From an uncultured Bacillota bacterium (GTDB taxonomy: Bacteria; Bacillota_I; Bacilli_A; RF39; UBA660), in assembly GCA_947168485.1 (NCBI GenBank), contig CAMVLZ010000003.1, forward strand, positions 32,997 to 96,996: a DNA stretch of 64,000 bases. The letters run 5' to 3'. Positions 1 through 64,000 of the stretch are shown one piece after another. A program made the position numbers and the translations under genes. The notes beneath the pieces were generated by a model, which was not told the origin of the DNA, searched no databases, and saw nothing but the letters and a program-made list of their open reading frames with translations. Within the stretch, counting starts at the first letter, position 1. Each line of letters begins with the position of its first letter.

Positions 1-1487
1 ATACTGAAGGCTTCATATTCTGACTTAGTATATTTCTTGTTGTTTGGGTTATAGTTAAGTATTTCTAAGTAATTATTTTGATTAGTTTTACCTTGTTCTT
101 CATAAGTAATATTTCCAAATACCATGTTATGAGATGATGGGTAATCTGCTCCTCCTATTTCATCTGACATGACTTTGTTAAATATATCATTTATATTTTC
201 TAATACTTCTTTTCTTGATCTAAAGTTCTTTAATAAATCTATTTTAATACCTTGATCAGTATCTCTATATAGATCATATTTATCTTTAAATATATATGGG
301 TTAGCATTTCTAAAACGATAAATAGATTGTTTTATATCTCCTACCATATAAACATTATTATTACTTATTAATGAAATAAATGCTTCTTGAGTATCAGATG
401 TATCTTGATATTCATCTATTAATATCTCATTAAATGAGTATTTTAATTCTTCTTGTATATCAATATTATCTTTTACTACTTTAATAGCCATATGAGCTAT
501 ATCATTAAAATTATAGATATTATTATCTTCTTTATATTTAGATAATCTATTATGTAATTCTAATAAGATATTTACTATCTCTTCAATATTATCTTTAGTA
601 GATAGTATTTCTTCTATTGATTCATTTAAATCATCATAAATACATAATTCTTTTAATGTATCTAGTTCTTTCTTTAGACTTTCTTTTATAGACTTTTGAT
701 AATCAGTGGAACCTTTAGGTACTGATGGTAATTTTATATCTAAATGAGATTTTATACTTACATAGTCTTTTGATTCTATTAGATTAGATACTAAATCATA
801 TATTTTAGAGTTATATTCTCCATCAAAGTTATAATTTATATCTTCTAGAATTATTTCAATATTATTAATATGTTCTTTTATTAACTTAGTATAATCATCT
901 ACTATAGAGTTAATATTATCTTTAGAAAAAGTATTTTCTATATAGTTAGATAAATATTCATACTTGTTATATTTTAATTCTATTTTTCCATATATATTTA
1001 AAATATAATTAATTAGAGTTTCATCATCTTTTAGACAAAAGTTATTTATTAAAGATTTAAATTTATCAGTTGGATTAGAATACTTTTCTTCTAAGATTTC
1101 ATTTATTATTCTTTTCTTTTCTAAATTAATTATTAAATCATCAGTTATTTCAATATTATTAGTTATATTTAAGTATGTATGATACTTCTTTACTAATGAT
1201 AGAGAGAATGAGTCAAATGTTGTGATATAGGCACTATCTAATAGTTCTAATTGATCTTTTAACTTAGGCTCTTTTTTTATTCTCTTTCTAATCTTTTCTT
1301 TCATAGATGCGGCAGCTGCATTAGTAAAAGTAAGTACTAATAATTCTGTTATATTTACTCCACTTTGTAATTTTCTAAATACTCTTTCTGTAAGTACAGC
1401 AGTTTTACCTGATCCAGCTCCTGCAGAAACAATAATGTTTGTACCTTCAGAGTTGATTGCTTTTAATTGATCTTCAGTCCAAGCCAT
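1..1487 (-). CDS. addA: ATP-dependent helicase/nuclease subunit A (AddA/RexA, UvrD-like). About 495 N-terminal codons; the 3' end runs off the window.
   Basis: My translation from the ATG at 1485-1487 reads MAWTEDQLKAINSEGTNIIVSAGAGSGKTAVLTERV...LVLTFTNAAAASMKEKI...TTFDSF, which gives UvrD/PcrA motifs I and Ia. The start overlaps the addB stop by 1 nt. I checked the frame open at positions 3-59. Confidence 0.8.
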   Translation of the reverse strand, partial: MAWTEDQLKAINSEGTNIIVSAGAGSGKTAVLTERVFRKLQSGVNITELLVLTFTNAAAASMKEKIRKRIKKEPKLKDQLELLDSAYITTFDSFSLSLVKKYHTYLNITNNIEITDDLIINLEKKRIINEILEEKYSNPTDKFKSLINNFCLKDDETLINYILNIYGKIELKYNKYEYLSNYIENTFSKDNINSIVDDYTKLIKEHINNIEIILEDINYNFDGEYNSKIYDLVSNLIESKDYVSIKSHLDIKLPSVPKGSTDYQKSIKESLKKELDTLKELCIYDDLNESIEEILSTKDNIEEIVNILLELHNRLSKYKEDNNIYNFNDIAHMAIKVVKDNIDIQEELKYSFNEILIDEYQDTSDTQEAFISLISNNNVYMVGDIKQSIYRFRNANPYIFKDKYDLYRDTDQGIKIDLLKNFRSRKEVLENINDIFNKVMSDEIGGADYPSSHNMVFGNITYEEQGKTNQNNYLEILNYNPNNKKYTKSEYEAFS

Positions 1488-3803
1488 TATTCTTCACCTC
1501 CTAAGAAACTTAAATCTTCTACTGTATCTAAGTATTTAGTATCATCATTAGTCTTATAACATATATCTTTAAAATTACAGTATTTGCAAGAAATATCATT
1601 TTTCTTATATATTTTAGGATTAATAGAAAAATCTCTTTCAATAATATTATCAATAGAATCACTAATTACTTTTTCAGTATAATCAGTCATTTTATCTACA
1701 TCTTCATCTGTTAGTATTTTAGTATAAGCACCAAATTTATCTGAATAAGACATAGATTTAATTAAATCACTTTTTTCATATGAAGAATCAAATATAGATA
1801 ATCTTTCTAAATCATCAGTAGAATATCCTACTAACTTAGTATTATCATTTATTATTTTATTATAATCATTATCTTTTAATGACCATGTTGGTCTATCAAA
1901 TAATATATTTTGATAATATATACCAGTAAATTTAGGATTATTAAATTCATTAGATTTTTCTATTAAATATAAATAACTAGGTAATTGTAAATGTAGTCCA
2001 TATTTCATAGGAAGAATATCTGTATCTATAGTTCCTGATTTATAATCCATAATTGAATAATTAAAATCGGATAATTTATCATTATAAAATATTCTATCAA
2101 TGAATCCCATGAATTCTGAATCTACTTTTTTATTTAATGGAATAGTTATTTTCTTTTCGAATAGAGATTTATTATAACCTGTTATTAATAATTGTTTCTT
2201 TTCTACTTCAATTAATTCTTTTAATTCTTGTTTTATACGTACTAATAATAATTTCTCTTTATTAGTTAATTCTTTATCTACTAAGTAATCATTATAGTAT
2301 GATTCAAAATCAAAGTTATCTTCAAATATATGAGTTAATATATCATGAAACATAGTACCTATAAATGAAGCAAAATTTGATTCATAATTATCTATTTTTA
2401 AGATATATTTTAAATAATATTTAAAATGACATTCATTATAATTATTTAGTGAAGTATAAGAAAATCTTAATGGTAGTTTTATATTCTTAGTAAAATCAGA
2501 TATTAAATTATACTTATTAGAATATGTTTTATATGGAATCTTATAATGAGTTAATAATTCTCTTAAATCAGTATATTCTTCATTATAAGTTGTATATAAA
2601 TCTAAGTACTTAGTAAGTTTTAATTTATTATAGAAATTAGAATATTCTTTAGTAATAGGTGTATCTTTAATAACATTAAAATTATATTCATCTATTAATG
2701 GAGATGGATAATATGAATTAAATGATGATGATAAATGATATGAAATAGTTATATTCTTAATATTAGATAAAATATGTATTAAAGATTTCTTTCTTCTTGT
2801 ATTTTTATATGTTGTTTTATATAGAGGAAGTTCTTCTTTTTCTTTATCAGAAATATAATCTATATCTTTATCAATAATAGGAAAAGAATCCATATTAAAA
2901 CCTAGTAAAAAGACATATTCATCATCGTTAATAGTCATTTCATTAATATCTATAATATTAATAGCTTTATCTAACTTAGTTTTTGTATAAGTACTAGATT
3001 TAATTTTATCTATTAATAATTCTTTATATTCTATTGAATCATCTTCTATATCTACTAAGTTATTTTTAATTGATAATAGTTTTTTATTTATATTTAGATT
3101 ATCTAAATTATTAATATCAATATTATTAGTATTAATAAAATCTTGTACTACTTTAGTAGAATATATTTTAGATTTATTATCTATATTTATTGGTATATTG
3201 AAATAATTAAATATTCTTTTAACAGTGTAATAATAATCTTTAGATACTCCTGTTAAATATATTTTATTAATATCTATATTATTATTTATTAATTCAATTA
3301 TCTTTGTACATATAAATGATACTTCATCTTCTAAAGTATTAAATTCATATACATCATTTGAATAATCTATATCATTAAATTCTATTTTAGTATTAAGAGC
3401 TAATTCTTCATACTTATCTAAATCATAATAATTAGATACTATTATATTTTTATTATTAATATACTTTTTAAAATAAGTATTCTCTATTAATAAATTATTA
3501 TCTAATAATTCTTTCTTTATATCTTAAATAATTAATCTTATTAGATTTATAATCTTTATTAATATCAATAATATTCATATATTTTAAATATACTTTGATA
3601 ATATCTATATTTAGATTATATTTTTTCATTAAGTACATAATAGTATTATCATCATATGAGTAATAATAGTTATCAATAAATTCTTTTTTAGTCATAAATT
3701 TTATATTATGTAGTTCTTTTTCATTATTAAAACTATCTAATATTTTTAATTTATTAGAATTAGGTGTAACAATAATGTTTAATTTATCTTTTGAAATGTT
3801 CAT
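1487..3803 (-). pseudogene. addB: AddB/RexB-type helicase-nuclease subunit B, interrupted by an apparent +1 frameshift near 3500-3523
   Basis: The C-terminal part has a PD-(D/E)XK/Cas4-like nuclease: NECHFKYY, GFIDRIF, MDYKSG, QLPSYLYL, and a terminal CKYCNFKDIC Fe-S cysteine cluster. It sits immediately upstream of addA. The frame of ORF 1487..2938 stays open upstream to a stop at 3524-3526. ORF 3498..3839 ends at 3498 in the neighbouring frame. Total length 2317 nt = 3n+1. The likely true start is the ATG at 3801-3803 (MNISKDK), with GGTGAT 5 nt upstream. Confidence 0.7.
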
Positions 3804-3827
3804 TTTAATCACCACTATTATTATAAT

Positions 3828-3855
3828 AAAAAAAGACAAATATTTCTACTTGTCT
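3828..3855 (-). terminator. Rho-independent terminator after rpmF
   Basis: Hairpin AGACAA/TTGTCT at 3834-3855, followed on the minus strand by a U-tract (plus-strand A-run 3828-3834). Confidence 0.55.
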
Positions 3856-3859
3856 AATC

Positions 3860-4066
3860 TTATTCTTCTTCGTTAACTTCTAATTTAGCTTCACCTTTAT
3901 AATATCCACATTTAGGACATACTCTGTGAGCTTTGATCATTTCACCACAATTAGGACATTTAACCATTCCAGGTACTTCTAATGCCATGTGAGATCTTCT
4001 TTTTCTTTTTCTTGTCTTAGATACTCTATGATCTGGGACAGCAAAAAGTTGGATATTTAACTTCAT
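3860..4066 (-). CDS. rpmF: 50S ribosomal protein L32 with an 8-residue N-terminal extension
   Basis: [50 protein letters not shown] is a canonical zinc-ribbon L32. AAGGAG lies 8 nt upstream of the ATG at 4064-4066. Confidence 0.9.
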
Positions 4067-4072
4067 TATTAA

Positions 4073-4570
4073 TCACTCCTTTTTATAATCGTCCAATAAT
4101 TGTCTAAATGGATTATTCTCATATTTTTCTTCTTCAGCTTCTTTAAGTAAATCTTCTTCAGAGACTACTCGCCAATTATTTCCATGGAATTTTTCCAAGT
4201 TTTCTTCTTTAGTATATTTTATTGGGACTTCCAGTTCTATATTTTCCCATAAAAATGGAAATATATCAAGTCTATTTTCGTTATTTTTTAAATTTTCTTC
4301 TAAATAATCATCATAATCTATAGAAAAGTTGTATGGAATTTCTTCTAAAGAAATTGAATCTTCTAGAGTCATACTACCACTTATATTACATTTAATATAT
4401 ATTTGTTCAGATAAATCTTCATCTTGGACAAGTTTGATATAACCTTTTACTTTCACTGGCGTAAGAGATTTTATCCTTTGGTCTGTGTTTAATTCTTGTG
4501 GTATGGTGTATTCTTCATTTAATTCTATTTTATCTATATTACGATCATATAATTTATTTAAACCTATCAT
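4073..4570 (-). CDS. yceD: YceD/DUF177 family protein
   Basis: Size, acidic composition and the conserved position directly upstream of rpmF. C-terminal NPF..L motif. Confidence 0.7.
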   Translation of the reverse strand: MIGLNKLYDRNIDKIELNEEYTIPQELNTDQRIKSLTPVKVKGYIKLVQDEDLSEQIYIKCNISGSMTLEDSISLEEIPYNFSIDYDDYLEENLKNNENRLDIFPFLWENIELEVPIKYTKEENLEKFHGNNWRVVSEEDLLKEAEEEKYENNPFRQLLDDYKKE

Positions 4571-4571
4571 A

Positions 4572-5132
4572 TTATCTCCTTGCTAGAATATTGTTATTTT
4601 CTAATATTTCTATTTTTCCATGATAATGAAGATTCTCATTAGTCTCTTTCATTTCATTTGATGTCCATACTCTAATATTATAATCTCTTGTCTCTAATGG
4701 TTCTAGAGTTGTATCTAATAATACTGAATCTACTAATTCATTAATAGTATGTATATCATATAACTTAGAGTTTTCTTTTATCGCAACTTTTATATATTTT
4801 TCTGGTATTAAGAAATCTTTACAATTATCTTTTAATATTTCATCTTCATCTTTTACTAATTTAATTGTTGTTTCTACTTTTTCAGTTAAATTATTTTTAA
4901 TAGTAAATTCATAAGATTTAGATGCTAGACCTACATTATCATTTAGAGGTGTTACTTTATCTAGAGTTACTTTATCTCCTGTATCATCTCTAAATATTAC
5001 ATCTAATGATTCTGATGAATAATCTATAGTCTTATCATTATGAAATTTATTATATATTAGATAAGTACTTAGACATGCGAATAAGATTATAATAGTTATT
5101 TTAATTATATTTTTTATCAATACTTTTTTCAT
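4572..5132 (-). CDS. Hypothetical N-terminally membrane-anchored protein
   Basis: ORF with one N-terminal hydrophobic helix (IIKITIIILFACLSTYLIY) followed by a ~150-aa soluble region. Tightly packed between neighbouring genes. Confidence 0.6.
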   Translation of the reverse strand: MKKVLIKNIIKITIIILFACLSTYLIYNKFHNDKTIDYSSESLDVIFRDDTGDKVTLDKVTPLNDNVGLASKSYEFTIKNNLTEKVETTIKLVKDEDEILKDNCKDFLIPEKYIKVAIKENSKLYDIHTINELVDSVLLDTTLEPLETRDYNIRVWTSNEMKETNENLHYHGKIEILENNNILARR

Positions 5133-5133
5133 A

Positions 5134-6042
5134 TTAAACCTCTTTTTCTATTACTTTATTTACTACATCTATAGCAATTTCTAGGGTTGTAGTTGTTGCG
5201 ATAAATTGACTATTATGACAGAATATTAATCCTTTTATCTTAGATTTTTCTTCTAATTCTTTATCTCTTAGACCTTTCCATTTAGATGGGAATGGTAATC
5301 TTAGAGATCTATCTTTTATTGACTTAGGTACTGTTTTTATAGCATACCCTCCTCTTTTAGATGGGTATATTACAAATAGTATATCTTTTCCTAAATCATC
5401 ATTTAGAATAGTTTCTTCAAATGGAAGATATTCATCTAATACTAAGTATTTTTTATTATCATTTTCTTTTAGTTTTTTTAGTACTACTTTTTTTGATTGT
5501 ACTTTGTTTATTGCATATAATATTTCTTCTTCAAATATTATTTTAGCTACTTTTACTGCTTTAATGAATTGAGTATCTTCTTTCTCATTAGAAAATGTTT
5601 TTGGATTAAATAATTTGAACATATCAGGAAGAGTTGTGACTCTATGATTTCCTTCTATTTTAGGAAATTGACCATTATCATCAGCATCTACTTGTTCAAT
5701 TAATTCTTTTACTACATAATCAAATACTTCATCTATATCTTCTACTTTTTCTTGCTTTAAATAATCTTTTCCATACTTTTCCCAAAGTAATCCTAATGAT
5801 GAGTATTTTATACCATTTTGTCTTACTTTGGCATCTTTCATATGATGATCAAATTCTCCATAACCTATGTCATAGATTATTTTATCTTTATAATCTTTAG
5901 CATCTATATTTGATGTTCTAAATAGTTTTATATCTTTTTTATATAATTCTAAGAATGCAGTTGCGAATACATCATCTGAGTGCATTGTTCCTGAATGTGT
6001 TACATAATTTGCTTTTTCTATGTCTTTTACTAAATTTATCAT
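5134..6042 (-). CDS. MYG1/UPF0160 family metal-dependent hydrolase
   Basis: THSGTMHSDDVFA and GEFDHH motifs typical of the MYG1 family. Confidence 0.7.
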   Translation of the reverse strand: MINLVKDIEKANYVTHSGTMHSDDVFATAFLELYKKDIKLFRTSNIDAKDYKDKIIYDIGYGEFDHHMKDAKVRQNGIKYSSLGLLWEKYGKDYLKQEKVEDIDEVFDYVVKELIEQVDADDNGQFPKIEGNHRVTTLPDMFKLFNPKTFSNEKEDTQFIKAVKVAKIIFEEEILYAINKVQSKKVVLKKLKENDNKKYLVLDEYLPFEETILNDDLGKDILFVIYPSKRGGYAIKTVPKSIKDRSLRLPFPSKWKGLRDKELEEKSKIKGLIFCHNSQFIATTTTLEIAIDVVNKVIEKEV

Positions 6043-6049
6043 AAATCAC

Positions 6050-6739
6050 CTAGTCTCTATTTCCTGCGAAGATAAGTACTAATCTTAGAATAGATAAAAG
6101 TGTTGATGTTACTGCGGCTACATAAGTTAGTGCTGCGGATGTTAACATCTTTGTAGCATAGTGATGTTCACTCTTAGTAACCATGTCATACTCTTCTATC
6201 TTTTTTAATGCTCTTCTTGATGCATCAAACTCTACTGGTAACGTTATTAATTGGAATAATAAGATTACACATTCAGCTATAATACCTATTTTTATTAATC
6301 CTACTAATGATAGGATGAATCCTAATAATATAGCAACATATCCTAAGTGTGATGCTAAATTAACTAGTGGTACTATAGATCTTCTTATTTTCAAAAACAA
6401 ATAACCATCTTTATCTTGTATAGCATGTCCACATTCATGTGATGCGACTGATATTGCTGCGACTGTTGATTCATTGTATATTCCGTCTGATAATCTTACT
6501 GTTTTTGATGATGGATCATAATGATCAGTTAAATTTCCTTCTATATGTTCTACTTTTACATGATGTAAATCATTTTTATCTAGTATTTGTCTTGCGATTT
6601 CTTTTCCTGTTAATCCTTTAGTATTATTCATTTGAGATGTTTTATTATACCATCTTGATATATATCCTTGAGCGGACATTGAAATAATCATTGCGATTAT
6701 TATTAAACCATAACTTATAAATAAATCCAACATTATCAT
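6050..6739 (-). CDS. Membrane zinc metallopeptidase, YugP/Zn_peptidase_2 family
   Basis: LTDHYDP...VRLS...VAAISVASHECGHAIQ motif plus flanking TM helices. Confidence 0.8.
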   Translation of the reverse strand: MIMLDLFISYGLIIIAMIISMSAQGYISRWYNKTSQMNNTKGLTGKEIARQILDKNDLHHVKVEHIEGNLTDHYDPSSKTVRLSDGIYNESTVAAISVASHECGHAIQDKDGYLFLKIRRSIVPLVNLASHLGYVAILLGFILSLVGLIKIGIIAECVILLFQLITLPVEFDASRRALKKIEEYDMVTKSEHHYATKMLTSAALTYVAAVTSTLLSILRLVLIFAGNRD

Positions 6740-6776
6740 CCTCTTTCTTGGTTTATTATATCATATAATTTTATAA

Positions 6777-6799
6777 TAAAAAAGAGGATTACTCCTCTT
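6777..6799 (-). terminator. Rho-independent terminator after the AIM24-family gene
   Basis: Hairpin AGAGGA/TCCTCT at 6782-6799, followed by a U-tract on the minus strand. Confidence 0.55.
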
Positions 6800-6803
6800 C
6801 TAA

Positions 6804-7490
6804 TTAATTACCTTTTGGCATATATGGAATTAATCTATTAGCAAATTCACCAAAGTTTTGTGATTGAATCATTACTCTACCTGGACCTGTTAATTTTGTT
6901 AGGAATAGTCCTTCTCCTCCAAATAGAATATTTCCTAATCCTTTTACTGTTTCTATTTCATATTGCATAGTAGGTTCAAAAGAAACAATGTTTCCTGTAT
7001 CTACTTTAATTACTTCTCCTGGTTGTAATACTTTTTCAATTATATCTCCATCAACTTCTAAGAATAAGTTTCCAGTTCCTGTTGCTCTTTGTAGGATAAA
7101 TCCTTCTCCTCCAAATAATCCAGCTGAAAATCTCTTAGTTAATTCAACTTTAGTATTAATAGTATCTTCTGCACATAGGAATGCTCCCTTTTGTAAGATT
7201 AATCCTTGTGGATATTGAGTCATATCAATGGGAACTATAGTTCCTGGTACAGTTGAAGCAAATGCTACCATAGCATTATCTTGTAAAGCTTCATAATTTG
7301 CCATGAACATTGATTCACCAGCAAACATTCTACCAATACCACTCATGATACCATTACGAGCATTAGTACTCATATTAATACCAGCTGATTGGTATGCCAT
7401 TCCTCCTCTCTGAGTATAAACTTTTTGTCCTTTTTGTAGTAGGATTTCTACTACTGGTACTGTTTGACCAATTACTTTATAATTTAACAT
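6804..7490 (-). CDS. AIM24/TIGR00266 (DUF124) family protein
   Basis: Full-length pattern MLNYKV..GQ...E..L..GQKVY.Q.GGM..., GES.F, GGEGF.LQ, GPG.V..QS. Confidence 0.75.
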   Translation of the reverse strand: MLNYKVIGQTVPVVEILLQKGQKVYTQRGGMAYQSAGINMSTNARNGIMSGIGRMFAGESMFMANYEALQDNAMVAFASTVPGTIVPIDMTQYPQGLILQKGAFLCAEDTINTKVELTKRFSAGLFGGEGFILQRATGTGNLFLEVDGDIIEKVLQPGEVIKVDTGNIVSFEPTMQYEIETVKGLGNILFGGEGLFLTKLTGPGRVMIQSQNFGEFANRLIPYMPKGN

Positions 7491-7513
7491 AAAACCATCC
7501 TTTCCTTTTATAG

Positions 7514-10500
7514 TTATTTTATTATTAAATATATAGTTAATATAATTATTATTATTGATATAAATAGTATTATTGTAGGAATAGATATAGTTTCTATATA
7601 ACCAGATTTATTATTATTTGAATTATTATTATTTGGTTTATCTATTCTTAATACTTTATTAGTAGATTTTTCTTGTTTTTTAGTAGGGGTATCACTCATT
7701 TTAAACATTTCTTGAAGATCAGAATTATCTCTTTTTACAGGTCTTGGTGTTTCTTCTTTAGGTGTATGATCTAATGATAAAGATTCTTTTACTTTAGTTG
7801 CTATTTTTTGTAATAATTCTTTTCTTTTCATAACTGTTTCTGTAAAATGAGGAGATTCTATTTTATCTACTATAAGTTTTAGTTTTTCTTTTTTAGTTTT
7901 TGAATCTATTGATTGATCTTCTATTATTTTATCAATTGTTTTTTGGGGATTTTCTTTTTCGATTAGTTCATTTATTTTATTAGGTATTTCTTCTATAGGT
8001 GTTGTATCTTTTAAATTATCAATTAATTGAGTAGAAATATATTCTTCATAAGAAATAGCTTCTTCTTTTGTTTTTTGATGTGCTTCTTGTAGTTTTTGAT
8101 TTTTTTGTCTTTCTATAACTGGGTTATAATCATAATCTACAAAATCTAAGTTATTTACTTCTATCTTTTTTAGTGCTTTTTCTTGATCAATACCCATTGT
8201 AGTTAACATTGATGGATGATGAGCATCTGCACTACTTATTACTTTTACATTTTCTTCTTTAGCAATCTTCCAGAATAATTGATTTGGATAAGACTTATCA
8301 TTTGCTGCTCCTGATAAATTTAATTCTAATGGAATACCCATTTCATTTGCTTTAGAACAAATCATTTTTGCTGCCTCAGTAGCATTTTTTAAGAATAGTG
8401 TTCTATCTTCTTCACTTCTTATCGTTTTTAATTGTTCCATAAATATATCTGGGTGAGCTACTATATCAAATAATCCTGTATCTATTGCTTCACATATAGA
8501 TTTAGCATATTCTATTGGATAATTTGGATTGTTTTCTCTCTTTGTCTCAGTTAATCCATCTTTTACAAAGTGTTGTCCTAATATTAAGTAATCTACTTTA
8601 TCTCTTAATTCTACTAATAATTCTTTTTTAGATGGATCATATTCTGCTTCGAATCCTGAAAGAATTGTCATATCAGGATTATCTTCTCTTAACTTATTAA
8701 TTGATTCAATATACTCATCTACTTCTGTAATATGCATTCTATTCTTTGGTTGAGGGTATTCTAAATCAGTATTTGGTACATGATCAGAAAAACCTAGTGT
8801 TGTTATACCAGCAATTCTTGCAGCATCTACATATTCTTGATCACTTGCATTTGGAGCATGTCCACATCTTGTAGTATGAGTGTGATAATTAAATGGTCTA
8901 GGTGCCTCTTTTCTCATTACTCTTTTAGTTTTAGATTCCATCTTATCAGTATAGAATCCACTATGAAGAGTTTCTATAGGTTCTTGTCCTTCTCTAATTC
9001 TCTTTTCATTTTCTAATGTAACTCTAAAACTTTGTGAATCTGTTTTACTCCAAATAGTACATCCTCTAATATTACATTCTTCTTTTAACTTATTAATACA
9101 TTCTAGTACTTCATTTACTTTTTGATCTCTTAATACTTCTATCTCTTCTGAAGATAATCCTTCTACTCCATGAGACATAGTAATATCTAGTTCTGTTACT
9201 TCTATAGGTAAACCTAGAGTACTAAGTGTTCTAAACATATTTTCTATTTTTTCTATAGATACATCATTATCTATATGCATTTGAGTACCTATACTATCTA
9301 ATATCTTTATATTATGTTTTTGTTCATACTCTTGTATTTCTTTAATAATTTTGACTGTTTCAGATAATTTATTTGGATCTACTAGATGATCATCATTATA
9401 CATAAAATCTACATTAGGAAGATTTTTTCTAGCGACCGCTATAACATCACATAAATCTTCTAAATTTAAGTGTTTTAACCAACCAGATTTAATATTATCT
9501 GGAACTTCTCCATCAATAATAGTTTGCTCTATATCTCCTCTATATTCATAAGGATTAGGTCCATCTATTGGAAAACGATTAAATAATTCATTAAAAGTAT
9601 CTATACTTCTAACACAATCATATCTTCCAAGATGAGAAGTTAATTCATCTACATATTTAGTTAAGTTTTCTTTTACTAATTTTTTGTTTTCAGGAGTTTT
9701 ATCTAATTGATATAACTTATCTGGACAATCCATATAAAATATTAAAGCATTTAATCTTACTTCTTTATCTAAATCTTTAGCAAATTCTAATACTTTATCT
9801 AAATCTCTAAAATCACAAGTTCCATCTTCTAAAACAATATTTCCGTATTTAGCGACTTCATCAATTGTTATTGAATTATAATCTTCTTTTATTCTTTCTA
9901 TTAAATTAGTCATTGCTTCTACTGAAGTGGATTTTATTCCTGATTTTTCAATAGGTTTTGATTCTCTTAATACTTCGTATATTTTATGTACTTGTTCTTG
10001 ACTAAATTGTTCATTAAGAGCTTTAATTATATCTTGAGTAGTTTTTTGTTCATTGATTATTCTTCTTACTATTTCTTTTTCTTCTTGTGTTACTTTGTCA
10101 CTTTCAAATAAATAATTTATTTTCTTTTTTAGACTTAATGATCTATCTTTAAAGAATTCTTCTTTACTTAATAATTTACTTTGATAATCTTTAAATATTA
10201 GTCTCTTATATTCTATAAATTCTTCTTTAGACATATTTTTATATTCAATAACTTTAATTATATTAGCTCCTTGATCAATTACTTCTTGTAATTCTTCTGG
10301 AGATTCTGCTAATAAGATTTTCATTAAATCTATATCTTGAACATTTAAAGTTATACCTGAATAAGTTAATCCTAAATCTTTTATATCTTTTATTTGAGAA
10401 GTATTTTCTTGTGGTTTGTCTATTCTTCTTTCTACTAATTGATCTATTGATGAGAATATTTCATTTATACTATTTGTTCTTGTACTATAATAATTAGCTA

Positions 10501-10597
10501 ATTCTTCTATATCATGTGTAGTTAAATATACGCCAAAAGAAGCAAGTTCGCTTGCTTTTTTGTTTAAATATTCTCTTACTAGATCTATGTTATTCAT
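7514..10597 (-). CDS. Tail-anchored multidomain protein: helical N-region, GH10-like TIM barrel, PHP (HisJ-type histidinol-phosphatase-like) domain, K/E/N-rich linker, C-terminal TM helix
   Basis: GH10-like motifs: DTFNE (acid/base), MYNDDH, IGTQMHI, EVTELDI (nucleophile), TIWSKTDSQSF. PHP motifs: FNYHTHTTRCGHA, GFSDHVP, GFEAEY, LGQHF, VAHPD, SADAHHP. C-terminal IPTIILFISIIIIILTIYLII. No N-terminal signal peptide. Confidence 0.6.
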   Translation of the reverse strand: MNNIDLVREYLNKKASELASFGVYLTTHDIEELANYYSTRTNSINEIFSSIDQLVERRIDKPQENTSQIKDIKDLGLTYSGITLNVQDIDLMKILLAESPEELQEVIDQGANIIKVIEYKNMSKEEFIEYKRLIFKDYQSKLLSKEEFFKDRSLSLKKKINYLFESDKVTQEEKEIVRRIINEQKTTQDIIKALNEQFSQEQVHKIYEVLRESKPIEKSGIKSTSVEAMTNLIERIKEDYNSITIDEVAKYGNIVLEDGTCDFRDLDKVLEFAKDLDKEVRLNALIFYMDCPDKLYQLDKTPENKKLVKENLTKYVDELTSHLGRYDCVRSIDTFNELFNRFPIDGPNPYEYRGDIEQTIIDGEVPDNIKSGWLKHLNLEDLCDVIAVARKNLPNVDFMYNDDHLVDPNKLSETVKIIKEIQEYEQKHNIKILDSIGTQMHIDNDVSIEKIENMFRTLSTLGLPIEVTELDITMSHGVEGLSSEEIEVLRDQKVNEVLECINKLKEECNIRGCTIWSKTDSQSFRVTLENEKRIREGQEPIETLHSGFYTDKMESKTKRVMRKEAPRPFNYHTHTTRCGHAPNASDQEYVDAARIAGITTLGFSDHVPNTDLEYPQPKNRMHITEVDEYIESINKLREDNPDMTILSGFEAEYDPSKKELLVELRDKVDYLILGQHFVKDGLTETKRENNPNYPIEYAKSICEAIDTGLFDIVAHPDIFMEQLKTIRSEEDRTLFLKNATEAAKMICSKANEMGIPLELNLSGAANDKSYPNQLFWKIAKEENVKVISSADAHHPSMLTTMGIDQEKALKKIEVNNLDFVDYDYNPVIERQKNQKLQEAHQKTKEEAISYEEYISTQLIDNLKDTTPIEEIPNKINELIEKENPQKTIDKIIEDQSIDSKTKKEKLKLIVDKIESPHFTETVMKRKELLQKIATKVKESLSLDHTPKEETPRPVKRDNSDLQEMFKMSDTPTKKQEKSTNKVLRIDKPNNNNSNNNKSGYIETISIPTIILFISIIIIILTIYLIIK

Positions 10598-10632
10598 AAG
10601 CTATCCTCAAGATAATTATAACATAGTTAATA

Positions 10633-12192
10633 CTATTTTTTATATTTTTTCATATAATTTTCTGCTTGTTTCATTCCATCTACTGCGGATGATACTATTC
10701 CTCCAGAGTAACCTGCTCCTTCTCCTGTAGGATATATTCCTTCTATTGATGAGATTCCAAATTCATCTCTTTCTATTCTTAGAGGAGAAGATGTACGAGT
10801 TTCTACTCCATATAGAATCATTTCATCACAATCATAATTTTTAATTTTAGTAGAAAAATATGGAAATGCTTCTTTTAAAGAATCTTTTATAAATATTGGT
10901 AATATTTCATTTAAATTAGATAATTTATAATTACCTTTTACTTGGATATTTTCTAATAATTTAGTAGATTCTTTATTATTTTTAAAGTCTATATAGTTTT
11001 GTACTGGGATATTTCCTTTACCTAGTTTATATGCTTTTTCTTCTAAATCTCTTTGGAATGATATTCCATCCATTGGATTGTTTCCAAAGTCTTTTGGAGT
11101 TACTGTTACTACAATTGCTGAATTAGCAATTTTTGAGTCTCTTTCATGATTACTCATTCCGTTTACTACTAATCTATTCTTTTCAGATGATGAGTTTACT
11201 ACATATCCTCCTGGACACATACAAAATGAGTATACTCCTCTACCACTTTTAGTTTGATAAGTTAATTTATATGGAGATGGTGGTAATAAGTTATATTTAT
11301 CTTTATACATAGATTTATTAATTAAGTCTTGAGGATGAGATACTCTTACTCCTATAGCGAATGATTTTGGATTCATTTGAATAGATTTTTCATATAACAT
11401 TTTATAAGTATCTCTTGCGGAGTGTCCTATACATAAGAATAGATTATTACAATTAATTATTTCATTATTTACTTCAATACTCGTTAATCTATTATTGGTT
11501 ATATTTATATTAGTTAGTTTTGAATTATATCTAAATTCTCCTCCTAAAGATATTATTTTATTACGTAGATTAATAATTACATCTTGTAGTTTATCTGTTC
11601 CGATATGTGGTTTATTTAGATATAAAATATCTTCTGGAGCATTCATTTCTACAAAGGTTTCTAAAATGAATTTTATTCTATTTTCTTTATCTTTTATTCC
11701 TGTTGTTAATTTACCATCTGAAAAAGTACCTGCTCCTCCTTCTCCAAACTGAACATTACTTTCTTCATTTAATTCATTTGTTTCAAAAAACTTATTTACT
11801 GTATTTAGTCTATCTTCTATTTTTTCTCCTCTTTCTATAATTATAGGTTTATATCCATTTAATACTAATAAATAAGCACAAAAAAGACCTGAAGGACCTG
11901 CACCTACTATGATTGGTCTTTCAGTATCTATTTGATCTCCAAATGAGTTAAAAGAATACTTTTCTTCTATAGATTTAGTTATATCTTTATATTTAGAAAT
12001 TAATAAATCTTCATTAGAAGTATTTATATCTAAAGAATAAACATAAAATATATCTTTACTTCTCGCATCAATAGACTTTTTTATAATCTTATAATCAGTA
12101 ACATTAATTTTATATTTTTTATTTATTTTAGATAAAATATATTCTTTATTATCATTTTCTATTAATATTTTTAAATTATTAATTCTTATCAT
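10633..12192 (-). CDS. FAD-dependent protein (COG2509-type NAD(P)/FAD-dependent oxidoreductase)
   Basis: KKSIDARSK N-terminal domain, dinucleotide fold IIVGAGPSGLFCAYLL, C-terminal YPTGEGAGYSGGIVSSAVDG. Confidence 0.75.
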   Translation of the reverse strand: MIRINNLKILIENDNKEYILSKINKKYKINVTDYKIIKKSIDARSKDIFYVYSLDINTSNEDLLISKYKDITKSIEEKYSFNSFGDQIDTERPIIVGAGPSGLFCAYLLVLNGYKPIIIERGEKIEDRLNTVNKFFETNELNEESNVQFGEGGAGTFSDGKLTTGIKDKENRIKFILETFVEMNAPEDILYLNKPHIGTDKLQDVIINLRNKIISLGGEFRYNSKLTNINITNNRLTSIEVNNEIINCNNLFLCIGHSARDTYKMLYEKSIQMNPKSFAIGVRVSHPQDLINKSMYKDKYNLLPPSPYKLTYQTKSGRGVYSFCMCPGGYVVNSSSEKNRLVVNGMSNHERDSKIANSAIVVTVTPKDFGNNPMDGISFQRDLEEKAYKLGKGNIPVQNYIDFKNNKESTKLLENIQVKGNYKLSNLNEILPIFIKDSLKEAFPYFSTKIKNYDCDEMILYGVETRTSSPLRIERDEFGISSIEGIYPTGEGAGYSGGIVSSAVDGMKQAENYMKKYKK

Positions 12193-13321
12193 AAATACTC
12201 TTACCTGCTTTTATACCTGAATGTGCTGCGAAAGTTAAATTGTATCCTCCACAATCACCATCTATATCTACTAATTCACCTATAACATATAAATTATTAT
12301 ATTTTATACATTCAAACTGATTAGTTAGTTCTTCTAAACTTAGTCCTCCTATAGTGACTTGGCTATTTGAAAAGGATTTAGTTTTTTCTATTTCTAATGA
12401 GAAATATTTTAATCTATTAATAATATCTTTAATATTATTAGTATTATCTAATATTATAGGTATTAATTTAATATTAATTATTTTTTCTAATTGTACTTTT
12501 ATATCTTCTTTAGATAGAAAATTATATAATTCTTCTTCTGACATAGAAGGTACAAAGTCTATTTTGACTACTTCTTCTTTTCCTTTATCTAGTCCTTTTG
12601 AGACTAAACCAGAAATATTAAAAACACATATACCTGAAATACCGTACTTAGTTAATTGTATTTCACCTAGTTCACTCTTAAGGTGTTGGTTATTTTCAAA
12701 TAAAGATACTTTTACTTCTGAACGGATTCCTTGCCATTTAGATAGAAAGTTATATTTTTTTGTTTCTAATTGTACTAATGAAGGTAGTGGTTTTTCTACT
12801 TTTAAATTTAATTTTCTTAATAAATCATATGAGTTAGATTCTTTATAATATGAGTTTGATCCTGTAGAAATAACTAATATATCACATGATATATCATTAT
12901 TAATAATATATTTATTATTCTTTTTAGATATATTATCTACTTTATAATTAGTAATTATATTTATACCTTTATTAATACATTCATTTAATAAAGTATTTCT
13001 TATAGTCTTAGAATCTTTTGTTATTGGGTAATAATAACCATTTTTTATATATGGAATAATACCTAAATTAGAATAGAAATCTTTTACTTTTACTAAGTCT
13101 TTATCATTTATTAATTCTTTTAATTTAGATTCATTATATGAATGATATTTATCTATAGACATATTATCATTATAATAATTACATTTACCTGATCCTGTTA
13201 CTAGGAGTTTTTTACCTACTTCTTGTTCTTTTTCTAGAATTGTTATTTCATTTGAATTATTTTTTGCATTTAATGCACAAATTAATCCTGAAGGGCCTCC
13301 TCCTATAATTATTATTTTCAT
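12179..13321 (-). CDS. HI0933/YhiN (BaiN-like, TIGR00275) flavoprotein
   Basis: MKIIIIGGGPSGL, GKKLLVTGSGKCNYYN, C-terminal GGYNLTFAAHSGIKAG. Confidence 0.75.
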   Translation of the reverse strand: MKIIIIGGGPSGLICALNAKNNSNEITILEKEQEVGKKLLVTGSGKCNYYNDNMSIDKYHSYNESKLKELINDKDLVKVKDFYSNLGIIPYIKNGYYYPITKDSKTIRNTLLNECINKGINIITNYKVDNISKKNNKYIINNDISCDILVISTGSNSYYKESNSYDLLRKLNLKVEKPLPSLVQLETKKYNFLSKWQGIRSEVKVSLFENNQHLKSELGEIQLTKYGISGICVFNISGLVSKGLDKGKEEVVKIDFVPSMSEEELYNFLSKEDIKVQLEKIINIKLIPIILDNTNNIKDIINRLKYFSLEIEKTKSFSNSQVTIGGLSLEELTNQFECIKYNNLYVIGELVDIDGDCGGYNLTFAAHSGIKAGKSIYDKN

Positions 13322-13336
13322 AGTTCCTCCTTTAAT

Positions 13337-13359
13337 GAAAAATAGGTGTTACCACCTAT
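13337..13359 (-). terminator. Hairpin with short U-tract (partial terminator or attenuator) between mraY and the flavoprotein genes
   Basis: ATAGGTG/CACCTAT stem at 13342-13359 overlaps the mraY stop codon. It is followed by 5 U and then AGGAGG. Confidence 0.4.
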
Positions 13360-14336
13360 ATCCATACTCCAAAGATAATTCCAGCCATAGCAAACATTAA
13401 TCCTATAACCCAGAATACTTTTACTATATCTTGTTCATTCCAACCTAATTTCTCAAAATGATGATGTAGTGGTGTCATTAAAAATACTTTTCTTTTGAAT
13501 GCTAGAACTGAGAAGTTTTGTATTATTACTGTTAATGTTTCAATAATAAATACTCCAGCAACTACTACTAATGTTAATTCTCTATGAGTTAATATAGCTA
13601 TAGCTCCCATTACTGCTCCTAAAGCAAGAGATCCTGTATCTCCCATAAATACTTTAGCAGGATGAGTATTAAACATTAAGAATCCTAATAATGAACCAGC
13701 TAATATTAAAGAAAATATTCCAATGTCTTCAAAACCAACTACAAATGATATTAAACTGAAGGCAACGAATGCGATTGCGGATAATCCTCCAGCTAATCCA
13801 TCTAAACCATCAGTTAAATTAACTGCGTTGCTTCCTCCAACTAATATAAACAATATAAATAATCCATATAACCAAGACATTTCTATATCAATATGAAGAG
13901 TACCAACTACCCAAGAAGTTTGTCCTCCACCTCTCATATATATATAAAAGAAGCCTATTGCGATTAATACTTGTAATATTAGTTTTTGATATTCATTTAA
14001 TCCTTCATTATTACCTCGTTTTATTGATAAGAAATCATCTAAAAATCCTATTAATGAATAACCTAAGAATACTAATAATACTATTCCTAAATTAGATGTA
14101 TATGATAATTTACCTGTCAATAATAAAGCAAGTGTTAATAATGTTGTTGGTAATATGAATATTAATCCTCCCATAGTAGGTGTACCATTCTTTTGAATAT
14201 GTGTTTTTCCTACATATGAACTTATTCTTTGTCCTATATTAAAATGTCTTAATACAGGTAATAAGAATAATCCTAATATTACTGATAACAAAAATCCTAA
14301 ACAGGCTGCGAGTACAGCTTTTGTTAATAATAACAT
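13356..14336 (-). CDS. mraY: Phospho-N-acetylmuramoyl-pentapeptide transferase
   Basis: Polytopic membrane protein with NAVNLTDGLDGLA, FMGDTGSLALG and PLHHHFE motifs. Confidence 0.95.
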   Translation of the reverse strand: MLLLTKAVLAACLGFLLSVILGLFLLPVLRHFNIGQRISSYVGKTHIQKNGTPTMGGLIFILPTTLLTLALLLTGKLSYTSNLGIVLLVFLGYSLIGFLDDFLSIKRGNNEGLNEYQKLILQVLIAIGFFYIYMRGGGQTSWVVGTLHIDIEMSWLYGLFILFILVGGSNAVNLTDGLDGLAGGLSAIAFVAFSLISFVVGFEDIGIFSLILAGSLLGFLMFNTHPAKVFMGDTGSLALGAVMGAIAILTHRELTLVVVAGVFIIETLTVIIQNFSVLAFKRKVFLMTPLHHHFEKLGWNEQDIVKVFWVIGLMFAMAGIIFGVWI

Positions 14337-14361
14337 ATAATCTTCTCCGTTTCTTTAATAA

Positions 14362-14370
14362 ATTATATCA
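14362..14370 (-). promoter_or_regulatory. Extended -10 box (TGATATAAT) upstream of mraY
   Basis: The minus strand reads TGATATAAT about 25 nt upstream of the mraY start. Confidence 0.4.
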
Positions 14371-14421
14371 TAGTTATAATTTAATTTTACTAATTAATTT
14401 GTAAATTAACGTATATTTACA

Positions 14422-15735
14422 TTAATTATTTAATGTTTTGATTTTACTAGTATGTTCTGATAATAAACTTTCTTCTCTACTTCTAATATTATCTATCTGA
14501 TATCTTTTTTCATCTATATTAGAATCTATAGTTTCTAAATTATTTAATAAAGACTTATAATCAGGATCATCACTATAATCTTTATAATTAGAGTTTAATT
14601 CACTAATTAATTTTTTTATTTCATCTGATGTTTTCTCTAATGATTTAGATGCATCTTTTATAGAATTAATACCCTTTTTTATCTTTTCTCTATAATCTTT
14701 TATTTCATACTTAATATCTTCTCTTATAGTATATCTATCATTCATAATTCTATTTATTAAATATACTCCTACTGCGACTTCTACAGCCATTCTTCTAGAA
14801 CTTTTTCTTGGATTAAGTACTAAATCTGTTGCGATAATCGCTAATAACAAATTAGATAAGTTATGGGCTTTTCTTACTCTTACTAAAGTTTTTTCTTTTA
14901 TACTAGTAGCGTTCTTAACTAAATCTTGTAAATTACTTAATTCTTCTGAAGCTGCTGATTCAAATGAAGAAAACTTATCACTTTTACTTTTTAATCCTTC
15001 ATATTTACTTCTTATACTATCTATATTCTTTTTATTAGTATTAATCTCATTACTTTTATTATTAACAGTAGTTTTTAAATTATCTTTTACTTTTAATAAA
15101 CTATTAATTCTATTAGATATTTCTATATATAAAGGAGATGATTTAATCTCTTTTACTACGTTTTGATTATTAAATTCTTTTATATAGTTTTGTACTAAAT
15201 CATATATATATTTATCATCATACTTATTAGGTACTTCTAATTTCTTTTTTAATTCATCTATCTTTCTAGTTAATATGTTTAGATTATTCATTATCTTATC
15301 AATTTCTTCTTTATTATAAGTAGATTTAGTATTATCTTCTATCTCTTTAAATTCTGTATCTATTTCTCTTAAATCATATCTAATATCTTTTAATCTTTTA
15401 GAGTACTCTTCTACTATTTTATATGATGTATATTTTTCTAGTTCTTTAGATTTAGTTTCTTCATCTAACTTAGTTATTTCAGTTATATTTTCTTCTTTAG
15501 GTTTATCTTCTATAATTATTTCTTTCTTTTTAGGAGTCTTTTTCTTTTCTTTTAATTTAGTTATTTCTTTTTTATTTAGTTTTATTTCTTTAACTGGTTT
15601 TTGTTTAGATGTTTTATTTAATGCTAAAAAAGGAATTATAATTAATAATTCTTGTAGTTTTTTCTTCTTCTCTTCTTCTTTTTTCTTTTTATTTTCTCTA
15701 TAAAAAAGTATTTTAAATTTATTAAATAATTTCAT
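14422..15735 (-). CDS. Hypothetical K/E-rich coiled-coil protein with two central hydrophobic helices
   Basis: Long ORF with a lysine-rich N-terminus, heptad-like K/E/N sequence, and LLLAIIATDLVL and VEVAVGVYLINRI segments. Confidence 0.6.
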   Translation of the reverse strand: MKLFNKFKILFYRENKKKKEEEKKKKLQELLIIIPFLALNKTSKQKPVKEIKLNKKEITKLKEKKKTPKKKEIIIEDKPKEENITEITKLDEETKSKELEKYTSYKIVEEYSKRLKDIRYDLREIDTEFKEIEDNTKSTYNKEEIDKIMNNLNILTRKIDELKKKLEVPNKYDDKYIYDLVQNYIKEFNNQNVVKEIKSSPLYIEISNRINSLLKVKDNLKTTVNNKSNEINTNKKNIDSIRSKYEGLKSKSDKFSSFESAASEELSNLQDLVKNATSIKEKTLVRVRKAHNLSNLLLAIIATDLVLNPRKSSRRMAVEVAVGVYLINRIMNDRYTIREDIKYEIKDYREKIKKGINSIKDASKSLEKTSDEIKKLISELNSNYKDYSDDPDYKSLLNNLETIDSNIDEKRYQIDNIRSREESLLSEHTSKIKTLNN

Positions 15736-15746
15736 ATAATTCCTTT

Positions 15747-15777
15747 CAATAAAAGAGTATTTTTTTAATACTCTTTT
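15747..15777 (-). terminator. Rho-independent terminator after the tandem paralogue pair
   Basis: AAGAGTATT/AATACTCTT hairpin followed by a U-tract on the minus strand. Confidence 0.55.
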
Positions 15778-15783
15778 ATTATA

Positions 15784-16656
15784 CTATTTTTTCTTTGGTT
15801 TTGCTTTAATTATTTCTTTACTATTATCAATATTATCTTGTACTGTGTAATCATTATTTAATACATTCTTTAAGTATTTTAAACCATTTTTAATTATATA
15901 GTTTCTATCTTCATTATAAGTTTGTTTCTTTATTTCATTTGCTGTATAGTCTTCTAAATCTCCATCTATTTCTTTATGAGACATAGTTTTATGTTTTAAA
16001 TAGTTATTATACTTAAATAAATTAGAAATATTAGTATTATATTTAGATGTATATAATGGTTGATCTTCATTAACAGTAATCTTCTTTTCAATAATACCAT
16101 CATTAAAATCTACGTATGATGCTAATTCTACATAATCTAAATATTCTGCTCCTTGATGATTTAAATCTAATAAAGTTGCTTCTAAAGTAGATTCTATAAT
16201 ACTTTGTAATTTATAATAACCTGTATTATAGATTTCTAAATTTACTAATCTTTCTTGGATAGCAAGTTGTTTTCTAATGTCTTCAACATCTCTAAATTTA
16301 GAGTTATCTTTTTCTTCTTCTATTAAATTCTTTATCTTCTTAGGACTTAATAATTCAGTAGAATCTACTTCATCTTGTGTTACTTTGATATCATTTAATC
16401 TTTTATTATCATTTAACATTTCAGATAATTCTATATAATAACCTAAGTTATCTACTGATCTAATATCTTCTGAAGTAATTTCATCTTTTTCTAATACATC
16501 TCCTATACAACTAACTGGTTGATCATTAGTTATATAATAAGAAACATTATATTCTAAGTCTTTAGCTGGATCATCTGATTTTAAAACAAATCCTGATGAA
16601 CATAATAGCGCTACTGCTACTCCTATACTAGTTATTTTAATTCTACTCTTTTTCAT
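15784..16656 (-). CDS. Hypothetical exported or anchored protein, paralogue of 16659..17483
   Basis: N-terminal hydrophobic segment. It shares YIELSE.LN....L..I.V...E.D...LL.P..I.NLIE and a C-terminal YL..VL.NDY block with the upstream gene. Confidence 0.6.
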   Translation of the reverse strand: MKKSRIKITSIGVAVALLCSSGFVLKSDDPAKDLEYNVSYYITNDQPVSCIGDVLEKDEITSEDIRSVDNLGYYIELSEMLNDNKRLNDIKVTQDEVDSTELLSPKKIKNLIEEEKDNSKFRDVEDIRKQLAIQERLVNLEIYNTGYYKLQSIIESTLEATLLDLNHQGAEYLDYVELASYVDFNDGIIEKKITVNEDQPLYTSKYNTNISNLFKYNNYLKHKTMSHKEIDGDLEDYTANEIKKQTYNEDRNYIIKNGLKYLKNVLNNDYTVQDNIDNSKEIIKAKPKKK

Positions 16657-16658
16657 TT

Positions 16659-17483
16659 TTATTCCCCCTTTGGTACTAGTTTCTTTAAATGACCATTATA
16701 TCTATCTACTGTTTCATAATCATTAATTAGTACTCTATTTAAATATTTTATATAATCATTTATTTCTTTATTTGTTTCTTTATGATATGATCTTTTATCT
16801 TCATTTTGTTCATGTTTAGATAAGTTTAATGATAGTATTACATATTTTCCTAAGTCTGATTTAGATTTTGCAGTAAATGTTGCTGTTCCTGTTACATAAG
16901 CAATTTTTTTAGTTCTATCATGATTTAGGCATACTGATTCATAACCTGTTGTTGTTAATCTTGAATTTTCATTTTCACTCATTTCAGTACAATCAATTAT
17001 TTGTGATTTAGTAATTATTTCTTCAATATTAGGTGCTTCTACATATGCAAAATTATATATATGTTCATTAATTAAAGCTTCTTCTATTTTTAACATTTCC
17101 CTTATTTGATCTTTTTTATCTTCATCATCTACCATTTCAATTAAATTATATATTTGATCTGGTTTTAATAAAGTGCTTTGATCAATTTCTTCTTTTGGTA
17201 CTTCGATCTTTTTTAATACTGACATTTTATTTAGTTTTTCTGATAATTCTATATAATCTTTTATTGTATATAGATCAGATATTTCTTTAGACAAATGATT
17301 TTCTATTATTAATTCATCTACTATACTATCATCAAAATCATCTTCTAAAGCTTTTTTAATATCAATATTAAAATCATGTCTTGAATCATAAACACCAATT
17401 CCAGCTTGTACTATTAGTGCTGCAGCTATTGCGGTTGCAACTGCTGCGATATTTTTTTTCTTTTTTAATCTATCATTTAACAT
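16659..17483 (-). CDS. Hypothetical membrane-anchored protein, paralogue of 15784..16656
   Basis: I moved the start to the ATG at 17481-17483 (MLNDRLKKKK) because GGTGGAG lies 7 nt upstream and a -10 box overlaps the track's upstream start. Confidence 0.6.
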   Translation of the reverse strand: MLNDRLKKKKNIAAVATAIAAALIVQAGIGVYDSRHDFNIDIKKALEDDFDDSIVDELIIENHLSKEISDLYTIKDYIELSEKLNKMSVLKKIEVPKEEIDQSTLLKPDQIYNLIEMVDDEDKKDQIREMLKIEEALINEHIYNFAYVEAPNIEEIITKSQIIDCTEMSENENSRLTTTGYESVCLNHDRTKKIAYVTGTATFTAKSKSDLGKYVILSLNLSKHEQNEDKRSYHKETNKEINDYIKYLNRVLINDYETVDRYNGHLKKLVPKGE

Positions 17484-17504
17484 AATTATCTCCACCGGGG
17501 ACAT

Positions 17505-17513
17505 ATTATAACA
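17505..17513 (-). promoter_or_regulatory. Extended -10 box (TGTTATAAT) for the paralogue pair
   Basis: The minus strand reads TGTTATAAT between the terminator at 17532-17558 and the RBS at 17490-17496. Confidence 0.45.
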
Positions 17514-17531
17514 TAATGTTGGAGAATAGTC

Positions 17532-17558
17532 AAAAAAAAAAGGACCAATTGGTCCTTT
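17532..17558 (-). terminator. Strong rho-independent terminator ending the mraZ-to-giant-gene operon
   Basis: Palindrome AAAGGACCAATTGGTCCTTT followed by a 10-U tract on the minus strand, immediately after the stop at 17560. Confidence 0.8.
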
Positions 17559-17559
17559 A

Positions 17560-20500
17560 TTACTTAGATTGTTTCTTTCCTTTTGATTCAGCTTTCTCTT
17601 TTAATTTGTTAAACATACCTTTTACTTCATCTTTTAATGAAGCGCTTTCTTCTTCCATTTCAATAGGTTCTCTTTCTTCTGGAGCATATTCACCTAACAT
17701 TTCCTTCATATCTCTTTCTTTTCTTTCTTCTTCTGTTTCAATTTCGATAGATGGTTCTTCTTCAGGTTCATCTTGTATAGGCATACTCTTTTCTTCCTCT
17801 TCTTCAAGTTTCTTTTCTTCTTCTAACTCTGGTTCTTCTATAAATTCTCCAGATTCTAGAGCTTGATCTAATTCAATAGAATCTCCTACTAATTCTTCTA
17901 AAGATGAAATTGGTTTTTCAAATCCTTTTTGAGATTGAGAAGCTGTATAAGCAGTGATTAGAGTTGCTCCTGCTATACCAATGATTGGAGCTATAATACT
18001 TTGAGGTATTTCTTCAACTACTAATTGTTGTAGAGCTCCACCTTGTTGAATTGCATCAAGTAATGCTTGGTTTTCTGCATCTAAAGCACTAGGATTTTCA
18101 ATCATTTTTTTCATAGCTGGAATTAAAACATTATAATCAAATTCTGGATGGTTAGCAGCATATTCTTCTACTTTAGGTAAAGTTTCTTTTAGCAATTCAA
18201 CATATTGAGTATGTGTATCTAAGTTTAATTGTCTAATTTGATCTAAACCATCAATAGTAGATAATTGTCCACTTTGCATTTTTGATTGAATGTCTTGAAC
18301 TTGTTGTGTTACAGTTTCATAAGATTGACGTAATCCCATATGATGTTGTGTATCAACAGTCGTATAGTCAGCTGGTTTATCCCAGAAATCATCTCTCATT
18401 TCATCATGGTTTCTATATCCAGTGAAGTCACCTTCTCTTTGATGTTCCATACCTTGTGCTAATTCTTTATCGTGATCTTCTAATTGTTTTCCACGTGCAT
18501 GTACTTCATCCATAACACCTTGATTAGCTTCATTTCCTCTTCTAACTTCAATGTTATGTTGAATTGCTCCAATAGTATGAGCTATTGTTGCGACAGTAGC
18601 AACTGTAGTAATCATATTTCTAATGAATGGATCAGGTCTATAATCCATCTCATGAGCTAAAACAGCATAATTAACTGTACCTACTTCCCCAATTCCTGCT
18701 GGAATAATTGGGATTCCTTCAGGTATTAATGGATTACCTTTAAGTATTCTAACCCATACTAATCCTTGTTTAGAAGCTTGGTATTTTAATTGCTCTCCTT
18801 TAACAAATAATAACATTGATTCTAAATCTTTATTTTCATCTAAAGAGTCTGATAGGGCTTGAGCAACTTCTGCTCTCATCTTTCTTCCTTCAAAATCTTC
18901 CCCAGTACCAACGTCTCTAGCAAATCGTTTACCTTTTTCATTCATCATTGATGATTTGGCTTTCTCTTCTTCTTCAAGAGCATGAATTCCTGTTCCATTG
19001 AAATCTTTTGATAATTCTTTATTTAATTCTTGGAATCTTTTGATTTTTTCAGCTTTACCTTGAATTAATGCTCCTTGAACAGTCTTTAATTCACCAATTA
19101 ATTGTTCTCTTGTTATTCCATCTACATCAATTTCTACTCCTGGTATTTGTTTTAATACCTCTAATGGAAGTCCATCTTCTAATTGTTCAACTAGAGCACC
19201 ATATTTTTTATATAGTTTGTATGATTCCATTATTTCTGTAAAGATTCTACCTGCTTCTTCCACTTTTGGTTTTATTACAGTTTCTCTCTTATATTTTATA
19301 GCTTCCTCTCTAATAATTCCGTCTATACCTTTATCTCTATCAGATGCAGCTGCTATATTAATATATTCATTAAATAACACTTCTTTATCTTCGTCTGGTA
19401 AATCTTGAATATTTTGTCTTACTTTTTCAAATTTTTCTTTTGTACGTTTTGTTGTTAATAATTTTCCAGAAAGTTTTTGAACAGTTGATGATAATAATCC
19501 CCATACAGCAGAAGCTATACTTGTAACATTATAAATTACTTGTCCATTTTTTACTTGATTACCAAAGTTTCTTGTGATTGAAATTTCAGATCTTTCTAAT
19601 CTCTTTCTTTGAATATGCGTTACATTTATTGGTTCTCCTGTTTCTTTATCAGTTATAATATCTGTTTTTATTACTTCTAAAACTCTACCTTTTTTCTTTG
19701 GCATTTCTTTGTTTTCTTCAATAGGTTCTTTTTCTTCAGGATCTTTTTCTTCTTCTTCTTGATGATCATCTTGAGGAGTTTGTCCTTCTATTCCTATTGG
19801 ACCTAAATCACCATCATCAACAAAGTCATTATCTTCATCATTACCATTGTCATCAGAATCATCTTCTGAATCATCATCTGAGTCATCACCATTCTCTTCA
19901 TCTTGATTATCATCTGAGTCATTATTTTGATCATCATCTGAGTCATTATTTTGATCATCATCTGAAGTTTCTGGTGTATCATTAGCTGGTTCTTCATTTG
20001 AATCATTTCCTGAGTCATCATCTGATCCGTTATCTGAACCATCATCTGGAGTTGTTCCATCTATACCAGGAACTACTATTGGTTCTTCATTTTGAATAGA
20101 TTCTCTTCCTCTACTTAATTCTTCTTGATTATTTTCAATAATTTGAGTATTCTTTTCTATTTCTTCTTGAAGCTTATCTATTCTTTCTTGATACTCTCTT
20201 TGTTTATCTTTAGCAAATCCTAATCTATCTTTTGCTTGAGTATATTCTAATTTTTTAGCTTTTTGAATATCTAACTCTTCATTATTAGTTAATAATTCAA
20301 TATACTCTTGATTCTTTTCCATCATTTCTTCACAAATACTAATTGCTTGTTCATCAAAGAATCTTTTGTTTTTAAGAGCTTTTTCTAATTCTTCTTCTAA
20401 TTCATTAATTCTTAATTGTGCTTCTATTGTTTCTTGTTCTAAATCATTAATTCTTTCTTCTGAAAGATTTTCTTCTATTTCAGGTTCTTCTATATCTTCA

Positions 20501-22248
20501 TCTAATGCATCATTTAATGCGATTAATTCTCTGCATCCTGATTGTTTAGCAATTGCTTCATCAATTTTAGTAGTTAAATATTCTGCATATTCTGGTTCTT
20601 CTCCATCATTATTTTTAATTAATGATTCGAATCTTCTGATTTGCTTAGTATAAGCTGAATTTAATTCTTTAGCATGTTTTAATACTTCTTCTTGAGCTTC
20701 ATCACCTTTTGCACAAGCTTCAAAGAACTCTTTCTCTAATTCAGCAATTTGCTCATTAATTTCAGCACCAACTATTTCTGTTCTAGGTTCTCTCTCACCT
20801 AGGTCTAAATCAATATATTCATCTTCTGGTGATCTCTCAGTTCTTGGTTGTCTTTCAATTGGTCCTAAATCGATATAATCATCTTCTGGTGATTTTGATT
20901 CCATTCTAGGTGCTCTTTCAAGATTTATATCCATATATTCATCTTCTACATTATGTTCTTTTACTTCTTCTTTATCTTTTTGTTGTTCTGCTTCATGTGT
21001 TCTAATGTATTCAATTGCTTTTTGAATACTATCATCATCATATGTATCTAGTTTTTCTTGAATATCAGCTATTTGTTGTTGTGTATCTTCAACTAGTGAT
21101 TTATCTGATCCGTTTCTTACCAATTCATTTCGTTTATTTGTCAAATCAAAATAATCATTTAATAAATTTAATAATTCTCTATCATCATTTATTTGTTTTT
21201 CTCTAATATAATCCATAGCTGCATCTTGATCATCTAAATTATATAAACTCATTTTTTCTGTAACATCATTTATTTTGCTTGTTAATTTGTCTATTTCTGA
21301 TTGGTCAGCACCTGATCTTTCAAGAGCTTCTCTTTGAGCAAATAAATCATTAAATGTTTCTTGTAATTCTACCAATTCTTTTACTTCTTTTTTTAGAGTT
21401 TTTTCTTGATTTTCTTCTATATTTAAGTATTCATCTTCTACATTATGTTCTTTTACTTCTTCTTTATCTTTTGATCTTTGTTGTTCAAATTCTTGTTCTC
21501 TAATATACTCAATAGCATCTTGTATTTCATATTCTTCATGAGTATCTAGTTTTGCTGAAATATCATCTATTTGTGCTTGAATAGCATCAATTAACATCTT
21601 ATCAGCATTTTTTCTTACTAATTCATTTCTTTCATTAGTTAAATCAAAATAATCATCTAGTAAATCTACTAAATCCTTATTTATTTCTTTTTCTGGGATT
21701 TCTTCTTCAATATCTTGAACTTCGTCTTTTACTTCTTCTTTTTCTTCTTGTTCCATAGCTTGAACAGCGTTAACTATCTCTTCGTTTGAATAAAATTCAA
21801 ATGTTTTGTCTAAATCTTCTAATTCTTCATTTATTCTTTCAATATGTTTATCAATACTTTTTATAGAAGAATCTAATTCATTTAATCTTGTATAGTATTC
21901 TTGTGTAGTTTCTTCAGGTACATTAGCTTGTAGAGATTCTAATTCTCTTTCTTGACGTTCTCTTCTATTTATTAATTCTTTCTTTTCTTCTTCTAAAGCA
22001 TCATATTTATTAATTTCTTCTATAATCTTATCATTTGGTTTTAATTCAGATTCTCTTTTTTCTAAAGATACTAATTCAGATTCAAGTCTATCTATAGTTT
22101 CTTGTATTTGAGCCTTTTGTTGAGATTTATATTCTTCATCAGTTAAATTGTCCAAATCTGCTAAGATGTGGGCATTTCTTTCTAGAGCTTCTTTCTTTTT
22201 AGAAATTAAATCTTGTACTTCTTTCATACTTGTTATTTCATAAAACAT
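17560..22248 (-). CDS. Giant (~1560 aa) acidic coiled-coil protein with internal repeats, a D/N/S-rich tract and hydrophobic segments in the C-terminal half
   Basis: Uninterrupted ORF. The likely start is the ATG at 22246-22248, with AGGAG 8 nt upstream (the track start is a GTG). E/K/D-rich heptad-like sequence. Two ~80-aa repeats. Hydrophobic stretches include IIAPIIGIAGATLITAYTA. Confidence 0.75.
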   Translation of the reverse strand: MFYEITSMKEVQDLISKKKEALERNAHILADLDNLTDEEYKSQQKAQIQETIDRLESELVSLEKRESELKPNDKIIEEINKYDALEEEKKELINRRERQERELESLQANVPEETTQEYYTRLNELDSSIKSIDKHIERINEELEDLDKTFEFYSNEEIVNAVQAMEQEEKEEVKDEVQDIEEEIPEKEINKDLVDLLDDYFDLTNERNELVRKNADKMLIDAIQAQIDDISAKLDTHEEYEIQDAIEYIREQEFEQQRSKDKEEVKEHNVEDEYLNIEENQEKTLKKEVKELVELQETFNDLFAQREALERSGADQSEIDKLTSKINDVTEKMSLYNLDDQDAAMDYIREKQINDDRELLNLLNDYFDLTNKRNELVRNGSDKSLVEDTQQQIADIQEKLDTYDDDSIQKAIEYIRTHEAEQQKDKEEVKEHNVEDEYMDINLERAPRMESKSPEDDYIDLGPIERQPRTERSPEDEYIDLDLGEREPRTEIVGAEINEQIAELEKEFFEACAKGDEAQEEVLKHAKELNSAYTKQIRRFESLIKNNDGEEPEYAEYLTTKIDEAIAKQSGCRELIALNDALDEDIEEPEIEENLSEERINDLEQETIEAQLRINELEEELEKALKNKRFFDEQAISICEEMMEKNQEYIELLTNNEELDIQKAKKLEYTQAKDRLGFAKDKQREYQERIDKLQEEIEKNTQIIENNQEELSRGRESIQNEEPIVVPGIDGTTPDDGSDNGSDDDSGNDSNEEPANDTPETSDDDQNNDSDDDQNNDSDDNQDEENGDDSDDDSEDDSDDNGNDEDNDFVDDGDLGPIGIEGQTPQDDHQEEEEKDPEEKEPIEENKEMPKKKGRVLEVIKTDIITDKETGEPINVTHIQRKRLERSEISITRNFGNQVKNGQVIYNVTSIASAVWGLLSSTVQKLSGKLLTTKRTKEKFEKVRQNIQDLPDEDKEVLFNEYINIAAASDRDKGIDGIIREEAIKYKRETVIKPKVEEAGRIFTEIMESYKLYKKYGALVEQLEDGLPLEVLKQIPGVEIDVDGITREQLIGELKTVQGALIQGKAEKIKRFQELNKELSKDFNGTGIHALEEEEKAKSSMMNEKGKRFARDVGTGEDFEGRKMRAEVAQALSDSLDENKDLESMLLFVKGEQLKYQASKQGLVWVRILKGNPLIPEGIPIIPAGIGEVGTVNYAVLAHEMDYRPDPFIRNMITTVATVATIAHTIGAIQHNIEVRRGNEANQGVMDEVHARGKQLEDHDKELAQGMEHQREGDFTGYRNHDEMRDDFWDKPADYTTVDTQHHMGLRQSYETVTQQVQDIQSKMQSGQLSTIDGLDQIRQLNLDTHTQYVELLKETLPKVEEYAANHPEFDYNVLIPAMKKMIENPSALDAENQALLDAIQQGGALQQLVVEEIPQSIIAPIIGIAGATLITAYTASQSQKGFEKPISSLEELVGDSIELDQALESGEFIEEPELEEEKKLEEEEEKSMPIQDEPEEEPSIEIETEEERKERDMKEMLGEYAPEEREPIEMEEESASLKDEVKGMFNKLKEKAESKGKKQSK
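19804..20049 (-). repeat. Low-complexity coding tract for a D/N/S/E-rich acidic linker (about aa 737-818 of the giant protein)
   Basis: DDGSDNGSDDDSGNDSNEE...DDDQNNDSDDDQNNDSDDNQDEENGDDSDDDSEDDSDDNGNDEDND. Short imperfect GAT/GAA-rich DNA repeats. Confidence 0.8.
20935..21174 (-). repeat. Internal ~80-codon repeat, copy B, of the giant gene
   Basis: LLNLLNDYFDLTNKRNELVR...IQKAIEYIRTHEAEQQKDKEEVKEHNVEDEY matches copy A. The DNA string tcatcttctacattatgttcttttacttcttctttatctttt is found in both copies. Confidence 0.8.
21427..21672 (-). repeat. Internal ~80-codon repeat, copy A, of the giant gene
   Basis: LVDLLDDYFDLTNERNELVR...IQDAIEYIREQEFEQQRSKDKEEVKEHNVEDEY. Confidence 0.8.
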
Positions 22249-22516
22249 TTTGAACACTCCTATCTATCTCTTGTAATACTTCTTTTACCATTTCTACTTC
22301 TTCTGGAGTAGTTACTTTTTCTAATCTATCAGGTCCAAATACTGGGTCATATGAAGAATAATAAATATTTTGTCTTCCATCTGGTGTTTTAGTATTATCT
22401 GTATATCCAATATAAACTTTACCAGTATCTTCTGAAGAAAAAGTGAAAAGTACATCACATTCTGTTTTCTTTCCATTAATATCTACAGTTATTTTTTGTT
22501 CTTCCATTATTTCCAT
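22238..22516 (-). CDS. DUF1292 (UPF0473, YrzB-like) protein
   Basis: ECDVLFTFSSEDTGKVYIGY and TPEEVEMVKEVLQE match the YrzB pattern E.EVLFTF.S.E.GK.Y ... EW..IEEVL. Confidence 0.8.
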   Translation of the reverse strand: MEIMEEQKITVDINGKKTECDVLFTFSSEDTGKVYIGYTDNTKTPDGRQNIYYSSYDPVFGPDRLEKVTTPEEVEMVKEVLQEIDRSVQNVL

Positions 22517-22517
22517 A

Positions 22518-23027
22518 TTATTTCTTCCCTTCTATATATAGATTTACTACACTTTCTTTTTTCTGATCTTCTTTAAGCTTTATTTTCAAATGATAAGTTT
22601 TTACATCTTTTTTCTTACTTAGTAATGAATAATACTCTGTTACATTATTATTACCAAGTATATTTTTATTATCACCTTTAAGCGTCATTGTATATTCAGC
22701 TTTAGCTTCACTATTAACATAAAACCTATACTTATATTTATCTTTATTAATATCAGATTCTCTATAGTTAGTTATATTAAATACATAATCAACTATTTCA
22801 TCTTTTTTCTTATTACTAATATTTACACTTACTGTATTTAGTTTTTCTTCAATAACTGGTATTGTAAAATCCGCTCCTTTTGTTAGATTATATTCTTTTT
22901 TAGCAGAATTTAATCTAAACAATAAGTATATAACAAATATCAATAACAATATAAATATTGATAATAATACATAGTCTGATATAGTTTTTTTCTTTTTTTC
23001 TTTAATCCTTTTCTTTATTTTACTCAT
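22518..23027 (-). CDS. Hypothetical N-terminally anchored protein (169 aa)
   Basis: Lysine-rich N-terminus, then the TM helix VLLSIFILLLIFVIYLLF, then a ~120-aa soluble domain. There is a 1-nt gap to the DUF1292 gene. Confidence 0.6.
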   Translation of the reverse strand: MSKIKKRIKEKKKKTISDYVLLSIFILLLIFVIYLLFRLNSAKKEYNLTKGADFTIPVIEEKLNTVSVNISNKKKDEIVDYVFNITNYRESDINKDKYKYRFYVNSEAKAEYTMTLKGDNKNILGNNNVTEYYSLLSKKKDVKTYHLKIKLKEDQKKESVVNLYIEGKK

Positions 23028-23036
23028 ATATTTCTC

Positions 23037-24413
23037 CTAACTTAATAATTTGTTCTTTACTCTATTGTTTTCATCTTTTAAATAATGCTTTTCTTCTTTA
23101 GTTAAAGAATCATATAAGATTATATTTGATGTTTCTTCTTCTATTTTAACATACTTTGATGCATTATTGATACAAGAAATATTCAAATTTAGTATTTTTT
23201 TCATTGTAGTCACATCTACTATATTTACAGATAGATTAATATCTTGAGTATAACTTTTTTTCTCATCTAATTTTATAATACTTCTATCATAAACAATATC
23301 AATCTTTTTATTATGTGAATAACCAACTACAAGTGATGTTTTTTTCTCTTCTCTATCAAACTCTATACTACCAATACTTTGTTCTTTATTATCTACTATT
23401 GAAGCAATATAATTATCTTTATTTCTTACTAAAGTAGTAATTGTATCTAACTTATTATTCTCTTTAGTCTCTATTCTTATTCGTTCATCTGTAGGTTCAA
23501 ATGACATAGTTTTATTAACTTTATCAATAATATGACCAAACTCAAATTTCTTTACATGATATAAATTATTAGTATAAATAGAAAACTCTATAAATTCATT
23601 TTTTTCTAATAACTTAGTTTCTGGTTTAATCTTCTTTAAGTTTGGATTTATTATATACATAATATTTTTAGCTCTACTATCTTTTTTAATATCTTTAATA
23701 ATACTATTTATTAATAATCGTAGTTTCATATCATCAAGTTTTAAATTATATTTTATTAGTTTTACATTGTTTTCATCATATGTAGTTTCTACTTTAGATG
23801 TAGTAATATCTTCTTCATTTATATTTTTAATTAAAGAATTAATTATAAAATCTTTAATATACTTAGTATTATAATCTTTATCTTTATGAGAATTAATTGT
23901 TTCAAAATATATAGCATTACCTAAATTAATATAATTATCTTTTAATCCTTCTAAATATTCATATTTAGTTGAATCATCTACTAATATCTTTTTATTTATA
24001 AGATTTTGATTATTAAGAGTAGTATTCATAGTAAATAGAAATTTTTTATTACTTAAATCTTGTTTAAAATTAATAGTAGTTTTAGTTCTACTTATATTAT
24101 TGTAATATCTATATAATTGTTTTAAATTATAATTTGTTTTAAAAATATCTTCTTCACTATTAACATTTAATTTTAAATTATAAGTATCATTAATATTGTT
24201 TCCTAGTACTGTGTCTTTTTTATCATAATGCATCATTTTATTAGTGTAATTATAAATACTATTTATAGTTTTTGAATATATAGTTTTTGGTTTAGAAGAT
24301 CTATTAAAAGATACTCCTATTACTAGTAAAATTACTGCTATAACCATTAAAAGAACTATTAATAATAGTTCTTTCTTTATATATTTATTTTTACTAGTAC
24401 CATTACTTCCCAT
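23037..24413 (-). CDS. Hypothetical N-terminally anchored protein (458 aa)
   Basis: TM helix LLLIVLLMVIAVILLVIGV followed by a large N/K-rich soluble region. Confidence 0.6.
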   Translation of the reverse strand: MGSNGTSKNKYIKKELLLIVLLMVIAVILLVIGVSFNRSSKPKTIYSKTINSIYNYTNKMMHYDKKDTVLGNNINDTYNLKLNVNSEEDIFKTNYNLKQLYRYYNNISRTKTTINFKQDLSNKKFLFTMNTTLNNQNLINKKILVDDSTKYEYLEGLKDNYINLGNAIYFETINSHKDKDYNTKYIKDFIINSLIKNINEEDITTSKVETTYDENNVKLIKYNLKLDDMKLRLLINSIIKDIKKDSRAKNIMYIINPNLKKIKPETKLLEKNEFIEFSIYTNNLYHVKKFEFGHIIDKVNKTMSFEPTDERIRIETKENNKLDTITTLVRNKDNYIASIVDNKEQSIGSIEFDREEKKTSLVVGYSHNKKIDIVYDRSIIKLDEKKSYTQDINLSVNIVDVTTMKKILNLNISCINNASKYVKIEEETSNIILYDSLTKEEKHYLKDENNRVKNKLLS

Positions 24414-24467
24414 AATTATCTATCCTACTATTAATATTATATAATTAATAGATAGTTATGTCAAAGA

Positions 24468-24983
24468 TTATATACTTTCAGTTAACAATGATAATTGTAT
24501 AGGTATATTGATAGCTTGTAGTTTTTTCTTTGTATAATTATATCTTGCGGTTACTTTAAGAGTTGTTTCTTCATTTGGAGATAATTCTTTACCAATAATA
24601 TTATTTATATCTATAGTTGCTGGAGCAATTGTTAATCTAGTATTATCATCATTGAAATAATCTGGTAAGGCTATTAAATTAGTTATTTTGCCTGCAACTT
24701 TACCAGTATTTTTTATCTTAATTAGGTAAGTTATCTCATCATTAGGAGTATATAAATCAAATGATAAGTCTACTGATAATCCATTATTTGTTATAGTAGC
24801 ATTTGATGTAGGACTATATTTTCCTGCTTGTATAGGATTTAATTTATTCATTGAAATAAACTCTATTTTATATTGAGATTTTTCTTTTATTACTGATGAT
24901 AATTTTATTATAGAAATAGCAAAAGCTAATGTTACTATAATTAATGAAATACATAGAGTAATTACTAGTTTTTTATTTTTCAT
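24468..24983 (-). CDS. Hypothetical N-terminally anchored protein (171 aa)
   Basis: I moved the start to the ATG at 24981-24983 (MKNKKLVITL), which has AAAGGGGAA upstream. One TM helix followed by a ~130-aa domain. Confidence 0.6.
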   Translation of the reverse strand: MKNKKLVITLCISLIIVTLAFAISIIKLSSVIKEKSQYKIEFISMNKLNPIQAGKYSPTSNATITNNGLSVDLSFDLYTPNDEITYLIKIKNTGKVAGKITNLIALPDYFNDDNTRLTIAPATIDINNIIGKELSPNEETTLKVTARYNYTKKKLQAINIPIQLSLLTESI

Positions 24984-24984
24984 A

Positions 24985-25788
24985 TTAACAATTCCCCTTT
25001 CTATAATCATTTAAACTTCCTCTATAGCAATAACCAATATCTATATTATTAACTGGTAATTCTATATATGCATATACTTTACTATCTTCAATGTAATAGT
25101 AACTATTACTTGTAGGATAAATAGATAATTCATCTACACTTATAGATTGTATATTTAATCTATGATTATCTTTTGATTCATCTTTAATATTATTCTTTGA
25201 TTGATATATTAATAATTTTTTATATACATAATCAGTATATTCTGAAATATTATCATTTTTAATTGATAATACATAATTTTTAGATTGACTGTCTAAAGAC
25301 TTTAATATTTCATCTTTATTTTGTGACTCTAATTTATACTTATTATTTAATTCTTCATATGAGGATACTTTTTCATTATAACTTGAATATTTCATATTAA
25401 AATACTCTTTATAAGTATTATTATCTTTATCATACTTAGTAACAATAATTTTACTATTATTACTTATTTTCTTTCTATCAGTTAATATCTTAATACTTTG
25501 AGATATTGCTTTAGATAAAGATTTATTTTCAATATTCTTATTATATAGAATTAATGAAGTTTCATTATAAAATATAATATTTATTACTTTATTATCTTTA
25601 GATAATTCATATCCAAATATATTATTATCTATTTGTATATCAATCAATCTATCTATCTCTGCTGAAGTAGTAATATGTTCACTACTTCCTATATTTGATT
25701 TAATTTCTGGAATACCTTTTACAACTACTAATACTATTATTACTATAACTACTATTATTGTTTCTATTAATATTTCATATTTTTTCAT
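24985..25788 (-). CDS. Hypothetical N-terminally anchored protein (267 aa), translationally coupled to pbpB
   Basis: The start overlaps the pbpB stop (4-nt overlap at 25785-25788). TM helix IIVVIVIIVLVVV. Confidence 0.6.
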   Translation of the reverse strand: MKKYEILIETIIVVIVIIVLVVVKGIPEIKSNIGSSEHITTSAEIDRLIDIQIDNNIFGYELSKDNKVINIIFYNETSLILYNKNIENKSLSKAISQSIKILTDRKKISNNSKIIVTKYDKDNNTYKEYFNMKYSSYNEKVSSYEELNNKYKLESQNKDEILKSLDSQSKNYVLSIKNDNISEYTDYVYKKLLIYQSKNNIKDESKDNHRLNIQSISVDELSIYPTSNSYYYIEDSKVYAYIELPVNNIDIGYCYRGSLNDYRKGNC

Positions 25789-27929
25789 TCTTTAAATTTA
25801 GGACTTAATGTTAATTTTATTTCTTTACCTTGTTCTAATTTAGAATTTGGTTTTATTGATTGAGATTTAACATATCCTACTCCATCTAATTTTACTTTTA
25901 ATCCTAATTCTTCTAATATAGATTTTGCTAATTTAGATGACATTCCTGTAACATCTGGTACTTTAATATTAGAATCATTAGTTATTAAATAGATTTTATC
26001 TTGATTAGTTACAATAGTATTAGCTTTAGGTATTTGTTTAATTATCTTATTGCCATCACCATATATCTTATAAGATATTTTATCGTGTTTTAATATAGTT
26101 TTGGCATCATCTATACTCTTATTAATGAAATTAGGTATTTTATAATCATGTACATCTATTTCTACTGTTTTTTTATCTTCATTTTTACCATAGTATTTTG
26201 CTAGATTTTTAATTATTTCTTTAACTGCATCTGATACAGGTTTTTGAGCTCCATTAGTTGGTTTCTTTACAGATGCATAAATTATTACTTTAGGATCAGA
26301 CTTAGGATATATTCCAGAGAAAGAGACAATAACATTATGAGCACCTGCAATATAACCACCATGTTTTTCATCTGCTATTTGAGCTGTACCTGTTTTTCCT
26401 ATTAATTCTTTAGAATCTAATCTAAAATAATAACCAGTATTTCCTACTCCATTAACAGTATTATCCATTAATTCTTTCATCTTTTTAACTGTTTGAGTAG
26501 ATGCAACTCTTTCTATTTCAGTCTTTTTATTTTGTACAATTACTTCATTAGTTTCTGGATCTACTATTTTTTCTACTAAATATGGTTGTAGCAATACTCC
26601 ATCATTAGTTAATGCAGTTAGTGCTTTAACATTTTGAATTGGAGTTGTTGTTATACCTTGACCGAATCCTGCATTAAATATTTCTGTTTCATATTTAAAA
26701 TTTAATTTACCTGTAGATTCATTAGGAAGAGGTATTCCTGTTTTTCTACCAAAACCTAATTTTTTATAATAACTTCTTAACATATTAGCACTCATATGTC
26801 TATGTATTAAATTGATAATACCTACATTACTAGAAAGAGCATAACCTCTATCAAAAGAGATGTTACCCCAACCACTTCTATTCCAGTCTCCTATTTCAGT
26901 TCCATCTTTAGTTTTATATACACCTGATCGATATGTTTCACTACCTTTATATACTCCATTTTCCATAGCTGCCATATAAGTAAATGTTTTCATAGTTGAA
27001 CCTGGTTCATATGGAGAAGATAGTAACATGTCCATATAATTCTTTATATCTCTTTTATTAGGATCAAATGATGGTTTAGATGAAGTTGCTAGAATAGCAC
27101 CTGTCTTTGCATCTAATAGAGTTATGTTATACCAATCCCATTTAAATCTTTTAGCTTGTTTATCCATAGCATTTTCTACATAAAATTGAATATTAGAATC
27201 TATTGTTAAATATATATCTTTACCAGATGTAGCTTCTTTAGTTTCAGTTTTAGTATCAGCTATTTTATATCCTTTTAAATCTTTTTGATATTTGATATAT
27301 CCATTTTCTCCTCTTAGAGTTTTATCATAGTATTTTTCAATACCCATTTCTCCTGTTACTTCATCATCTTCATAAGATTTTGGTTTAGCATAACCAATAG
27401 TATAAGATGCAAAATCTCCTTTTGGATAATATCTTCTATATGATTCAATAAAATCTAATCCTGGAAGATTTAAATCTTCTATTTTCTTTTTAGTTATCTC
27501 ATTTAAATTTTTACCTTTAGTTCCAAATTCTGTTTGATATACTTTTTCTTTACTTAAATATTTTAGTAATTTTTCTTCTTTTATACCTAATATTGGAGCT
27601 AGTTTCTCTGCTGTTTTTTCTTTATCTATAACATGTTGAGGATTCTTTTTATTAGTAGTTCTCTTTGGATCTAAATATGCAATAAGTTTGTATGCTGTCA
27701 CATTTTGAGCTAATAAATCACCATTTTTTGCATATATACTACCACGTTTAGCATATATTAAGTCAGTAGCAGTAGTTCTACGAGAAGCTAATTCTTTTAA
27801 ATCTACTCCATCTACTTTTTTTGATAAAGAAAGATAAGATAATCTATAAATAAAAACTGCAAACAAAAAAAGAGAAAGAAGTATTATCCATCCTGAATAT
27901 TTAATATTGTTTTTCTTTCTCTTGCTCAT
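25785..27929 (-). CDS. pbpB: Class B penicillin-binding protein (PBP2B/FtsI-type transpeptidase) with two C-terminal PASTA domains
   Basis: STMK (GSTMKTF), SSN (ALSSNVG) and KTGT (GKTGTAQ) motifs, an N-terminal TM anchor, two PASTA-like repeats at the C-terminus, and dcw context. Confidence 0.9.
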   Translation of the reverse strand: MSKRKKNNIKYSGWIILLSLFLFAVFIYRLSYLSLSKKVDGVDLKELASRRTTATDLIYAKRGSIYAKNGDLLAQNVTAYKLIAYLDPKRTTNKKNPQHVIDKEKTAEKLAPILGIKEEKLLKYLSKEKVYQTEFGTKGKNLNEITKKKIEDLNLPGLDFIESYRRYYPKGDFASYTIGYAKPKSYEDDEVTGEMGIEKYYDKTLRGENGYIKYQKDLKGYKIADTKTETKEATSGKDIYLTIDSNIQFYVENAMDKQAKRFKWDWYNITLLDAKTGAILATSSKPSFDPNKRDIKNYMDMLLSSPYEPGSTMKTFTYMAAMENGVYKGSETYRSGVYKTKDGTEIGDWNRSGWGNISFDRGYALSSNVGIINLIHRHMSANMLRSYYKKLGFGRKTGIPLPNESTGKLNFKYETEIFNAGFGQGITTTPIQNVKALTALTNDGVLLQPYLVEKIVDPETNEVIVQNKKTEIERVASTQTVKKMKELMDNTVNGVGNTGYYFRLDSKELIGKTGTAQIADEKHGGYIAGAHNVIVSFSGIYPKSDPKVIIYASVKKPTNGAQKPVSDAVKEIIKNLAKYYGKNEDKKTVEIDVHDYKIPNFINKSIDDAKTILKHDKISYKIYGDGNKIIKQIPKANTIVTNQDKIYLITNDSNIKVPDVTGMSSKLAKSILEELGLKVKLDGVGYVKSQSIKPNSKLEQGKEIKLTLSPKFKE

Positions 27930-27941
27930 CTATTTCACTTC

Positions 27942-28247
27942 CTATTCGTTGTTACTTACTGATGTCTTTACTGTCTTAATGTTATTATTATTATAACTTA
28001 GTCCTTGATCTTTCGCAACTTCTTCTATCTTAGTAAGTGAAGCTAATTCATTGATTGCCATTTGTAATGATTCGTTTGTTTTTTCTTGTTGCTCTATCTC
28101 TTTCTTTTGTTTCTCCACTTCATAATTTAATTGTGCCAATGTTGACATTAGAAATACTTTAAAGAAAGCAACTGATACTATTACTACAGCAATAATTATC
28201 ATAGACTTTCTAATGCCACTTTTTTTCTTCTTTTTATTCTTTTTCAT
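27942..28247 (-). CDS. ftsL: Cell division protein FtsL-like
   Basis: About 100 aa with a basic N-terminus, a single TM helix and a coiled coil, positioned between rsmH and pbpB. Confidence 0.7.
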   Translation of the reverse strand: MKKNKKKKKSGIRKSMIIIAVVIVSVAFFKVFLMSTLAQLNYEVEKQKKEIEQQEKTNESLQMAINELASLTKIEEVAKDQGLSYNNNNIKTVKTSVSNNE

Positions 28248-28268
28248 AGTATCTCCTCTCTTTATATT

Positions 28269-28940
28269 TTATTCAATTGGTAATAGTTGGTTTAATGCTA
28301 TAACATTGTCATAACTACCTGTTTCAGCTATTACTAATTTGGAATAAGTATAAACTCCATAGTATTCAAAATGTGTTTGTTGACCAGTTGCATTCATACC
28401 ATTACCATTATTATCTACTTCTAAATCAATAACTAATGCAAAAGGTATTTTTTCTCCAGTCATATCTTTAGTGTTTTCATTAAATAGATTTTTTAAATTT
28501 TCTTGTGAAGCATTAAAATCATTTTCATACTTCTTTAGATTTTTACCTGTATATATTCTATAAGATCCATGATTATCATATTTTTTCATAGTATAACCAT
28601 TCTTAACATTAGGTTTTGAAAATTCATATTCCCATGATTGATCTTTTTCTGAATACCATATTGTTCTATCTAACTTAACTTCTGTATTATAATCATAATT
28701 TGGATCTATTACATCTTTATTTTGTTTTTTAGTAAGTTTAACATCATCCATTACTTTTATTCCAAAAATATATAATCTATTTCCTTTGTATCCCTCTAGG
28801 GTATTAACCTTTTCATATTTCCATGTGATTGCTTCATAAACAACAGTACCACCATCTTTTAAACCATATTTTTTAGGGATACTTAGTATGGCTAATATTA
28901 CTAAAATTATTAATACAATTATTATTATCTTTTTTTTCAT
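28269..28940 (-). CDS. Hypothetical exported or anchored protein inserted between rsmH and ftsL
   Basis: N-terminal hydrophobic helix IIIIVLIILVILAILSI followed by a ~190-aa soluble region. Confidence 0.6.
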   Translation of the reverse strand: MKKKIIIIVLIILVILAILSIPKKYGLKDGGTVVYEAITWKYEKVNTLEGYKGNRLYIFGIKVMDDVKLTKKQNKDVIDPNYDYNTEVKLDRTIWYSEKDQSWEYEFSKPNVKNGYTMKKYDNHGSYRIYTGKNLKKYENDFNASQENLKNLFNENTKDMTGEKIPFALVIDLEVDNNGNGMNATGQQTHFEYYGVYTYSKLVIAETGSYDNVIALNQLLPIE

Positions 28941-28955
28941 TTTAATTTCTCCAAA

Positions 28956-29897
28956 TTATTTAATTTTTTCTATTACTCTCATTTTTGCACTTCTAGAACG
29001 AGGATTTCTTTCAATCTCCTCTTCAGTTGGAATAATAGGTTTTCTATTAACTAACTTAAAGTCTGGTAAAAGGGATGGATCTACATTAGGCATTCCTCGT
29101 ACACTATCATCTTCTTCAGTTAATTCTTTAAAATATCTTTTTACTATTCTATCTTCTAATGAATGAAATGTTATTACTACAACTCTTCCACCTACATTTA
29201 ATAACTCTGTAGCATCTCTAAGTGCAGCTTCTAAGACATTTAATTCATCATTTACTTCTATTCTAATTGCTTGAAAAATTTGACGAGCAGGATGCTTTTT
29301 TAACCTTACTTTCATTGGAACTGCTGTTTTTATTATTTCAACTAATTCCATTGTAGTTTCGATTGGTTTAGTTTGTCTTGCTTCTACAATCTTTTTAGCA
29401 ATACCTGGTGCAAATTTATCTTCACCGTATTTATAAAAAATATTTCTTAGTTCTTCATAAGAATATTCATTTACTACATTATACGCACTAAAAGTTTGAG
29501 AAGTATCCATTCTCATATCTAGTGGTGCATCTTTGTGAAAAGAAAAGCCTCTATAATCTTCATCTAATTCTGGAGAAGATACTCCTAAATCAAATAAGAT
29601 TCCATCTACTTTTTCTATTCCTTCATTATTTAAAGCTTTTTTCATATCTTTAAAATTAGTTTTCAATATAGTGAAGTTAGTACCGATAGCACTAAGTCTA
29701 TCGGTACTATGCCGAATTGCTTCACTATCTTGATCCAAGGCGAATAGGTAACCTCTTTTCACTTTTTTTAAAATCTCAGATGAGTGCCCTCCATAGCCCA
29801 GCGTCGCATCAACATAAACGCCACTTGATTTTATATTTAATGATGAAACTGCTTCGCCGAGAAGAACACTAATGTGTGCTTCAGACATTTTCATCAC
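28956..29897 (-). CDS. rsmH: 16S rRNA (cytosine1402-N4)-methyltransferase
   Basis: HISVLL.E, DATLGYGGHS, DLGVSS.ELD, SFHSLEDR-like (TFHSLEDRIVK) and RSRSAKMRV motifs. Confidence 0.9.
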   Translation of the reverse strand: MMKMSEAHISVLLGEAVSSLNIKSSGVYVDATLGYGGHSSEILKKVKRGYLFALDQDSEAIRHSTDRLSAIGTNFTILKTNFKDMKKALNNEGIEKVDGILFDLGVSSPELDEDYRGFSFHKDAPLDMRMDTSQTFSAYNVVNEYSYEELRNIFYKYGEDKFAPGIAKKIVEARQTKPIETTMELVEIIKTAVPMKVRLKKHPARQIFQAIRIEVNDELNVLEAALRDATELLNVGGRVVVITFHSLEDRIVKRYFKELTEEDDSVRGMPNVDPSLLPDFKLVNRKPIIPTEEEIERNPRSRSAKMRVIEKIK

Positions 29898-30321
29898 TTC
29901 CGCTAAATAAAGTCTCGGCTATATCAGACATATCTTCGCTAGCAGAATCGTAGAATTCATTCCATTTTTGTAATGACCAGATTTCTAACCTGTCTCCTAC
30001 GCCTATAATGACACACTCTTTTGTGATATCAGCGTAAGATAATTGTGGGGAGGTAATAAGAACACGGCCATTTTTATCAAATTCTGCTATAGTAGCTCCA
30101 GATAGGAAGAAACGATTAAAGCTTCTAGCATTTTTCTTGGTAAAAGGTAGAGTACCTAATTTATTAGTTATTTCATCCCAAGATGACTTTGAATATACAT
30201 ATAAGCAATTTTCAATACCTCTTGTTATTACGAATTCATCGCCCAGTTCTTCACGAAATTTAGAAGGTATTATCAATCTTTTTTTATCATCAATGTTGTG
30301 ATGAAATTCTCCAATAAACAT
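29881..30321 (-). CDS. mraZ: Transcriptional regulator MraZ
   Basis: MFIGEFHHNIDDKKRLIIPSKFR... and a second DRLEIWS repeat. First gene of the dcw operon. Confidence 0.9.
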   Translation of the reverse strand: MFIGEFHHNIDDKKRLIIPSKFREELGDEFVITRGIENCLYVYSKSSWDEITNKLGTLPFTKKNARSFNRFFLSGATIAEFDKNGRVLITSPQLSYADITKECVIIGVGDRLEIWSLQKWNEFYDSASEDMSDIAETLFSGSDENV

Positions 30322-30330
30322 AGCAATCCC

Positions 30331-30355
30331 CCACTTTTAACCACTATCTTCCACT
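30331..30355 (-). promoter_or_regulatory. Three direct AGTGG repeats at exact 10-bp spacing: candidate MraZ operator
   Basis: The minus strand reads AGTGGAAGATAGTGGTTAAAAGTGGGGGA (plus-strand ccact at 30331, 30341, 30351). It lies between a TATAAT box (30361-30366) and the mraZ start. Confidence 0.65.
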
Positions 30356-30481
30356 ACTTGATTATAATATACTAGTTTTTTATATTTATGTAAACACATT
30401 TTTCTAACAAAAAATTAATTTTACAAAGAAAGTTTACACTATTATTTTTACTATTATTATGATAAATTTATTCTAGGTGAT

Positions 30482-31138
30482 TTGATGAGTTCATTCATAT
30501 TAAAGTTAATAGCGTTGCTATCAATGACTATAGATCATACAGGTAAACTTTTATTTATTAACGATGATATTTTTAATATCTTAGGTAGAATAGCTTTTCC
30601 ACTTTTTGCTTTTCAAATTGTGGAAGGTTACACTCATACTAAAAGTATTAAAAAATATTTATTTAGATTATTCTTAGTCGCTGTTATTTCACAATTTGTT
30701 TTTTATGAATTGTTTCATGGGTTAAATACTATTTTTACTCTTTTAATAGGTTTATTATGTATATTGATTTATGAAAAGCAAGAAGATAAAGTTATTTCAA
30801 TTTCATTAATTCTTGTAATTTTATTATTATCAATACTATTTAATTTAGATTATGGATTATATGGTTTATTAGTAATTATATTCTTTTATGTATTTAGAGA
30901 ATCTAAAGTTAAAAAAAGTATAGCTTTTACTATACTTACAATTATTCATTACTCTTTATTAATGTATACTTCAAAAGATATTAGTTTATTACTACCAATG
31001 AGTACGACTTTATCTTCATTAATATTTATAAACTTATATAATAATAAGAAAGGTAAATCTTTAAAATACTTATTCTATATCTATTATCCATTACATTTAT
31101 GTATACTTTGGTTAATTCAACTAATAAGAATATTATAA
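30482..31138 (+). CDS. TraX family membrane protein
   Basis: LKLIALLSMTIDHTGKLLF ... RIAFPLFAFQIVEG motif, polytopic. Confidence 0.7.
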   Translation: MMSSFILKLIALLSMTIDHTGKLLFINDDIFNILGRIAFPLFAFQIVEGYTHTKSIKKYLFRLFLVAVISQFVFYELFHGLNTIFTLLIGLLCILIYEKQEDKVISISLILVILLLSILFNLDYGLYGLLVIIFFYVFRESKVKKSIAFTILTIIHYSLLMYTSKDISLLLPMSTTLSSLIFINLYNNKKGKSLKYLFYIYYPLHLCILWLIQLIRIL

Positions 31139-31177
31139 AAAAATAGTCATTAAATAATGACTATTTTATTTTTTTAT
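31137..31177. terminator. Bidirectional terminator between the traX-like gene and thrS
   Basis: 11-bp stem AAATAGTCATT/AATGACTATTT flanked by an A-run and a T-run. It overlaps the thrS stop codon. Confidence 0.65.
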
Positions 31178-32921
31178 CTTTTATTTCATCTAATATAAGT
31201 TTAATAAACTCATCTTTCTTAACTGTAGTAGTTTCTTTTTCTCCAAATCTACGATAACTGATTTCTTTGTTTTCTTTTTCATTATCCCCTAAGATTAGAG
31301 TAAATGGAACTTTTTTAGTTTGTGATTCTCTTAGACGATATCCTAACTTTTCATTACGATCATCTAATTCAGCTCTGATATCATGATCTTTTAATTCATC
31401 ATATACTTCTTTAGCATAATCACTTTGGAATTCAGAGTTAACTGGCATTACTACTACTTGAGTAGGTGCTAACCAAGTTGGAAAAGCTCCCTTTGTTTCT
31501 TCAGTATAGAAAGCAGTAAATCTATCGAATGTACCAAAGATTGCTCTATGGATTACTACAGGAGTTTGTTTTTCTCCATTTGAATCAATATAAGTTAATT
31601 CAAAGTTTCTTGGTAATAAGAAATCTAATTGGCATGTAGAAAGAGTTATTTCTGGTCCTACCGCTGGTTTAACTTCAACATCTAATTTAGGTCCATAGAA
31701 AGCTGCTTCTCCTTCTGCTTCAAAGTAATCTATTCCTATTTCATCTAATACTTCTCTTAATTTAGCTTCAGCATTATCCCACATTTCATCATCATCAAAG
31801 TATTTTTCTTTATCTTCTTTATCTCTTAATGATAATCTGAATTTATAGTCTTTAATACCAAAATCTTTATAAGTATCTAATATTAATGTAACAACCTTTT
31901 TAAATTCATCACCTATTTGTTCTGGAGTTACAAAAAGGTGAGCATCATTTTGACACATACAACGAACACGTTCTAATCCTTTAACAGCTCCACTTGCTTC
32001 ATATCTAAAGTCTTGAGCAAATTCACCTATTCTAATTGGTAAATCTCTATATGAATGCATTTTATTTTTATAAATTAGCATGTGATGAGGGCAATTCATT
32101 GGACGAAGAACAAATTCTTCTTCATCAACTTTCATCATTGGGAACATATTTTCTTTATAATGATCCCAGTGTCCAGATGTTTTATATAAGTCAACTGTTC
32201 CTACACATGGAGAATATACATGTTGATAACCCAATTTTTGTTCTTTTTCATAAATATAATTTTCTAATTGTTTTCTTATTAAAGCACCATTAGGTAACCA
32301 CATAGGCATACCTGCCCCAACAAGTTCATGAGTCATAAATAATTCTTGTTCTTTACCTATTTTTCTATGATCTCTTTCTTTTGCTTCTTCTAATTCCTTT
32401 AAATGTGCTTCTAAATCTTCTTCAGTGTCATAGCAAACTCCATAGATTCTTTGAAGCATTTTATTTTTAGCATCACCTTTCCAATAAGCTCCACTAAATT
32501 TAATTAACTTAAAGTATTTCATTTCTTTAGTTGTATCTACATGTGGTCCACGACAAAGATCAGTGAAATCACCTTGAGTATAAGTAGAAATAGTTACTTC
32601 ATTTTCATCCATTCTACTGATTAAATCTACTTTATACTCATCATCAGCAAATTCTTTTAGTGCTTCTTCTTTAGAGATTTCATTTCTTACAATTTTCTTA
32701 TTATCTTTAGCACACTTTTTCATTTCTTTTTCTATTTTAGGAAGATCTTCTTCAGTAATTACTTTATCTCCTAAATCAATATCATAATAGAAACCATCTT
32801 CTATTACTGGTCCTACCCAGAATTTTGCTTCTGGATATAAATGTTTTACTGCTTGTGCAAGTAAATGGGCACAAGAGTGATTTAATTTATTTAGTCTTTC
32901 ATCTTCTTTTATGTTTTTCAT
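31161..32921 (-). CDS. thrS: Threonine--tRNA ligase lacking the N-terminal TGS domain
   Basis: Starts at the editing-domain motif [16 protein letters not shown]...[11 protein letters not shown] and runs through class II catalytic and anticodon-binding regions. 586 aa. Confidence 0.95.
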
Positions 32922-33099
32922 CTATTCTTCTCTCCATTCTATCAAACATTTCTTTTAATCTTACATAATATAATTTTTGCTTTAAATAGCTTTCTTCTTT
33001 TATTAATTCTTCTCTTTCCTTATCGGTGAGCTTTTCATTTTTTTGATTGTACTTATTGCGTCTCAATTCTCTTCTGACACTATCTAGTTCCTCACTCAT
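32899..33099 (-). CDS. Small basic coiled-coil ORF (66 aa) between the T-box terminator and thrS
   Basis: GGAGG lies 7 nt upstream of the ATG at 33097-33099. Sequence [19 protein letters not shown]...[14 protein letters not shown]. The 3' end overlaps the thrS start by 23 nt, and the thrS RBS lies inside this ORF. Confidence 0.45.
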
Positions 33100-33112
33100 A
33101 TTATTACCTCCA

Positions 33113-33312
33113 ACAAAAAAAACCAAAAATGAGGAGTGCATTGCACGGTACCATCCTTGGTTTATCTCTATTTTAATAACGGTTTTATCCGGAATTACTT
33201 TGCATAATTCTACTCGAAAGGTAGTAGCTTATAAGATAATTTAATTTACTTTCACCAAACGTAAACTCTCTTAATAAATCATCAAACAGTCTTGTCCTTT
33301 GTCAATGTATTT
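33113..33312 (-). promoter_or_regulatory. T-box leader (Thr) with terminator/antiterminator
   Basis: Minus-strand elements: AGAGAG box and distal-loop TGGTGAAAG; the T-box sequence AAGGATGGTACCGTGCAA (33141-33158); a terminator stem AAACCAAGGATG/CATTTTTGGTTT followed by U8; and candidate specifier ACU/ACC in ...AAGCUACUACC... Confidence 0.8.
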
Positions 33313-33352
33313 CCCTATTGTTATATCACAATTTTTATTTTTTTTCAACTTA

Positions 33353-34108
33353 TTATCTTTTATTCCATGTATGAGGTACTTTCATAACTGATTGTAATCC
33401 TCTAAATCCACTACTATAATTTCTTTTTCCTTGAATAAATAAGTCTTCTAATTTTGCACATTTATCATTTTTTACTTTATATGAACAATTCTTAAATAAA
33501 GCAAAATGTAGATGGACTCCTGTAGCAATACCTGTTCTTCCCATCTTTCCTATACAATCGTTAATAGTTACTTTCTTTCCTACTTTTAATCCTTTAGCAT
33601 ATTGAGATAAATGTACATACTGAGAAGTATATTTTACTCCATTAATATTATGATTTATTGTTACTATCTTAGCTCCAGCATAATCTCTATATATAGATGA
33701 TACTACTCCATTTGCGACTGGATAAATATTTTCTGAATATGCATTAGATGAAGTAATATCTAAAGCAAAATGATTATATGATGGATACTGGGTTATTTTT
33801 CCATGTGTAGTTGGTAAATACCATATTCTTTTCTTAGTATTTTTAGTTGTTTTATTAACTGAAGAAAATTCTACTTCTTCTAATTCACCCAAATTATCTT
33901 CTTCATATCCATATGCAAGCATACTTAAAATATTGGTATGATCTTCTTTATTACCAATTTTAGTAGTAGTCATATCTTTAGTATTAATATATTCAAAGTC
34001 AAACATAATATTATTTCCAAATAATATTGGCCCTATATAAAGACCTATAGAGAGAATTATTATTACTAATGATATGTATATAAAACTTTTATGTTTTCTT
34101 GAATACAT
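33353..34108 (-). CDS. M23 family peptidoglycan metalloendopeptidase, membrane-anchored
   Basis: N-terminal TM helix. HFALDITS (HxxxD) and GVHLHFALF (HxH) motifs. Confidence 0.8.
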   Translation of the reverse strand: MYSRKHKSFIYISLVIIILSIGLYIGPILFGNNIMFDFEYINTKDMTTTKIGNKEDHTNILSMLAYGYEEDNLGELEEVEFSSVNKTTKNTKKRIWYLPTTHGKITQYPSYNHFALDITSSNAYSENIYPVANGVVSSIYRDYAGAKIVTINHNINGVKYTSQYVHLSQYAKGLKVGKKVTINDCIGKMGRTGIATGVHLHFALFKNCSYKVKNDKCAKLEDLFIQGKRNYSSGFRGLQSVMKVPHTWNKR

Positions 34109-34168
34109 ATTTCCTCCAGCTAAATGGGTTTATTCTATTATAAAAAAAAATAAAAGTCAAATTAACTT

Positions 34169-36064
34169 TTATCTTCTTCTTTTTACTAATTTTCTATTTA
34201 CTTCTTCTTTAAATAGACTTATTTTATCCTCTTTTTGATTTATCAATTCCTTCTTTTGTTTTATTTCATCTTCTAATTCATATAATTCTTTATCAGTTGG
34301 TTCTTTATCAAAACAAACTTCTTGAGCATATTCCATTAAAATATCTGGTGCTTTTCTTAAAGGTGAATGGATACGACAATAGTGATCCAAATTTAGTCCT
34401 TCATGAGCACCTTCCATTTCATATCTACTCTTTGGATAAAGGCCTTTTAATATTTCTTGTAATTGGTTTATTTTCTTATTACCATAAGTATTTTGTAATG
34501 TCTTAATAACTCTAGAAATATTTTCATCCTCTTCTTGATCAATAGTTAATACTTTGTATAAACAAGGATAACCTTTTTCAGCAAAGTTATTAGCAACTTT
34601 ATTTCCTATTAACAATTGAGCCATATCAACTATTCTATGAGCATAATTATTTCCATCTTTTTCAGTTGTAACTTCTAAATATAATTTTTGTGGTCTATAG
34701 ATAGTTTCAAGTATTTCAGTTACTTGTCTTAAATTATTAACTAGATTATGTAATTTAGTATCACTAGTACCATTTTGTAAAATATCTTCTACTTCAGCAA
34801 AAGTTTTATTTTGATTAATCTTAGTAATAGTTTTAGGATGAATCTCGCTAATAATACCATCAGTCTTACTTATCTCAAAGAAATGAGATCTAGTATATTT
34901 ATAAACACCTTGTTTTAAAGATGCAACTGATGATGAAAAATCATAATCAAAAATAGGTATTGTTTTACTATAATTATTATCATTATCTAATTGATATTTT
35001 ATAGGTAAATATATATTTGATTCTCTTTTCATAGCTTCTTGTACTACAGGAGAATAATAATCATAATAACCTAGTGGATCAGCAATATGTATTCCTAGTA
35101 AGAAGTTACCATTAGGTAATTTTTTGCAAGATAATGCATCATCTATTATGAAAGCACCTTTATCAATAGTAATAGAATAATCTTCATTAATAGGTCTTCC
35201 ATCAACTACAAAACTATCTTGATAATATGTTTCTAAAGATTCAGGTATAACTAATCTAATACCATATTTAGTAGCAATCAATTCTATATCCTCTTTAGTT
35301 TCACTATTATTAGAAATCATCTCTTTTATAGTTTTAGTATATTCAATACGTTTCTTTCTATCACGACGATGTCCTTTCATACAATTAAATTTATCTAAAG
35401 CATTCATTACTTCTTGTAAACAAGCTTTCTTATCTTTAGAAGATAAATTTAAACTCTTTTGAGACATCATAGTAGAAATAATATTAGAGTAATATAAAAC
35501 ATTTTCTTCATCTAACTCTTCTGCAGATTTTAAATATTTTTTTATAACATTTTGATATAAAGAAACATTATGTTTATCTCTAATATTTATAAGATCAGGA
35601 AATATTTTAAATACTTTTCCTACTCTCATTATATCCATTTTTTTATCTAGTATTAATTTCATTAATTGATATTCATTTATATCTTCTTTTAAATATACTT
35701 CTAGTCCATTTAACTTTTCTCTAACATGCTCTAATTCAGTAATATTAGAATCATAATTAGCAAATTTTTTCTTTCTTTCTGATTCAATTGTTGAAATTTT
35801 TTCATCAAGTTTATTTAATCTTCTAGCAATTAATTTTCTATCATAAATTGTATTTGTAAGGGATTTTTCTAAATATGAAAAAGCAATATCTAAGTTCTCT
35901 AAAGAAGATGATCCAAAGTAATCATCTAATCTTTTATTTATATAATCAAATAAGACATCTAATAAGTCTGCTCCAAATTCATCTATGAAAAGAGAGAACT
36001 CTTGTTTAGGAAGAGATCTGTTGTCTTCAATTGATCTTATTATTGCTTTTTCGTATTTCTTCAT
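34169..36064 (-). CDS. RNB-domain (RNase II/R family) protein with a ~300-aa helical N-terminal region and no recognisable CSD or S1 domain
   Basis: TIDKGAFIIDDALS (motif I), GIHIADP, NIYLP, and HSPLRKAPDIL (SP.RRY..L-type motif IV). Confidence 0.65.
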   Translation of the reverse strand: MKKYEKAIIRSIEDNRSLPKQEFSLFIDEFGADLLDVLFDYINKRLDDYFGSSSLENLDIAFSYLEKSLTNTIYDRKLIARRLNKLDEKISTIESERKKKFANYDSNITELEHVREKLNGLEVYLKEDINEYQLMKLILDKKMDIMRVGKVFKIFPDLINIRDKHNVSLYQNVIKKYLKSAEELDEENVLYYSNIISTMMSQKSLNLSSKDKKACLQEVMNALDKFNCMKGHRRDRKKRIEYTKTIKEMISNNSETKEDIELIATKYGIRLVIPESLETYYQDSFVVDGRPINEDYSITIDKGAFIIDDALSCKKLPNGNFLLGIHIADPLGYYDYYSPVVQEAMKRESNIYLPIKYQLDNDNNYSKTIPIFDYDFSSSVASLKQGVYKYTRSHFFEISKTDGIISEIHPKTITKINQNKTFAEVEDILQNGTSDTKLHNLVNNLRQVTEILETIYRPQKLYLEVTTEKDGNNYAHRIVDMAQLLIGNKVANNFAEKGYPCLYKVLTIDQEEDENISRVIKTLQNTYGNKKINQLQEILKGLYPKSRYEMEGAHEGLNLDHYCRIHSPLRKAPDILMEYAQEVCFDKEPTDKELYELEDEIKQKKELINQKEDKISLFKEEVNRKLVKRRR

Positions 36065-36068
36065 TCTC

Positions 36069-36974
36069 TCAGTCCCTTCTGTTTTTACTTATTAGGCTTT
36101 CAGTAATAGTTAGTTGCTTGATTCGCTCTACTATTCTTCTTGCTTTAAGAGAGTCTACTCCGGAGGATGTAGTTGCTAGATTTTTTTCTAATTCTTCTAT
36201 AGTTAGGTTTGATGTAAAAAACGTTGGTAGATTTTCATCCATTCTATATTGAAGTATTGGACTTAGAATTTCATCTCTAGCCCATGGTGTTACATTTTCT
36301 GCTCCTATGTCATCTAATAGTAGTAAAGGAGATTTTTTTATATATTCAAATCTTTCTTCATAATTAGTATTGAAAGATGATTTTAAACTCCTTAAAAATT
36401 CAGGATAATAAACTAAAGTAGAATCTACTCCACGTCTTGCCATTTCATTAAATAATGCAGCAATTAAATAAGTTTTTCCAGAACCAAATGATCCATGTAA
36501 ATATAATCCTTTAGGTCTATCTTCTTTATTATAATTATCTATAAATTCTTTAAAGTATTTAATTATAGGTAGACGTTTCTTATCATCACTATATATACCT
36601 TTAAATGAAGCTTCTTTTACACTAGAAGGCATATCATATAATTTAATAAATTTTTCATACTCTTTATTTTTATCTGCTTTTATCTTTTTAGAACAAGCTT
36701 CATAATCAAATATAATTATATTTCCATCTTGTTCTGGAGTATATTTATATCCTTTAACTTTATTTTTACATGTTGAAAGAGATCTACAATTATTACAATT
36801 TTTACATTCTATAAATGCATCTTGTAATGTAGATGTATATTTCAATAGAATTTCTTCTTTAATATTTAATCCGTACATAAAATCTTTAAACTCTTTATCT
36901 TGACAAGCTTCCATGAAGTCGTGTTTTAAATCAGTCTTATTATCATTTTTTATAATATTACTAATATTCTTCAT
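36069..36974 (-). CDS. dnaI: Primosomal helicase loader DnaI
   Basis: N-terminal Cys cluster CKNCNNCRSLSTCKN. AAA+ motifs GLYLHGSFGSGKTYL and LLLLDDIGAE. Confidence 0.85.
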   Translation of the reverse strand: MKNISNIIKNDNKTDLKHDFMEACQDKEFKDFMYGLNIKEEILLKYTSTLQDAFIECKNCNNCRSLSTCKNKVKGYKYTPEQDGNIIIFDYEACSKKIKADKNKEYEKFIKLYDMPSSVKEASFKGIYSDDKKRLPIIKYFKEFIDNYNKEDRPKGLYLHGSFGSGKTYLIAALFNEMARRGVDSTLVYYPEFLRSLKSSFNTNYEERFEYIKKSPLLLLDDIGAENVTPWARDEILSPILQYRMDENLPTFFTSNLTIEELEKNLATTSSGVDSLKARRIVERIKQLTITESLISKNRRD

Positions 36975-37047
36975 TCGACTTCACCACCAACTTTATTGTA
37001 TCAAACTAAATGTTAAATATCTAGTCTTTTACATATATTTGTCTATT

Positions 37048-37070
37048 AAAAAAGAGTGATTTATCACTCT
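37048..37070 (-). terminator. Rho-independent terminator
   Basis: AGAGTGA/TCACTCT hairpin followed by U6 on the minus strand, just after the stop at 37072. Confidence 0.55.
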
Positions 37071-37071
37071 A

Positions 37072-37698
37072 TTAAATTATTTGTATTTTATGTAGTTCTG
37101 CTAAAACTAAATCTGTACTTGTTTTTATAAATTTATCTATATTATCAATATTAAAAATTAAATCTTTACGTAATTTAGAATTTTCTATTAATACTGATGC
37201 ATCATCTATAATTAATTGTATTTTATCCATAGGTATTTCTGTAATAATATTATTTAATTTAGGTGCTTCATTAAAGAATATATCTAAGTTCATATTATAT
37301 TTATTTATTAATTGAATATTCATATTAGTATAATCACTATAAATATATTTAGATAACATATTACCAGTACATTTTACTTTAGTACCATCTAATTTAGTAA
37401 TTATATCTTCATCATATATTTCACTTATAAAATATTTAAACCATAAATAATCAGTATATATATGAACAAAATATCCCATTACAAAGTCATCATTAAGATA
37501 CTTCTTATATTTATTTAGAAACTTATCAATATTTGGAATATCATCATTTGTATCTTGGAAATGACTTTTTACTTTACTTTCTCCAAGACATTTAGAAATA
37601 TCTGGTGCGATAGCTCCTATTAAATATTTTGAATTGTCACATTTTAATACTTTATTAACTTCATTTGCAACCGCTATATGTATTATTGATGAAGCCAT
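37072..37698 (-). CDS. Hypothetical metal-dependent hydrolase (zinc-dependent phospholipase C-like N-terminus)
   Basis: SSIIHIAVANEV...GAIAPD...HF pattern. This is a weak family assignment. Confidence 0.4.
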   Translation of the reverse strand: MASSIIHIAVANEVNKVLKCDNSKYLIGAIAPDISKCLGESKVKSHFQDTNDDIPNIDKFLNKYKKYLNDDFVMGYFVHIYTDYLWFKYFISEIYDEDIITKLDGTKVKCTGNMLSKYIYSDYTNMNIQLINKYNMNLDIFFNEAPKLNNIITEIPMDKIQLIIDDASVLIENSKLRKDLIFNIDNIDKFIKTSTDLVLAELHKIQII

Positions 37699-37730
37699 GT
37701 TATCACCTTCTTTTTTATAATCTTTAAGTT

Positions 37731-38306
37731 CTATCTATTAATAAGTATTATTGAACGATTATCTTTTTTCATTAAAGAAAAATCTTCTAGTTTTTCACTA
37801 AATAATCTTTCTATTTTTACTACTCTATTATGTGTGAATGTTTCATGTAATACGATTGCGACATCTTCATCATCTACATAATAATCTTCTTCTAGAAAAT
37901 ATGGATCAAATAAATATACAAAGTTTTCATCAATATTTGTAATTAGTACATAATGCTCTGAACTTTGCCAACAACGTGCTATTACTACACCATTATTATT
38001 TAGTGAATCTTTAATTCTTTCTAAAGTAACATTTTCTCCGTATAGGATTTTACATTTTATATCAAAATCATCATTACGATTAGCAAACTCTACAAAATAT
38101 TTTGCTAGTAATTCTGCATGTTTTTTAGATGTTCCACCTTTTCCTTCTACTCCATCTGTTCCTTCTACATCTAGTGTAAATCTATAAATTGCTTTTAATA
38201 ATTCTACTGGTATATCTTCTCTATCATATAAGTATGCTAAAGCATTAACAAATGATGTTGTTCCACAATCATACTCTGTATTTTGATATCTTAATGGTAC
38301 TTTCAT
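37731..38306 (-). CDS. C39-like (papain-fold) cysteine peptidase domain protein
   Basis: YQNTEYDCGTTSFVNALAYL (Q...CG catalytic motif) and the downstream SEHYVLI His. Confidence 0.55.
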   Translation of the reverse strand: MKVPLRYQNTEYDCGTTSFVNALAYLYDREDIPVELLKAIYRFTLDVEGTDGVEGKGGTSKKHAELLAKYFVEFANRNDDFDIKCKILYGENVTLERIKDSLNNNGVVIARCWQSSEHYVLITNIDENFVYLFDPYFLEEDYYVDDEDVAIVLHETFTHNRVVKIERLFSEKLEDFSLMKKDNRSIILINR

Positions 38307-38327
38307 ATTATGCCTCCATATAATTAT

Positions 38328-38942
38328 CTATTTTATATTGTTTATATTTATTAAATTATTATTATCAAATTCTATTTTAAATGTTTCACATGGTTTCCAT
38401 TTACCATCAAAAAACTCTTTATCATTAAATGTATATGGTTGATCATAATAAGTTTTACACCATTTACTAAATAAAGCTGCTAGAGCTGTTGAATGTCCTA
38501 CTATTAAAATATTCTTATCTTTATGTTTGTTTAGAATATCTATTAGAGCTGCTTCTTCTCTTTTAAGAACTTCATTTAATGATTCACCATTTCCTATTTT
38601 ATAATTATAATCATTGAATTGTCTTTGTCCAAAGTCAGTTGGTAATTCATCAAAAGATTTTATTCCAAACTTTCTTTCTCCAAATCTTTCATCAATATTA
38701 ATTTTATCATCTGTAAAATATTTAGCTGTTGCTATAGCACGTACATAATTTGATGAGTAAACTACATCAAAGCTTTTTAATTCTTCTAAATTACTTTTTT
38801 CTTTAGCAATTTCTTCTCCATTTTTTGATAGAATCCATTTTTCATTTTGTAATTGTAATGAATCATTATTATTAATATTGTTATACTTTAAGGCTTCTGA
38901 ATGTCTCATAAAATAAATTGTAGTCATCTTTATCAACTCCAT
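38328..38942 (-). CDS. Histidine phosphatase (phosphoglycerate mutase-like) family protein
   Basis: IYFMRHSE (RHG-type motif) and VGHSTAL. Confidence 0.7.
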   Translation of the reverse strand: MELIKMTTIYFMRHSEALKYNNINNNDSLQLQNEKWILSKNGEEIAKEKSNLEELKSFDVVYSSNYVRAIATAKYFTDDKINIDERFGERKFGIKSFDELPTDFGQRQFNDYNYKIGNGESLNEVLKREEAALIDILNKHKDKNILIVGHSTALAALFSKWCKTYYDQPYTFNDKEFFDGKWKPCETFKIEFDNNNLININNIK

Positions 38943-38965
38943 ATTTATTATATCATTTTTAATAG

Positions 38966-39532
38966 TTATTTCTTTATAAATGGAAATTTATTAATTAAAA
39001 AGAATCTATATTCAGGATGATCAATTGCTTCATCATATTCTTTTTGTATTACTTTATATAACCATTCTTTATTTAATTTAATAAAATCATCATATTTAAC
39101 TAACTTAATATTACCCTTTTGTATTTCTTCTTGTATTTTTTCATAAGCATCATCAATATATTCACAATCAAAAATATTTACATTTTCACATGTATGAAAA
39201 GCATTTGGAATATCTTCTTGTTTTTCTATTCCAGGTATTTCTTTGACAGAGTAAATATAACCACTTACACCTTTATATGTTTCATATGTGGCATTAGGAT
39301 AATACTCTTGTATTTCTAGTATACCATCTTTGGTAAATCCATAAGAAGCCCATTTACTCCAAATACCATCATATTCAAAATTATTTTCTTTACAAAACTT
39401 TTCAACTGCATTACTTAAATAAACTAAAGTGTTTTCTTTTTTATTTGAAAAATATATCCATGCTTTATTATGATTTGATATTCTAGGTTCTAATACTTTA
39501 ATATTTTTTGTTTGGGATGCATGATAATACAT
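38966..39532 (-). CDS. Hypothetical protein (188 aa)
   Basis: An ORF in an operon-like array. I recognise no motif. Confidence 0.5.
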   Translation of the reverse strand: MYYHASQTKNIKVLEPRISNHNKAWIYFSNKKENTLVYLSNAVEKFCKENNFEYDGIWSKWASYGFTKDGILEIQEYYPNATYETYKGVSGYIYSVKEIPGIEKQEDIPNAFHTCENVNIFDCEYIDDAYEKIQEEIQKGNIKLVKYDDFIKLNKEWLYKVIQKEYDEAIDHPEYRFFLINKFPFIKK

Positions 39533-39547
39533 ATAGTTTACCTCCTA

Positions 39548-40669
39548 TTATCCTCTTATATCATTACAATCAATAGCAATTAACGGAACAAGTATTTCAT
39601 CATCTGTATATCCAGCATGTTGTGATTTTAAAATTTCACTTCCAGTATATAATAACGTCTTATCAGTTTTAGCTATAGCTAGATAATCACCTAATGCATC
39701 TCTAAATATCTCATTTTCTTTACCATCACCAAATAATTTTGATTCAATAACATCATCCATAGAATATAAATCAAAATCATTAGAAAAGTATTTATTAAAC
39801 AATTCTACAAATGTATCTTTTTTATCTGGTTTAATAAAAAAGTTAATTGCTCTTGGTTCAAGTGATGTGTTTCTAAGTAAGCATTCTTCTATTTCAGGAT
39901 AATCTTTTATAAATAGATTTTCTACATTGTGATGACCATGATCTGCGACTACAAAAATTACTGTATCTTTTAATTTACTACTTAATTCTTCAATTCTTTT
40001 ATCTATATCTTCAATTATTGTTTTTATTTCAGGTTTATCACAGCCTATTTCATGCATAGTATGATCTGGATTTTCATTATAGGCATAAATATATTTCATT
40101 CCATCTTCATTACATTTATCTTCTATTAACTTAAACATAGCATCTATATCTTTATATTTATTTTCTCCAAATGGAAATAATCCATATCCTTTATACTCAG
40201 TTATTTCATTTAGTTCTTCCATAATAGATTTTCTAATAATATGCTTTTTATTATAGTCTATTGCTTCTTGTAATGGTTTATGTTCTGGATCTTCTTTTTC
40301 AGAATTTGGGAATACAGTTATAGTTTTATCAAGATCTTTATAGTACATATCCCATCCAAGCATTCCTGTTTCAACTGGATTTAATCCTGTCAACATTGAT
40401 GTTGTTGCAGCTACTGTTGTAGCAGGAAATACTGTAGTGATTGGTTTTAATCTATGTTTTATTAAGAATGAATTACTTGGTAATACTCTATCCATAATAT
40501 TAGATCCCATACCATCACATAATATTGTAACTATATTTTTAGGTTTCTTTTCTTCTAATAATTTATCTATATAATCCAAAGTATTATGTTTATAATCTAG
40601 TCCAAAATACTTTCTTATAGAACAAGCTAGATTAGTTAAACATTCATTATAATTATTCTTTACTATCAT
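39548..40669 (-). CDS. Alkaline-phosphatase superfamily protein (type I phosphodiesterase/nucleotide pyrophosphatase-like)
   Basis: ILCDGMGSN, FPATTVAATTSMLTG and VVADHGH motifs. Confidence 0.7.
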   Translation of the reverse strand: MIVKNNYNECLTNLACSIRKYFGLDYKHNTLDYIDKLLEEKKPKNIVTILCDGMGSNIMDRVLPSNSFLIKHRLKPITTVFPATTVAATTSMLTGLNPVETGMLGWDMYYKDLDKTITVFPNSEKEDPEHKPLQEAIDYNKKHIIRKSIMEELNEITEYKGYGLFPFGENKYKDIDAMFKLIEDKCNEDGMKYIYAYNENPDHTMHEIGCDKPEIKTIIEDIDKRIEELSSKLKDTVIFVVADHGHHNVENLFIKDYPEIEECLLRNTSLEPRAINFFIKPDKKDTFVELFNKYFSNDFDLYSMDDVIESKLFGDGKENEIFRDALGDYLAIAKTDKTLLYTGSEILKSQHAGYTDDEILVPLIAIDCNDIRG

Positions 40670-40713
40670 ATTTTCAACTCCTAGGATAATTGTATCATAT
40701 TTATTTTTTATGT

Positions 40714-40745
40714 TAAAAAAAGAATTATTAAAAATTAATAATTCT
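40714..40745 (-). terminator. AT-rich hairpin with U-tract
   Basis: AGAATTATTAA/TTAATAATTCT stem followed by U7 on the minus strand. Confidence 0.35.
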
Positions 40746-40766
40746 ATATAATACTATTTATTTAGA

Positions 40767-41603
40767 TTATTGATTTGATTGTGTTTTTTCTAATGTTTGT
40801 AGATTTAATCTTTTAAAGAATGAATCATCTTGTAATTCATTAGAAATATCTTTTATTAGATCTTTATTATCCTTTGATAGTTGTTTGATTAAACTAGAAG
40901 TAAAATCTAATAACGATTGTTCTTTTTTCATTAATTTCTCACTTTTACCATTGCTTAAAGAATTATATTTTTGGTCTATACTTAAATAATAAATTTCATT
41001 CATAAGTAGTGCAAAAGGTTCAAATTTACAACTTGTTTTTTCATTAAAAGTATTTGTAAAGTTAAAATTATTATTAATGTATTGATCCACTATTAATTCT
41101 TCTCCAAATAATACTTTCATTACTCTCATAATATTTTTAACAAAATATAAATAATCTGTTTCTTCATCTAATCTTACACCTGTTATATCTTCAGAGATCA
41201 TCTGAGTAGTAGCTTCGTTTAAACCAATATAATTTGATTTACCACTACCATCATATTCATATCCAAAAAAAGATTGTTTTCCATTTATGCGATTTGCTAA
41301 ATTATGAAGTATTTCATGTTGTAATTGAACTCTAACTAGTTCTTCATTATCAATAGCAAATTCTTCATCAACATATATTTCAGCACCACCCTGAACTGGC
41401 CAACTCACCATTCTTGAGCCATGAATTTTTCTTAATGGTGCATAATATAAAGGTGAATTGCTATCAATATTTTTTTCTATATTTGATACATTAGTAATTC
41501 TTCTAAAGTATTCCCATGCATTTCTTTGCTTTTCTATCAAAATATTATTTGGTTGAATTTTTCTATATTTGACAAGTTCTTGATATTTTTCTTCTATTGT
41601 CAT
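40767..41603 (-). CDS. Hypothetical HExxH zincin-like metallopeptidase
   Basis: QLQHEILHNL plus a downstream GLNEATTQ (a possible third ligand Glu). Confidence 0.5.
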   Translation of the reverse strand: MTIEEKYQELVKYRKIQPNNILIEKQRNAWEYFRRITNVSNIEKNIDSNSPLYYAPLRKIHGSRMVSWPVQGGAEIYVDEEFAIDNEELVRVQLQHEILHNLANRINGKQSFFGYEYDGSGKSNYIGLNEATTQMISEDITGVRLDEETDYLYFVKNIMRVMKVLFGEELIVDQYINNNFNFTNTFNEKTSCKFEPFALLMNEIYYLSIDQKYNSLSNGKSEKLMKKEQSLLDFTSSLIKQLSKDNKDLIKDISNELQDDSFFKRLNLQTLEKTQSNQ

Positions 41604-41614
41604 ACTATCACATC

Positions 41615-41986
41615 CTAATAGTTTTCTATTTTTAATTCTGGGTGTGTTTTTTTATATTCATTTAAAAAAACATTGTCCATATCTATCAATTCTATTTTAA
41701 AATATTCAGGTAAATTACTTAATTTAGAATTATACAATTCTTCTAAAGTTTTAAACTCTTCTTCATCATAATATATAATTAAACCTTTTTCTTTTTCAAA
41801 TCTTGATTCAGTATAATTCCATATTTGAATATGGTGTTTTTCTCCATTTAAATAAATATTTAAATTTGCTGATGCTTCTAATTTATTATCTAATGAATAT
41901 TTTAGTTCATCATCTAAATGTTTTTTTAATGTTGGTTCATCAACTACATAGTAATATCCATGAAATAATTTACTAAATAATCCCAT
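41615..41986 (-). CDS. Hypothetical protein (123 aa)
   Basis: An ORF 11 nt upstream of the HExxH gene. I recognise no motif. Confidence 0.5.
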   Translation of the reverse strand: MGLFSKLFHGYYYVVDEPTLKKHLDDELKYSLDNKLEASANLNIYLNGEKHHIQIWNYTESRFEKEKGLIIYYDEEEFKTLEELYNSKLSNLPEYFKIELIDMDNVFLNEYKKTHPELKIENY

Positions 41987-42022
41987 ATATTTCCTCCCTA
42001 TTATGATTTTATCATGCGTTTC

Positions 42023-44053
42023 CTATGGACTACAAGTCTCAATCTTTAATTTATTATTTTTAATTTTAAATATAACACTTCCTTGCTTGTCTGTTCTATA
42101 TATCTTTGAATCTTTTAAAATATCTAATGCTTCTTTATTAGGATGACCATACTTATTATTCTTACCAACACTTATAACTGAATATTTAGGATTGATTTTT
42201 TTAATGAACTCTTTACCACTACTTGTATTACTCCCGTGATGTCCTACTTTTAAGACATCTATATCAGGTAGATTGTATTTAGAAAGTATTTCTTTCTCTG
42301 TAGTTATTGATGCATCTCCCATAAACATAAATTTATAACTATTTATTTCTGTATAAATGACATTACTATTATCATTTTCATTATTAAAATCTTTAGTCTG
42401 TAAAAAATATAATTTATTCTTATCTATACTTAATTGTTTTATACACGAATAGTGTTTAATATCTTTATTATTTAACTCTTTAATTAATTCTTTTTCTAAG
42501 TAATTATATTTTCCACAATTAAAGATTACTTTTTTGACCTTGAAATTATCTACTAGATTAATAGCTTCTCTCATGTGATCAAAATCTCCATGAGTAAGTA
42601 TTAAATAATCTAGTTTTTTTATACCTTTAGATTTCATATAAGGTATTGTTATAGACTTAGCAATAAACTCTTTTCTATCATTTGTATATGATGGAATTCC
42701 TCCTGTATCAATTAGAATATTCTTTTTATTAATGTGTATTAATGAGGAATCTCCTTGCCCTACATCTATATATGTAATGAATAGATTATTGTTAAGGTAT
42801 GGGCAGATGTAGTGTATTGATAAGATTAAGAATAATATTAGTAATAGTTTTTTCTTATTAGTTATTAAATATATAATTATTAATACTATGTATATTATAT
42901 AGACTATGATGTTTGCTTTTATGAATATTAGTTTTAATATACTTATTTTATTTAATAATAGAGAGATATTTTCTAATAAGTTAGTAAATATATTTAATAC
43001 TATTGTTAATTTAGGTACTAATAAGCATAATAAAGATAAAGGGAATATTATTATACTTACTAGTGGTACAAAGAATAGATTATAAATTATACTTAGTAGA
43101 TTTATTTGATAAAAGTTAAATAAAGATATGGGTAAAGATGAGATAAATGATATTAAAGATACTTTTAATAGAGATATAAAATAATTATTACTTTGTAATT
43201 GTTTTGATAATATAATTAAAGATAAACTTATTGAATAAGAATATTGAAAAGATATATCAAATATAAATTTAGGATTTATTAATAGAGATATTATTAGTAC
43301 TAATATAAATAAATTGACTGGTTTTATATAAAAGTAATAAATTCTATTGAAAGAGAATATTATATAGAATAATACTCCTCTTAATATTGATGGAGATAAT
43401 CCTACTAATAATAAATATATTAATAAGAATAATATTGTTATGAAATAGGATTTTTCTTCTGATACTTTTAACTTTGTTAATAGTTTTAATATTATTTCAG
43501 AGAATAAAGTTATATGCATACCACTTATGGCAAATAGATGAGATATTCCATTAGATTGGTATGATTCTTTTACTTCTTCTTTTATTAATGATTTATCTCC
43601 TAATATAAAAGTATAAAGATAAGGATTATTATTTAGACGATTTCTTATTAACTTTTTTATTTCATAATAGATGTTTTTATTACTTTTAAGTTTTTTTATA
43701 CTTTTTATTTTCATAATATAAAATATATTTTTATTAGATAGATAATTTCTATAATTAAAAGTATTTTCAGTTGTATTAGTATTTGGTTTAGATAAGTCTC
43801 CTGTTAATAATACTTTATCTCCTAGATCTATATTTAATTCTTTATAATATGTAGCTTGTATTAATTCTTTTGATTTGATTATTAATTGTACTTTGTTATC
43901 TTTTTTAGATATGATTGTTATTATACCTATTATTTTATTGGTATTGAGATTATTCTTATGAGATATTAATCTAGGAATAGAAATTAATAATACTAATATT
44001 AATAATCCTATGAATAGATAATCACACAGTAATATTTTCCTTAATTTTAGCAA
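42023..44053 (-). CDS. comEC: DNA internalisation competence protein ComEC/Rec2
   Basis: Polytopic competence domain (GISHLFAISGMH) and a C-terminal metallo-beta-lactamase domain (DVGQGDS, LTHGDFDH, GHHGS). Confidence 0.9.
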   Translation of the reverse strand: MLKLRKILLCDYLFIGLLILVLLISIPRLISHKNNLNTNKIIGIITIISKKDNKVQLIIKSKELIQATYYKELNIDLGDKVLLTGDLSKPNTNTTENTFNYRNYLSNKNIFYIMKIKSIKKLKSNKNIYYEIKKLIRNRLNNNPYLYTFILGDKSLIKEEVKESYQSNGISHLFAISGMHITLFSEIILKLLTKLKVSEEKSYFITILFLLIYLLLVGLSPSILRGVLFYIIFSFNRIYYFYIKPVNLFILVLIISLLINPKFIFDISFQYSYSISLSLIILSKQLQSNNYFISLLKVSLISFISSLPISLFNFYQINLLSIIYNLFFVPLVSIIIFPLSLLCLLVPKLTIVLNIFTNLLENISLLLNKISILKLIFIKANIIVYIIYIVLIIIYLITNKKKLLLILFLILSIHYICPYLNNNLFITYIDVGQGDSSLIHINKKNILIDTGGIPSYTNDRKEFIAKSITIPYMKSKGIKKLDYLILTHGDFDHMREAINLVDNFKVKKVIFNCGKYNYLEKELIKELNNKDIKHYSCIKQLSIDKNKLYFLQTKDFNNENDNSNVIYTEINSYKFMFMGDASITTEKEILSKYNLPDIDVLKVGHHGSNTSSGKEFIKKINPKYSVISVGKNNKYGHPNKEALDILKDSKIYRTDKQGSVIFKIKNNKLKIETCSP

Positions 44054-44696
44054 ATAAAGATTCTCCTATACCTTGTACATTCTTGATATCTTCTATTTTT
44101 TCAAATTTAGTTTTTTCTCTATATTTAATAATATCTTTAGCTCGAGTCTCTCCTATTCCATTTAGAGTCATTAATTCATCTAATGAGGCGGTATTTATAT
44201 TTACTTTATTCTCTTTGTTTGTTTCATTTGATTTATTATTTTCAATACATGCATCATTTTTTAATGCATTAGTATCTTTTTGAATACATTTATCTTGTAC
44301 TTGTTTTTCTACTTCTTTTGTCTTTTTAAAGTCAGATACTTCAGATTTACTATAGATTATTATTACCATTTCATCTTCTATTTTTTTAGATAAATTAATT
44401 ACTGATGTATCTGCATTATTAGTTAGACCATGTGCTGATTCAATAACATCTATTACTCTTGATCCTTCATTAAGAGAATATATTCCTGGATTTTTTACTT
44501 CTCCTTTTATATCTACTTTAAATAACTTAGGTTCTTCTTTTTTATCTATTTTCTCTATTGATGAGATTTCTTCTACTTTATCTTCTTCTTTAGAAAAGTC
44601 TATTTTTGTTAATAAAAAAATAGTAAGTGATAATACAAATATTATTATACTTACTATTATGATTATTAATTTTCTTTTTCTATACCATATAGACAT
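44022..44696 (-). CDS. comEA: Competence protein ComEA (DNA receptor)
   Basis: TM anchor, an SLBB-like GEVKNPGIY segment, and C-terminal tandem HhH motifs INTASLDELMTLNGIGETRAKDII...VQGIGESLF. Confidence 0.85.
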   Translation of the reverse strand: MSIWYRKRKLIIIIVSIIIFVLSLTIFLLTKIDFSKEEDKVEEISSIEKIDKKEEPKLFKVDIKGEVKNPGIYSLNEGSRVIDVIESAHGLTNNADTSVINLSKKIEDEMVIIIYSKSEVSDFKKTKEVEKQVQDKCIQKDTNALKNDACIENNKSNETNKENKVNINTASLDELMTLNGIGETRAKDIIKYREKTKFEKIEDIKNVQGIGESLFAKIKENITV

Positions 44697-44740
44697 ATTA
44701 TCACCTCCATATATATTATTAGGAAGATGATTAATCTATA

Positions 44741-45940
44741 CTACTTTTTTGTTTTCTTTTTTACTTTGAAATTATCTGTTATTACACTATCAAGATAATC
44801 TATTAAGTTTTGTTCTTCTTCTAATAAATCAGTATTCCATACTAAAGCTGCGGCTGAGATAGTACTACCTCCACCTGATTTATTATCTTTTCCTTCACAA
44901 TAATTTTTCATTAGTTCTCCACCATCTACATAACCATTTGTTCTTATACTTATTTTTACTGGTGTATCATCGTCTTTATCTTTTATATATCCCATTACTA
45001 TAGAAGCATCTACATCATCATAATCTTGTCTTTCATCAGCTGCTTGAGATATCATTTCTGGTTTATATATAGTTTCTGGAGCATGTCTATTTAATACTAT
45101 TGAAACATTGTGATTCTTTAATAAGTTTGTAAATTCTTTAGCATTACCATTATTAAATACTAAGTTCATTACTAATTTATCTGATTCGAAATCTCTTCTG
45201 AATGTTTTTCTTATATCTTCATCATTTACTCCATTCTTTTTTAGAATAGTAAATGTTTCATATGTGTTTTCTGTAGTGTTTCTTTTGAATGTATCAGTAT
45301 CTAGTTTTATACCAGATGCTAGAGCTAAGGCTAATTCTTTAGAATAGCTTTTTTCATAAGAATGGAGAATTGTACCTACTATTTCTGAAGCACTTGAATA
45401 ATTTTCATCTATAAAATTATTTGATTTTCTTATTAATTCTTCTCCTATTCTTTCATGATGATCTATAACTATAATATTATCAAAGTTATTTAGATAATCT
45501 TTTATAGATAATATTTTAGGATTATTAGTATCTACTATTATTAATAAAGATTTTTTTCTTTTTAATTGTTTTAAATAATAGTATTGATCTTCTTCTATTA
45601 ATCTTTTATATTGTATTTCTTGGTTTTCATTATAATCTTTAGATATTATATCTATGTAATCTTCTAAATTAATAAAGTTATAATATTTAGATAAAGAATC
45701 TTGTAATAACTTTACTGCTGGTTGAAGAGTAAATTCATCTTCATTAACTATTATTTTTGAATCTTTACCTAGTATTTTACATATTTCTGCTACACCTGCT
45801 GCAGCACCTATCGCATCAAAGTCTGGATCTTTATGACCAATAATAAAAATATCATTAGATTTTTTAATTAATGATTCTAGTTTATAAGTAAATTTTACCA
45901 ACTCTTTTGTCATAATATAATCCCCTTTGTAATGATGCAT
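44741..45940 (-). CDS. DHH/DHHA1 family phosphoesterase
   Basis: HKDPDFDAIGAAAG, VIDHHER, and a DHHA1-like GGGSTISAAA (Ser where GGGH is usual). Confidence 0.7.
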   Translation of the reverse strand: MHHYKGDYIMTKELVKFTYKLESLIKKSNDIFIIGHKDPDFDAIGAAAGVAEICKILGKDSKIIVNEDEFTLQPAVKLLQDSLSKYYNFINLEDYIDIISKDYNENQEIQYKRLIEEDQYYYLKQLKRKKSLLIIVDTNNPKILSIKDYLNNFDNIIVIDHHERIGEELIRKSNNFIDENYSSASEIVGTILHSYEKSYSKELALALASGIKLDTDTFKRNTTENTYETFTILKKNGVNDEDIRKTFRRDFESDKLVMNLVFNNGNAKEFTNLLKNHNVSIVLNRHAPETIYKPEMISQAADERQDYDDVDASIVMGYIKDKDDDTPVKISIRTNGYVDGGELMKNYCEGKDNKSGGGSTISAAALVWNTDLLEEEQNLIDYLDSVITDNFKVKKKTKK

Positions 45941-46020
45941 ATTATATCATTTTTATTAGAATTAGTCAATTTACAAGGATTAATATATGTAGTATTATAT
46001 ATTTACTTAGGAGGAGTATT

Positions 46021-46803
46021 ATGGGTGCTTTCTTAATATTTTATGGATTAACTATAGTTTCTTCTATTATTAATGATTTTAGATATAAAAAAGAAAGATT
46101 AAAAGATGTAGGTAATTATGGATACAAATTAAATATGGATAGATTAGAAGATTATTTTTTAGAGTTACCTGATGTATTTACTTTTCAATTATTGATACCT
46201 ATTTATAATATGTATAAGACTAGATCTAATTATAGAGAATATCATTATAATAAAGAAGAATATTTAGATATTTTATATAATAAGAAAATTATTAATAGAA
46301 TGAATGATACTGAATATACTGAGTATAGAGAGAATAAATCTGTTTCTAAATTATTAGATATTTCTGATAGAAATGAAAAAGATAATAGATTATTGAAAGA
46401 TATAAGTGATTATTTATTTGATGTAGCTAGTAATAATACTGATTATTCTAAGAAAAAAGTAATTGATTTTAGTTTAGATGATGATTCTCATTTTGCTTGC
46501 TACTATGATAATAAGATTGAGGATTTTGTTACTATTGAGAGTAATGGTATCTTTGATGATTTAGAGTATTCTGTTAGGAATTACTTTTTACTTAATATTA
46601 CTAAGTTATTTGGAGATATTTATGGTGACTATGGTTCTTATAAGGATAAATTAGATGATATTACTGATAAGGATAATACAATTAAATTAAATGTAGAAGG
46701 TAATGAGTGTTCTATTAAGATTAAAAATTTATATGAATATGTACCTGATGAGATATTTGAAAGTACTAAAGAATCTAAATATAGTAAGTTATTAAAAAAG
46801 TAA
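46021..46803 (+). CDS. Hypothetical protein with an N-terminal hydrophobic segment
   Basis: ORF with GGAGG upstream. I recognise no motif. Confidence 0.5.
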   Translation: MGAFLIFYGLTIVSSIINDFRYKKERLKDVGNYGYKLNMDRLEDYFLELPDVFTFQLLIPIYNMYKTRSNYREYHYNKEEYLDILYNKKIINRMNDTEYTEYRENKSVSKLLDISDRNEKDNRLLKDISDYLFDVASNNTDYSKKKVIDFSLDDDSHFACYYDNKIEDFVTIESNGIFDDLEYSVRNYFLLNITKLFGDIYGDYGSYKDKLDDITDKDNTIKLNVEGNECSIKIKNLYEYVPDEIFESTKESKYSKLLKK

Positions 46804-46805
46804 GG

Positions 46806-47954
46806 TTAATCTTTTACCTTACTTTTTTTATTTTCTATAGCTACTCTTTGTACTACTGCTAAAGCTACTATTAAACATAGAGTAAATGATCCTCCATATG
46901 ATAGGAATGGTAATGGTACTCCTGTATTTGGCATTAATCCAAATACTGTACCTAAGTTAACTGCAATATGAGCAAATATATAAATAGCTACTCCATAACA
47001 CATTAGAGCTGAAGCATTATTAGTTGCTTTCCTACCAATTGCTAAAATTCTATAAAGTACTACTCCAAATAAAAGTATTACTATTATACCTGTTATTAAT
47101 CCTAATTCTTCTATTAATACTGGGAAGATAAAATCAGTATATGGTTCTGGTAAATACAAATACTTTTGAGTAGATTTACCTAATCCTACTCCTGTAAGTC
47201 CACCTTTATTCATTGCGATATATCCATTACATACTTGATTACCTTCATTTAGAAGATTAGCACATGGATCTTTATAATTATTAATTCTTGATATTTGTCT
47301 TTCATTTAGTACATGATTGATTGCTCCTGTCTGTACAAATAAAAATACTAATACTACTACTCCTACAGTTATAGCTTTAGTAATAAACTGAATATTACCA
47401 GATGTTGGTACTGAGAAGAACATTACTGCTACTATTATGGCATATATTATCGCAGTACCTAAGTCAGGTTGTTTAAATATTAAAAGAGCTATAAATATAC
47501 ATATTATTATAGGAAATAGTACTACTCCCCATCTATTTAATTTCTTTTGATTTATTTGATAATAACTAGCTAACCAAAATACTGTTAATATCTTTACTAA
47601 TTCTGATGGTTGTAAATTAAATGGACCTATATCTATCCATGAATTAGCTTCATTAACAGCTCTAACATCATTAGATATAATTAAATATATTAATAATGGA
47701 ATACATCCTAGTATACCTAACCAAGATAATCCTCCAATAGAATTTGATTTCATATTAAATATTATAGGTGTAAATATTAATAATCCTACTGCTATAAATA
47801 TAGCTTGTCTTATTACATAAAAATAAGGAGATACTAATCTAGACATATAAGCAGTAACATTAGATGCTGAAAAGACCATAATTAACCCTATAATAAATAA
47901 TATTATGGATGATACTAATAAAGTTTTATCTGTATATTTTATATTACGTAACAT
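46806..47954 (-). CDS. SEDS family peptidoglycan glycosyltransferase (FtsW/RodA/SpoVE)
   Basis: Polytopic. QPSELVK, PDLGT, LPEPYTDFIFPVLIEELG and PFLSYGGS motifs. Confidence 0.9.
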   Translation of the reverse strand: MLRNIKYTDKTLLVSSIILFIIGLIMVFSASNVTAYMSRLVSPYFYVIRQAIFIAVGLLIFTPIIFNMKSNSIGGLSWLGILGCIPLLIYLIISNDVRAVNEANSWIDIGPFNLQPSELVKILTVFWLASYYQINQKKLNRWGVVLFPIIICIFIALLIFKQPDLGTAIIYAIIVAVMFFSVPTSGNIQFITKAITVGVVVLVFLFVQTGAINHVLNERQISRINNYKDPCANLLNEGNQVCNGYIAMNKGGLTGVGLGKSTQKYLYLPEPYTDFIFPVLIEELGLITGIIVILLFGVVLYRILAIGRKATNNASALMCYGVAIYIFAHIAVNLGTVFGLMPNTGVPLPFLSYGGSFTLCLIVALAVVQRVAIENKKSKVKD

Positions 47955-48025
47955 TTAATCACCTTATATATAATATAACATTAATTCTTTTTAAATCTAA
48001 TAAACCTATATTATTTCTATGTAAA

Positions 48026-48054
48026 TTGACAATTATACATTTAATTAGTATAAT
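48026..48054 (+). promoter_or_regulatory. Consensus sigma-A-type promoter for def
   Basis: TTGACA (48026-48031), a 17-nt spacer, then TATAAT (48049-48054). Confidence 0.7.
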
Positions 48055-48084
48055 TATAATGCATTTGAAGGGATGTGTTTTTAT

Positions 48085-48633
48085 ATGTTAAAAATGTGTG
48101 ATATTCTAGATGAAAATGATAAAACACTTAGACAAGTATCTGAAGAAGTTACTTTTCCTCTTAGTAAAGTAGATCAAAAAAATATTGATTTAATGCTTGA
48201 ATATTTAAGAAATTCTCAAATTGAAGAGTTATCTGAAAAATATAAATTAAGACCTGGTATGGGATTATCTGCTGTACAATTAGGAGTATTAAAAAGATAT
48301 TTTGTAGTTGTTTATGAATATGAAGAAGGTAAATTTGAAGAGTATATTTTAGTTAATCCTAAAATTATTTCAAATTCTACTGAAGAAATATATGTTGAAG
48401 CAGGTGAAGGCTGTTTATCTGTTAATAGATATGTTGAAGGTATAGTACCTAGATATGCTAGAGTTACTCTAGAAGGTTATGATAGAGATGGTAATAAAAT
48501 TCATGTTAGAGCTAGAGAAGAATTAGCAATTGCTTTTCAACATGAATTAGATCACTTAAATGGAATACTTTTCTATGATAAGATTGATAAAAATAATCCG
48601 TTTAAAAATAAAGATAAAATGAGAGCTATTTAA
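48085..48633 (+). CDS. def: Peptide deformylase
   Basis: GLSAVQLG, EGCLS and HELDHL motifs. The start is ambiguous among ATGs at 48073, 48085 and 48094; I chose 48085 from the spacing to AAGGG. Confidence 0.9.
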   Translation: MLKMCDILDENDKTLRQVSEEVTFPLSKVDQKNIDLMLEYLRNSQIEELSEKYKLRPGMGLSAVQLGVLKRYFVVVYEYEEGKFEEYILVNPKIISNSTEEIYVEAGEGCLSVNRYVEGIVPRYARVTLEGYDRDGNKIHVRAREELAIAFQHELDHLNGILFYDKIDKNNPFKNKDKMRAI

Positions 48634-48657
48634 AAACAAGTTATACTTGTTTTTTTA
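48634..48657 (+). terminator. Rho-independent terminator after def
   Basis: AAACAAG/CTTGTTT hairpin followed by a T-run. Confidence 0.7.
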
Positions 48658-48671
48658 TGTTATAATTATTA

Positions 48672-48764
48672 TGAGGTGTTTATATGAAATGGGAATCTAG
48701 TAGTAGACGTAGTATAGATGGAGATTGGATTAGAGAAAATGAAAGTAATGAACACTTTGTTGGT
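48672..48764 (+). repeat. Copy 1 of a conserved RBS plus 27-codon 5' module
   Basis: tgaggtgtttatATGaaatgggaatctagtagtagac... has only 6 mismatches to copy 2 over the first 81 coding nt. Identity ends abruptly after ..GTTGGT. Confidence 0.85.
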
Positions 48765-49268
48765 TCTTCATATGATGATGAGTATGATAGTATTCTTGAT
48801 TCAATAAAAACAGACGATGTTCAATCTTTTTTAGATGACATGGAACAAACTGAGGAAGATATAGAAAAAACTCCTGAAGAATTAGGCGCAAGAACTGAGT
48901 CAATAAGAGATAGACTGCTACGTAGTATGTCTATATCGCCAGAACATATAAATCAAGTTATAGAGGAAGAAAAAATTGATGAACCATTAATCAATTCTGA
49001 AGAAATGTCTGTAGGTGAAAGACAGAAATTAGCTGAAGTTTCTTTTAAAGATTTTGTTGAAAGAGCTAAAGCTAGTGAATTAGAAAATAATAAAACTAAA
49101 AATGATATTCAAAGTATGTTTTCAGATTCTACTACTGATTATCAAGAAACAAAAGGAAATTCATTAAAAGAAAGAAATCAAACTTATGGTTTACAAGATA
49201 TGATTAATGATACAGATATTCAAAGAAAGAATAATTCAATTAATCAAGATATAGGAAGAAAACTTTAG
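48684..49268 (+). CDS. Hypothetical acidic protein with a conserved MKWESSSR.SIDGDWIRENESNEH N-terminus
   Basis: ORF with a GAGGTG RBS, its own TGTTATAAT -10 box (48657-48665) and its own terminator. Confidence 0.6.
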   Translation: MKWESSSRRSIDGDWIRENESNEHFVGSSYDDEYDSILDSIKTDDVQSFLDDMEQTEEDIEKTPEELGARTESIRDRLLRSMSISPEHINQVIEEEKIDEPLINSEEMSVGERQKLAEVSFKDFVERAKASELENNKTKNDIQSMFSDSTTDYQETKGNSLKERNQTYGLQDMINDTDIQRKNNSINQDIGRKL

Positions 49269-49281
49269 TTTTCTTTTTTTT
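49258..49281 (+). terminator. Rho-independent terminator
   Basis: GAAAAC/GTTTTC hairpin spanning the stop codon, followed by T8. Confidence 0.6.
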
Positions 49282-49283
49282 AA

Positions 49284-49308
49284 CAAAAAAAGAGTCATTA
49301 TTGACTCT
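49284..49308 (-). terminator. Rho-independent terminator for the convergent gene
   Basis: AGAGTCA/TGACTCT hairpin followed by a U-tract on the minus strand. Confidence 0.6.
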
Positions 49309-50363
49309 TATTTACCATCATCTGGTACATAACTTCCAACTGGTTCAAATGCATAACATGCTTGTCTAGCACTCATTATTTTTTCATTAGTTGAATTTAA
49401 GAATTCAATTGTAGTGCTTCCATATGATCCTTCATATGTCTTAGTATAATCACCTTTAGCATATCCTGAAATATGTATTGTATCAGGTCCATATGAAGTT
49501 GTTCCTGAAGTTTGAGTAGTTATAGCAAACTTATCTCCTGTATTATAACTACTTGCTAAGAATTCATTCCATGTCATTCCTGCAGTATAATTTTGCATTT
49601 CAAATCCACCAGATTCTTTAAAATAACAGAATTGATCAGTTGGATCTAATGTAACTTTAGAATTAATAGTTATTTCAATTCTAGTTAATGCGAATATATA
49701 AACTGGCATTAATGTTACTACTAATGCAGATGCGATTAGTTTAGATCTTGTTTTTCCTTTAGCAAATACTAATGTTGCGATAAGTAAAGTTAATATAATT
49801 AATCCAATTATTAAATATGTTGAAGTTGTTTGTGGATTACTTGCAGTTACTTTACTTGATCCCTTTCCTGCTGTAGCAAATCCTGGGTTTTTAGGATCAT
49901 TATTAAGATGAATTACAATTTTATTGCTTTCACTAAAGTTAGCTGGATCAGATGGTTCTTCAATATAAGTAATACTTAATGTACAAGTCTTTTTACTGTT
50001 TGCTTTTAACACATATCCAGTATCACAGTATAAATTATAATTTATATATTTACTCTTTGAATAATCTATACTTGGAAAAGCTGTTGAACCTTTATTAGGA
50101 TCATTTTCATAATCAGCAATAGCATAATCTTCATTATCTTTATTTTGAATAGTTAATTCATAGATGATACTATCTTCTACTTTTTTAAACTTTGGATTAA
50201 CATTTAAAGTTAAACCTTCATATCCTACTGATCCTTGTACTCCTACTCCATCCGATCTATATGTTTCTTTTAAATCTACAATAGATACGTTAGCTTTAGC
50301 ACTTACACATAATGGTAATAATACTACTAAAGCTATTACTAAATAATTAATTACTCTTTTCAT
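49308..50363 (-). CDS. Hypothetical exported membrane protein: signal peptide, ~150-aa domain, two TM helices, ~125-aa C-terminal domain
   Basis: Signal peptide MKRVINYLVIALVVLLPLCVSAKA. TM helices YLIIGLIILTLLIATLVFA and LIASALVVTLMPVYIFAL. Confidence 0.6.
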   Translation of the reverse strand: MKRVINYLVIALVVLLPLCVSAKANVSIVDLKETYRSDGVGVQGSVGYEGLTLNVNPKFKKVEDSIIYELTIQNKDNEDYAIADYENDPNKGSTAFPSIDYSKSKYINYNLYCDTGYVLKANSKKTCTLSITYIEEPSDPANFSESNKIVIHLNNDPKNPGFATAGKGSSKVTASNPQTTSTYLIIGLIILTLLIATLVFAKGKTRSKLIASALVVTLMPVYIFALTRIEITINSKVTLDPTDQFCYFKESGGFEMQNYTAGMTWNEFLASSYNTGDKFAITTQTSGTTSYGPDTIHISGYAKGDYTKTYEGSYGSTTIEFLNSTNEKIMSARQACYAFEPVGSYVPDDGK

Positions 50364-50487
50364 ATTTTCCTCCGTTATCTTTATTATAGTAATTCACTTT
50401 ATTTCTTTCAATTATTATTAATTGTTTTTATTGTAAACATTGTAAAACGAACTTTGCTTTTATGTTGGTTATTTGATATTATTTATT

Positions 50488-50580
50488 TGAGGTGTTTATA
50501 TGAAATGGGAATCTAGTAGTAGACATAGTATTGATGGTGATTGGATTAGAGAAAATGAGAGTAATGAACATTATGTTGGT
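50488..50580 (+). repeat. Copy 2 of the conserved RBS plus 27-codon 5' module
   Basis: See copy 1 (48672..48764). Confidence 0.85.
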
Positions 50581-50808
50581 CCTTCTGAAGAAGATATAAG
50601 TCAATCTATGAAAGATAGTGCTGATGAGATTAATGCTATGTTAGATAGCATAAATTTAAATGAAGATTATGAAGAAGTTAAGAATAATGAAGAAATTCAT
50701 GATAAAGAAAAAGAATTAAAAGAAATGATTGAAGATGATGAAGTTGAAAAAATGAAAAATGAAATTGATGACTTAAAGAAATCCCTTGGAGGAATCTTTG
50801 GAAAATAA
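50500..50808 (+). CDS. Hypothetical acidic protein, N-terminal paralogue of 48684..49268
   Basis: MKWESSSRHSIDGDWIRENESNEHYVG followed by an unrelated E/D/K-rich tail. Confidence 0.6.
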   Translation: MKWESSSRHSIDGDWIRENESNEHYVGPSEEDISQSMKDSADEINAMLDSINLNEDYEEVKNNEEIHDKEKELKEMIEDDEVEKMKNEIDDLKKSLGGIFGK

Positions 50809-50816
50809 TAATTATA

Positions 50817-50850
50817 AAAGTGTTAGGTGAATAATCTAACACTTTTATTT
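50817..50850 (+). terminator. Rho-independent terminator
   Basis: AAAAGTGTTAG/CTAACACTTTT hairpin followed by a T-run. Confidence 0.7.
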
Positions 50851-50944
50851 AATTTAGTTGTCTATTAATATGTAAAATTGTTTTTTTTGAACTTACTTCT
50901 TTTTTTTATATGATATAATTTTAATAGTAAAGAGAGGTAAGATT

Positions 50945-52174
50945 ATGAAAAAAGAAAATATTAGACTAATTGTAATTGTTGCTTTTTTAGGAGTATTTTG
51001 TTCAGTACTTTATAATTATACAAATAATATGAGTGTTAAAAGTGACCCTAAAAATATAAGTGTAAATAAAAATATTAGTTATGATAAAACATCTTATGAA
51101 TGTGTTGCAGGTGAATATGTTGATGCTGTTATTAGAACTTCTCGTAAAAGTCAACTTAAGTCATTTGGATCAAATAATTTCTTTTTAGTTAAAGTTAAAA
51201 AGAATCCTGATTATTCTGTTAAGTGTATTAATTGTCTTGCTGTAAGAATATATTGTAAAAGAGCTGGAAGTACTTCAGTAACAGCTAAAACAACTGATGG
51301 AGATAAGGTTACTATTCCTATTAAAATATCTAAAAAGAAAAATCATAAAATAGTTATTGAAAAGAAAGATATTAAATGTAAGAAAGGAAATACTGTTAGA
51401 ACTTTAATTACAGCTTCTAGTTCTAATGGTAACCGTAATGGTATTAAGTCTTATTATATAGATGATACAACTGTAGCGACATTATCTAAAAGTAGTATTC
51501 AACCTAAATGTGTTGGTTGTATAAATGTTGATGTTAATTGTAAAAATAGTGGTACTACTACTTTAAGAGCTGTTTCTACTTTAGGAGATAAAGATTCTTC
51601 TACTGTTACTGTTGAAAAAGAAAATCATAGTATAAGTTTATCTAAGAGTGAAATTACATGTCAAAAAGGACAAACTGTAAGATTAGATGTTACAGCTACT
51701 GGATCTTTAAATAATAAATATAATGGAATTAAATCAGTTACTGTTGCTGATAGTAAAATAGCTTCTATTTCTGATAGTGGTATTCAACCTAAATGTATTG
51801 GTTGTAGATATAAAGATGTTAAATGTAATAATACTGGTACTACTACAATTACTGCTGTTTCTACTTTAGGAGATACTGCTACTGCTAAGGTAGTTGTAAA
51901 TAGTGGTACTATAAAATATGATAAAGCAAACTATACTTGTAAAAAGGGAGATAAATTATATGCTACTATTACAGCATCTCCATATAAAGAAGGTATTAAA
52001 ACATTCTTTAGTGATGATATTGCTATAGCTGCTCTATCAATTAGTACAACTCAACCAAAATGTCCTGGTTGTCTAGGAGTAGATATTACTTGTAGAGGCA
52101 CAGGTTCTACTAATATTAAAGCTATTTCTAGAACAGGTATTACAACTAATTCAGTTGTTCAAGTTACAAAATAA
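50945..52174 (+). CDS. Anchored or exported protein with four tandem Cys-containing Ig-like (Big_2-like) repeats
   Basis: N-terminal hydrophobic helix, then 4 repeats of about 88 aa. Each repeat carries C...(41-45 aa)...CxxC...(6 aa)...C and a G(S/T)T.(I/V).A...(T)GD...(V).V pattern. Confidence 0.7.
   Translation: MKKENIRLIVIVAFLGVFCSVLYNYTNNMSVKSDPKNISVNKNISYDKTSYECVAGEYVDAVIRTSRKSQLKSFGSNNFFLVKVKKNPDYSVKCINCLAVRIYCKRAGSTSVTAKTTDGDKVTIPIKISKKKNHKIVIEKKDIKCKKGNTVRTLITASSSNGNRNGIKSYYIDDTTVATLSKSSIQPKCVGCINVDVNCKNSGTTTLRAVSTLGDKDSSTVTVEKENHSISLSKSEITCQKGQTVRLDVTATGSLNNKYNGIKSVTVADSKIASISDSGIQPKCIGCRYKDVKCNNTGTTTITAVSTLGDTATAKVVVNSGTIKYDKANYTCKKGDKLYATITASPYKEGIKTFFSDDIAIAALSISTTQPKCPGCLGVDITCRGTGSTNIKAISRTGITTNSVVQVTK
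51074..52165 (+). repeat. Four tandem ~88-codon coding repeats
   Basis: Repeat units are about aa 44-128, 136-223, 230-318 and 323-407. The motif QPKC.GC....V.C...G.T is conserved. Confidence 0.8.
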
Positions 52175-52198
52175 ACTAGTATTATTACTAGTTTTTTT
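52173..52198 (+). terminator. Rho-independent terminator
   Basis: AAACTAGTA/TACTAGTTT hairpin followed by T7. Confidence 0.7.
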
Positions 52199-52202
52199 CT
52201 AT

Positions 52203-52231
52203 AAAAAAATAACATCTAAATAGATGTTATT
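52203..52231 (-). terminator. Rho-independent terminator after smc
   Basis: ATAACATCT/AGATGTTAT hairpin followed by U7 on the minus strand. Confidence 0.6.
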
Positions 52232-52232
52232 T

Positions 52233-55187
52233 TTATATTACTTCTTGATGATTTTCTAAATTAACACTAACTAGTTTAGATACACCTTGTTCTTGCATTG
52301 TTATACCATATAATGTTTTAGCATACTCCATTGTTTTCTTTTTATGAGTAATTATTAAGAATTCTGTTTTATTCTTATAATTATCTAAATATGTACCAAA
52401 TTCTGCTACATTAGCTTCATCAAGTGCTGCTTCTACTTCATCAAATAAACAGAATGGAACTTGTTTAACATTAAGTATAGCAAATAATAAAGATATTGCA
52501 GTTAATGTTTTTTCTCCACCAGATAATAAACTTATAGTAGAAATCTTTTTACCAGGAGGTTGAGCAAGTATATCTACTCCTGTCTCTAATAAATCTTCTG
52601 GATTAGTTAATTCTAATGAAGCAGTTCCTCCTTTGAATAATTCTTTAAATACTTTTTGAAATTCATTATTAATAGTATTAAAAGTATTAGAGAATTCTTC
52701 TTTCATTACTTCATCCATCTCATTCATTATTTCTAATAGAGTATCTTCTGCTTGTAGTAGATCTTCTTTTTGAGTAGTTAAATGAGTATATCTAGAATTA
52801 ACTTCTTCATATTCTTCAATAGAATCAGTATTAACCATACCTATTTCTTTAATTTTATTTTTATATGTTTTTATCTTCTTACGAGCTTCTTCTGGATCAA
52901 TATCTAAACTATATTCAGATTTAGCTCTTTCATAAGATATTTCATAATCTTCTCTTAATATATCTAATAAATTTTCTAATTTAATATCAACTTTATTAAT
53001 CTCTAATTCTAAATTATTCTTAGATTTTTCTAAAGACTTAATATTAGCATTTTTCTCTTTAGTATTAGCATCTAATCTTTCTATTTCATCTTTTAAATTA
53101 GATATCTTATTACTTAAATTATTAATATTTAATTCAATAGACTCTTTAGAAGAATTAGCTCTATTATACTCTTCAATAAGAGATAATTCTTTATCATCAA
53201 CATTATTATTACTTATAGATTCTAAATTAGAAAGATTAGTTTCTTCATTAGATAAAGACTTTTCTAATTCATCTAATTTTTTATTTAATTCATTATACTC
53301 TTCATTAAGAGAAGCTCTTTCCTTAAACAATTTAAATACTTCATCTTCTAAAGATTCTCTTTCCTTGTCTATACTAATAATATTTTTTTCTATAGAAGAT
53401 TTCTCATTAGATAAAATATCTAATTTTCTTTCAGCATTTACTAGATCTTGTTTAGCACTAATTATACTTCTAGTACCCTTTAAAGATCCACCAGTAATTG
53501 AACCACCTACATTTACTTGATCTCCTTCTAGAGTTATTATTCTATACTTATTGTCAATTAACTTAGATAATTCATTCGCGTTATCTAGAGTATCAGTTAG
53601 AATAATATTTCCATATTGATTAGTAATAATATTTTCATATTTTTTATTATATTTAATAATACTAGATAATATTCCTAAGAATGCAGGATTATTTTCTATT
53701 TTACTTAGAGTATTACTATCTATAGATCTTCCTTTAATAATATTTAATGGGAAGAATGTTGCTCTACCTAGATGATTATCCTTTAAATACTTTACTGCTT
53801 TAGTAGCAGATATTTCATCTTTAGTAATAATAAAATTCTTATTAGATTGAGATGCTGTATTTAGAGCATTCATATATTTTTCATCAGTATCAATAACATT
53901 AGAAATAGTAGTAAGTATTCCTTCTAAATCATTATTATTTAAAACTTCTCTTACTGAATTAGGCATTACTCCTCCATCAGATATTTCAAGTTTTAAAGAC
54001 TCTATTTTATGATTTAAACTAATAATATTCTTATCATAATTCTTATAATCATTAGATAATACTACTCTTTCATTTTTTATTCTTGATAAGGTTTTATCTA
54101 ATTTATTAGATTTATCATCTAATTCATCAATATTATTTTTCTTATTAGAGATATTTTCTTTTAATACTTTTATATCTCCTTCTAACTTAGATTTATTATT
54201 AATAACAGATTTTAACCTTTCATTTAATTCATCTTTTTCTTTATTATTAGATTTTTGTTCTTTTAATAAATTTATTTTTCCATTTAGATTTTCTACTTTT
54301 TCAGTTATTTCTACTAAGTCTTTTTGTAGATTATTATATTCATTTTGAAGAGAATCTAATTCATTATTTTTACTTATTAAATCTACTTGATCTTTATTAT
54401 TAATACTACTTATATTAACTAATTCATTATCTATTTTAGATAATCTATCTTTTGAATCATTTAATATATTAGAATAGTTTTCTATATCGTAAGCAATTAA
54501 AGCTACTTCATATTTATCTAATCCTTCTTTATTTTCTAAATATATTTTTGCTTTTTCTGATTGCTCTTTTAAAGGACCAAGTCTTGATTCTAATTCAGAA
54601 ATTATATCATTAACTCTATCTATATTAATATGAGTTTTTTCTAATTTACGAAGAGCTTCTTCTTTACGTTTTTTATATTTTAATACTCCTGCGGCTTCTT
54701 CAATAATAGTTCTTCTATCTAGAGAAGAATTTGATATTATTTGATCTACTTCTCCTTGAGATATTATATTAAATGATTGTTTTCCTATACCAGAATCTAA
54801 GAATAAATCAGTTATATCTTTAAGACGACATTTTTCATTATTAAGAAAATATTCATTTTCTCCACTACGATATATTCTTCTTTTAACAGATATTTCAGTA
54901 TATGGAATATTTATATAATGATCAGTATTATCAAATATTAATTCTACTGAAGCTACATTTAATGGGTTACGTTTTTTTGTACCTGAAAAGATTACATCTT
55001 GCATTGAATTAGATCCACGTAGTGATTTTACTCTTTGCTCTCCTAGTACCCATCTTACTGCATCTACTACGTTTGATTTACCAGATCCGTTAGGTCCAAC
55101 TATACATGTAATATCATTATCTAATTTTATGTTAATTTTATCAGCAAATGATTTAAAACCACTTGCGATTATCTCTTTTAAGTACAT
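52233..55187 (-). CDS. smc: Chromosome partition protein SMC (short form, ~984 aa)
   Basis: MYLKEIIASGFKSFADK...IVGPNGSGKSNVVDA, the hinge, and C-terminal LSGGEKTLTAISLLFA...FCLFDEVEAALD. I moved the start to the ATG at 55185-55187, with AGGTGA upstream. Confidence 0.9.
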   Translation of the reverse strand: MYLKEIIASGFKSFADKINIKLDNDITCIVGPNGSGKSNVVDAVRWVLGEQRVKSLRGSNSMQDVIFSGTKKRNPLNVASVELIFDNTDHYINIPYTEISVKRRIYRSGENEYFLNNEKCRLKDITDLFLDSGIGKQSFNIISQGEVDQIISNSSLDRRTIIEEAAGVLKYKKRKEEALRKLEKTHINIDRVNDIISELESRLGPLKEQSEKAKIYLENKEGLDKYEVALIAYDIENYSNILNDSKDRLSKIDNELVNISSINNKDQVDLISKNNELDSLQNEYNNLQKDLVEITEKVENLNGKINLLKEQKSNNKEKDELNERLKSVINNKSKLEGDIKVLKENISNKKNNIDELDDKSNKLDKTLSRIKNERVVLSNDYKNYDKNIISLNHKIESLKLEISDGGVMPNSVREVLNNNDLEGILTTISNVIDTDEKYMNALNTASQSNKNFIITKDEISATKAVKYLKDNHLGRATFFPLNIIKGRSIDSNTLSKIENNPAFLGILSSIIKYNKKYENIITNQYGNIILTDTLDNANELSKLIDNKYRIITLEGDQVNVGGSITGGSLKGTRSIISAKQDLVNAERKLDILSNEKSSIEKNIISIDKERESLEDEVFKLFKERASLNEEYNELNKKLDELEKSLSNEETNLSNLESISNNNVDDKELSLIEEYNRANSSKESIELNINNLSNKISNLKDEIERLDANTKEKNANIKSLEKSKNNLELEINKVDIKLENLLDILREDYEISYERAKSEYSLDIDPEEARKKIKTYKNKIKEIGMVNTDSIEEYEEVNSRYTHLTTQKEDLLQAEDTLLEIMNEMDEVMKEEFSNTFNTINNEFQKVFKELFKGGTASLELTNPEDLLETGVDILAQPPGKKISTISLLSGGEKTLTAISLLFAILNVKQVPFCLFDEVEAALDEANVAEFGTYLDNYKNKTEFLIITHKKKTMEYAKTLYGITMQEQGVSKLVSVNLENHQEVI

Positions 55188-55235
55188 ATTACTCACCTTA
55201 ATAAATTATACTATAAATTATCTAATTAAACAAAT

Positions 55236-55261
55236 AAAAAGAAATACATTTAAGTATTTCT
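55236..55261 (-). terminator. Rho-independent terminator
   Basis: AGAAATAC/GTATTTCT hairpin followed by U5. Confidence 0.5.
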
Positions 55262-56091
55262 TATTCTACTATAGAACCATAATTTTCTATTTCTGTTACT
55301 CCTGATGAACTATCCCATTCAAGTCCCCAATCTTTTGTATTAGGGTTACATCCTTTTTCGTTGAAAGTATGCATATCTACTTCAAATTCTACGACGTTAG
55401 TTCCACCAGATCCAGTATGACCATATTTTGTATAGTTAGGGTCATTTCTACTCTTTTGATCTGCTACTACTGCTGGGAAGGATTCACCATTTTTTAATTT
55501 TATGTTAATGTTATCTCCAACTTTTCCAGCTTCTTCTGATGTAGCTACTAAATAGCATTCTTGACCATTAACATTCATAACAGCTATACCATTTTTATAT
55601 TTTCCACCTTGTTTTTCCCATTCATCAAAGATTTTTCTTTGATTAGTTCCATCTGCCCAATGTACAGATGATAAATCTGTATATACGACACCTTTGTCAC
55701 CATAACCAGTAACTGTATAACCTCTTTGTGCTAAATCATCTGGTATTTTTAATGATGATTTCATTTCTGTTTTAAATCCAGATCCTGCTCCAGCCATAAG
55801 AAGTGTTTTTAAAGATTCTTCATCACTATTCTTATATGCAGTAGATACTCCATTTAAGAAATCATTCATAGTTTTATAATTTGACATAGATGAATCTAGA
55901 GTTGAACTTAGTGAAGTTGCTACTTGAGAACACGCGTCAGCAGCTGGTCCTTTAAATATAGAACCTCCTCCTAATTTAGTAGAAGCTTCTTTAGCTGATT
56001 CTTGAACAACAGCAACACTTGAGTTAAACTTGTTAGTTGTTGCTATAGCTGAATCAAAAGCTCCATAATCTTTTACTCCATAATTTTCCAT
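55261..56091 (-). CDS. Two-domain protein: WXG100/LXG-like helical N-terminus plus a C-terminal putative wall-binding or hydrolase-like beta domain
   Basis: The start is the ATG at 56089-56091, with GGAGG 5 nt upstream. The N-terminal ~100 aa are helical with a central IFKGPAADA (W.G.A..A-like) motif. C-terminal YLVATSEEAGKVGDNINIKLKNGESFPAVVADQK...NVVEFEVD resembles 3D/DPBB-type domains. Confidence 0.4.
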   Translation of the reverse strand: MENYGVKDYGAFDSAIATTNKFNSSVAVVQESAKEASTKLGGGSIFKGPAADACSQVATSLSSTLDSSMSNYKTMNDFLNGVSTAYKNSDEESLKTLLMAGAGSGFKTEMKSSLKIPDDLAQRGYTVTGYGDKGVVYTDLSSVHWADGTNQRKIFDEWEKQGGKYKNGIAVMNVNGQECYLVATSEEAGKVGDNINIKLKNGESFPAVVADQKSRNDPNYTKYGHTGSGGTNVVEFEVDMHTFNEKGCNPNTKDWGLEWDSSSGVTEIENYGSIVE

Positions 56092-56127
56092 ATATACCTC
56101 CAGCATATAATTTTATTATCCTAATTA

Positions 56128-56136
56128 ATTATAACA
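56128..56136 (-). promoter_or_regulatory. Extended -10 box (TGTTATAAT) for the WXG-like gene
   Basis: The minus strand reads TGTGTTATAAT about 35 nt upstream of the start. Confidence 0.45.
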
Positions 56137-56365
56137 CATAAAAAGACTATTAATATAGTCTTTTAATTTTTATTATTTATACTTTACATTATTAATTATT
56201 TTTTTATTTTTTCTTCCCTTGCCTAATGTTTATATTAACAATTATAGCAAAAAAACATTGTTAAACAACAATTGTATTTACTTTTGTATGCGTAAAGTTG
56301 TCAGAACAGATAATTAATCATATATTTAATATCCATGTTATAATAAAGAGGTATTGGAGGTTATT

Positions 56366-57118
56366 ATGAAGATAATATCATGGAATGTTAATGGATTAAG
56401 AGCTTGTTTAAGTAAAGGATTTGAAGACTTCTTCTATGAAGAGGATGCGGATATATTTTGTATACAAGAAACTAAATTACAAGAAGAACAAAACACTTTC
56501 CATCCAGAAGGATATTTTGAATATATTTATAGTGCTCAAAAGAAAGGTTATTCTGGAACATTAATATATTCTAAGATTGAACCAATCAGTGTTAAATATG
56601 GAATCGATGATGAAGAATATGATAATGAAGGAAGAACTATTACATTAGAATTTGATAACTTTTACTTAGTTAATTGCTATGTACCTAATTCTAAAAGAGA
56701 ATTAGAGCGACTTGATTCTCGTCAAAGATTTGAAGATGTAATGAGAGATTATTTAAATGGACTAAGAAAAGATAAAAATGTAGTTTATTGTGGAGACTTA
56801 AATGTCGCTCACGAAGAGATAGATATAAGAAATCCTGATAGTAATCATCACTCAGCTGGATTCACTGATGAAGAAAGAAATAAGATGACAGAGTTACTAT
56901 CATCTGGATTTGTAGATACTTTTAGATACTTTAATAAAAATGAAGTTAAATATACTTGGTGGAGTTACATGAGACAAGCTAGAGAAAAAAATATAGGTTG
57001 GAGAATAGATTACTTTATTGTTAACAAAGAATTTATTAATAATGTTAATTCTACTATGATATATGATCAAATAATGGGTAGTGATCATTGCCCTATTGGT
57101 TTGGATTTTAATGATTAG
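56366..57118 (+). CDS. xth: Exodeoxyribonuclease III
   Basis: MKIISWNVNGLRA, FCIQETK, DLNVAHEEID and SDHCPI motifs. GGAGG lies upstream of the ATG at 56366, and there is a TGTTATAAT -10 box at 56336-56344. Confidence 0.9.
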   Translation: MKIISWNVNGLRACLSKGFEDFFYEEDADIFCIQETKLQEEQNTFHPEGYFEYIYSAQKKGYSGTLIYSKIEPISVKYGIDDEEYDNEGRTITLEFDNFYLVNCYVPNSKRELERLDSRQRFEDVMRDYLNGLRKDKNVVYCGDLNVAHEEIDIRNPDSNHHSAGFTDEERNKMTELLSSGFVDTFRYFNKNEVKYTWWSYMRQAREKNIGWRIDYFIVNKEFINNVNSTMIYDQIMGSDHCPIGLDFND

Positions 57119-57197
57119 GTTTTTCTTAAGGTTATTATGTTGAAATAGAAAAGTATTAATTATAATATTTGGTTAGATAATATAGGAGGTTACTTTT

Positions 57198-57503
57198 ATG
57201 AAAGTATGTAATGCTTGTGGTACACAATTACCTGATAATAGTGTTAAATGTACAAATTGTGGTAATAACAATATAGTTACTTTGTCAGAAGAAAGAGATA
57301 GTTCTCGTCCATTACCTGTTACAGAAGCACCTGTAAAAGAACATGGTTTTATTGGATGGGGTGTTTTAGGTTTCTTTTTTCCACTAGTTGGATGGATATT
57401 ATATTATGTTTGGAAAAATACACAACCAGCTAATGCTAGATTAGCAGGTATTGGAGGAATTATTGGTTTTGTTGTTTCTTTAACACTTCAAATAATTTTT
57501 TAA
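57198..57503 (+). CDS. Zinc-ribbon membrane protein
   Basis: CNACGTQLPDNSVKCTNCG followed by two TM helices. Confidence 0.6.
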   Translation: MKVCNACGTQLPDNSVKCTNCGNNNIVTLSEERDSSRPLPVTEAPVKEHGFIGWGVLGFFFPLVGWILYYVWKNTQPANARLAGIGGIIGFVVSLTLQIIF

Positions 57504-57516
57504 GTAATATTAGCAT

Positions 57517-57551
57517 AAAAAAAGAAGATGAATTATTCATCTTCTTTTTTT
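57517..57551. terminator. Bidirectional terminator between the zinc-ribbon gene and pnp
   Basis: AAGAAGATGAA/TTCATCTTCTT stem flanked by an A-run and a T-run. It overlaps the pnp stop. Confidence 0.6.
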
Positions 57552-59719
57552 ATTTCTTTTTCTTCTTTAGCAGGTTTCTTTGGTTTTGGAAGTGCTTCTT
57601 TTCTTGAGAAGTCTTCTCTACCACGTTTATCTTTACCTAAAGCTTTTACTAAGATTTCATCTCCAACTTGAACAACATCAGTAACTTTATCTACTCTTTC
57701 ATGAGCTAATTGTGAGATATGTACCATACCTTCACATCCTGGCCATAATTCTACAAAGCATCCGAAGTCTTCAATTCTTACTACCTTTGCTTCGTAAATT
57801 TTACCCTTTTCTACCTCTCTTGTGATGTCTTCAATCATACTTCTTGTTTTGTTAATGATGTCTTTATCATTATGATAGATAATTACTCTACCATCATCTT
57901 CTAATTCTACTTTAACAGCATTAACATTAGTTACTTCAGTTACATTTGATGCTTCACAAATAATCTTAGTAATTGTTTCTCCTCCACGACCAATAACATC
58001 TTTGATCTTAGAAGGATCTATCATAAATGTTTCCATCTTAGGAGCATATTTAGAAACTTCTTTTCTTGGTTCTTTAATTTGTTTAGCTATTACTTTTAAG
58101 ATTTCTAATCTAGCTTTTTTAGCTTGAGCTAAAGCTTCTTTTAATATATCTTTAGTGATTCCACTAATCTTAATATCCATTTGAAGAGCAGTAATACCAT
58201 CTTTAGTACCAGCTACTTTAAAGTCCATATCTCCTAAGTGATCTTCCATACCTTGAATATCAGTTAAAATTGTATAGTCATCTCCATGAGTAATTAGACC
58301 CATAGCAATTCCAGCAACTGGAGCTTTAATTGGTACACCAGCAGCCATTAGAGACATACATCCAGCACAGATTGATGCTTGTGATGATGAACCATTTGAT
58401 TCTAAAATTTCAGATACAATTCTTACTGTATATGGGAATTCTTCTTCAGAAGGCATTACTCTAGATAGAGCTTTTTCTCCTAAAGCACCATGACCAATTT
58501 CTCTTCTACCAGGTGATCCATATCTTCCTGTTTCTCCTACTGAGAATTGTGGGAAGTTATAATGTAACATAAATCTCTTTTGATCTTCTAAACTTAATCC
58601 ATCTAATACTTGATGTTCATTTAAAGCACCTAATGTAGTAATAGATAATGCTTGTGTTTCACCTCTTGTGAATAAAGCAGAACCATGTGTTCTTGGTAAT
58701 AAATCTATATCTGTAGATAATGGTCTAATTTCATCCATCTTTCTACCATCAGCTCTTTTACCTTCTTTAACAACAATACTTCTAAATAATTCATATTCTA
58801 TTTCAGATAGAACCATATTTACTTTTACTTCTAATTCTTTTAAGAAGTCATCTTTTTCATCTTTATTTTCTTCTAAGAAGATATTTACTATTTCTTCTTT
58901 TAATTCATCTATAGCATTATATTTTTCTAATTTATCTTTAATACGAAGTGCTTTATCCATACGAATAGTAGCAAGTTCTTTAACTCTTTTTACTATTTCT
59001 TCTTCTGGAACTAGTGTTTCGTATTCCATCTTTTCAACACCAATTTCTTTAATGATTTTTTCTTCAAATGCGATTAATTCTTTAATAGCATCATGAGCAA
59101 ACATTAAAGCATCTAACATAACTTCTTCTGATACTTGATCTGCTGATGACTCTACCATATTAATAGCTTCTTTAGTACCAGCAACTGTTAAGTCTAATTC
59201 TGATCTTTCTAATTCTTCTGGAGTTGGGTTAATTACAAATTCTCCATCTACTCTACCTACTTTTACTCCAGCAATTGGTCCATTAAATGGAATCTTAGAA
59301 ATTGATACTGCTAGAGATGAAGCTAACATAGCAGTTAATTCTGGTTGACAATCTTGATCAACTGATAAAACTGTAGAAATGATTTGAACTTCATTTTTGA
59401 ATCCTTCTGGGAATAATGGTCTCATTGGACGATCAATCATTCTAGCAGCTAATGTAGCAGCTTCACTTGGTCTTCCTTCTCTCTTAATGAATCCACCTGG
59501 TATTTTACCAACTGAATATAATTTTTCTTGATAATTAACTGTTAATGGAAAGAAATCAGATAATAAATTAACATTTTTAGATACAACAGCAGCAGTTAGA
59601 ATAACTGTATCATTATATCTTACTAATACAGCACCATCTGCTTGTTTAGCAAGTTCACCATGTTCAACTATTATTTTTCTTCCATGAAAGTTTAATTCAA
59701 ATGTTTTCTTTTTACTCAT
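57533..59719 (-). CDS. pnp: Polyribonucleotide nucleotidyltransferase (PNPase)
   Basis: Two RNase PH domains, plus KH and S1 domains (GKIYEAKVVRIEDFGCFVEL). Confidence 0.95.
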   Translation of the reverse strand: MSKKKTFELNFHGRKIIVEHGELAKQADGAVLVRYNDTVILTAAVVSKNVNLLSDFFPLTVNYQEKLYSVGKIPGGFIKREGRPSEAATLAARMIDRPMRPLFPEGFKNEVQIISTVLSVDQDCQPELTAMLASSLAVSISKIPFNGPIAGVKVGRVDGEFVINPTPEELERSELDLTVAGTKEAINMVESSADQVSEEVMLDALMFAHDAIKELIAFEEKIIKEIGVEKMEYETLVPEEEIVKRVKELATIRMDKALRIKDKLEKYNAIDELKEEIVNIFLEENKDEKDDFLKELEVKVNMVLSEIEYELFRSIVVKEGKRADGRKMDEIRPLSTDIDLLPRTHGSALFTRGETQALSITTLGALNEHQVLDGLSLEDQKRFMLHYNFPQFSVGETGRYGSPGRREIGHGALGEKALSRVMPSEEEFPYTVRIVSEILESNGSSSQASICAGCMSLMAAGVPIKAPVAGIAMGLITHGDDYTILTDIQGMEDHLGDMDFKVAGTKDGITALQMDIKISGITKDILKEALAQAKKARLEILKVIAKQIKEPRKEVSKYAPKMETFMIDPSKIKDVIGRGGETITKIICEASNVTEVTNVNAVKVELEDDGRVIIYHNDKDIINKTRSMIEDITREVEKGKIYEAKVVRIEDFGCFVELWPGCEGMVHISQLAHERVDKVTDVVQVGDEILVKALGKDKRGREDFSRKEALPKPKKPAKEEKEIKKEDE

Positions 59720-59736
59720 AAATCCTCCTATATTCT

Positions 59737-59768
59737 AAAAAAAATAGACACCAAAAAATATGTGTCTA
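59737..59768 (-). terminator. rpsO terminator / rpsO-pnp intergenic hairpin
   Basis: TAGACAC/GTGTCTA hairpin followed by U8 on the minus strand. Confidence 0.65.
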
Positions 59769-60035
59769 CTTTCTTAATCCTAATTTTTTAATAACTTCAC
59801 GATAGCTTTGAATATCTTTCTTAGCTAAGTATGCAAGTAAATTTCTTCTTTGTCCAACTTTCTTTAAAAGTCCTCTGTTTGAATGATAATCATGTTTATG
59901 TTCTTTTAAATGTTCAGTTAAATTATTGATTTCACTAGTTAAAATAGCAATTTGAACTTCTGTAGAACCAGTATCTTTATCATTCTTAGCAAATTCTTTA
60001 ATTAACTTTGCTTTTTCTTCTTTAGTTATTGCCAA
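59766..60035 (-). CDS. rpsO: 30S ribosomal protein S15 (TTG start)
   Basis: [36 protein letters not shown]. Confidence 0.95.
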
Positions 60036-60156
60036 ACTAATACACTTCCTTTCTTTTTAATTCACTATTACTAAGTAAAGGTCGGAAGAATCCATTACTT
60101 GGTAATAGAACCATAGTTATTATAATATACTTTTTATTTTTACGCAACATTTTTTA

Positions 60157-60519
60157 TTACTTATGCATTCTTTTAGTAATTACTCTTTTACAATTATGTT
60201 TTTTTATCATTTTATTATTTATTTCTTCATCTGATAAATCTTTATCTTTAAAACGTAGATAATCTCTTTCTATTTCTTCAAATGATAATTTTCTATTAGA
60301 TATTCTAGCGACAGGGAAATTACCTCTTCTACCATATTCCATAAATAACACATCATTTTCTTTAAAGAAATCAGCTATTTCGGTATATGAAGAATCATTT
60401 TGAATAGTTAGTTCTTCTACTTCTTCTTGTGTTCTTACATCTATTCCTTTAAAGAAACCTAACATTAGATCATCATAAGTATCTGCAAAATATGATATTG
60501 GATAAATTAACTTTTTCAA
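60157..60519 (-). CDS. Hypothetical protein (120 aa), last gene of the S-box operon
   Basis: ORF 36 nt downstream of the M15 gene. Confidence 0.5.
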   Translation of the reverse strand: MKKLIYPISYFADTYDDLMLGFFKGIDVRTQEEVEELTIQNDSSYTEIADFFKENDVLFMEYGRRGNFPVARISNRKLSFEEIERDYLRFKDKDLSDEEINNKMIKKHNCKRVITKRMHK

Positions 60520-60555
60520 AATAACACCCCCAAAAAGTTAAATTATTATATCATA

Positions 60556-61167
60556 TTAATTTATTTTTTCAAAATGTTGATAATCTTTGGCGTGATTCCA
60601 GTCTCCTCCCCAAGTAAATCCATACTTTGTAAATACTTTATAACATAAATCATCATGAGTTATTACATGATCTCCAACTCTATTTTCTGCATAGTATATT
60701 TCTTCTTCATCAAAATTAGAATAGTCTCTTTCTCCATTAACAAATACTACATATGGATTTTGTCTTGGATTAATATCTATCGCAAGACCTAAGGCATGAT
60801 GAGATAAATTGTTACTATTAGGTATATTTCTATAATTAAAAGCAGATGAATTATTATGTTTAATAGAATTAGTATCTGATTCTACTCCATTATTTATCCA
60901 ATAATCATCAATTAACTTAATAGAGTTTATTTGATATTTATTTTCAAATAGTTCTTTAAAGATATTAATAATATCATCCATAATTATTTTATTTACTATT
61001 AATTCTCCTTCTACTACTTCATTATCATAATTATAATGATTTAATTTTATATATATTAAATCATCTAAAGTTATATCATTATTCTCTTTATATGATTTAT
61101 TAATAATTCTTTTATAAATAGAATCATCTTTTATTATACTTTTTGTTTCATAATAGAATTCATTCAT
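60556..61167 (-). CDS. M15 family metallopeptidase (VanY/D-Ala-D-Ala carboxypeptidase-like)
   Basis: SHHALGLAIDINP and GFTWGGDWNHAKDYQHFE motifs. Confidence 0.8.
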   Translation of the reverse strand: MNEFYYETKSIIKDDSIYKRIINKSYKENNDITLDDLIYIKLNHYNYDNEVVEGELIVNKIIMDDIINIFKELFENKYQINSIKLIDDYWINNGVESDTNSIKHNNSSAFNYRNIPNSNNLSHHALGLAIDINPRQNPYVVFVNGERDYSNFDEEEIYYAENRVGDHVITHDDLCYKVFTKYGFTWGGDWNHAKDYQHFEKIN

Positions 61168-61175
61168 ATTATCAC

Positions 61176-62012
61176 CTAGTTAATTATATCAAATAATTTA
61201 TAATACTCCATCATACATTTATATAATTTATTATAATCATCTTCATTTGATAAATATATTCTCTTATTAATTTCAATCATTATAGAAGTTATTTCAGGAT
61301 ACTTATTTGAAATAATACTTCCACTATATGGATAGTTTATTTGTATAGAATAGTTATATGAAGAAAAATGGTTTATTGTTTTTATAAGTAAATTTATATC
61401 ATAATTATCTTTATTTATACCTATACATATATCAGGATTATTTTCTTTCTTTAATACTTTTGATACAAATTCATCTGAAAAACTATGTAGATCTATTATT
61501 ATAGGTTTTATGTTTTTACTTAGTAGTTTTTCTATCATATTATCTAAAGATTGATGATGTTTTTTATAATAATTAGTAATTATATAATCTTTTTCTTCTT
61601 TTGTTCTTTTTACAAATTCTTTTCCATTAGAATCTTTAGTATATAAAGCTCCCATTCCATATTTAGACATTTCTTCTTTAGAATCATCTAAATACTTTTC
61701 TACATCACAAAACATTCTTGAATAATTAAATTTAATAATATTTGGATAATTCTTAGGTACAAAGTTATCTACTTTATAGTCTGAAATAAATATATTTTCT
61801 TTATTAAAATACTCTTTATCTACTAGTAAATTATCTTTAAAATACTTTGGTACTTCTAATGATGAGTGTGGTATATGAATAATTAAATTATTATGATTAG
61901 AGTGTTTAATATAGATAAATGTTCCTTTCTTTTTTACTTCTTTTACTTTTAATCCTTTTTTTTCAAAGATTTTGTCAATTTCTTCAATCAATATTTTTGC
62001 TTTACTTTTCAT
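61176..62012 (-). CDS. N-formylglutamate amidohydrolase (FGase, PF05013-like) family protein
   Basis: HIPHSS..VP, SRMFCDVEK, IIDLHSF, NYPYSGS and MIEINKRIYL match the FGase family pattern. Confidence 0.65.
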   Translation of the reverse strand: MKSKAKILIEEIDKIFEKKGLKVKEVKKKGTFIYIKHSNHNNLIIHIPHSSLEVPKYFKDNLLVDKEYFNKENIFISDYKVDNFVPKNYPNIIKFNYSRMFCDVEKYLDDSKEEMSKYGMGALYTKDSNGKEFVKRTKEEKDYIITNYYKKHHQSLDNMIEKLLSKNIKPIIIDLHSFSDEFVSKVLKKENNPDICIGINKDNYDINLLIKTINHFSSYNYSIQINYPYSGSIISNKYPEITSIMIEINKRIYLSNEDDYNKLYKCMMEYYKLFDIIN

Positions 62013-62040
62013 ATTTTTCCTCCTCTTGGTTACATTATCA

Positions 62041-62176
62041 AGAAAAGAAAAACTTATACGAAAAGTATAAGTTTATTCGTATTTATCATTCAAAGTAATA
62101 CTTTGTTGGTTTTACCACCTAACTTAATAGGTTGGTGCAAGTTCATTGAGCCAATTCTCTCCCTTGCTCTTGATAA
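62041..62176 (-). promoter_or_regulatory. SAM-I (S-box) riboswitch with intrinsic terminator
   Basis: The aptamer spans 62083-62176: P1 UUAUCA/UGAUAA, AGAG, P2 CAAG/CUUG and GAG/CUC, AUGA, CACCAACC...AGGUGGUAAAACCAAC, P4 CAAAG/CUUUG. The pseudoknot pair UUGG/CCAA covaries against the consensus CUGG/CCAG. The terminator is AAACTTATAC/GTATAAGTTT plus a U-tract (62041-62074). Confidence 0.8.
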
Positions 62177-62192
62177 TGTAAATTGTATATTT

Positions 62193-62201
62193 ATTATAAC
62201 A
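62193..62201 (-). promoter_or_regulatory. Extended -10 box (TGTTATAAT) for the S-box operon
   Basis: The minus strand reads ATGTTATAAT about 17 nt upstream of the aptamer P1. Confidence 0.55.
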
Positions 62202-62243
62202 TATAGATAATAATTATGATATAATTTTTTATAGAGAGTTTAG

Positions 62244-63818
62244 GTGATAATTATGCTTATTGGAGATATAGTACAATATTGTTCTGATCCTGCTTTAGGT
62301 AGTTTTCTAACTATTATTAAAAGAATATTTAATATGTTAGAAATAATAACTCCCGTTATATTAATGATTGGTTTAGCTGTACCTTTTTTTAAGATTATTG
62401 TTATTGATCATAATAAGGTATCTAGAGAAGATGAATCTAAAACTCAATATGAGATTGAAAAGACACATATATATAATGCTTTAACTGCTGCGGTTATTGT
62501 TATGATGTTACCTATTATTGTTAATGTAGTTATGTATGCTTTAAGTTTTGGGACTAATGATAGATTTGTTGTTAGTGAATGTTGGAATGATGCGAAAGTT
62601 ACTCAGGGTAAAGCTCAATATATTACTTATGATAGTAAAAAGAAAAAGTATAATTTTTTAATTAATCCTGATGAGTATGTTGGAGTTGATACAGATCCTA
62701 ATTTTAGATCTGATAGAGTTCCTGTAGATGATGATGATGAATATGATAGTGATGAATTTCAATCTTATGGTAATATTGTTTGGGATCCTAATGATGTTAC
62801 TAAGATTAGTAATTTAAATGCTGCTCAATTAACTCAAATATTAAATAAACATAGTAGTAGTGCTAAGAACTTTATTCCTTATGCACAAGCGTTAATTAAT
62901 GCTGAAAGAAAACATCATGTTAATGTATTTTTCCTTATAGGAATTGATGCTTTGGAGTCTGGTTGGATTACTTCTCCTATATCTAAAGCTTGTAATAATT
63001 TAGGTGGTGTTACTGAGAGTAAATCTCATCCTTCTAATGGATGTGGTAGTAATCCTGGACATAAATTTGCTTATTTTAGTAGTGTTGGTGAATATATAGA
63101 TTATCATGCTAATTTATTACATAAGAGTTATTTAACTAAAGGGGCACCTTATTATCATGGTACTAGTATTAAAGCTGTACAAACTAATTATTGTCCTTTA
63201 TCTGATGGTTGTGGTGATTGGGCTCCTAGTGTTAAGAAAATTGCTAATTCTTTGTATAGTCAAGTTGCTAAATTAAATATAGGTGGAGCTAGTGGTGTTG
63301 CTGAAAAGATAGCTAAAGCTGCTGAATATTACGCTTGGCCTGCTGGTACGTCTAAAAGCAAATATTGTAGATTTAATGGTGGCGGTGCTACTTCACATTT
63401 TATGACTGACTATCGTAAATATTGGCCTAATTTTAAAAATAGTAGTGATAAAAGTGTAGCTGCTGGTACTTGTTGTTGTCACTTTGCTCGTACTTGTGTT
63501 GTTAAAGGTTTAGGAAAGAAATTTTCATTTACTCTACTTCCTGGTTCTAGTAAAGATGAATATACTAAAAATAAAATGGCTAATTTAGGATTTACAAGAA
63601 TTAAGTTTGATGGAAATAAATCTTCTTTAAAACGAGGTGATGTTTTATACTATCGTAATAAAGGTAGTGGTGGTCACGTATGGATTTATTTAGGAAATGG
63701 AAAAGCTGCTGAAGCTGCTCATGGTAGTGGTTATGGTGGACGTATTACTACTGTTTCTAAATCTAAATTAAAAACTAGTACTAAGAGTGTTTATTACATA
63801 TTTAGAGCTAATAGATAG
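62244..63818 (+). CDS. Membrane-anchored bifunctional cell-wall hydrolase (glucosaminidase/muramidase domain plus NlpC/P60- or CHAP-like domain), CwlT-like
   Basis: 2-3 N-terminal TM helices. The middle region has FLIGIDALESGWITSP...NNLGGV (LESGWG...NN.FG pattern). The C-terminus has a Cys motif AAGTCCCHFARTCV and GDVLYY...GGHVWIYLGNGKAAEAAHG. Confidence 0.7.
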   Translation: MIIMLIGDIVQYCSDPALGSFLTIIKRIFNMLEIITPVILMIGLAVPFFKIIVIDHNKVSREDESKTQYEIEKTHIYNALTAAVIVMMLPIIVNVVMYALSFGTNDRFVVSECWNDAKVTQGKAQYITYDSKKKKYNFLINPDEYVGVDTDPNFRSDRVPVDDDDEYDSDEFQSYGNIVWDPNDVTKISNLNAAQLTQILNKHSSSAKNFIPYAQALINAERKHHVNVFFLIGIDALESGWITSPISKACNNLGGVTESKSHPSNGCGSNPGHKFAYFSSVGEYIDYHANLLHKSYLTKGAPYYHGTSIKAVQTNYCPLSDGCGDWAPSVKKIANSLYSQVAKLNIGGASGVAEKIAKAAEYYAWPAGTSKSKYCRFNGGGATSHFMTDYRKYWPNFKNSSDKSVAAGTCCCHFARTCVVKGLGKKFSFTLLPGSSKDEYTKNKMANLGFTRIKFDGNKSSLKRGDVLYYRNKGSGGHVWIYLGNGKAAEAAHGSGYGGRITTVSKSKLKTSTKSVYYIFRANR

Positions 63819-63834
63819 AAAGAGAGGTTGAGTT

Positions 63835-64000
63835 ATGAAGAAAAGATTAATGATTATTGGTATTTTTGCTCTATTCTTCTTAGTAGTTACATTAATATTA
63901 ATTATTACTTCTGGTGAAAGTGATAGTTATAATATTGATGCTTATTTAGTAAAAAATGGGTATAGTTTAGTTGATAAAGATACTTCTCAATATATTAAAG
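63835..64000 (+). CDS. Hypothetical N-terminally anchored protein (5' fragment; continues past the window)
   Basis: ATG at 63835 with AGAGAGG upstream. Sequence MKKRLMIIGIFALFFLVVTLILIITSG... Confidence 0.5.
   Translation, partial: MKKRLMIIGIFALFFLVVTLILIITSGESDSYNIDAYLVKNGYSLVDKDTSQYIK

What the first reader, a model, noticed from the sequence alone, without database searches (positions are those of the whole stretch)
14422..25788. An ~11 kb block of uncharacterised envelope and coiled-coil proteins lies in the dcw locus between pbpB and mraY
**Content.** In Bacillota the space between the class B PBP and mraY normally holds murE/murF (and sometimes spoVD). Here it holds nine ORFs, and the only family I can name is DUF1292.
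- Four N-terminally anchored proteins of 267, 171, 458 and 169 aa.
- The DUF1292 protein.
- A ~1560-aa acidic coiled-coil protein.
- After a strong terminator, two tandem paralogues and a K/E-rich coiled-coil membrane protein.

**Operon structure.** The first six are packed against pbpB with a 4-nt overlap and gaps of 1-54 nt. I see no terminator between the mraZ promoter/operator (about 30360) and the hairpin at 17532-17558. The sequence therefore reads as one ~12.8 kb mraZ-rsmH-x-ftsL-pbpB-x-x-x-x-DUF1292-giant operon.

**Inference.** Co-transcription with the division core suggests a lineage-specific division or envelope module. This is my best candidate for an undescribed system in the window.
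Basis: partly seen in the sequence, partly recalled or inferred. Interest (0 to 1): 0.7.

Follow-up and report, generated by a model that had tools for sequence, protein, structure and literature searches.

The report
Uncharacterised gene module behind pbpB
Directly after the cell-division penicillin-binding protein gene, this uncultured low-GC gut bacterium and at least 25 related species carry the same six unnamed genes (four small membrane-anchored proteins, a DUF1292 protein and a giant acidic coiled-coil protein), a real, conserved gene set whose function is still unknown.

Summary
All nine ORFs exist at the stated coordinates, and Pfam passes threshold only for DUF1292.

The block is not one unit:
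- **Conserved module.** pbpB-267-180-458-169-DUF1292-giant recurs in the same order in about 25 of 30 species-level MAGs. One of them, Ca. Faecimonas, is classified in order RF39. A hairpin plus T-tract follows the giant's stop in 31 of 31 loci.
- **Tightest pair.** DUF1292 plus the giant also occurs away from the dcw cluster. The giant's C-terminal ~600-aa helical domain defines a family with 380 representatives, and none has a meaningful name.
- **Window-specific genes.** The two tandem paralogues occur only in this window.
- **mraY partner.** The 437-aa protein sits directly upstream of mraY wherever it was seen.

A single 12.8 kb transcript is doubtful. A near-consensus sigma-70 promoter lies before the 458-aa gene here and in 15 of 19 relatives.

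New domain leads:
- The 267-aa protein has an RsgI SEAL-like juxtamembrane domain, but lacks the N-P cleavage hairpin and the anti-sigma domain.
- The 180-aa protein's ectodomain resembles a DUF11/DUF7507 Ig-like domain.

No Mur ligase, DivIB, phage or plasmid relatives were found. My best reading is a lineage-specific envelope or division accessory module. That function is inferred, not shown.

The parts
30325..30394 (-). mraZ promoter-like site (TTTACA-17-TATATT) and three AGTGG boxes about 10 nt apart, resembling a MraZ operator. Context only.
25785..30321 (-). mraZ, rsmH, a window-specific 223-aa anchored ORF, ftsL and class B PBP (pbpB). This is the division core that the module follows.
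   Evidence: Pfam MraZ, Methyltransf_5, DivIC, PBP_dimer/Transpeptidase/PASTA on homologous loci
24985..25788 (-). 267-aa bitopic protein. It has about 5 cytoplasmic residues, a TM helix, an invariant GSS motif, an RsgI SEAL-like alpha/beta domain (about aa 44-150), a long helix (158-198) and a C-terminal beta-sheet with two invariant Cys (C254, C267).
24468..25010 (-). 171/180-aa bitopic protein. Its TM helix is unusually conserved (N12, L19, C20, T22, G29, F30). Its ectodomain resembles a DUF11/DUF7507 Ig-like beta-sandwich.
24436..24464 (-). Perfect sigma-70 consensus (TTGACA-17-TATAAT) in the gap before the 458-aa gene. An 11-12 of 12 match is conserved at this position in 15 of 19 relatives.
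23037..24413 (-). 458-aa bitopic protein with a roughly 415-aa ectodomain of no recognised family. It is absent in two relatives (L021, L024).
22518..23027 (-). 169-aa bitopic protein: a K-rich N-terminus, a TM helix and a small ectodomain of no recognised family.
22238..22516 (-). DUF1292 protein: 92 aa, acidic, no TM segment. Its end overlaps the giant's likely start by 11 nt.
17560..22257 (-). Giant acidic protein, 1562-1565 aa, pI 4.4. It has an N-terminal coiled-coil region with repeats, a D/N/E-rich low-complexity linker, a conserved C-terminal ~600-aa all-helical domain with two uncharged Ala/Gly/Ser/Thr-rich helices, and an acidic tail.
17875..19707 (-). Conserved C-terminal domain of the giant (aa 851-1461). 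Signature motifs are SGNxLYN, HGFxEDxKA, GKRF and DYRxDPFIR. It defines a family with 380 representatives (one per cluster at 50% identity).
17539..17558 (-). Intrinsic terminator directly after the giant's stop codon. An equivalent hairpin plus T-tract is present in 31 of 31 related loci.
17505..17533 (-). Strong promoter-like site (TTGACT-17-TGnTATAAT) for the tandem paralogues.
15784..17483 (-). Two tandem paralogues (274 and 290 aa, N-terminally anchored, acidic). They are specific to this window and are not part of the conserved module.
15751..15777 (-). AT-rich hairpin followed by TTTTATT, lying between the second paralogue and the 437-aa gene.
   Evidence: read directly from the sequence
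14422..15735 (-). 437-aa K/E-rich helical protein with two weakly hydrophobic stretches. Homologues of 489-562 aa lie immediately upstream of mraY in L003, L004, L013 and L022.
13356..14336 (-). mraY, with a TGnTATAAT extended -10 in the 85-nt gap upstream.

Best explanation
**Proposed function.** The six genes that follow pbpB form a conserved, chromosomal module specific to reduced-genome, low-GC gut Bacilli of the RF39 type. It most likely acts at the cell envelope together with the septal peptidoglycan machinery.

**Outer-face part.** Four bitopic proteins (N-in, C-out) would place small ectodomains on the outer face of the membrane next to FtsL and PBP2B:
- a SEAL-like alpha/beta domain followed by a beta-domain with two conserved cysteines that could form a disulphide;
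- a DUF11-type Ig-like domain;
- a 415-aa domain of no recognised family;
- a small domain of no recognised family.

**Cytoplasmic part.** A small acidic DUF1292 protein is probably translated together with the giant, because the two genes overlap. The giant would hold on to the membrane, or to the bitopic proteins, through its constant ~600-aa C-terminal helical domain. Its acidic coiled-coil arm projects into the cytoplasm as a scaffold or spacer. The length of that arm varies from about 260 to 1670 aa between species.

**Transcription.** Expression is partly coupled to the mra promoter by read-through. It is boosted by a conserved internal promoter before the 458-aa gene and ends at a conserved terminator after the giant.

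**Shown.** Gene content, order, conservation, promoter and terminator motifs, and domain resemblances.

**Inferred.** Topology, complex formation and any role in division or wall synthesis.
For: **Synteny.** The same order directly after pbpB appears in about 25 species. Junctions are tight or overlapping.

**Transcription signals.**
- A hairpin plus T-tract follows the giant in 31 of 31 loci.
- The internal promoter is conserved in 15 of 19 relatives.

**Anchored proteins.**
- Each of the four has one strong N-terminal hydrophobic helix.
- The TM helix of the 180-aa family has invariant polar and small residues, which suggests helix-helix contacts in the membrane.
- The 267-aa protein has two invariant C-terminal cysteines.

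**267-aa protein.** The AlphaFold2 model has mean pLDDT 79. Its best PDB match is the B. subtilis RsgI SEAL domain (8t9n; E 5.7e-3, TM-score 0.69 on the target). Two of 23 family members hit Pfam RsgI_M, best E 5.3e-6.

**180-aa protein.** DUF7507 is hit by 12 of 25 members and DUF11 by 10 of 25.

**Giant.**
- No signal peptide is evident at its N-terminus, which reads as coiled coil.
- It has an acidic N-terminal arm (pI 4.1-5.4) of very variable length in front of a constant C-terminal domain.
- DUF1292 is always immediately upstream, even outside the dcw cluster.

**Not mobile.** There are no PHROG hits and no phage, plasmid or viral-contig relatives.

**Lineage context.** RF39 is predicted to keep a thin, atypical wall after losing many canonical wall genes (PMC10868615).
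Against: - There is no functional or expression data of any kind. Gene position is the only link to division.
- Strong internal promoters imply expression that can be uncoupled from mraZ-pbpB.
- DUF1292-giant sits in unrelated neighbourhoods in some lineages.
- The 458-aa gene is missing in two species.
- The giant's two hydrophobic helices are only weakly hydrophobic, and the C-domain model is of low confidence (mean pLDDT 58.8). Membrane attachment is therefore unproven.
- I could not test whether these genomes lack DivIB, EzrA, GpsB or similar proteins, so the idea that the module replaces lost components is open.
Confidence: 0.45

Rival explanations
1. The genes encode cell-surface or host-interaction proteins, such as adhesins or surface-coat components of a gut symbiont. 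They sit downstream of pbpB by historical accident and are expressed from their own promoters.
For: - DUF11/DUF7507-type Ig-like domains are typical of surface proteins.
- The giant is acidic, repetitive and highly variable in length, as many surface proteins are.
- Strong conserved internal promoters are present.
- DUF1292-giant is found away from the dcw cluster.
- The window adds two fast-evolving, strain-specific anchored paralogues at the same spot.
Against: - The giant shows no evident signal peptide. DUF1292 is a small protein with no hydrophobic segment.
- The anchored proteins are small (125-415-aa ectodomains), and no cell-wall-binding or sortase-type family was hit.
- The position immediately after pbpB, with overlapping or near-touching junctions, is kept across very divergent species at 22-35% protein identity. 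Mere hitch-hiking would not be expected to preserve that.
Confidence: 0.2
2. The module is an envelope-stress or mechanosensing device of the RsgI type. The SEAL-like protein would sense wall defects and pass the signal to the cytoplasmic DUF1292-giant pair.
For: - The best structural match of the 267-aa protein is the RsgI SEAL domain, and two family members hit Pfam RsgI_M.
- In B. subtilis, RsgI senses wall defects (PMC10556640, PMC9732909).
Against: - None of 23 family members has the N-P scissile hairpin that almost all SEAL proteins carry (PMC10556640).
- The protein has only about 5 cytoplasmic residues, so there is no anti-sigma domain.
- No sigma factor gene lies within the module. 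One relative has a Sigma70_r4 gene upstream of mraZ.
Confidence: 0.1
3. The block is an integrated mobile element, a phage or ICE remnant, or a defence island inserted into the dcw cluster.
For: - The genes have no family assignment, and the giant recalls tape-measure-like or ICE coiled-coil proteins.
- G+C is slightly higher across the giant gene (0.29-0.32, against about 0.25 for the window).
Against: - No PHROG family matched apart from one sub-threshold coiled-coil hit.
- tblastn found nothing in 50,697 phage or 72,556 plasmid records, and nothing in IMG/VR.
- No integrase, tRNA or repeat boundary was seen.
- The same position and order across about 25 species points to vertical inheritance.
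- The PADLOC defence library was not searched.
Confidence: 0.03

Closest known systems
Lineage-specific accessory genes inside Bacillota dcw clusters (for example B. subtilis ylxW/ylxX (DUF881)-sbp, and divIB); recalled from general knowledge
   Same: These are small bitopic membrane proteins encoded between core division and wall genes. They are transcribed at least partly by read-through from the cluster's promoters.
   Different: There is no sequence or fold relation. No DUF881 or FtsQ/DivIB family was reported for the window proteins or for any member of the families scanned. Here six genes, one of them giant, sit directly after pbpB, where other Bacilli have spoVD/murE.
RsgI anti-sigma factor SEAL domain (Pfam RsgI_M; PDB 8t9n; PMC10556640)
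   Same: The 267-aa protein has a juxtamembrane alpha/beta domain of similar fold just outside a single TM helix.
   Different: - It has no N-terminal anti-sigma domain.
- It has no N-P scissile beta-hairpin.
- It has no intrinsically disordered region and no glycan-binding module.
- Instead, a long helix and a beta-domain with two conserved cysteines follow.
DUF1292 / UPF0473 proteins (B. subtilis YrzB type)
   Same: The 92-aa protein passes the Pfam DUF1292 threshold, and relatives hit it clearly.
   Different: From general knowledge, canonical DUF1292 genes sit with ireB and ruvX. Here the gene is fused into a pair with a giant coiled-coil protein. DUF1292 itself has no known function; none of the 7 papers that mention it carries the term in its title or abstract, and neither of the two I opened assigns it a function.
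Membrane-tethered coiled-coil division scaffolds (EzrA, MapZ, DivIVA/GpsB) and Mycoplasma HMW-type acidic cytoskeletal proteins; analogy only, recalled from general knowledge
   Same: They share a long cytoplasmic coiled-coil or acidic arm attached to the membrane region, encoded near division genes.
   Different: No homology was found: Pfam, PDB-sequence and Foldseek searches were all negative. The polarity is opposite to EzrA, with the conserved domain at the C-terminus. Arm length varies about six-fold between species.

Membership tests
DUF1292 (PF06949) | Score at or above Pfam's gathering threshold | tested here: met
   The window protein scores 24.3 bits against a cut-off of 24.0. NCBIfam PRK13678 models reach E 4e-10 but fall below their cut-offs. 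Homologues in L004-L006 and L037-L039 carry precomputed DUF1292 hits.
RsgI SEAL domain (Pfam RsgI_M) | SEA-like alpha/beta fold next to the TM helix | tested here: met
   The AlphaFold2 model has pLDDT 79. The top Foldseek PDB hits are 8t9n_B and 8t9n_A (E 5.7e-3 and 1.7e-2, probability 1.00, TM-score 0.69 on the target). RsgI_M is hit by 2 of 23 family members, best E 5.3e-6.
RsgI SEAL domain (Pfam RsgI_M) | Conserved N-P scissile bond in the beta1-beta2 hairpin (autoproteolysis site) | tested here: not met
   None of the 23 aligned sequences has N-P at the hairpin, and the turn is variable. The feature is defined in PMC10556640.
RsgI-type anti-sigma factor | Cytoplasmic N-terminal anti-sigma domain and a partner SigI gene | tested here: not met
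   Only about 5 residues precede the TM helix. There is no sigma gene in the module.
DivIB/FtsQ | POTRA and FtsQ/DivIB C-terminal domains after one TM helix | tested here: not met
   No such Pfam family was reported at E <= 0.1 for the 23 members of the 267-aa family or for the other anchored-protein families. A profile search against PDB sequences was negative. FtsQ and DivIB are not among the Foldseek hits.
Mur ligases (MurE/MurF) | Mur_ligase N, M and C domains | tested here: not met
   No Mur ligase hit for any of the nine ORFs in Pfam or NCBIfam.
DUF11/DUF7507 (CARDB-like Ig fold) | Score above the family threshold for the ectodomain of the 180-aa protein | tested here: inconclusive
   The window protein scores 18.8 bits against a cut-off of 27. 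However, 12 of 25 members hit DUF7507 (best 4e-5) and 10 of 25 hit DUF11 (best 6.8e-4). No structure model was made.
Wzz / polysaccharide co-polymerase | Wzz domain bracketed by two TM helices | tested here: not met
   Only 6 of 24 members of the 458-aa family give weak hits (best 0.0034). The protein has a single N-terminal hydrophobic helix and no C-terminal TM segment.
Phage, ICE or plasmid proteins | Homology to mobile-element protein families or records | tested here: not met
   PHROGs gave nothing apart from one coiled-coil hit at E 0.0066. There was no tblastn match in phage or plasmid records, and none in viral contigs.
Type VII secretion substrates (WXG100/LXG) | WXG100 or LXG domain above threshold, with EssC nearby | tested here: not met
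   There are only sub-threshold WXG100 hits in the coiled coil of the 437-aa protein (17.3 bits against 27.3). No FtsK/EssC-type gene is in the window or in the related loci.
Single mra (dcw) operon | One transcript from the mraZ promoter through the giant gene | not testable with these tools
   In favour: no terminator-like site between 30360 and 17558. Against exclusivity: a perfect internal consensus promoter at 24464-24436, conserved in 15 of 19 relatives. RNA data are needed.

The most novel reading that the evidence does not exclude
RF39-type Bacilli have evolved their own divisome or elongasome sub-complex. It would be an extracytoplasmic assembly of four bitopic proteins that works with FtsL-PBP2B, coupled to a DUF1292-bound giant coiled-coil scaffold whose arm length is tuned per species. 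It would take over the tasks of accessory division proteins lost during genome reduction. That would also give DUF1292 its first functional context.
Probability: 0.25. Interest if true: 0.75.

Novelty: new variant of a known kind. Interest (0 to 1): 0.55.

Why it matters
- **Lineage.** RF39 and its neighbours are abundant gut Bacilli known only from environmental sequence surveys. They have reduced genomes and a predicted thin, atypical wall, and how they build a septum is unknown (PMC10868615).
- **Candidates.** A six-gene set kept next to pbpB across the lineage is the most obvious candidate for lineage-specific wall or division machinery. Its signature domain spans 380 representative clusters, and none has a meaningful name.
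- **Testable hypotheses.** Candidate partners for PBP2B/FtsL, a possible role for DUF1292, and a non-cleaving branch of the SEAL domain.
- **Limit.** Nothing here shows function, so for now the value is as a well-defined target rather than a discovery of mechanism.

Tried and rejected
- **Family searches on the nine ORFs.** Pfam, NCBIfam and PHROGs gave only DUF1292 above threshold.
- **Profile searches against PDB sequences.** I searched the four anchored-protein families, the giant's C-domain and the 437-aa family. Nothing credible came back.
- **Alignment query in the search for homologous proteins.** A 32-sequence alignment of the giant's C-domain returned only one protein. A single-sequence query from a relative then gave 58 hits.
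- **AlphaFold2 model of the giant's C-domain.** It is all-helical with mean pLDDT 58.8. Foldseek against the PDB found nothing below E 0.48.
- **Paralogy between the small anchored proteins.** hhalign of the 180-aa against the 169-aa family gave probability 10%, so no relation is shown.
- **Relation of the 437-aa family to the giant.** Probability 0.7%, rejected.
- **DivIB reading of the 267-aa protein.** Rejected.
- **Autoproteolytic SEAL reading.** Rejected, because no N-P hairpin is present.
- **Wzz reading of the 458-aa protein.** Rejected as weak, and the topology does not fit.
- **Mobile-element origin.** Rejected.
- **Structure prediction with locus-derived rows.** Identifiers obtained through the listing of cluster members were accepted.
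- **Not done.**
  - No PADLOC search.
  - No genome-wide inventory of division genes in these MAGs.

Full report
**1. What is in the window**

The window is a low-GC chromosomal stretch (about 25% G+C) with ordinary housekeeping genes: thrS, comEA/comEC, a SEDS protein, smc, pnp and a SAM riboswitch.

The gene order on the minus strand is as follows:
- mraZ (29881-30321) and rsmH (28956-29897);
- a 223-aa anchored ORF (28269-28940);
- ftsL (27942-28247) and a class B PBP (25785-27929);
- ORFs of 267, 180, 458 and 169 aa, DUF1292 (92 aa) and a 1565-aa ORF;
- a terminator (17558-17539) followed immediately by TTGACT-17-TGnTATAAT (17533-17505);
- two paralogous ORFs, 30% identical, E 3e-14;
- a 437-aa ORF, then mraY (13356-14336).

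Upstream of mraZ lie a promoter-like site and three AGTGG boxes with about 10-nt spacing.

Some details need refining:
- The giant most likely starts at ATG 22248, 8 nt after a GGAG. It then overlaps the end of DUF1292 by 11 nt.
- The first paralogue most likely starts at 17483, because the ATG at 17504 abuts the -10 box.
- An AT-rich hairpin plus T-tract (15777-15751) follows the second paralogue.
- mraY has its own TGnTATAAT.

**2. Family searches**

Pfam, NCBIfam and PHROGs place only DUF1292 above a curated threshold. There is no Mur ligase, DivIB/FtsQ or DUF881 hit and no phage family.

Each of the four small proteins has one strong N-terminal hydrophobic helix. The hydrophobic stretches in the giant and in the 437-aa protein are weak, so calling either a membrane protein is not secure.

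**3. The block is conserved, but only part of it**

A search with the giant's non-repetitive C-terminal region found four homologues in 5.8 billion clustered proteins. The contigs that hold the upstream region (L004, L006) already showed the same neighbourhood after pbpB.

A scan of one genome per GTDB species found 30 loci. All are uncultured MAGs, mostly from gut, faecal or rumen samples, labelled Bacilli, Mollicutes, Tenericutes, Erysipelotrichaceae or Ca. Faecimonas. Ca. Faecimonas is GTDB genus CAG-877, family CAG-611, order RF39 (PMC8035907).

phmmer with the window's proteins recovers this order in about 25 of the loci, at only 22-35% identity to the window:

mraZ-rsmH-ftsL-pbpB-267-180-458-169-DUF1292-giant

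The same order is seen on a 1.15 Mb contig and in a distant member.

Variations on the order are:
- A 148-aa cytidine-deaminase-like gene is inserted between the 458- and 169-aa genes in one subclade.
- The 458-aa gene is absent in L021 and L024.

The last three genes of the finding behave differently:
- **Tandem paralogues.** They have no homologue in any locus. That includes L003, the closest relative (54% identity in the giant), where the giant is followed after 92 nt by the 437-aa homologue.
- **437-aa protein.** Its homologues (489-562 aa) lie immediately upstream of mraY in L003, L004, L013 and L022.
- **Intervening genes.** In L004 and L013 MYG1, a 176-aa anchored protein and a second class B PBP separate that pair from the giant; in L022 other genes, including PBP-like ORFs, do so.

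So "between pbpB and mraY" describes this genome. The conserved entity is the six genes after pbpB.

**4. The tightest unit is DUF1292 plus the giant**

An exhaustive HMMER search with the family profile found the following among representatives of clusters at 50% identity:
- 380 representatives at E <= 1e-3;
- 224 representatives at E <= 1e-30.

The names recovered for sampled members were "hypothetical protein [Bacilli bacterium]" and one implausible "muramidase" label.

In two distant members (L038, L040) the giant lies outside the dcw cluster, yet a small gene still sits directly upstream:
- In L038 it is a DUF1292 gene that overlaps the giant's start by 8 nt.
- In L040 it is an 86-aa gene with no family assignment.

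In L038 the pair lies about 7 kb downstream of sepF-divIVA-ileS.

The conserved ~600-aa domain always lies at the C-terminus, with 17-70 aa after it. The N-terminal arm ranges from about 260 to 1670 aa and is acidic everywhere, pI 4.1-5.4. The window's arm contains roughly 85-aa helical repeats, seen by eye, and a D/N/E-rich linker.

**5. Transcription signals**

However, the 54-nt gap before the 458-aa gene holds a perfect TTGACA-17-TATAAT (24464-24436). An 11-12 of 12 match sits at the same place in 15 of 19 relatives. Many relatives also have a TTGACT/TTGACA-17 site before DUF1292.

A hairpin plus T-tract begins within about 15 nt of the giant's stop in 30 of 31 loci, and is present in all 31. 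My criteria for that scan were lax for AT-rich DNA, but the fixed position is what counts.

The module therefore has a conserved end and at least one conserved internal start. It is not simply one mra transcript.

**6. What the proteins look like**

*The 267-aa protein.* The AlphaFold2 model was built from 9 sequences and has mean pLDDT 79. It shows:
- a TM helix, then a disordered juxtamembrane stretch that carries an invariant GSS motif;
- an alpha/beta domain (about aa 44-150);
- a 40-residue helix;
- a four-stranded C-terminal sheet with two invariant cysteines.

Foldseek's only credible PDB match is the SEAL domain of B. subtilis RsgI (8t9n; E 5.7e-3, TM-score 0.69 on the target). Independently, 2 of 23 family members hit Pfam RsgI_M, best E 5.3e-6.

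SEAL domains autocleave at a conserved N-P in the beta1-beta2 hairpin, and almost all of them keep those residues (PMC10556640). None of the 23 sequences here has N-P at that turn. The protein also has no cytoplasmic anti-sigma domain. It resembles a SEAL domain in fold but is not an RsgI-type sensor as defined.

*The 180-aa protein.* Members repeatedly give sub-threshold hits to DUF7507 (12 of 25) and DUF11 (10 of 25), which indicates an Ig-like beta-sandwich. Its TM helix has invariant N, C, T, G and F positions.

*The 458- and 169-aa families.* Neither matches anything consistently. Weak Wzz hits in 6 of 24 members do not fit the single-TM topology.

*The giant's C-domain.* The model is all-helical but of low confidence (mean pLDDT 58.8). 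It has no fold or sequence match in the PDB.

Conserved motifs in the domain include:
- SGNxLYN;
- HGFxEDxKA;
- GKRF;
- DYRxDPFIR.

After these come two uncharged segments of about 20 residues rich in Ala, Gly, Ser and Thr. They could be a membrane hairpin or buried core helices.

*The 437-aa family.* It is helical, has no matches and is unrelated to the giant.

**7. Interpretation**

*Firmly shown.* This is a vertically inherited, lineage-specific six-gene module glued to ftsL-pbpB. It has its own internal promoter and terminator. Its families are otherwise unannotated.

*Inferred.* The four bitopic proteins would form an extracytoplasmic assembly beside the septal synthase. DUF1292 and the giant would form a cytoplasmic scaffold, anchored through the giant's C-domain. 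I put about 0.45 on an envelope or division accessory role.

*Rivals.*
- Surface or host-interaction proteins: 0.2.
- An RsgI-like sensing device: 0.1.
- A mobile element: 0.03. It has no PHROG, phage, plasmid or viral-contig relatives.

*Context.* RF39 is predicted to have a thin, atypical wall after losing many canonical wall genes (PMC10868615). That makes lineage-specific replacements plausible. I could not inventory division genes in these genomes.

**8. Verdict**

The conserved link to pbpB is real. The single operon and the 11 kb unity are not.
- The module is uncharacterised. A literature search combining RF39, cell division and penicillin-binding returned no papers, and a broader RF39 search surfaced nothing that describes it.
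- It is a good, well-delimited target rather than a demonstrated new mechanism. Interest 0.55.

Noticed in passing
window 62080-62179 (-): SAM riboswitch (RF00162; 69.9 bits, E 2.8e-14). It lies upstream of the minus-strand ORF 61176-62012.
   Followed up: no
window 30325-30360 (-): Three AGTGG boxes about 10 nt apart lie between the -10 box and the mraZ start codon. They look like a MraZ operator in this AT-rich lineage.
   Followed up: partly
window 28269-28940 (-): A 223-aa N-terminally anchored ORF sits between rsmH and ftsL. None of the related loci has it; there rsmH is followed directly by ftsL. No family was hit.
   Followed up: partly
L004:8658-9104, L006:6497-6943 and equivalents in L008, L013, L014, L018, L019, L036: In one subclade a 148-aa cytidine/dCMP-deaminase-like gene (Pfam dCMP_cyt_deam_1, MafB19-deam) is inserted inside the module, between the 458- and 169-aa genes.
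   Followed up: no
window 7514-10597 (-): A 1027-aa ORF combines a glycoside hydrolase family 10 domain with a PHP domain, which is an unusual pairing.
   Followed up: no
L011:5732-9844, L029:4835-9826 (N-terminal arms of long giants): The long forms of the giant start with a different N-terminal segment (IIYEDExVxEKVFEGD...). Their internal repeats give summed sub-threshold Pfam hits (Penicillinase_R, GLMA_C, DUF5343), which suggests repeated small domains rather than plain coiled coil.
   Followed up: partly
window 14337-14421 and 15751-15777 (-): mraY has its own TGnTATAAT extended -10. An AT-rich hairpin with only 2 G-C pairs follows the second paralogue. The terminator scan misses hairpins with so few G-C pairs.
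   Followed up: partly
L039:1477-2409: In one distant relative a 310-aa protein with a Sigma70_r4 domain lies between thrS and mraZ, just upstream of the dcw cluster that carries the module.
   Followed up: no
L037:8379-10000: On the 1.15 Mb contig about 1.6 kb between DUF1292 and the called start of the giant has no called gene. The cause could be a longer N-terminal arm, a frameshift or an assembly problem.
   Followed up: no
tool behaviour: the search for homologous proteins returned fewer hits with a 32-sequence alignment than with a single sequence. It even missed proteins identical to rows of the query.
   Followed up: partly
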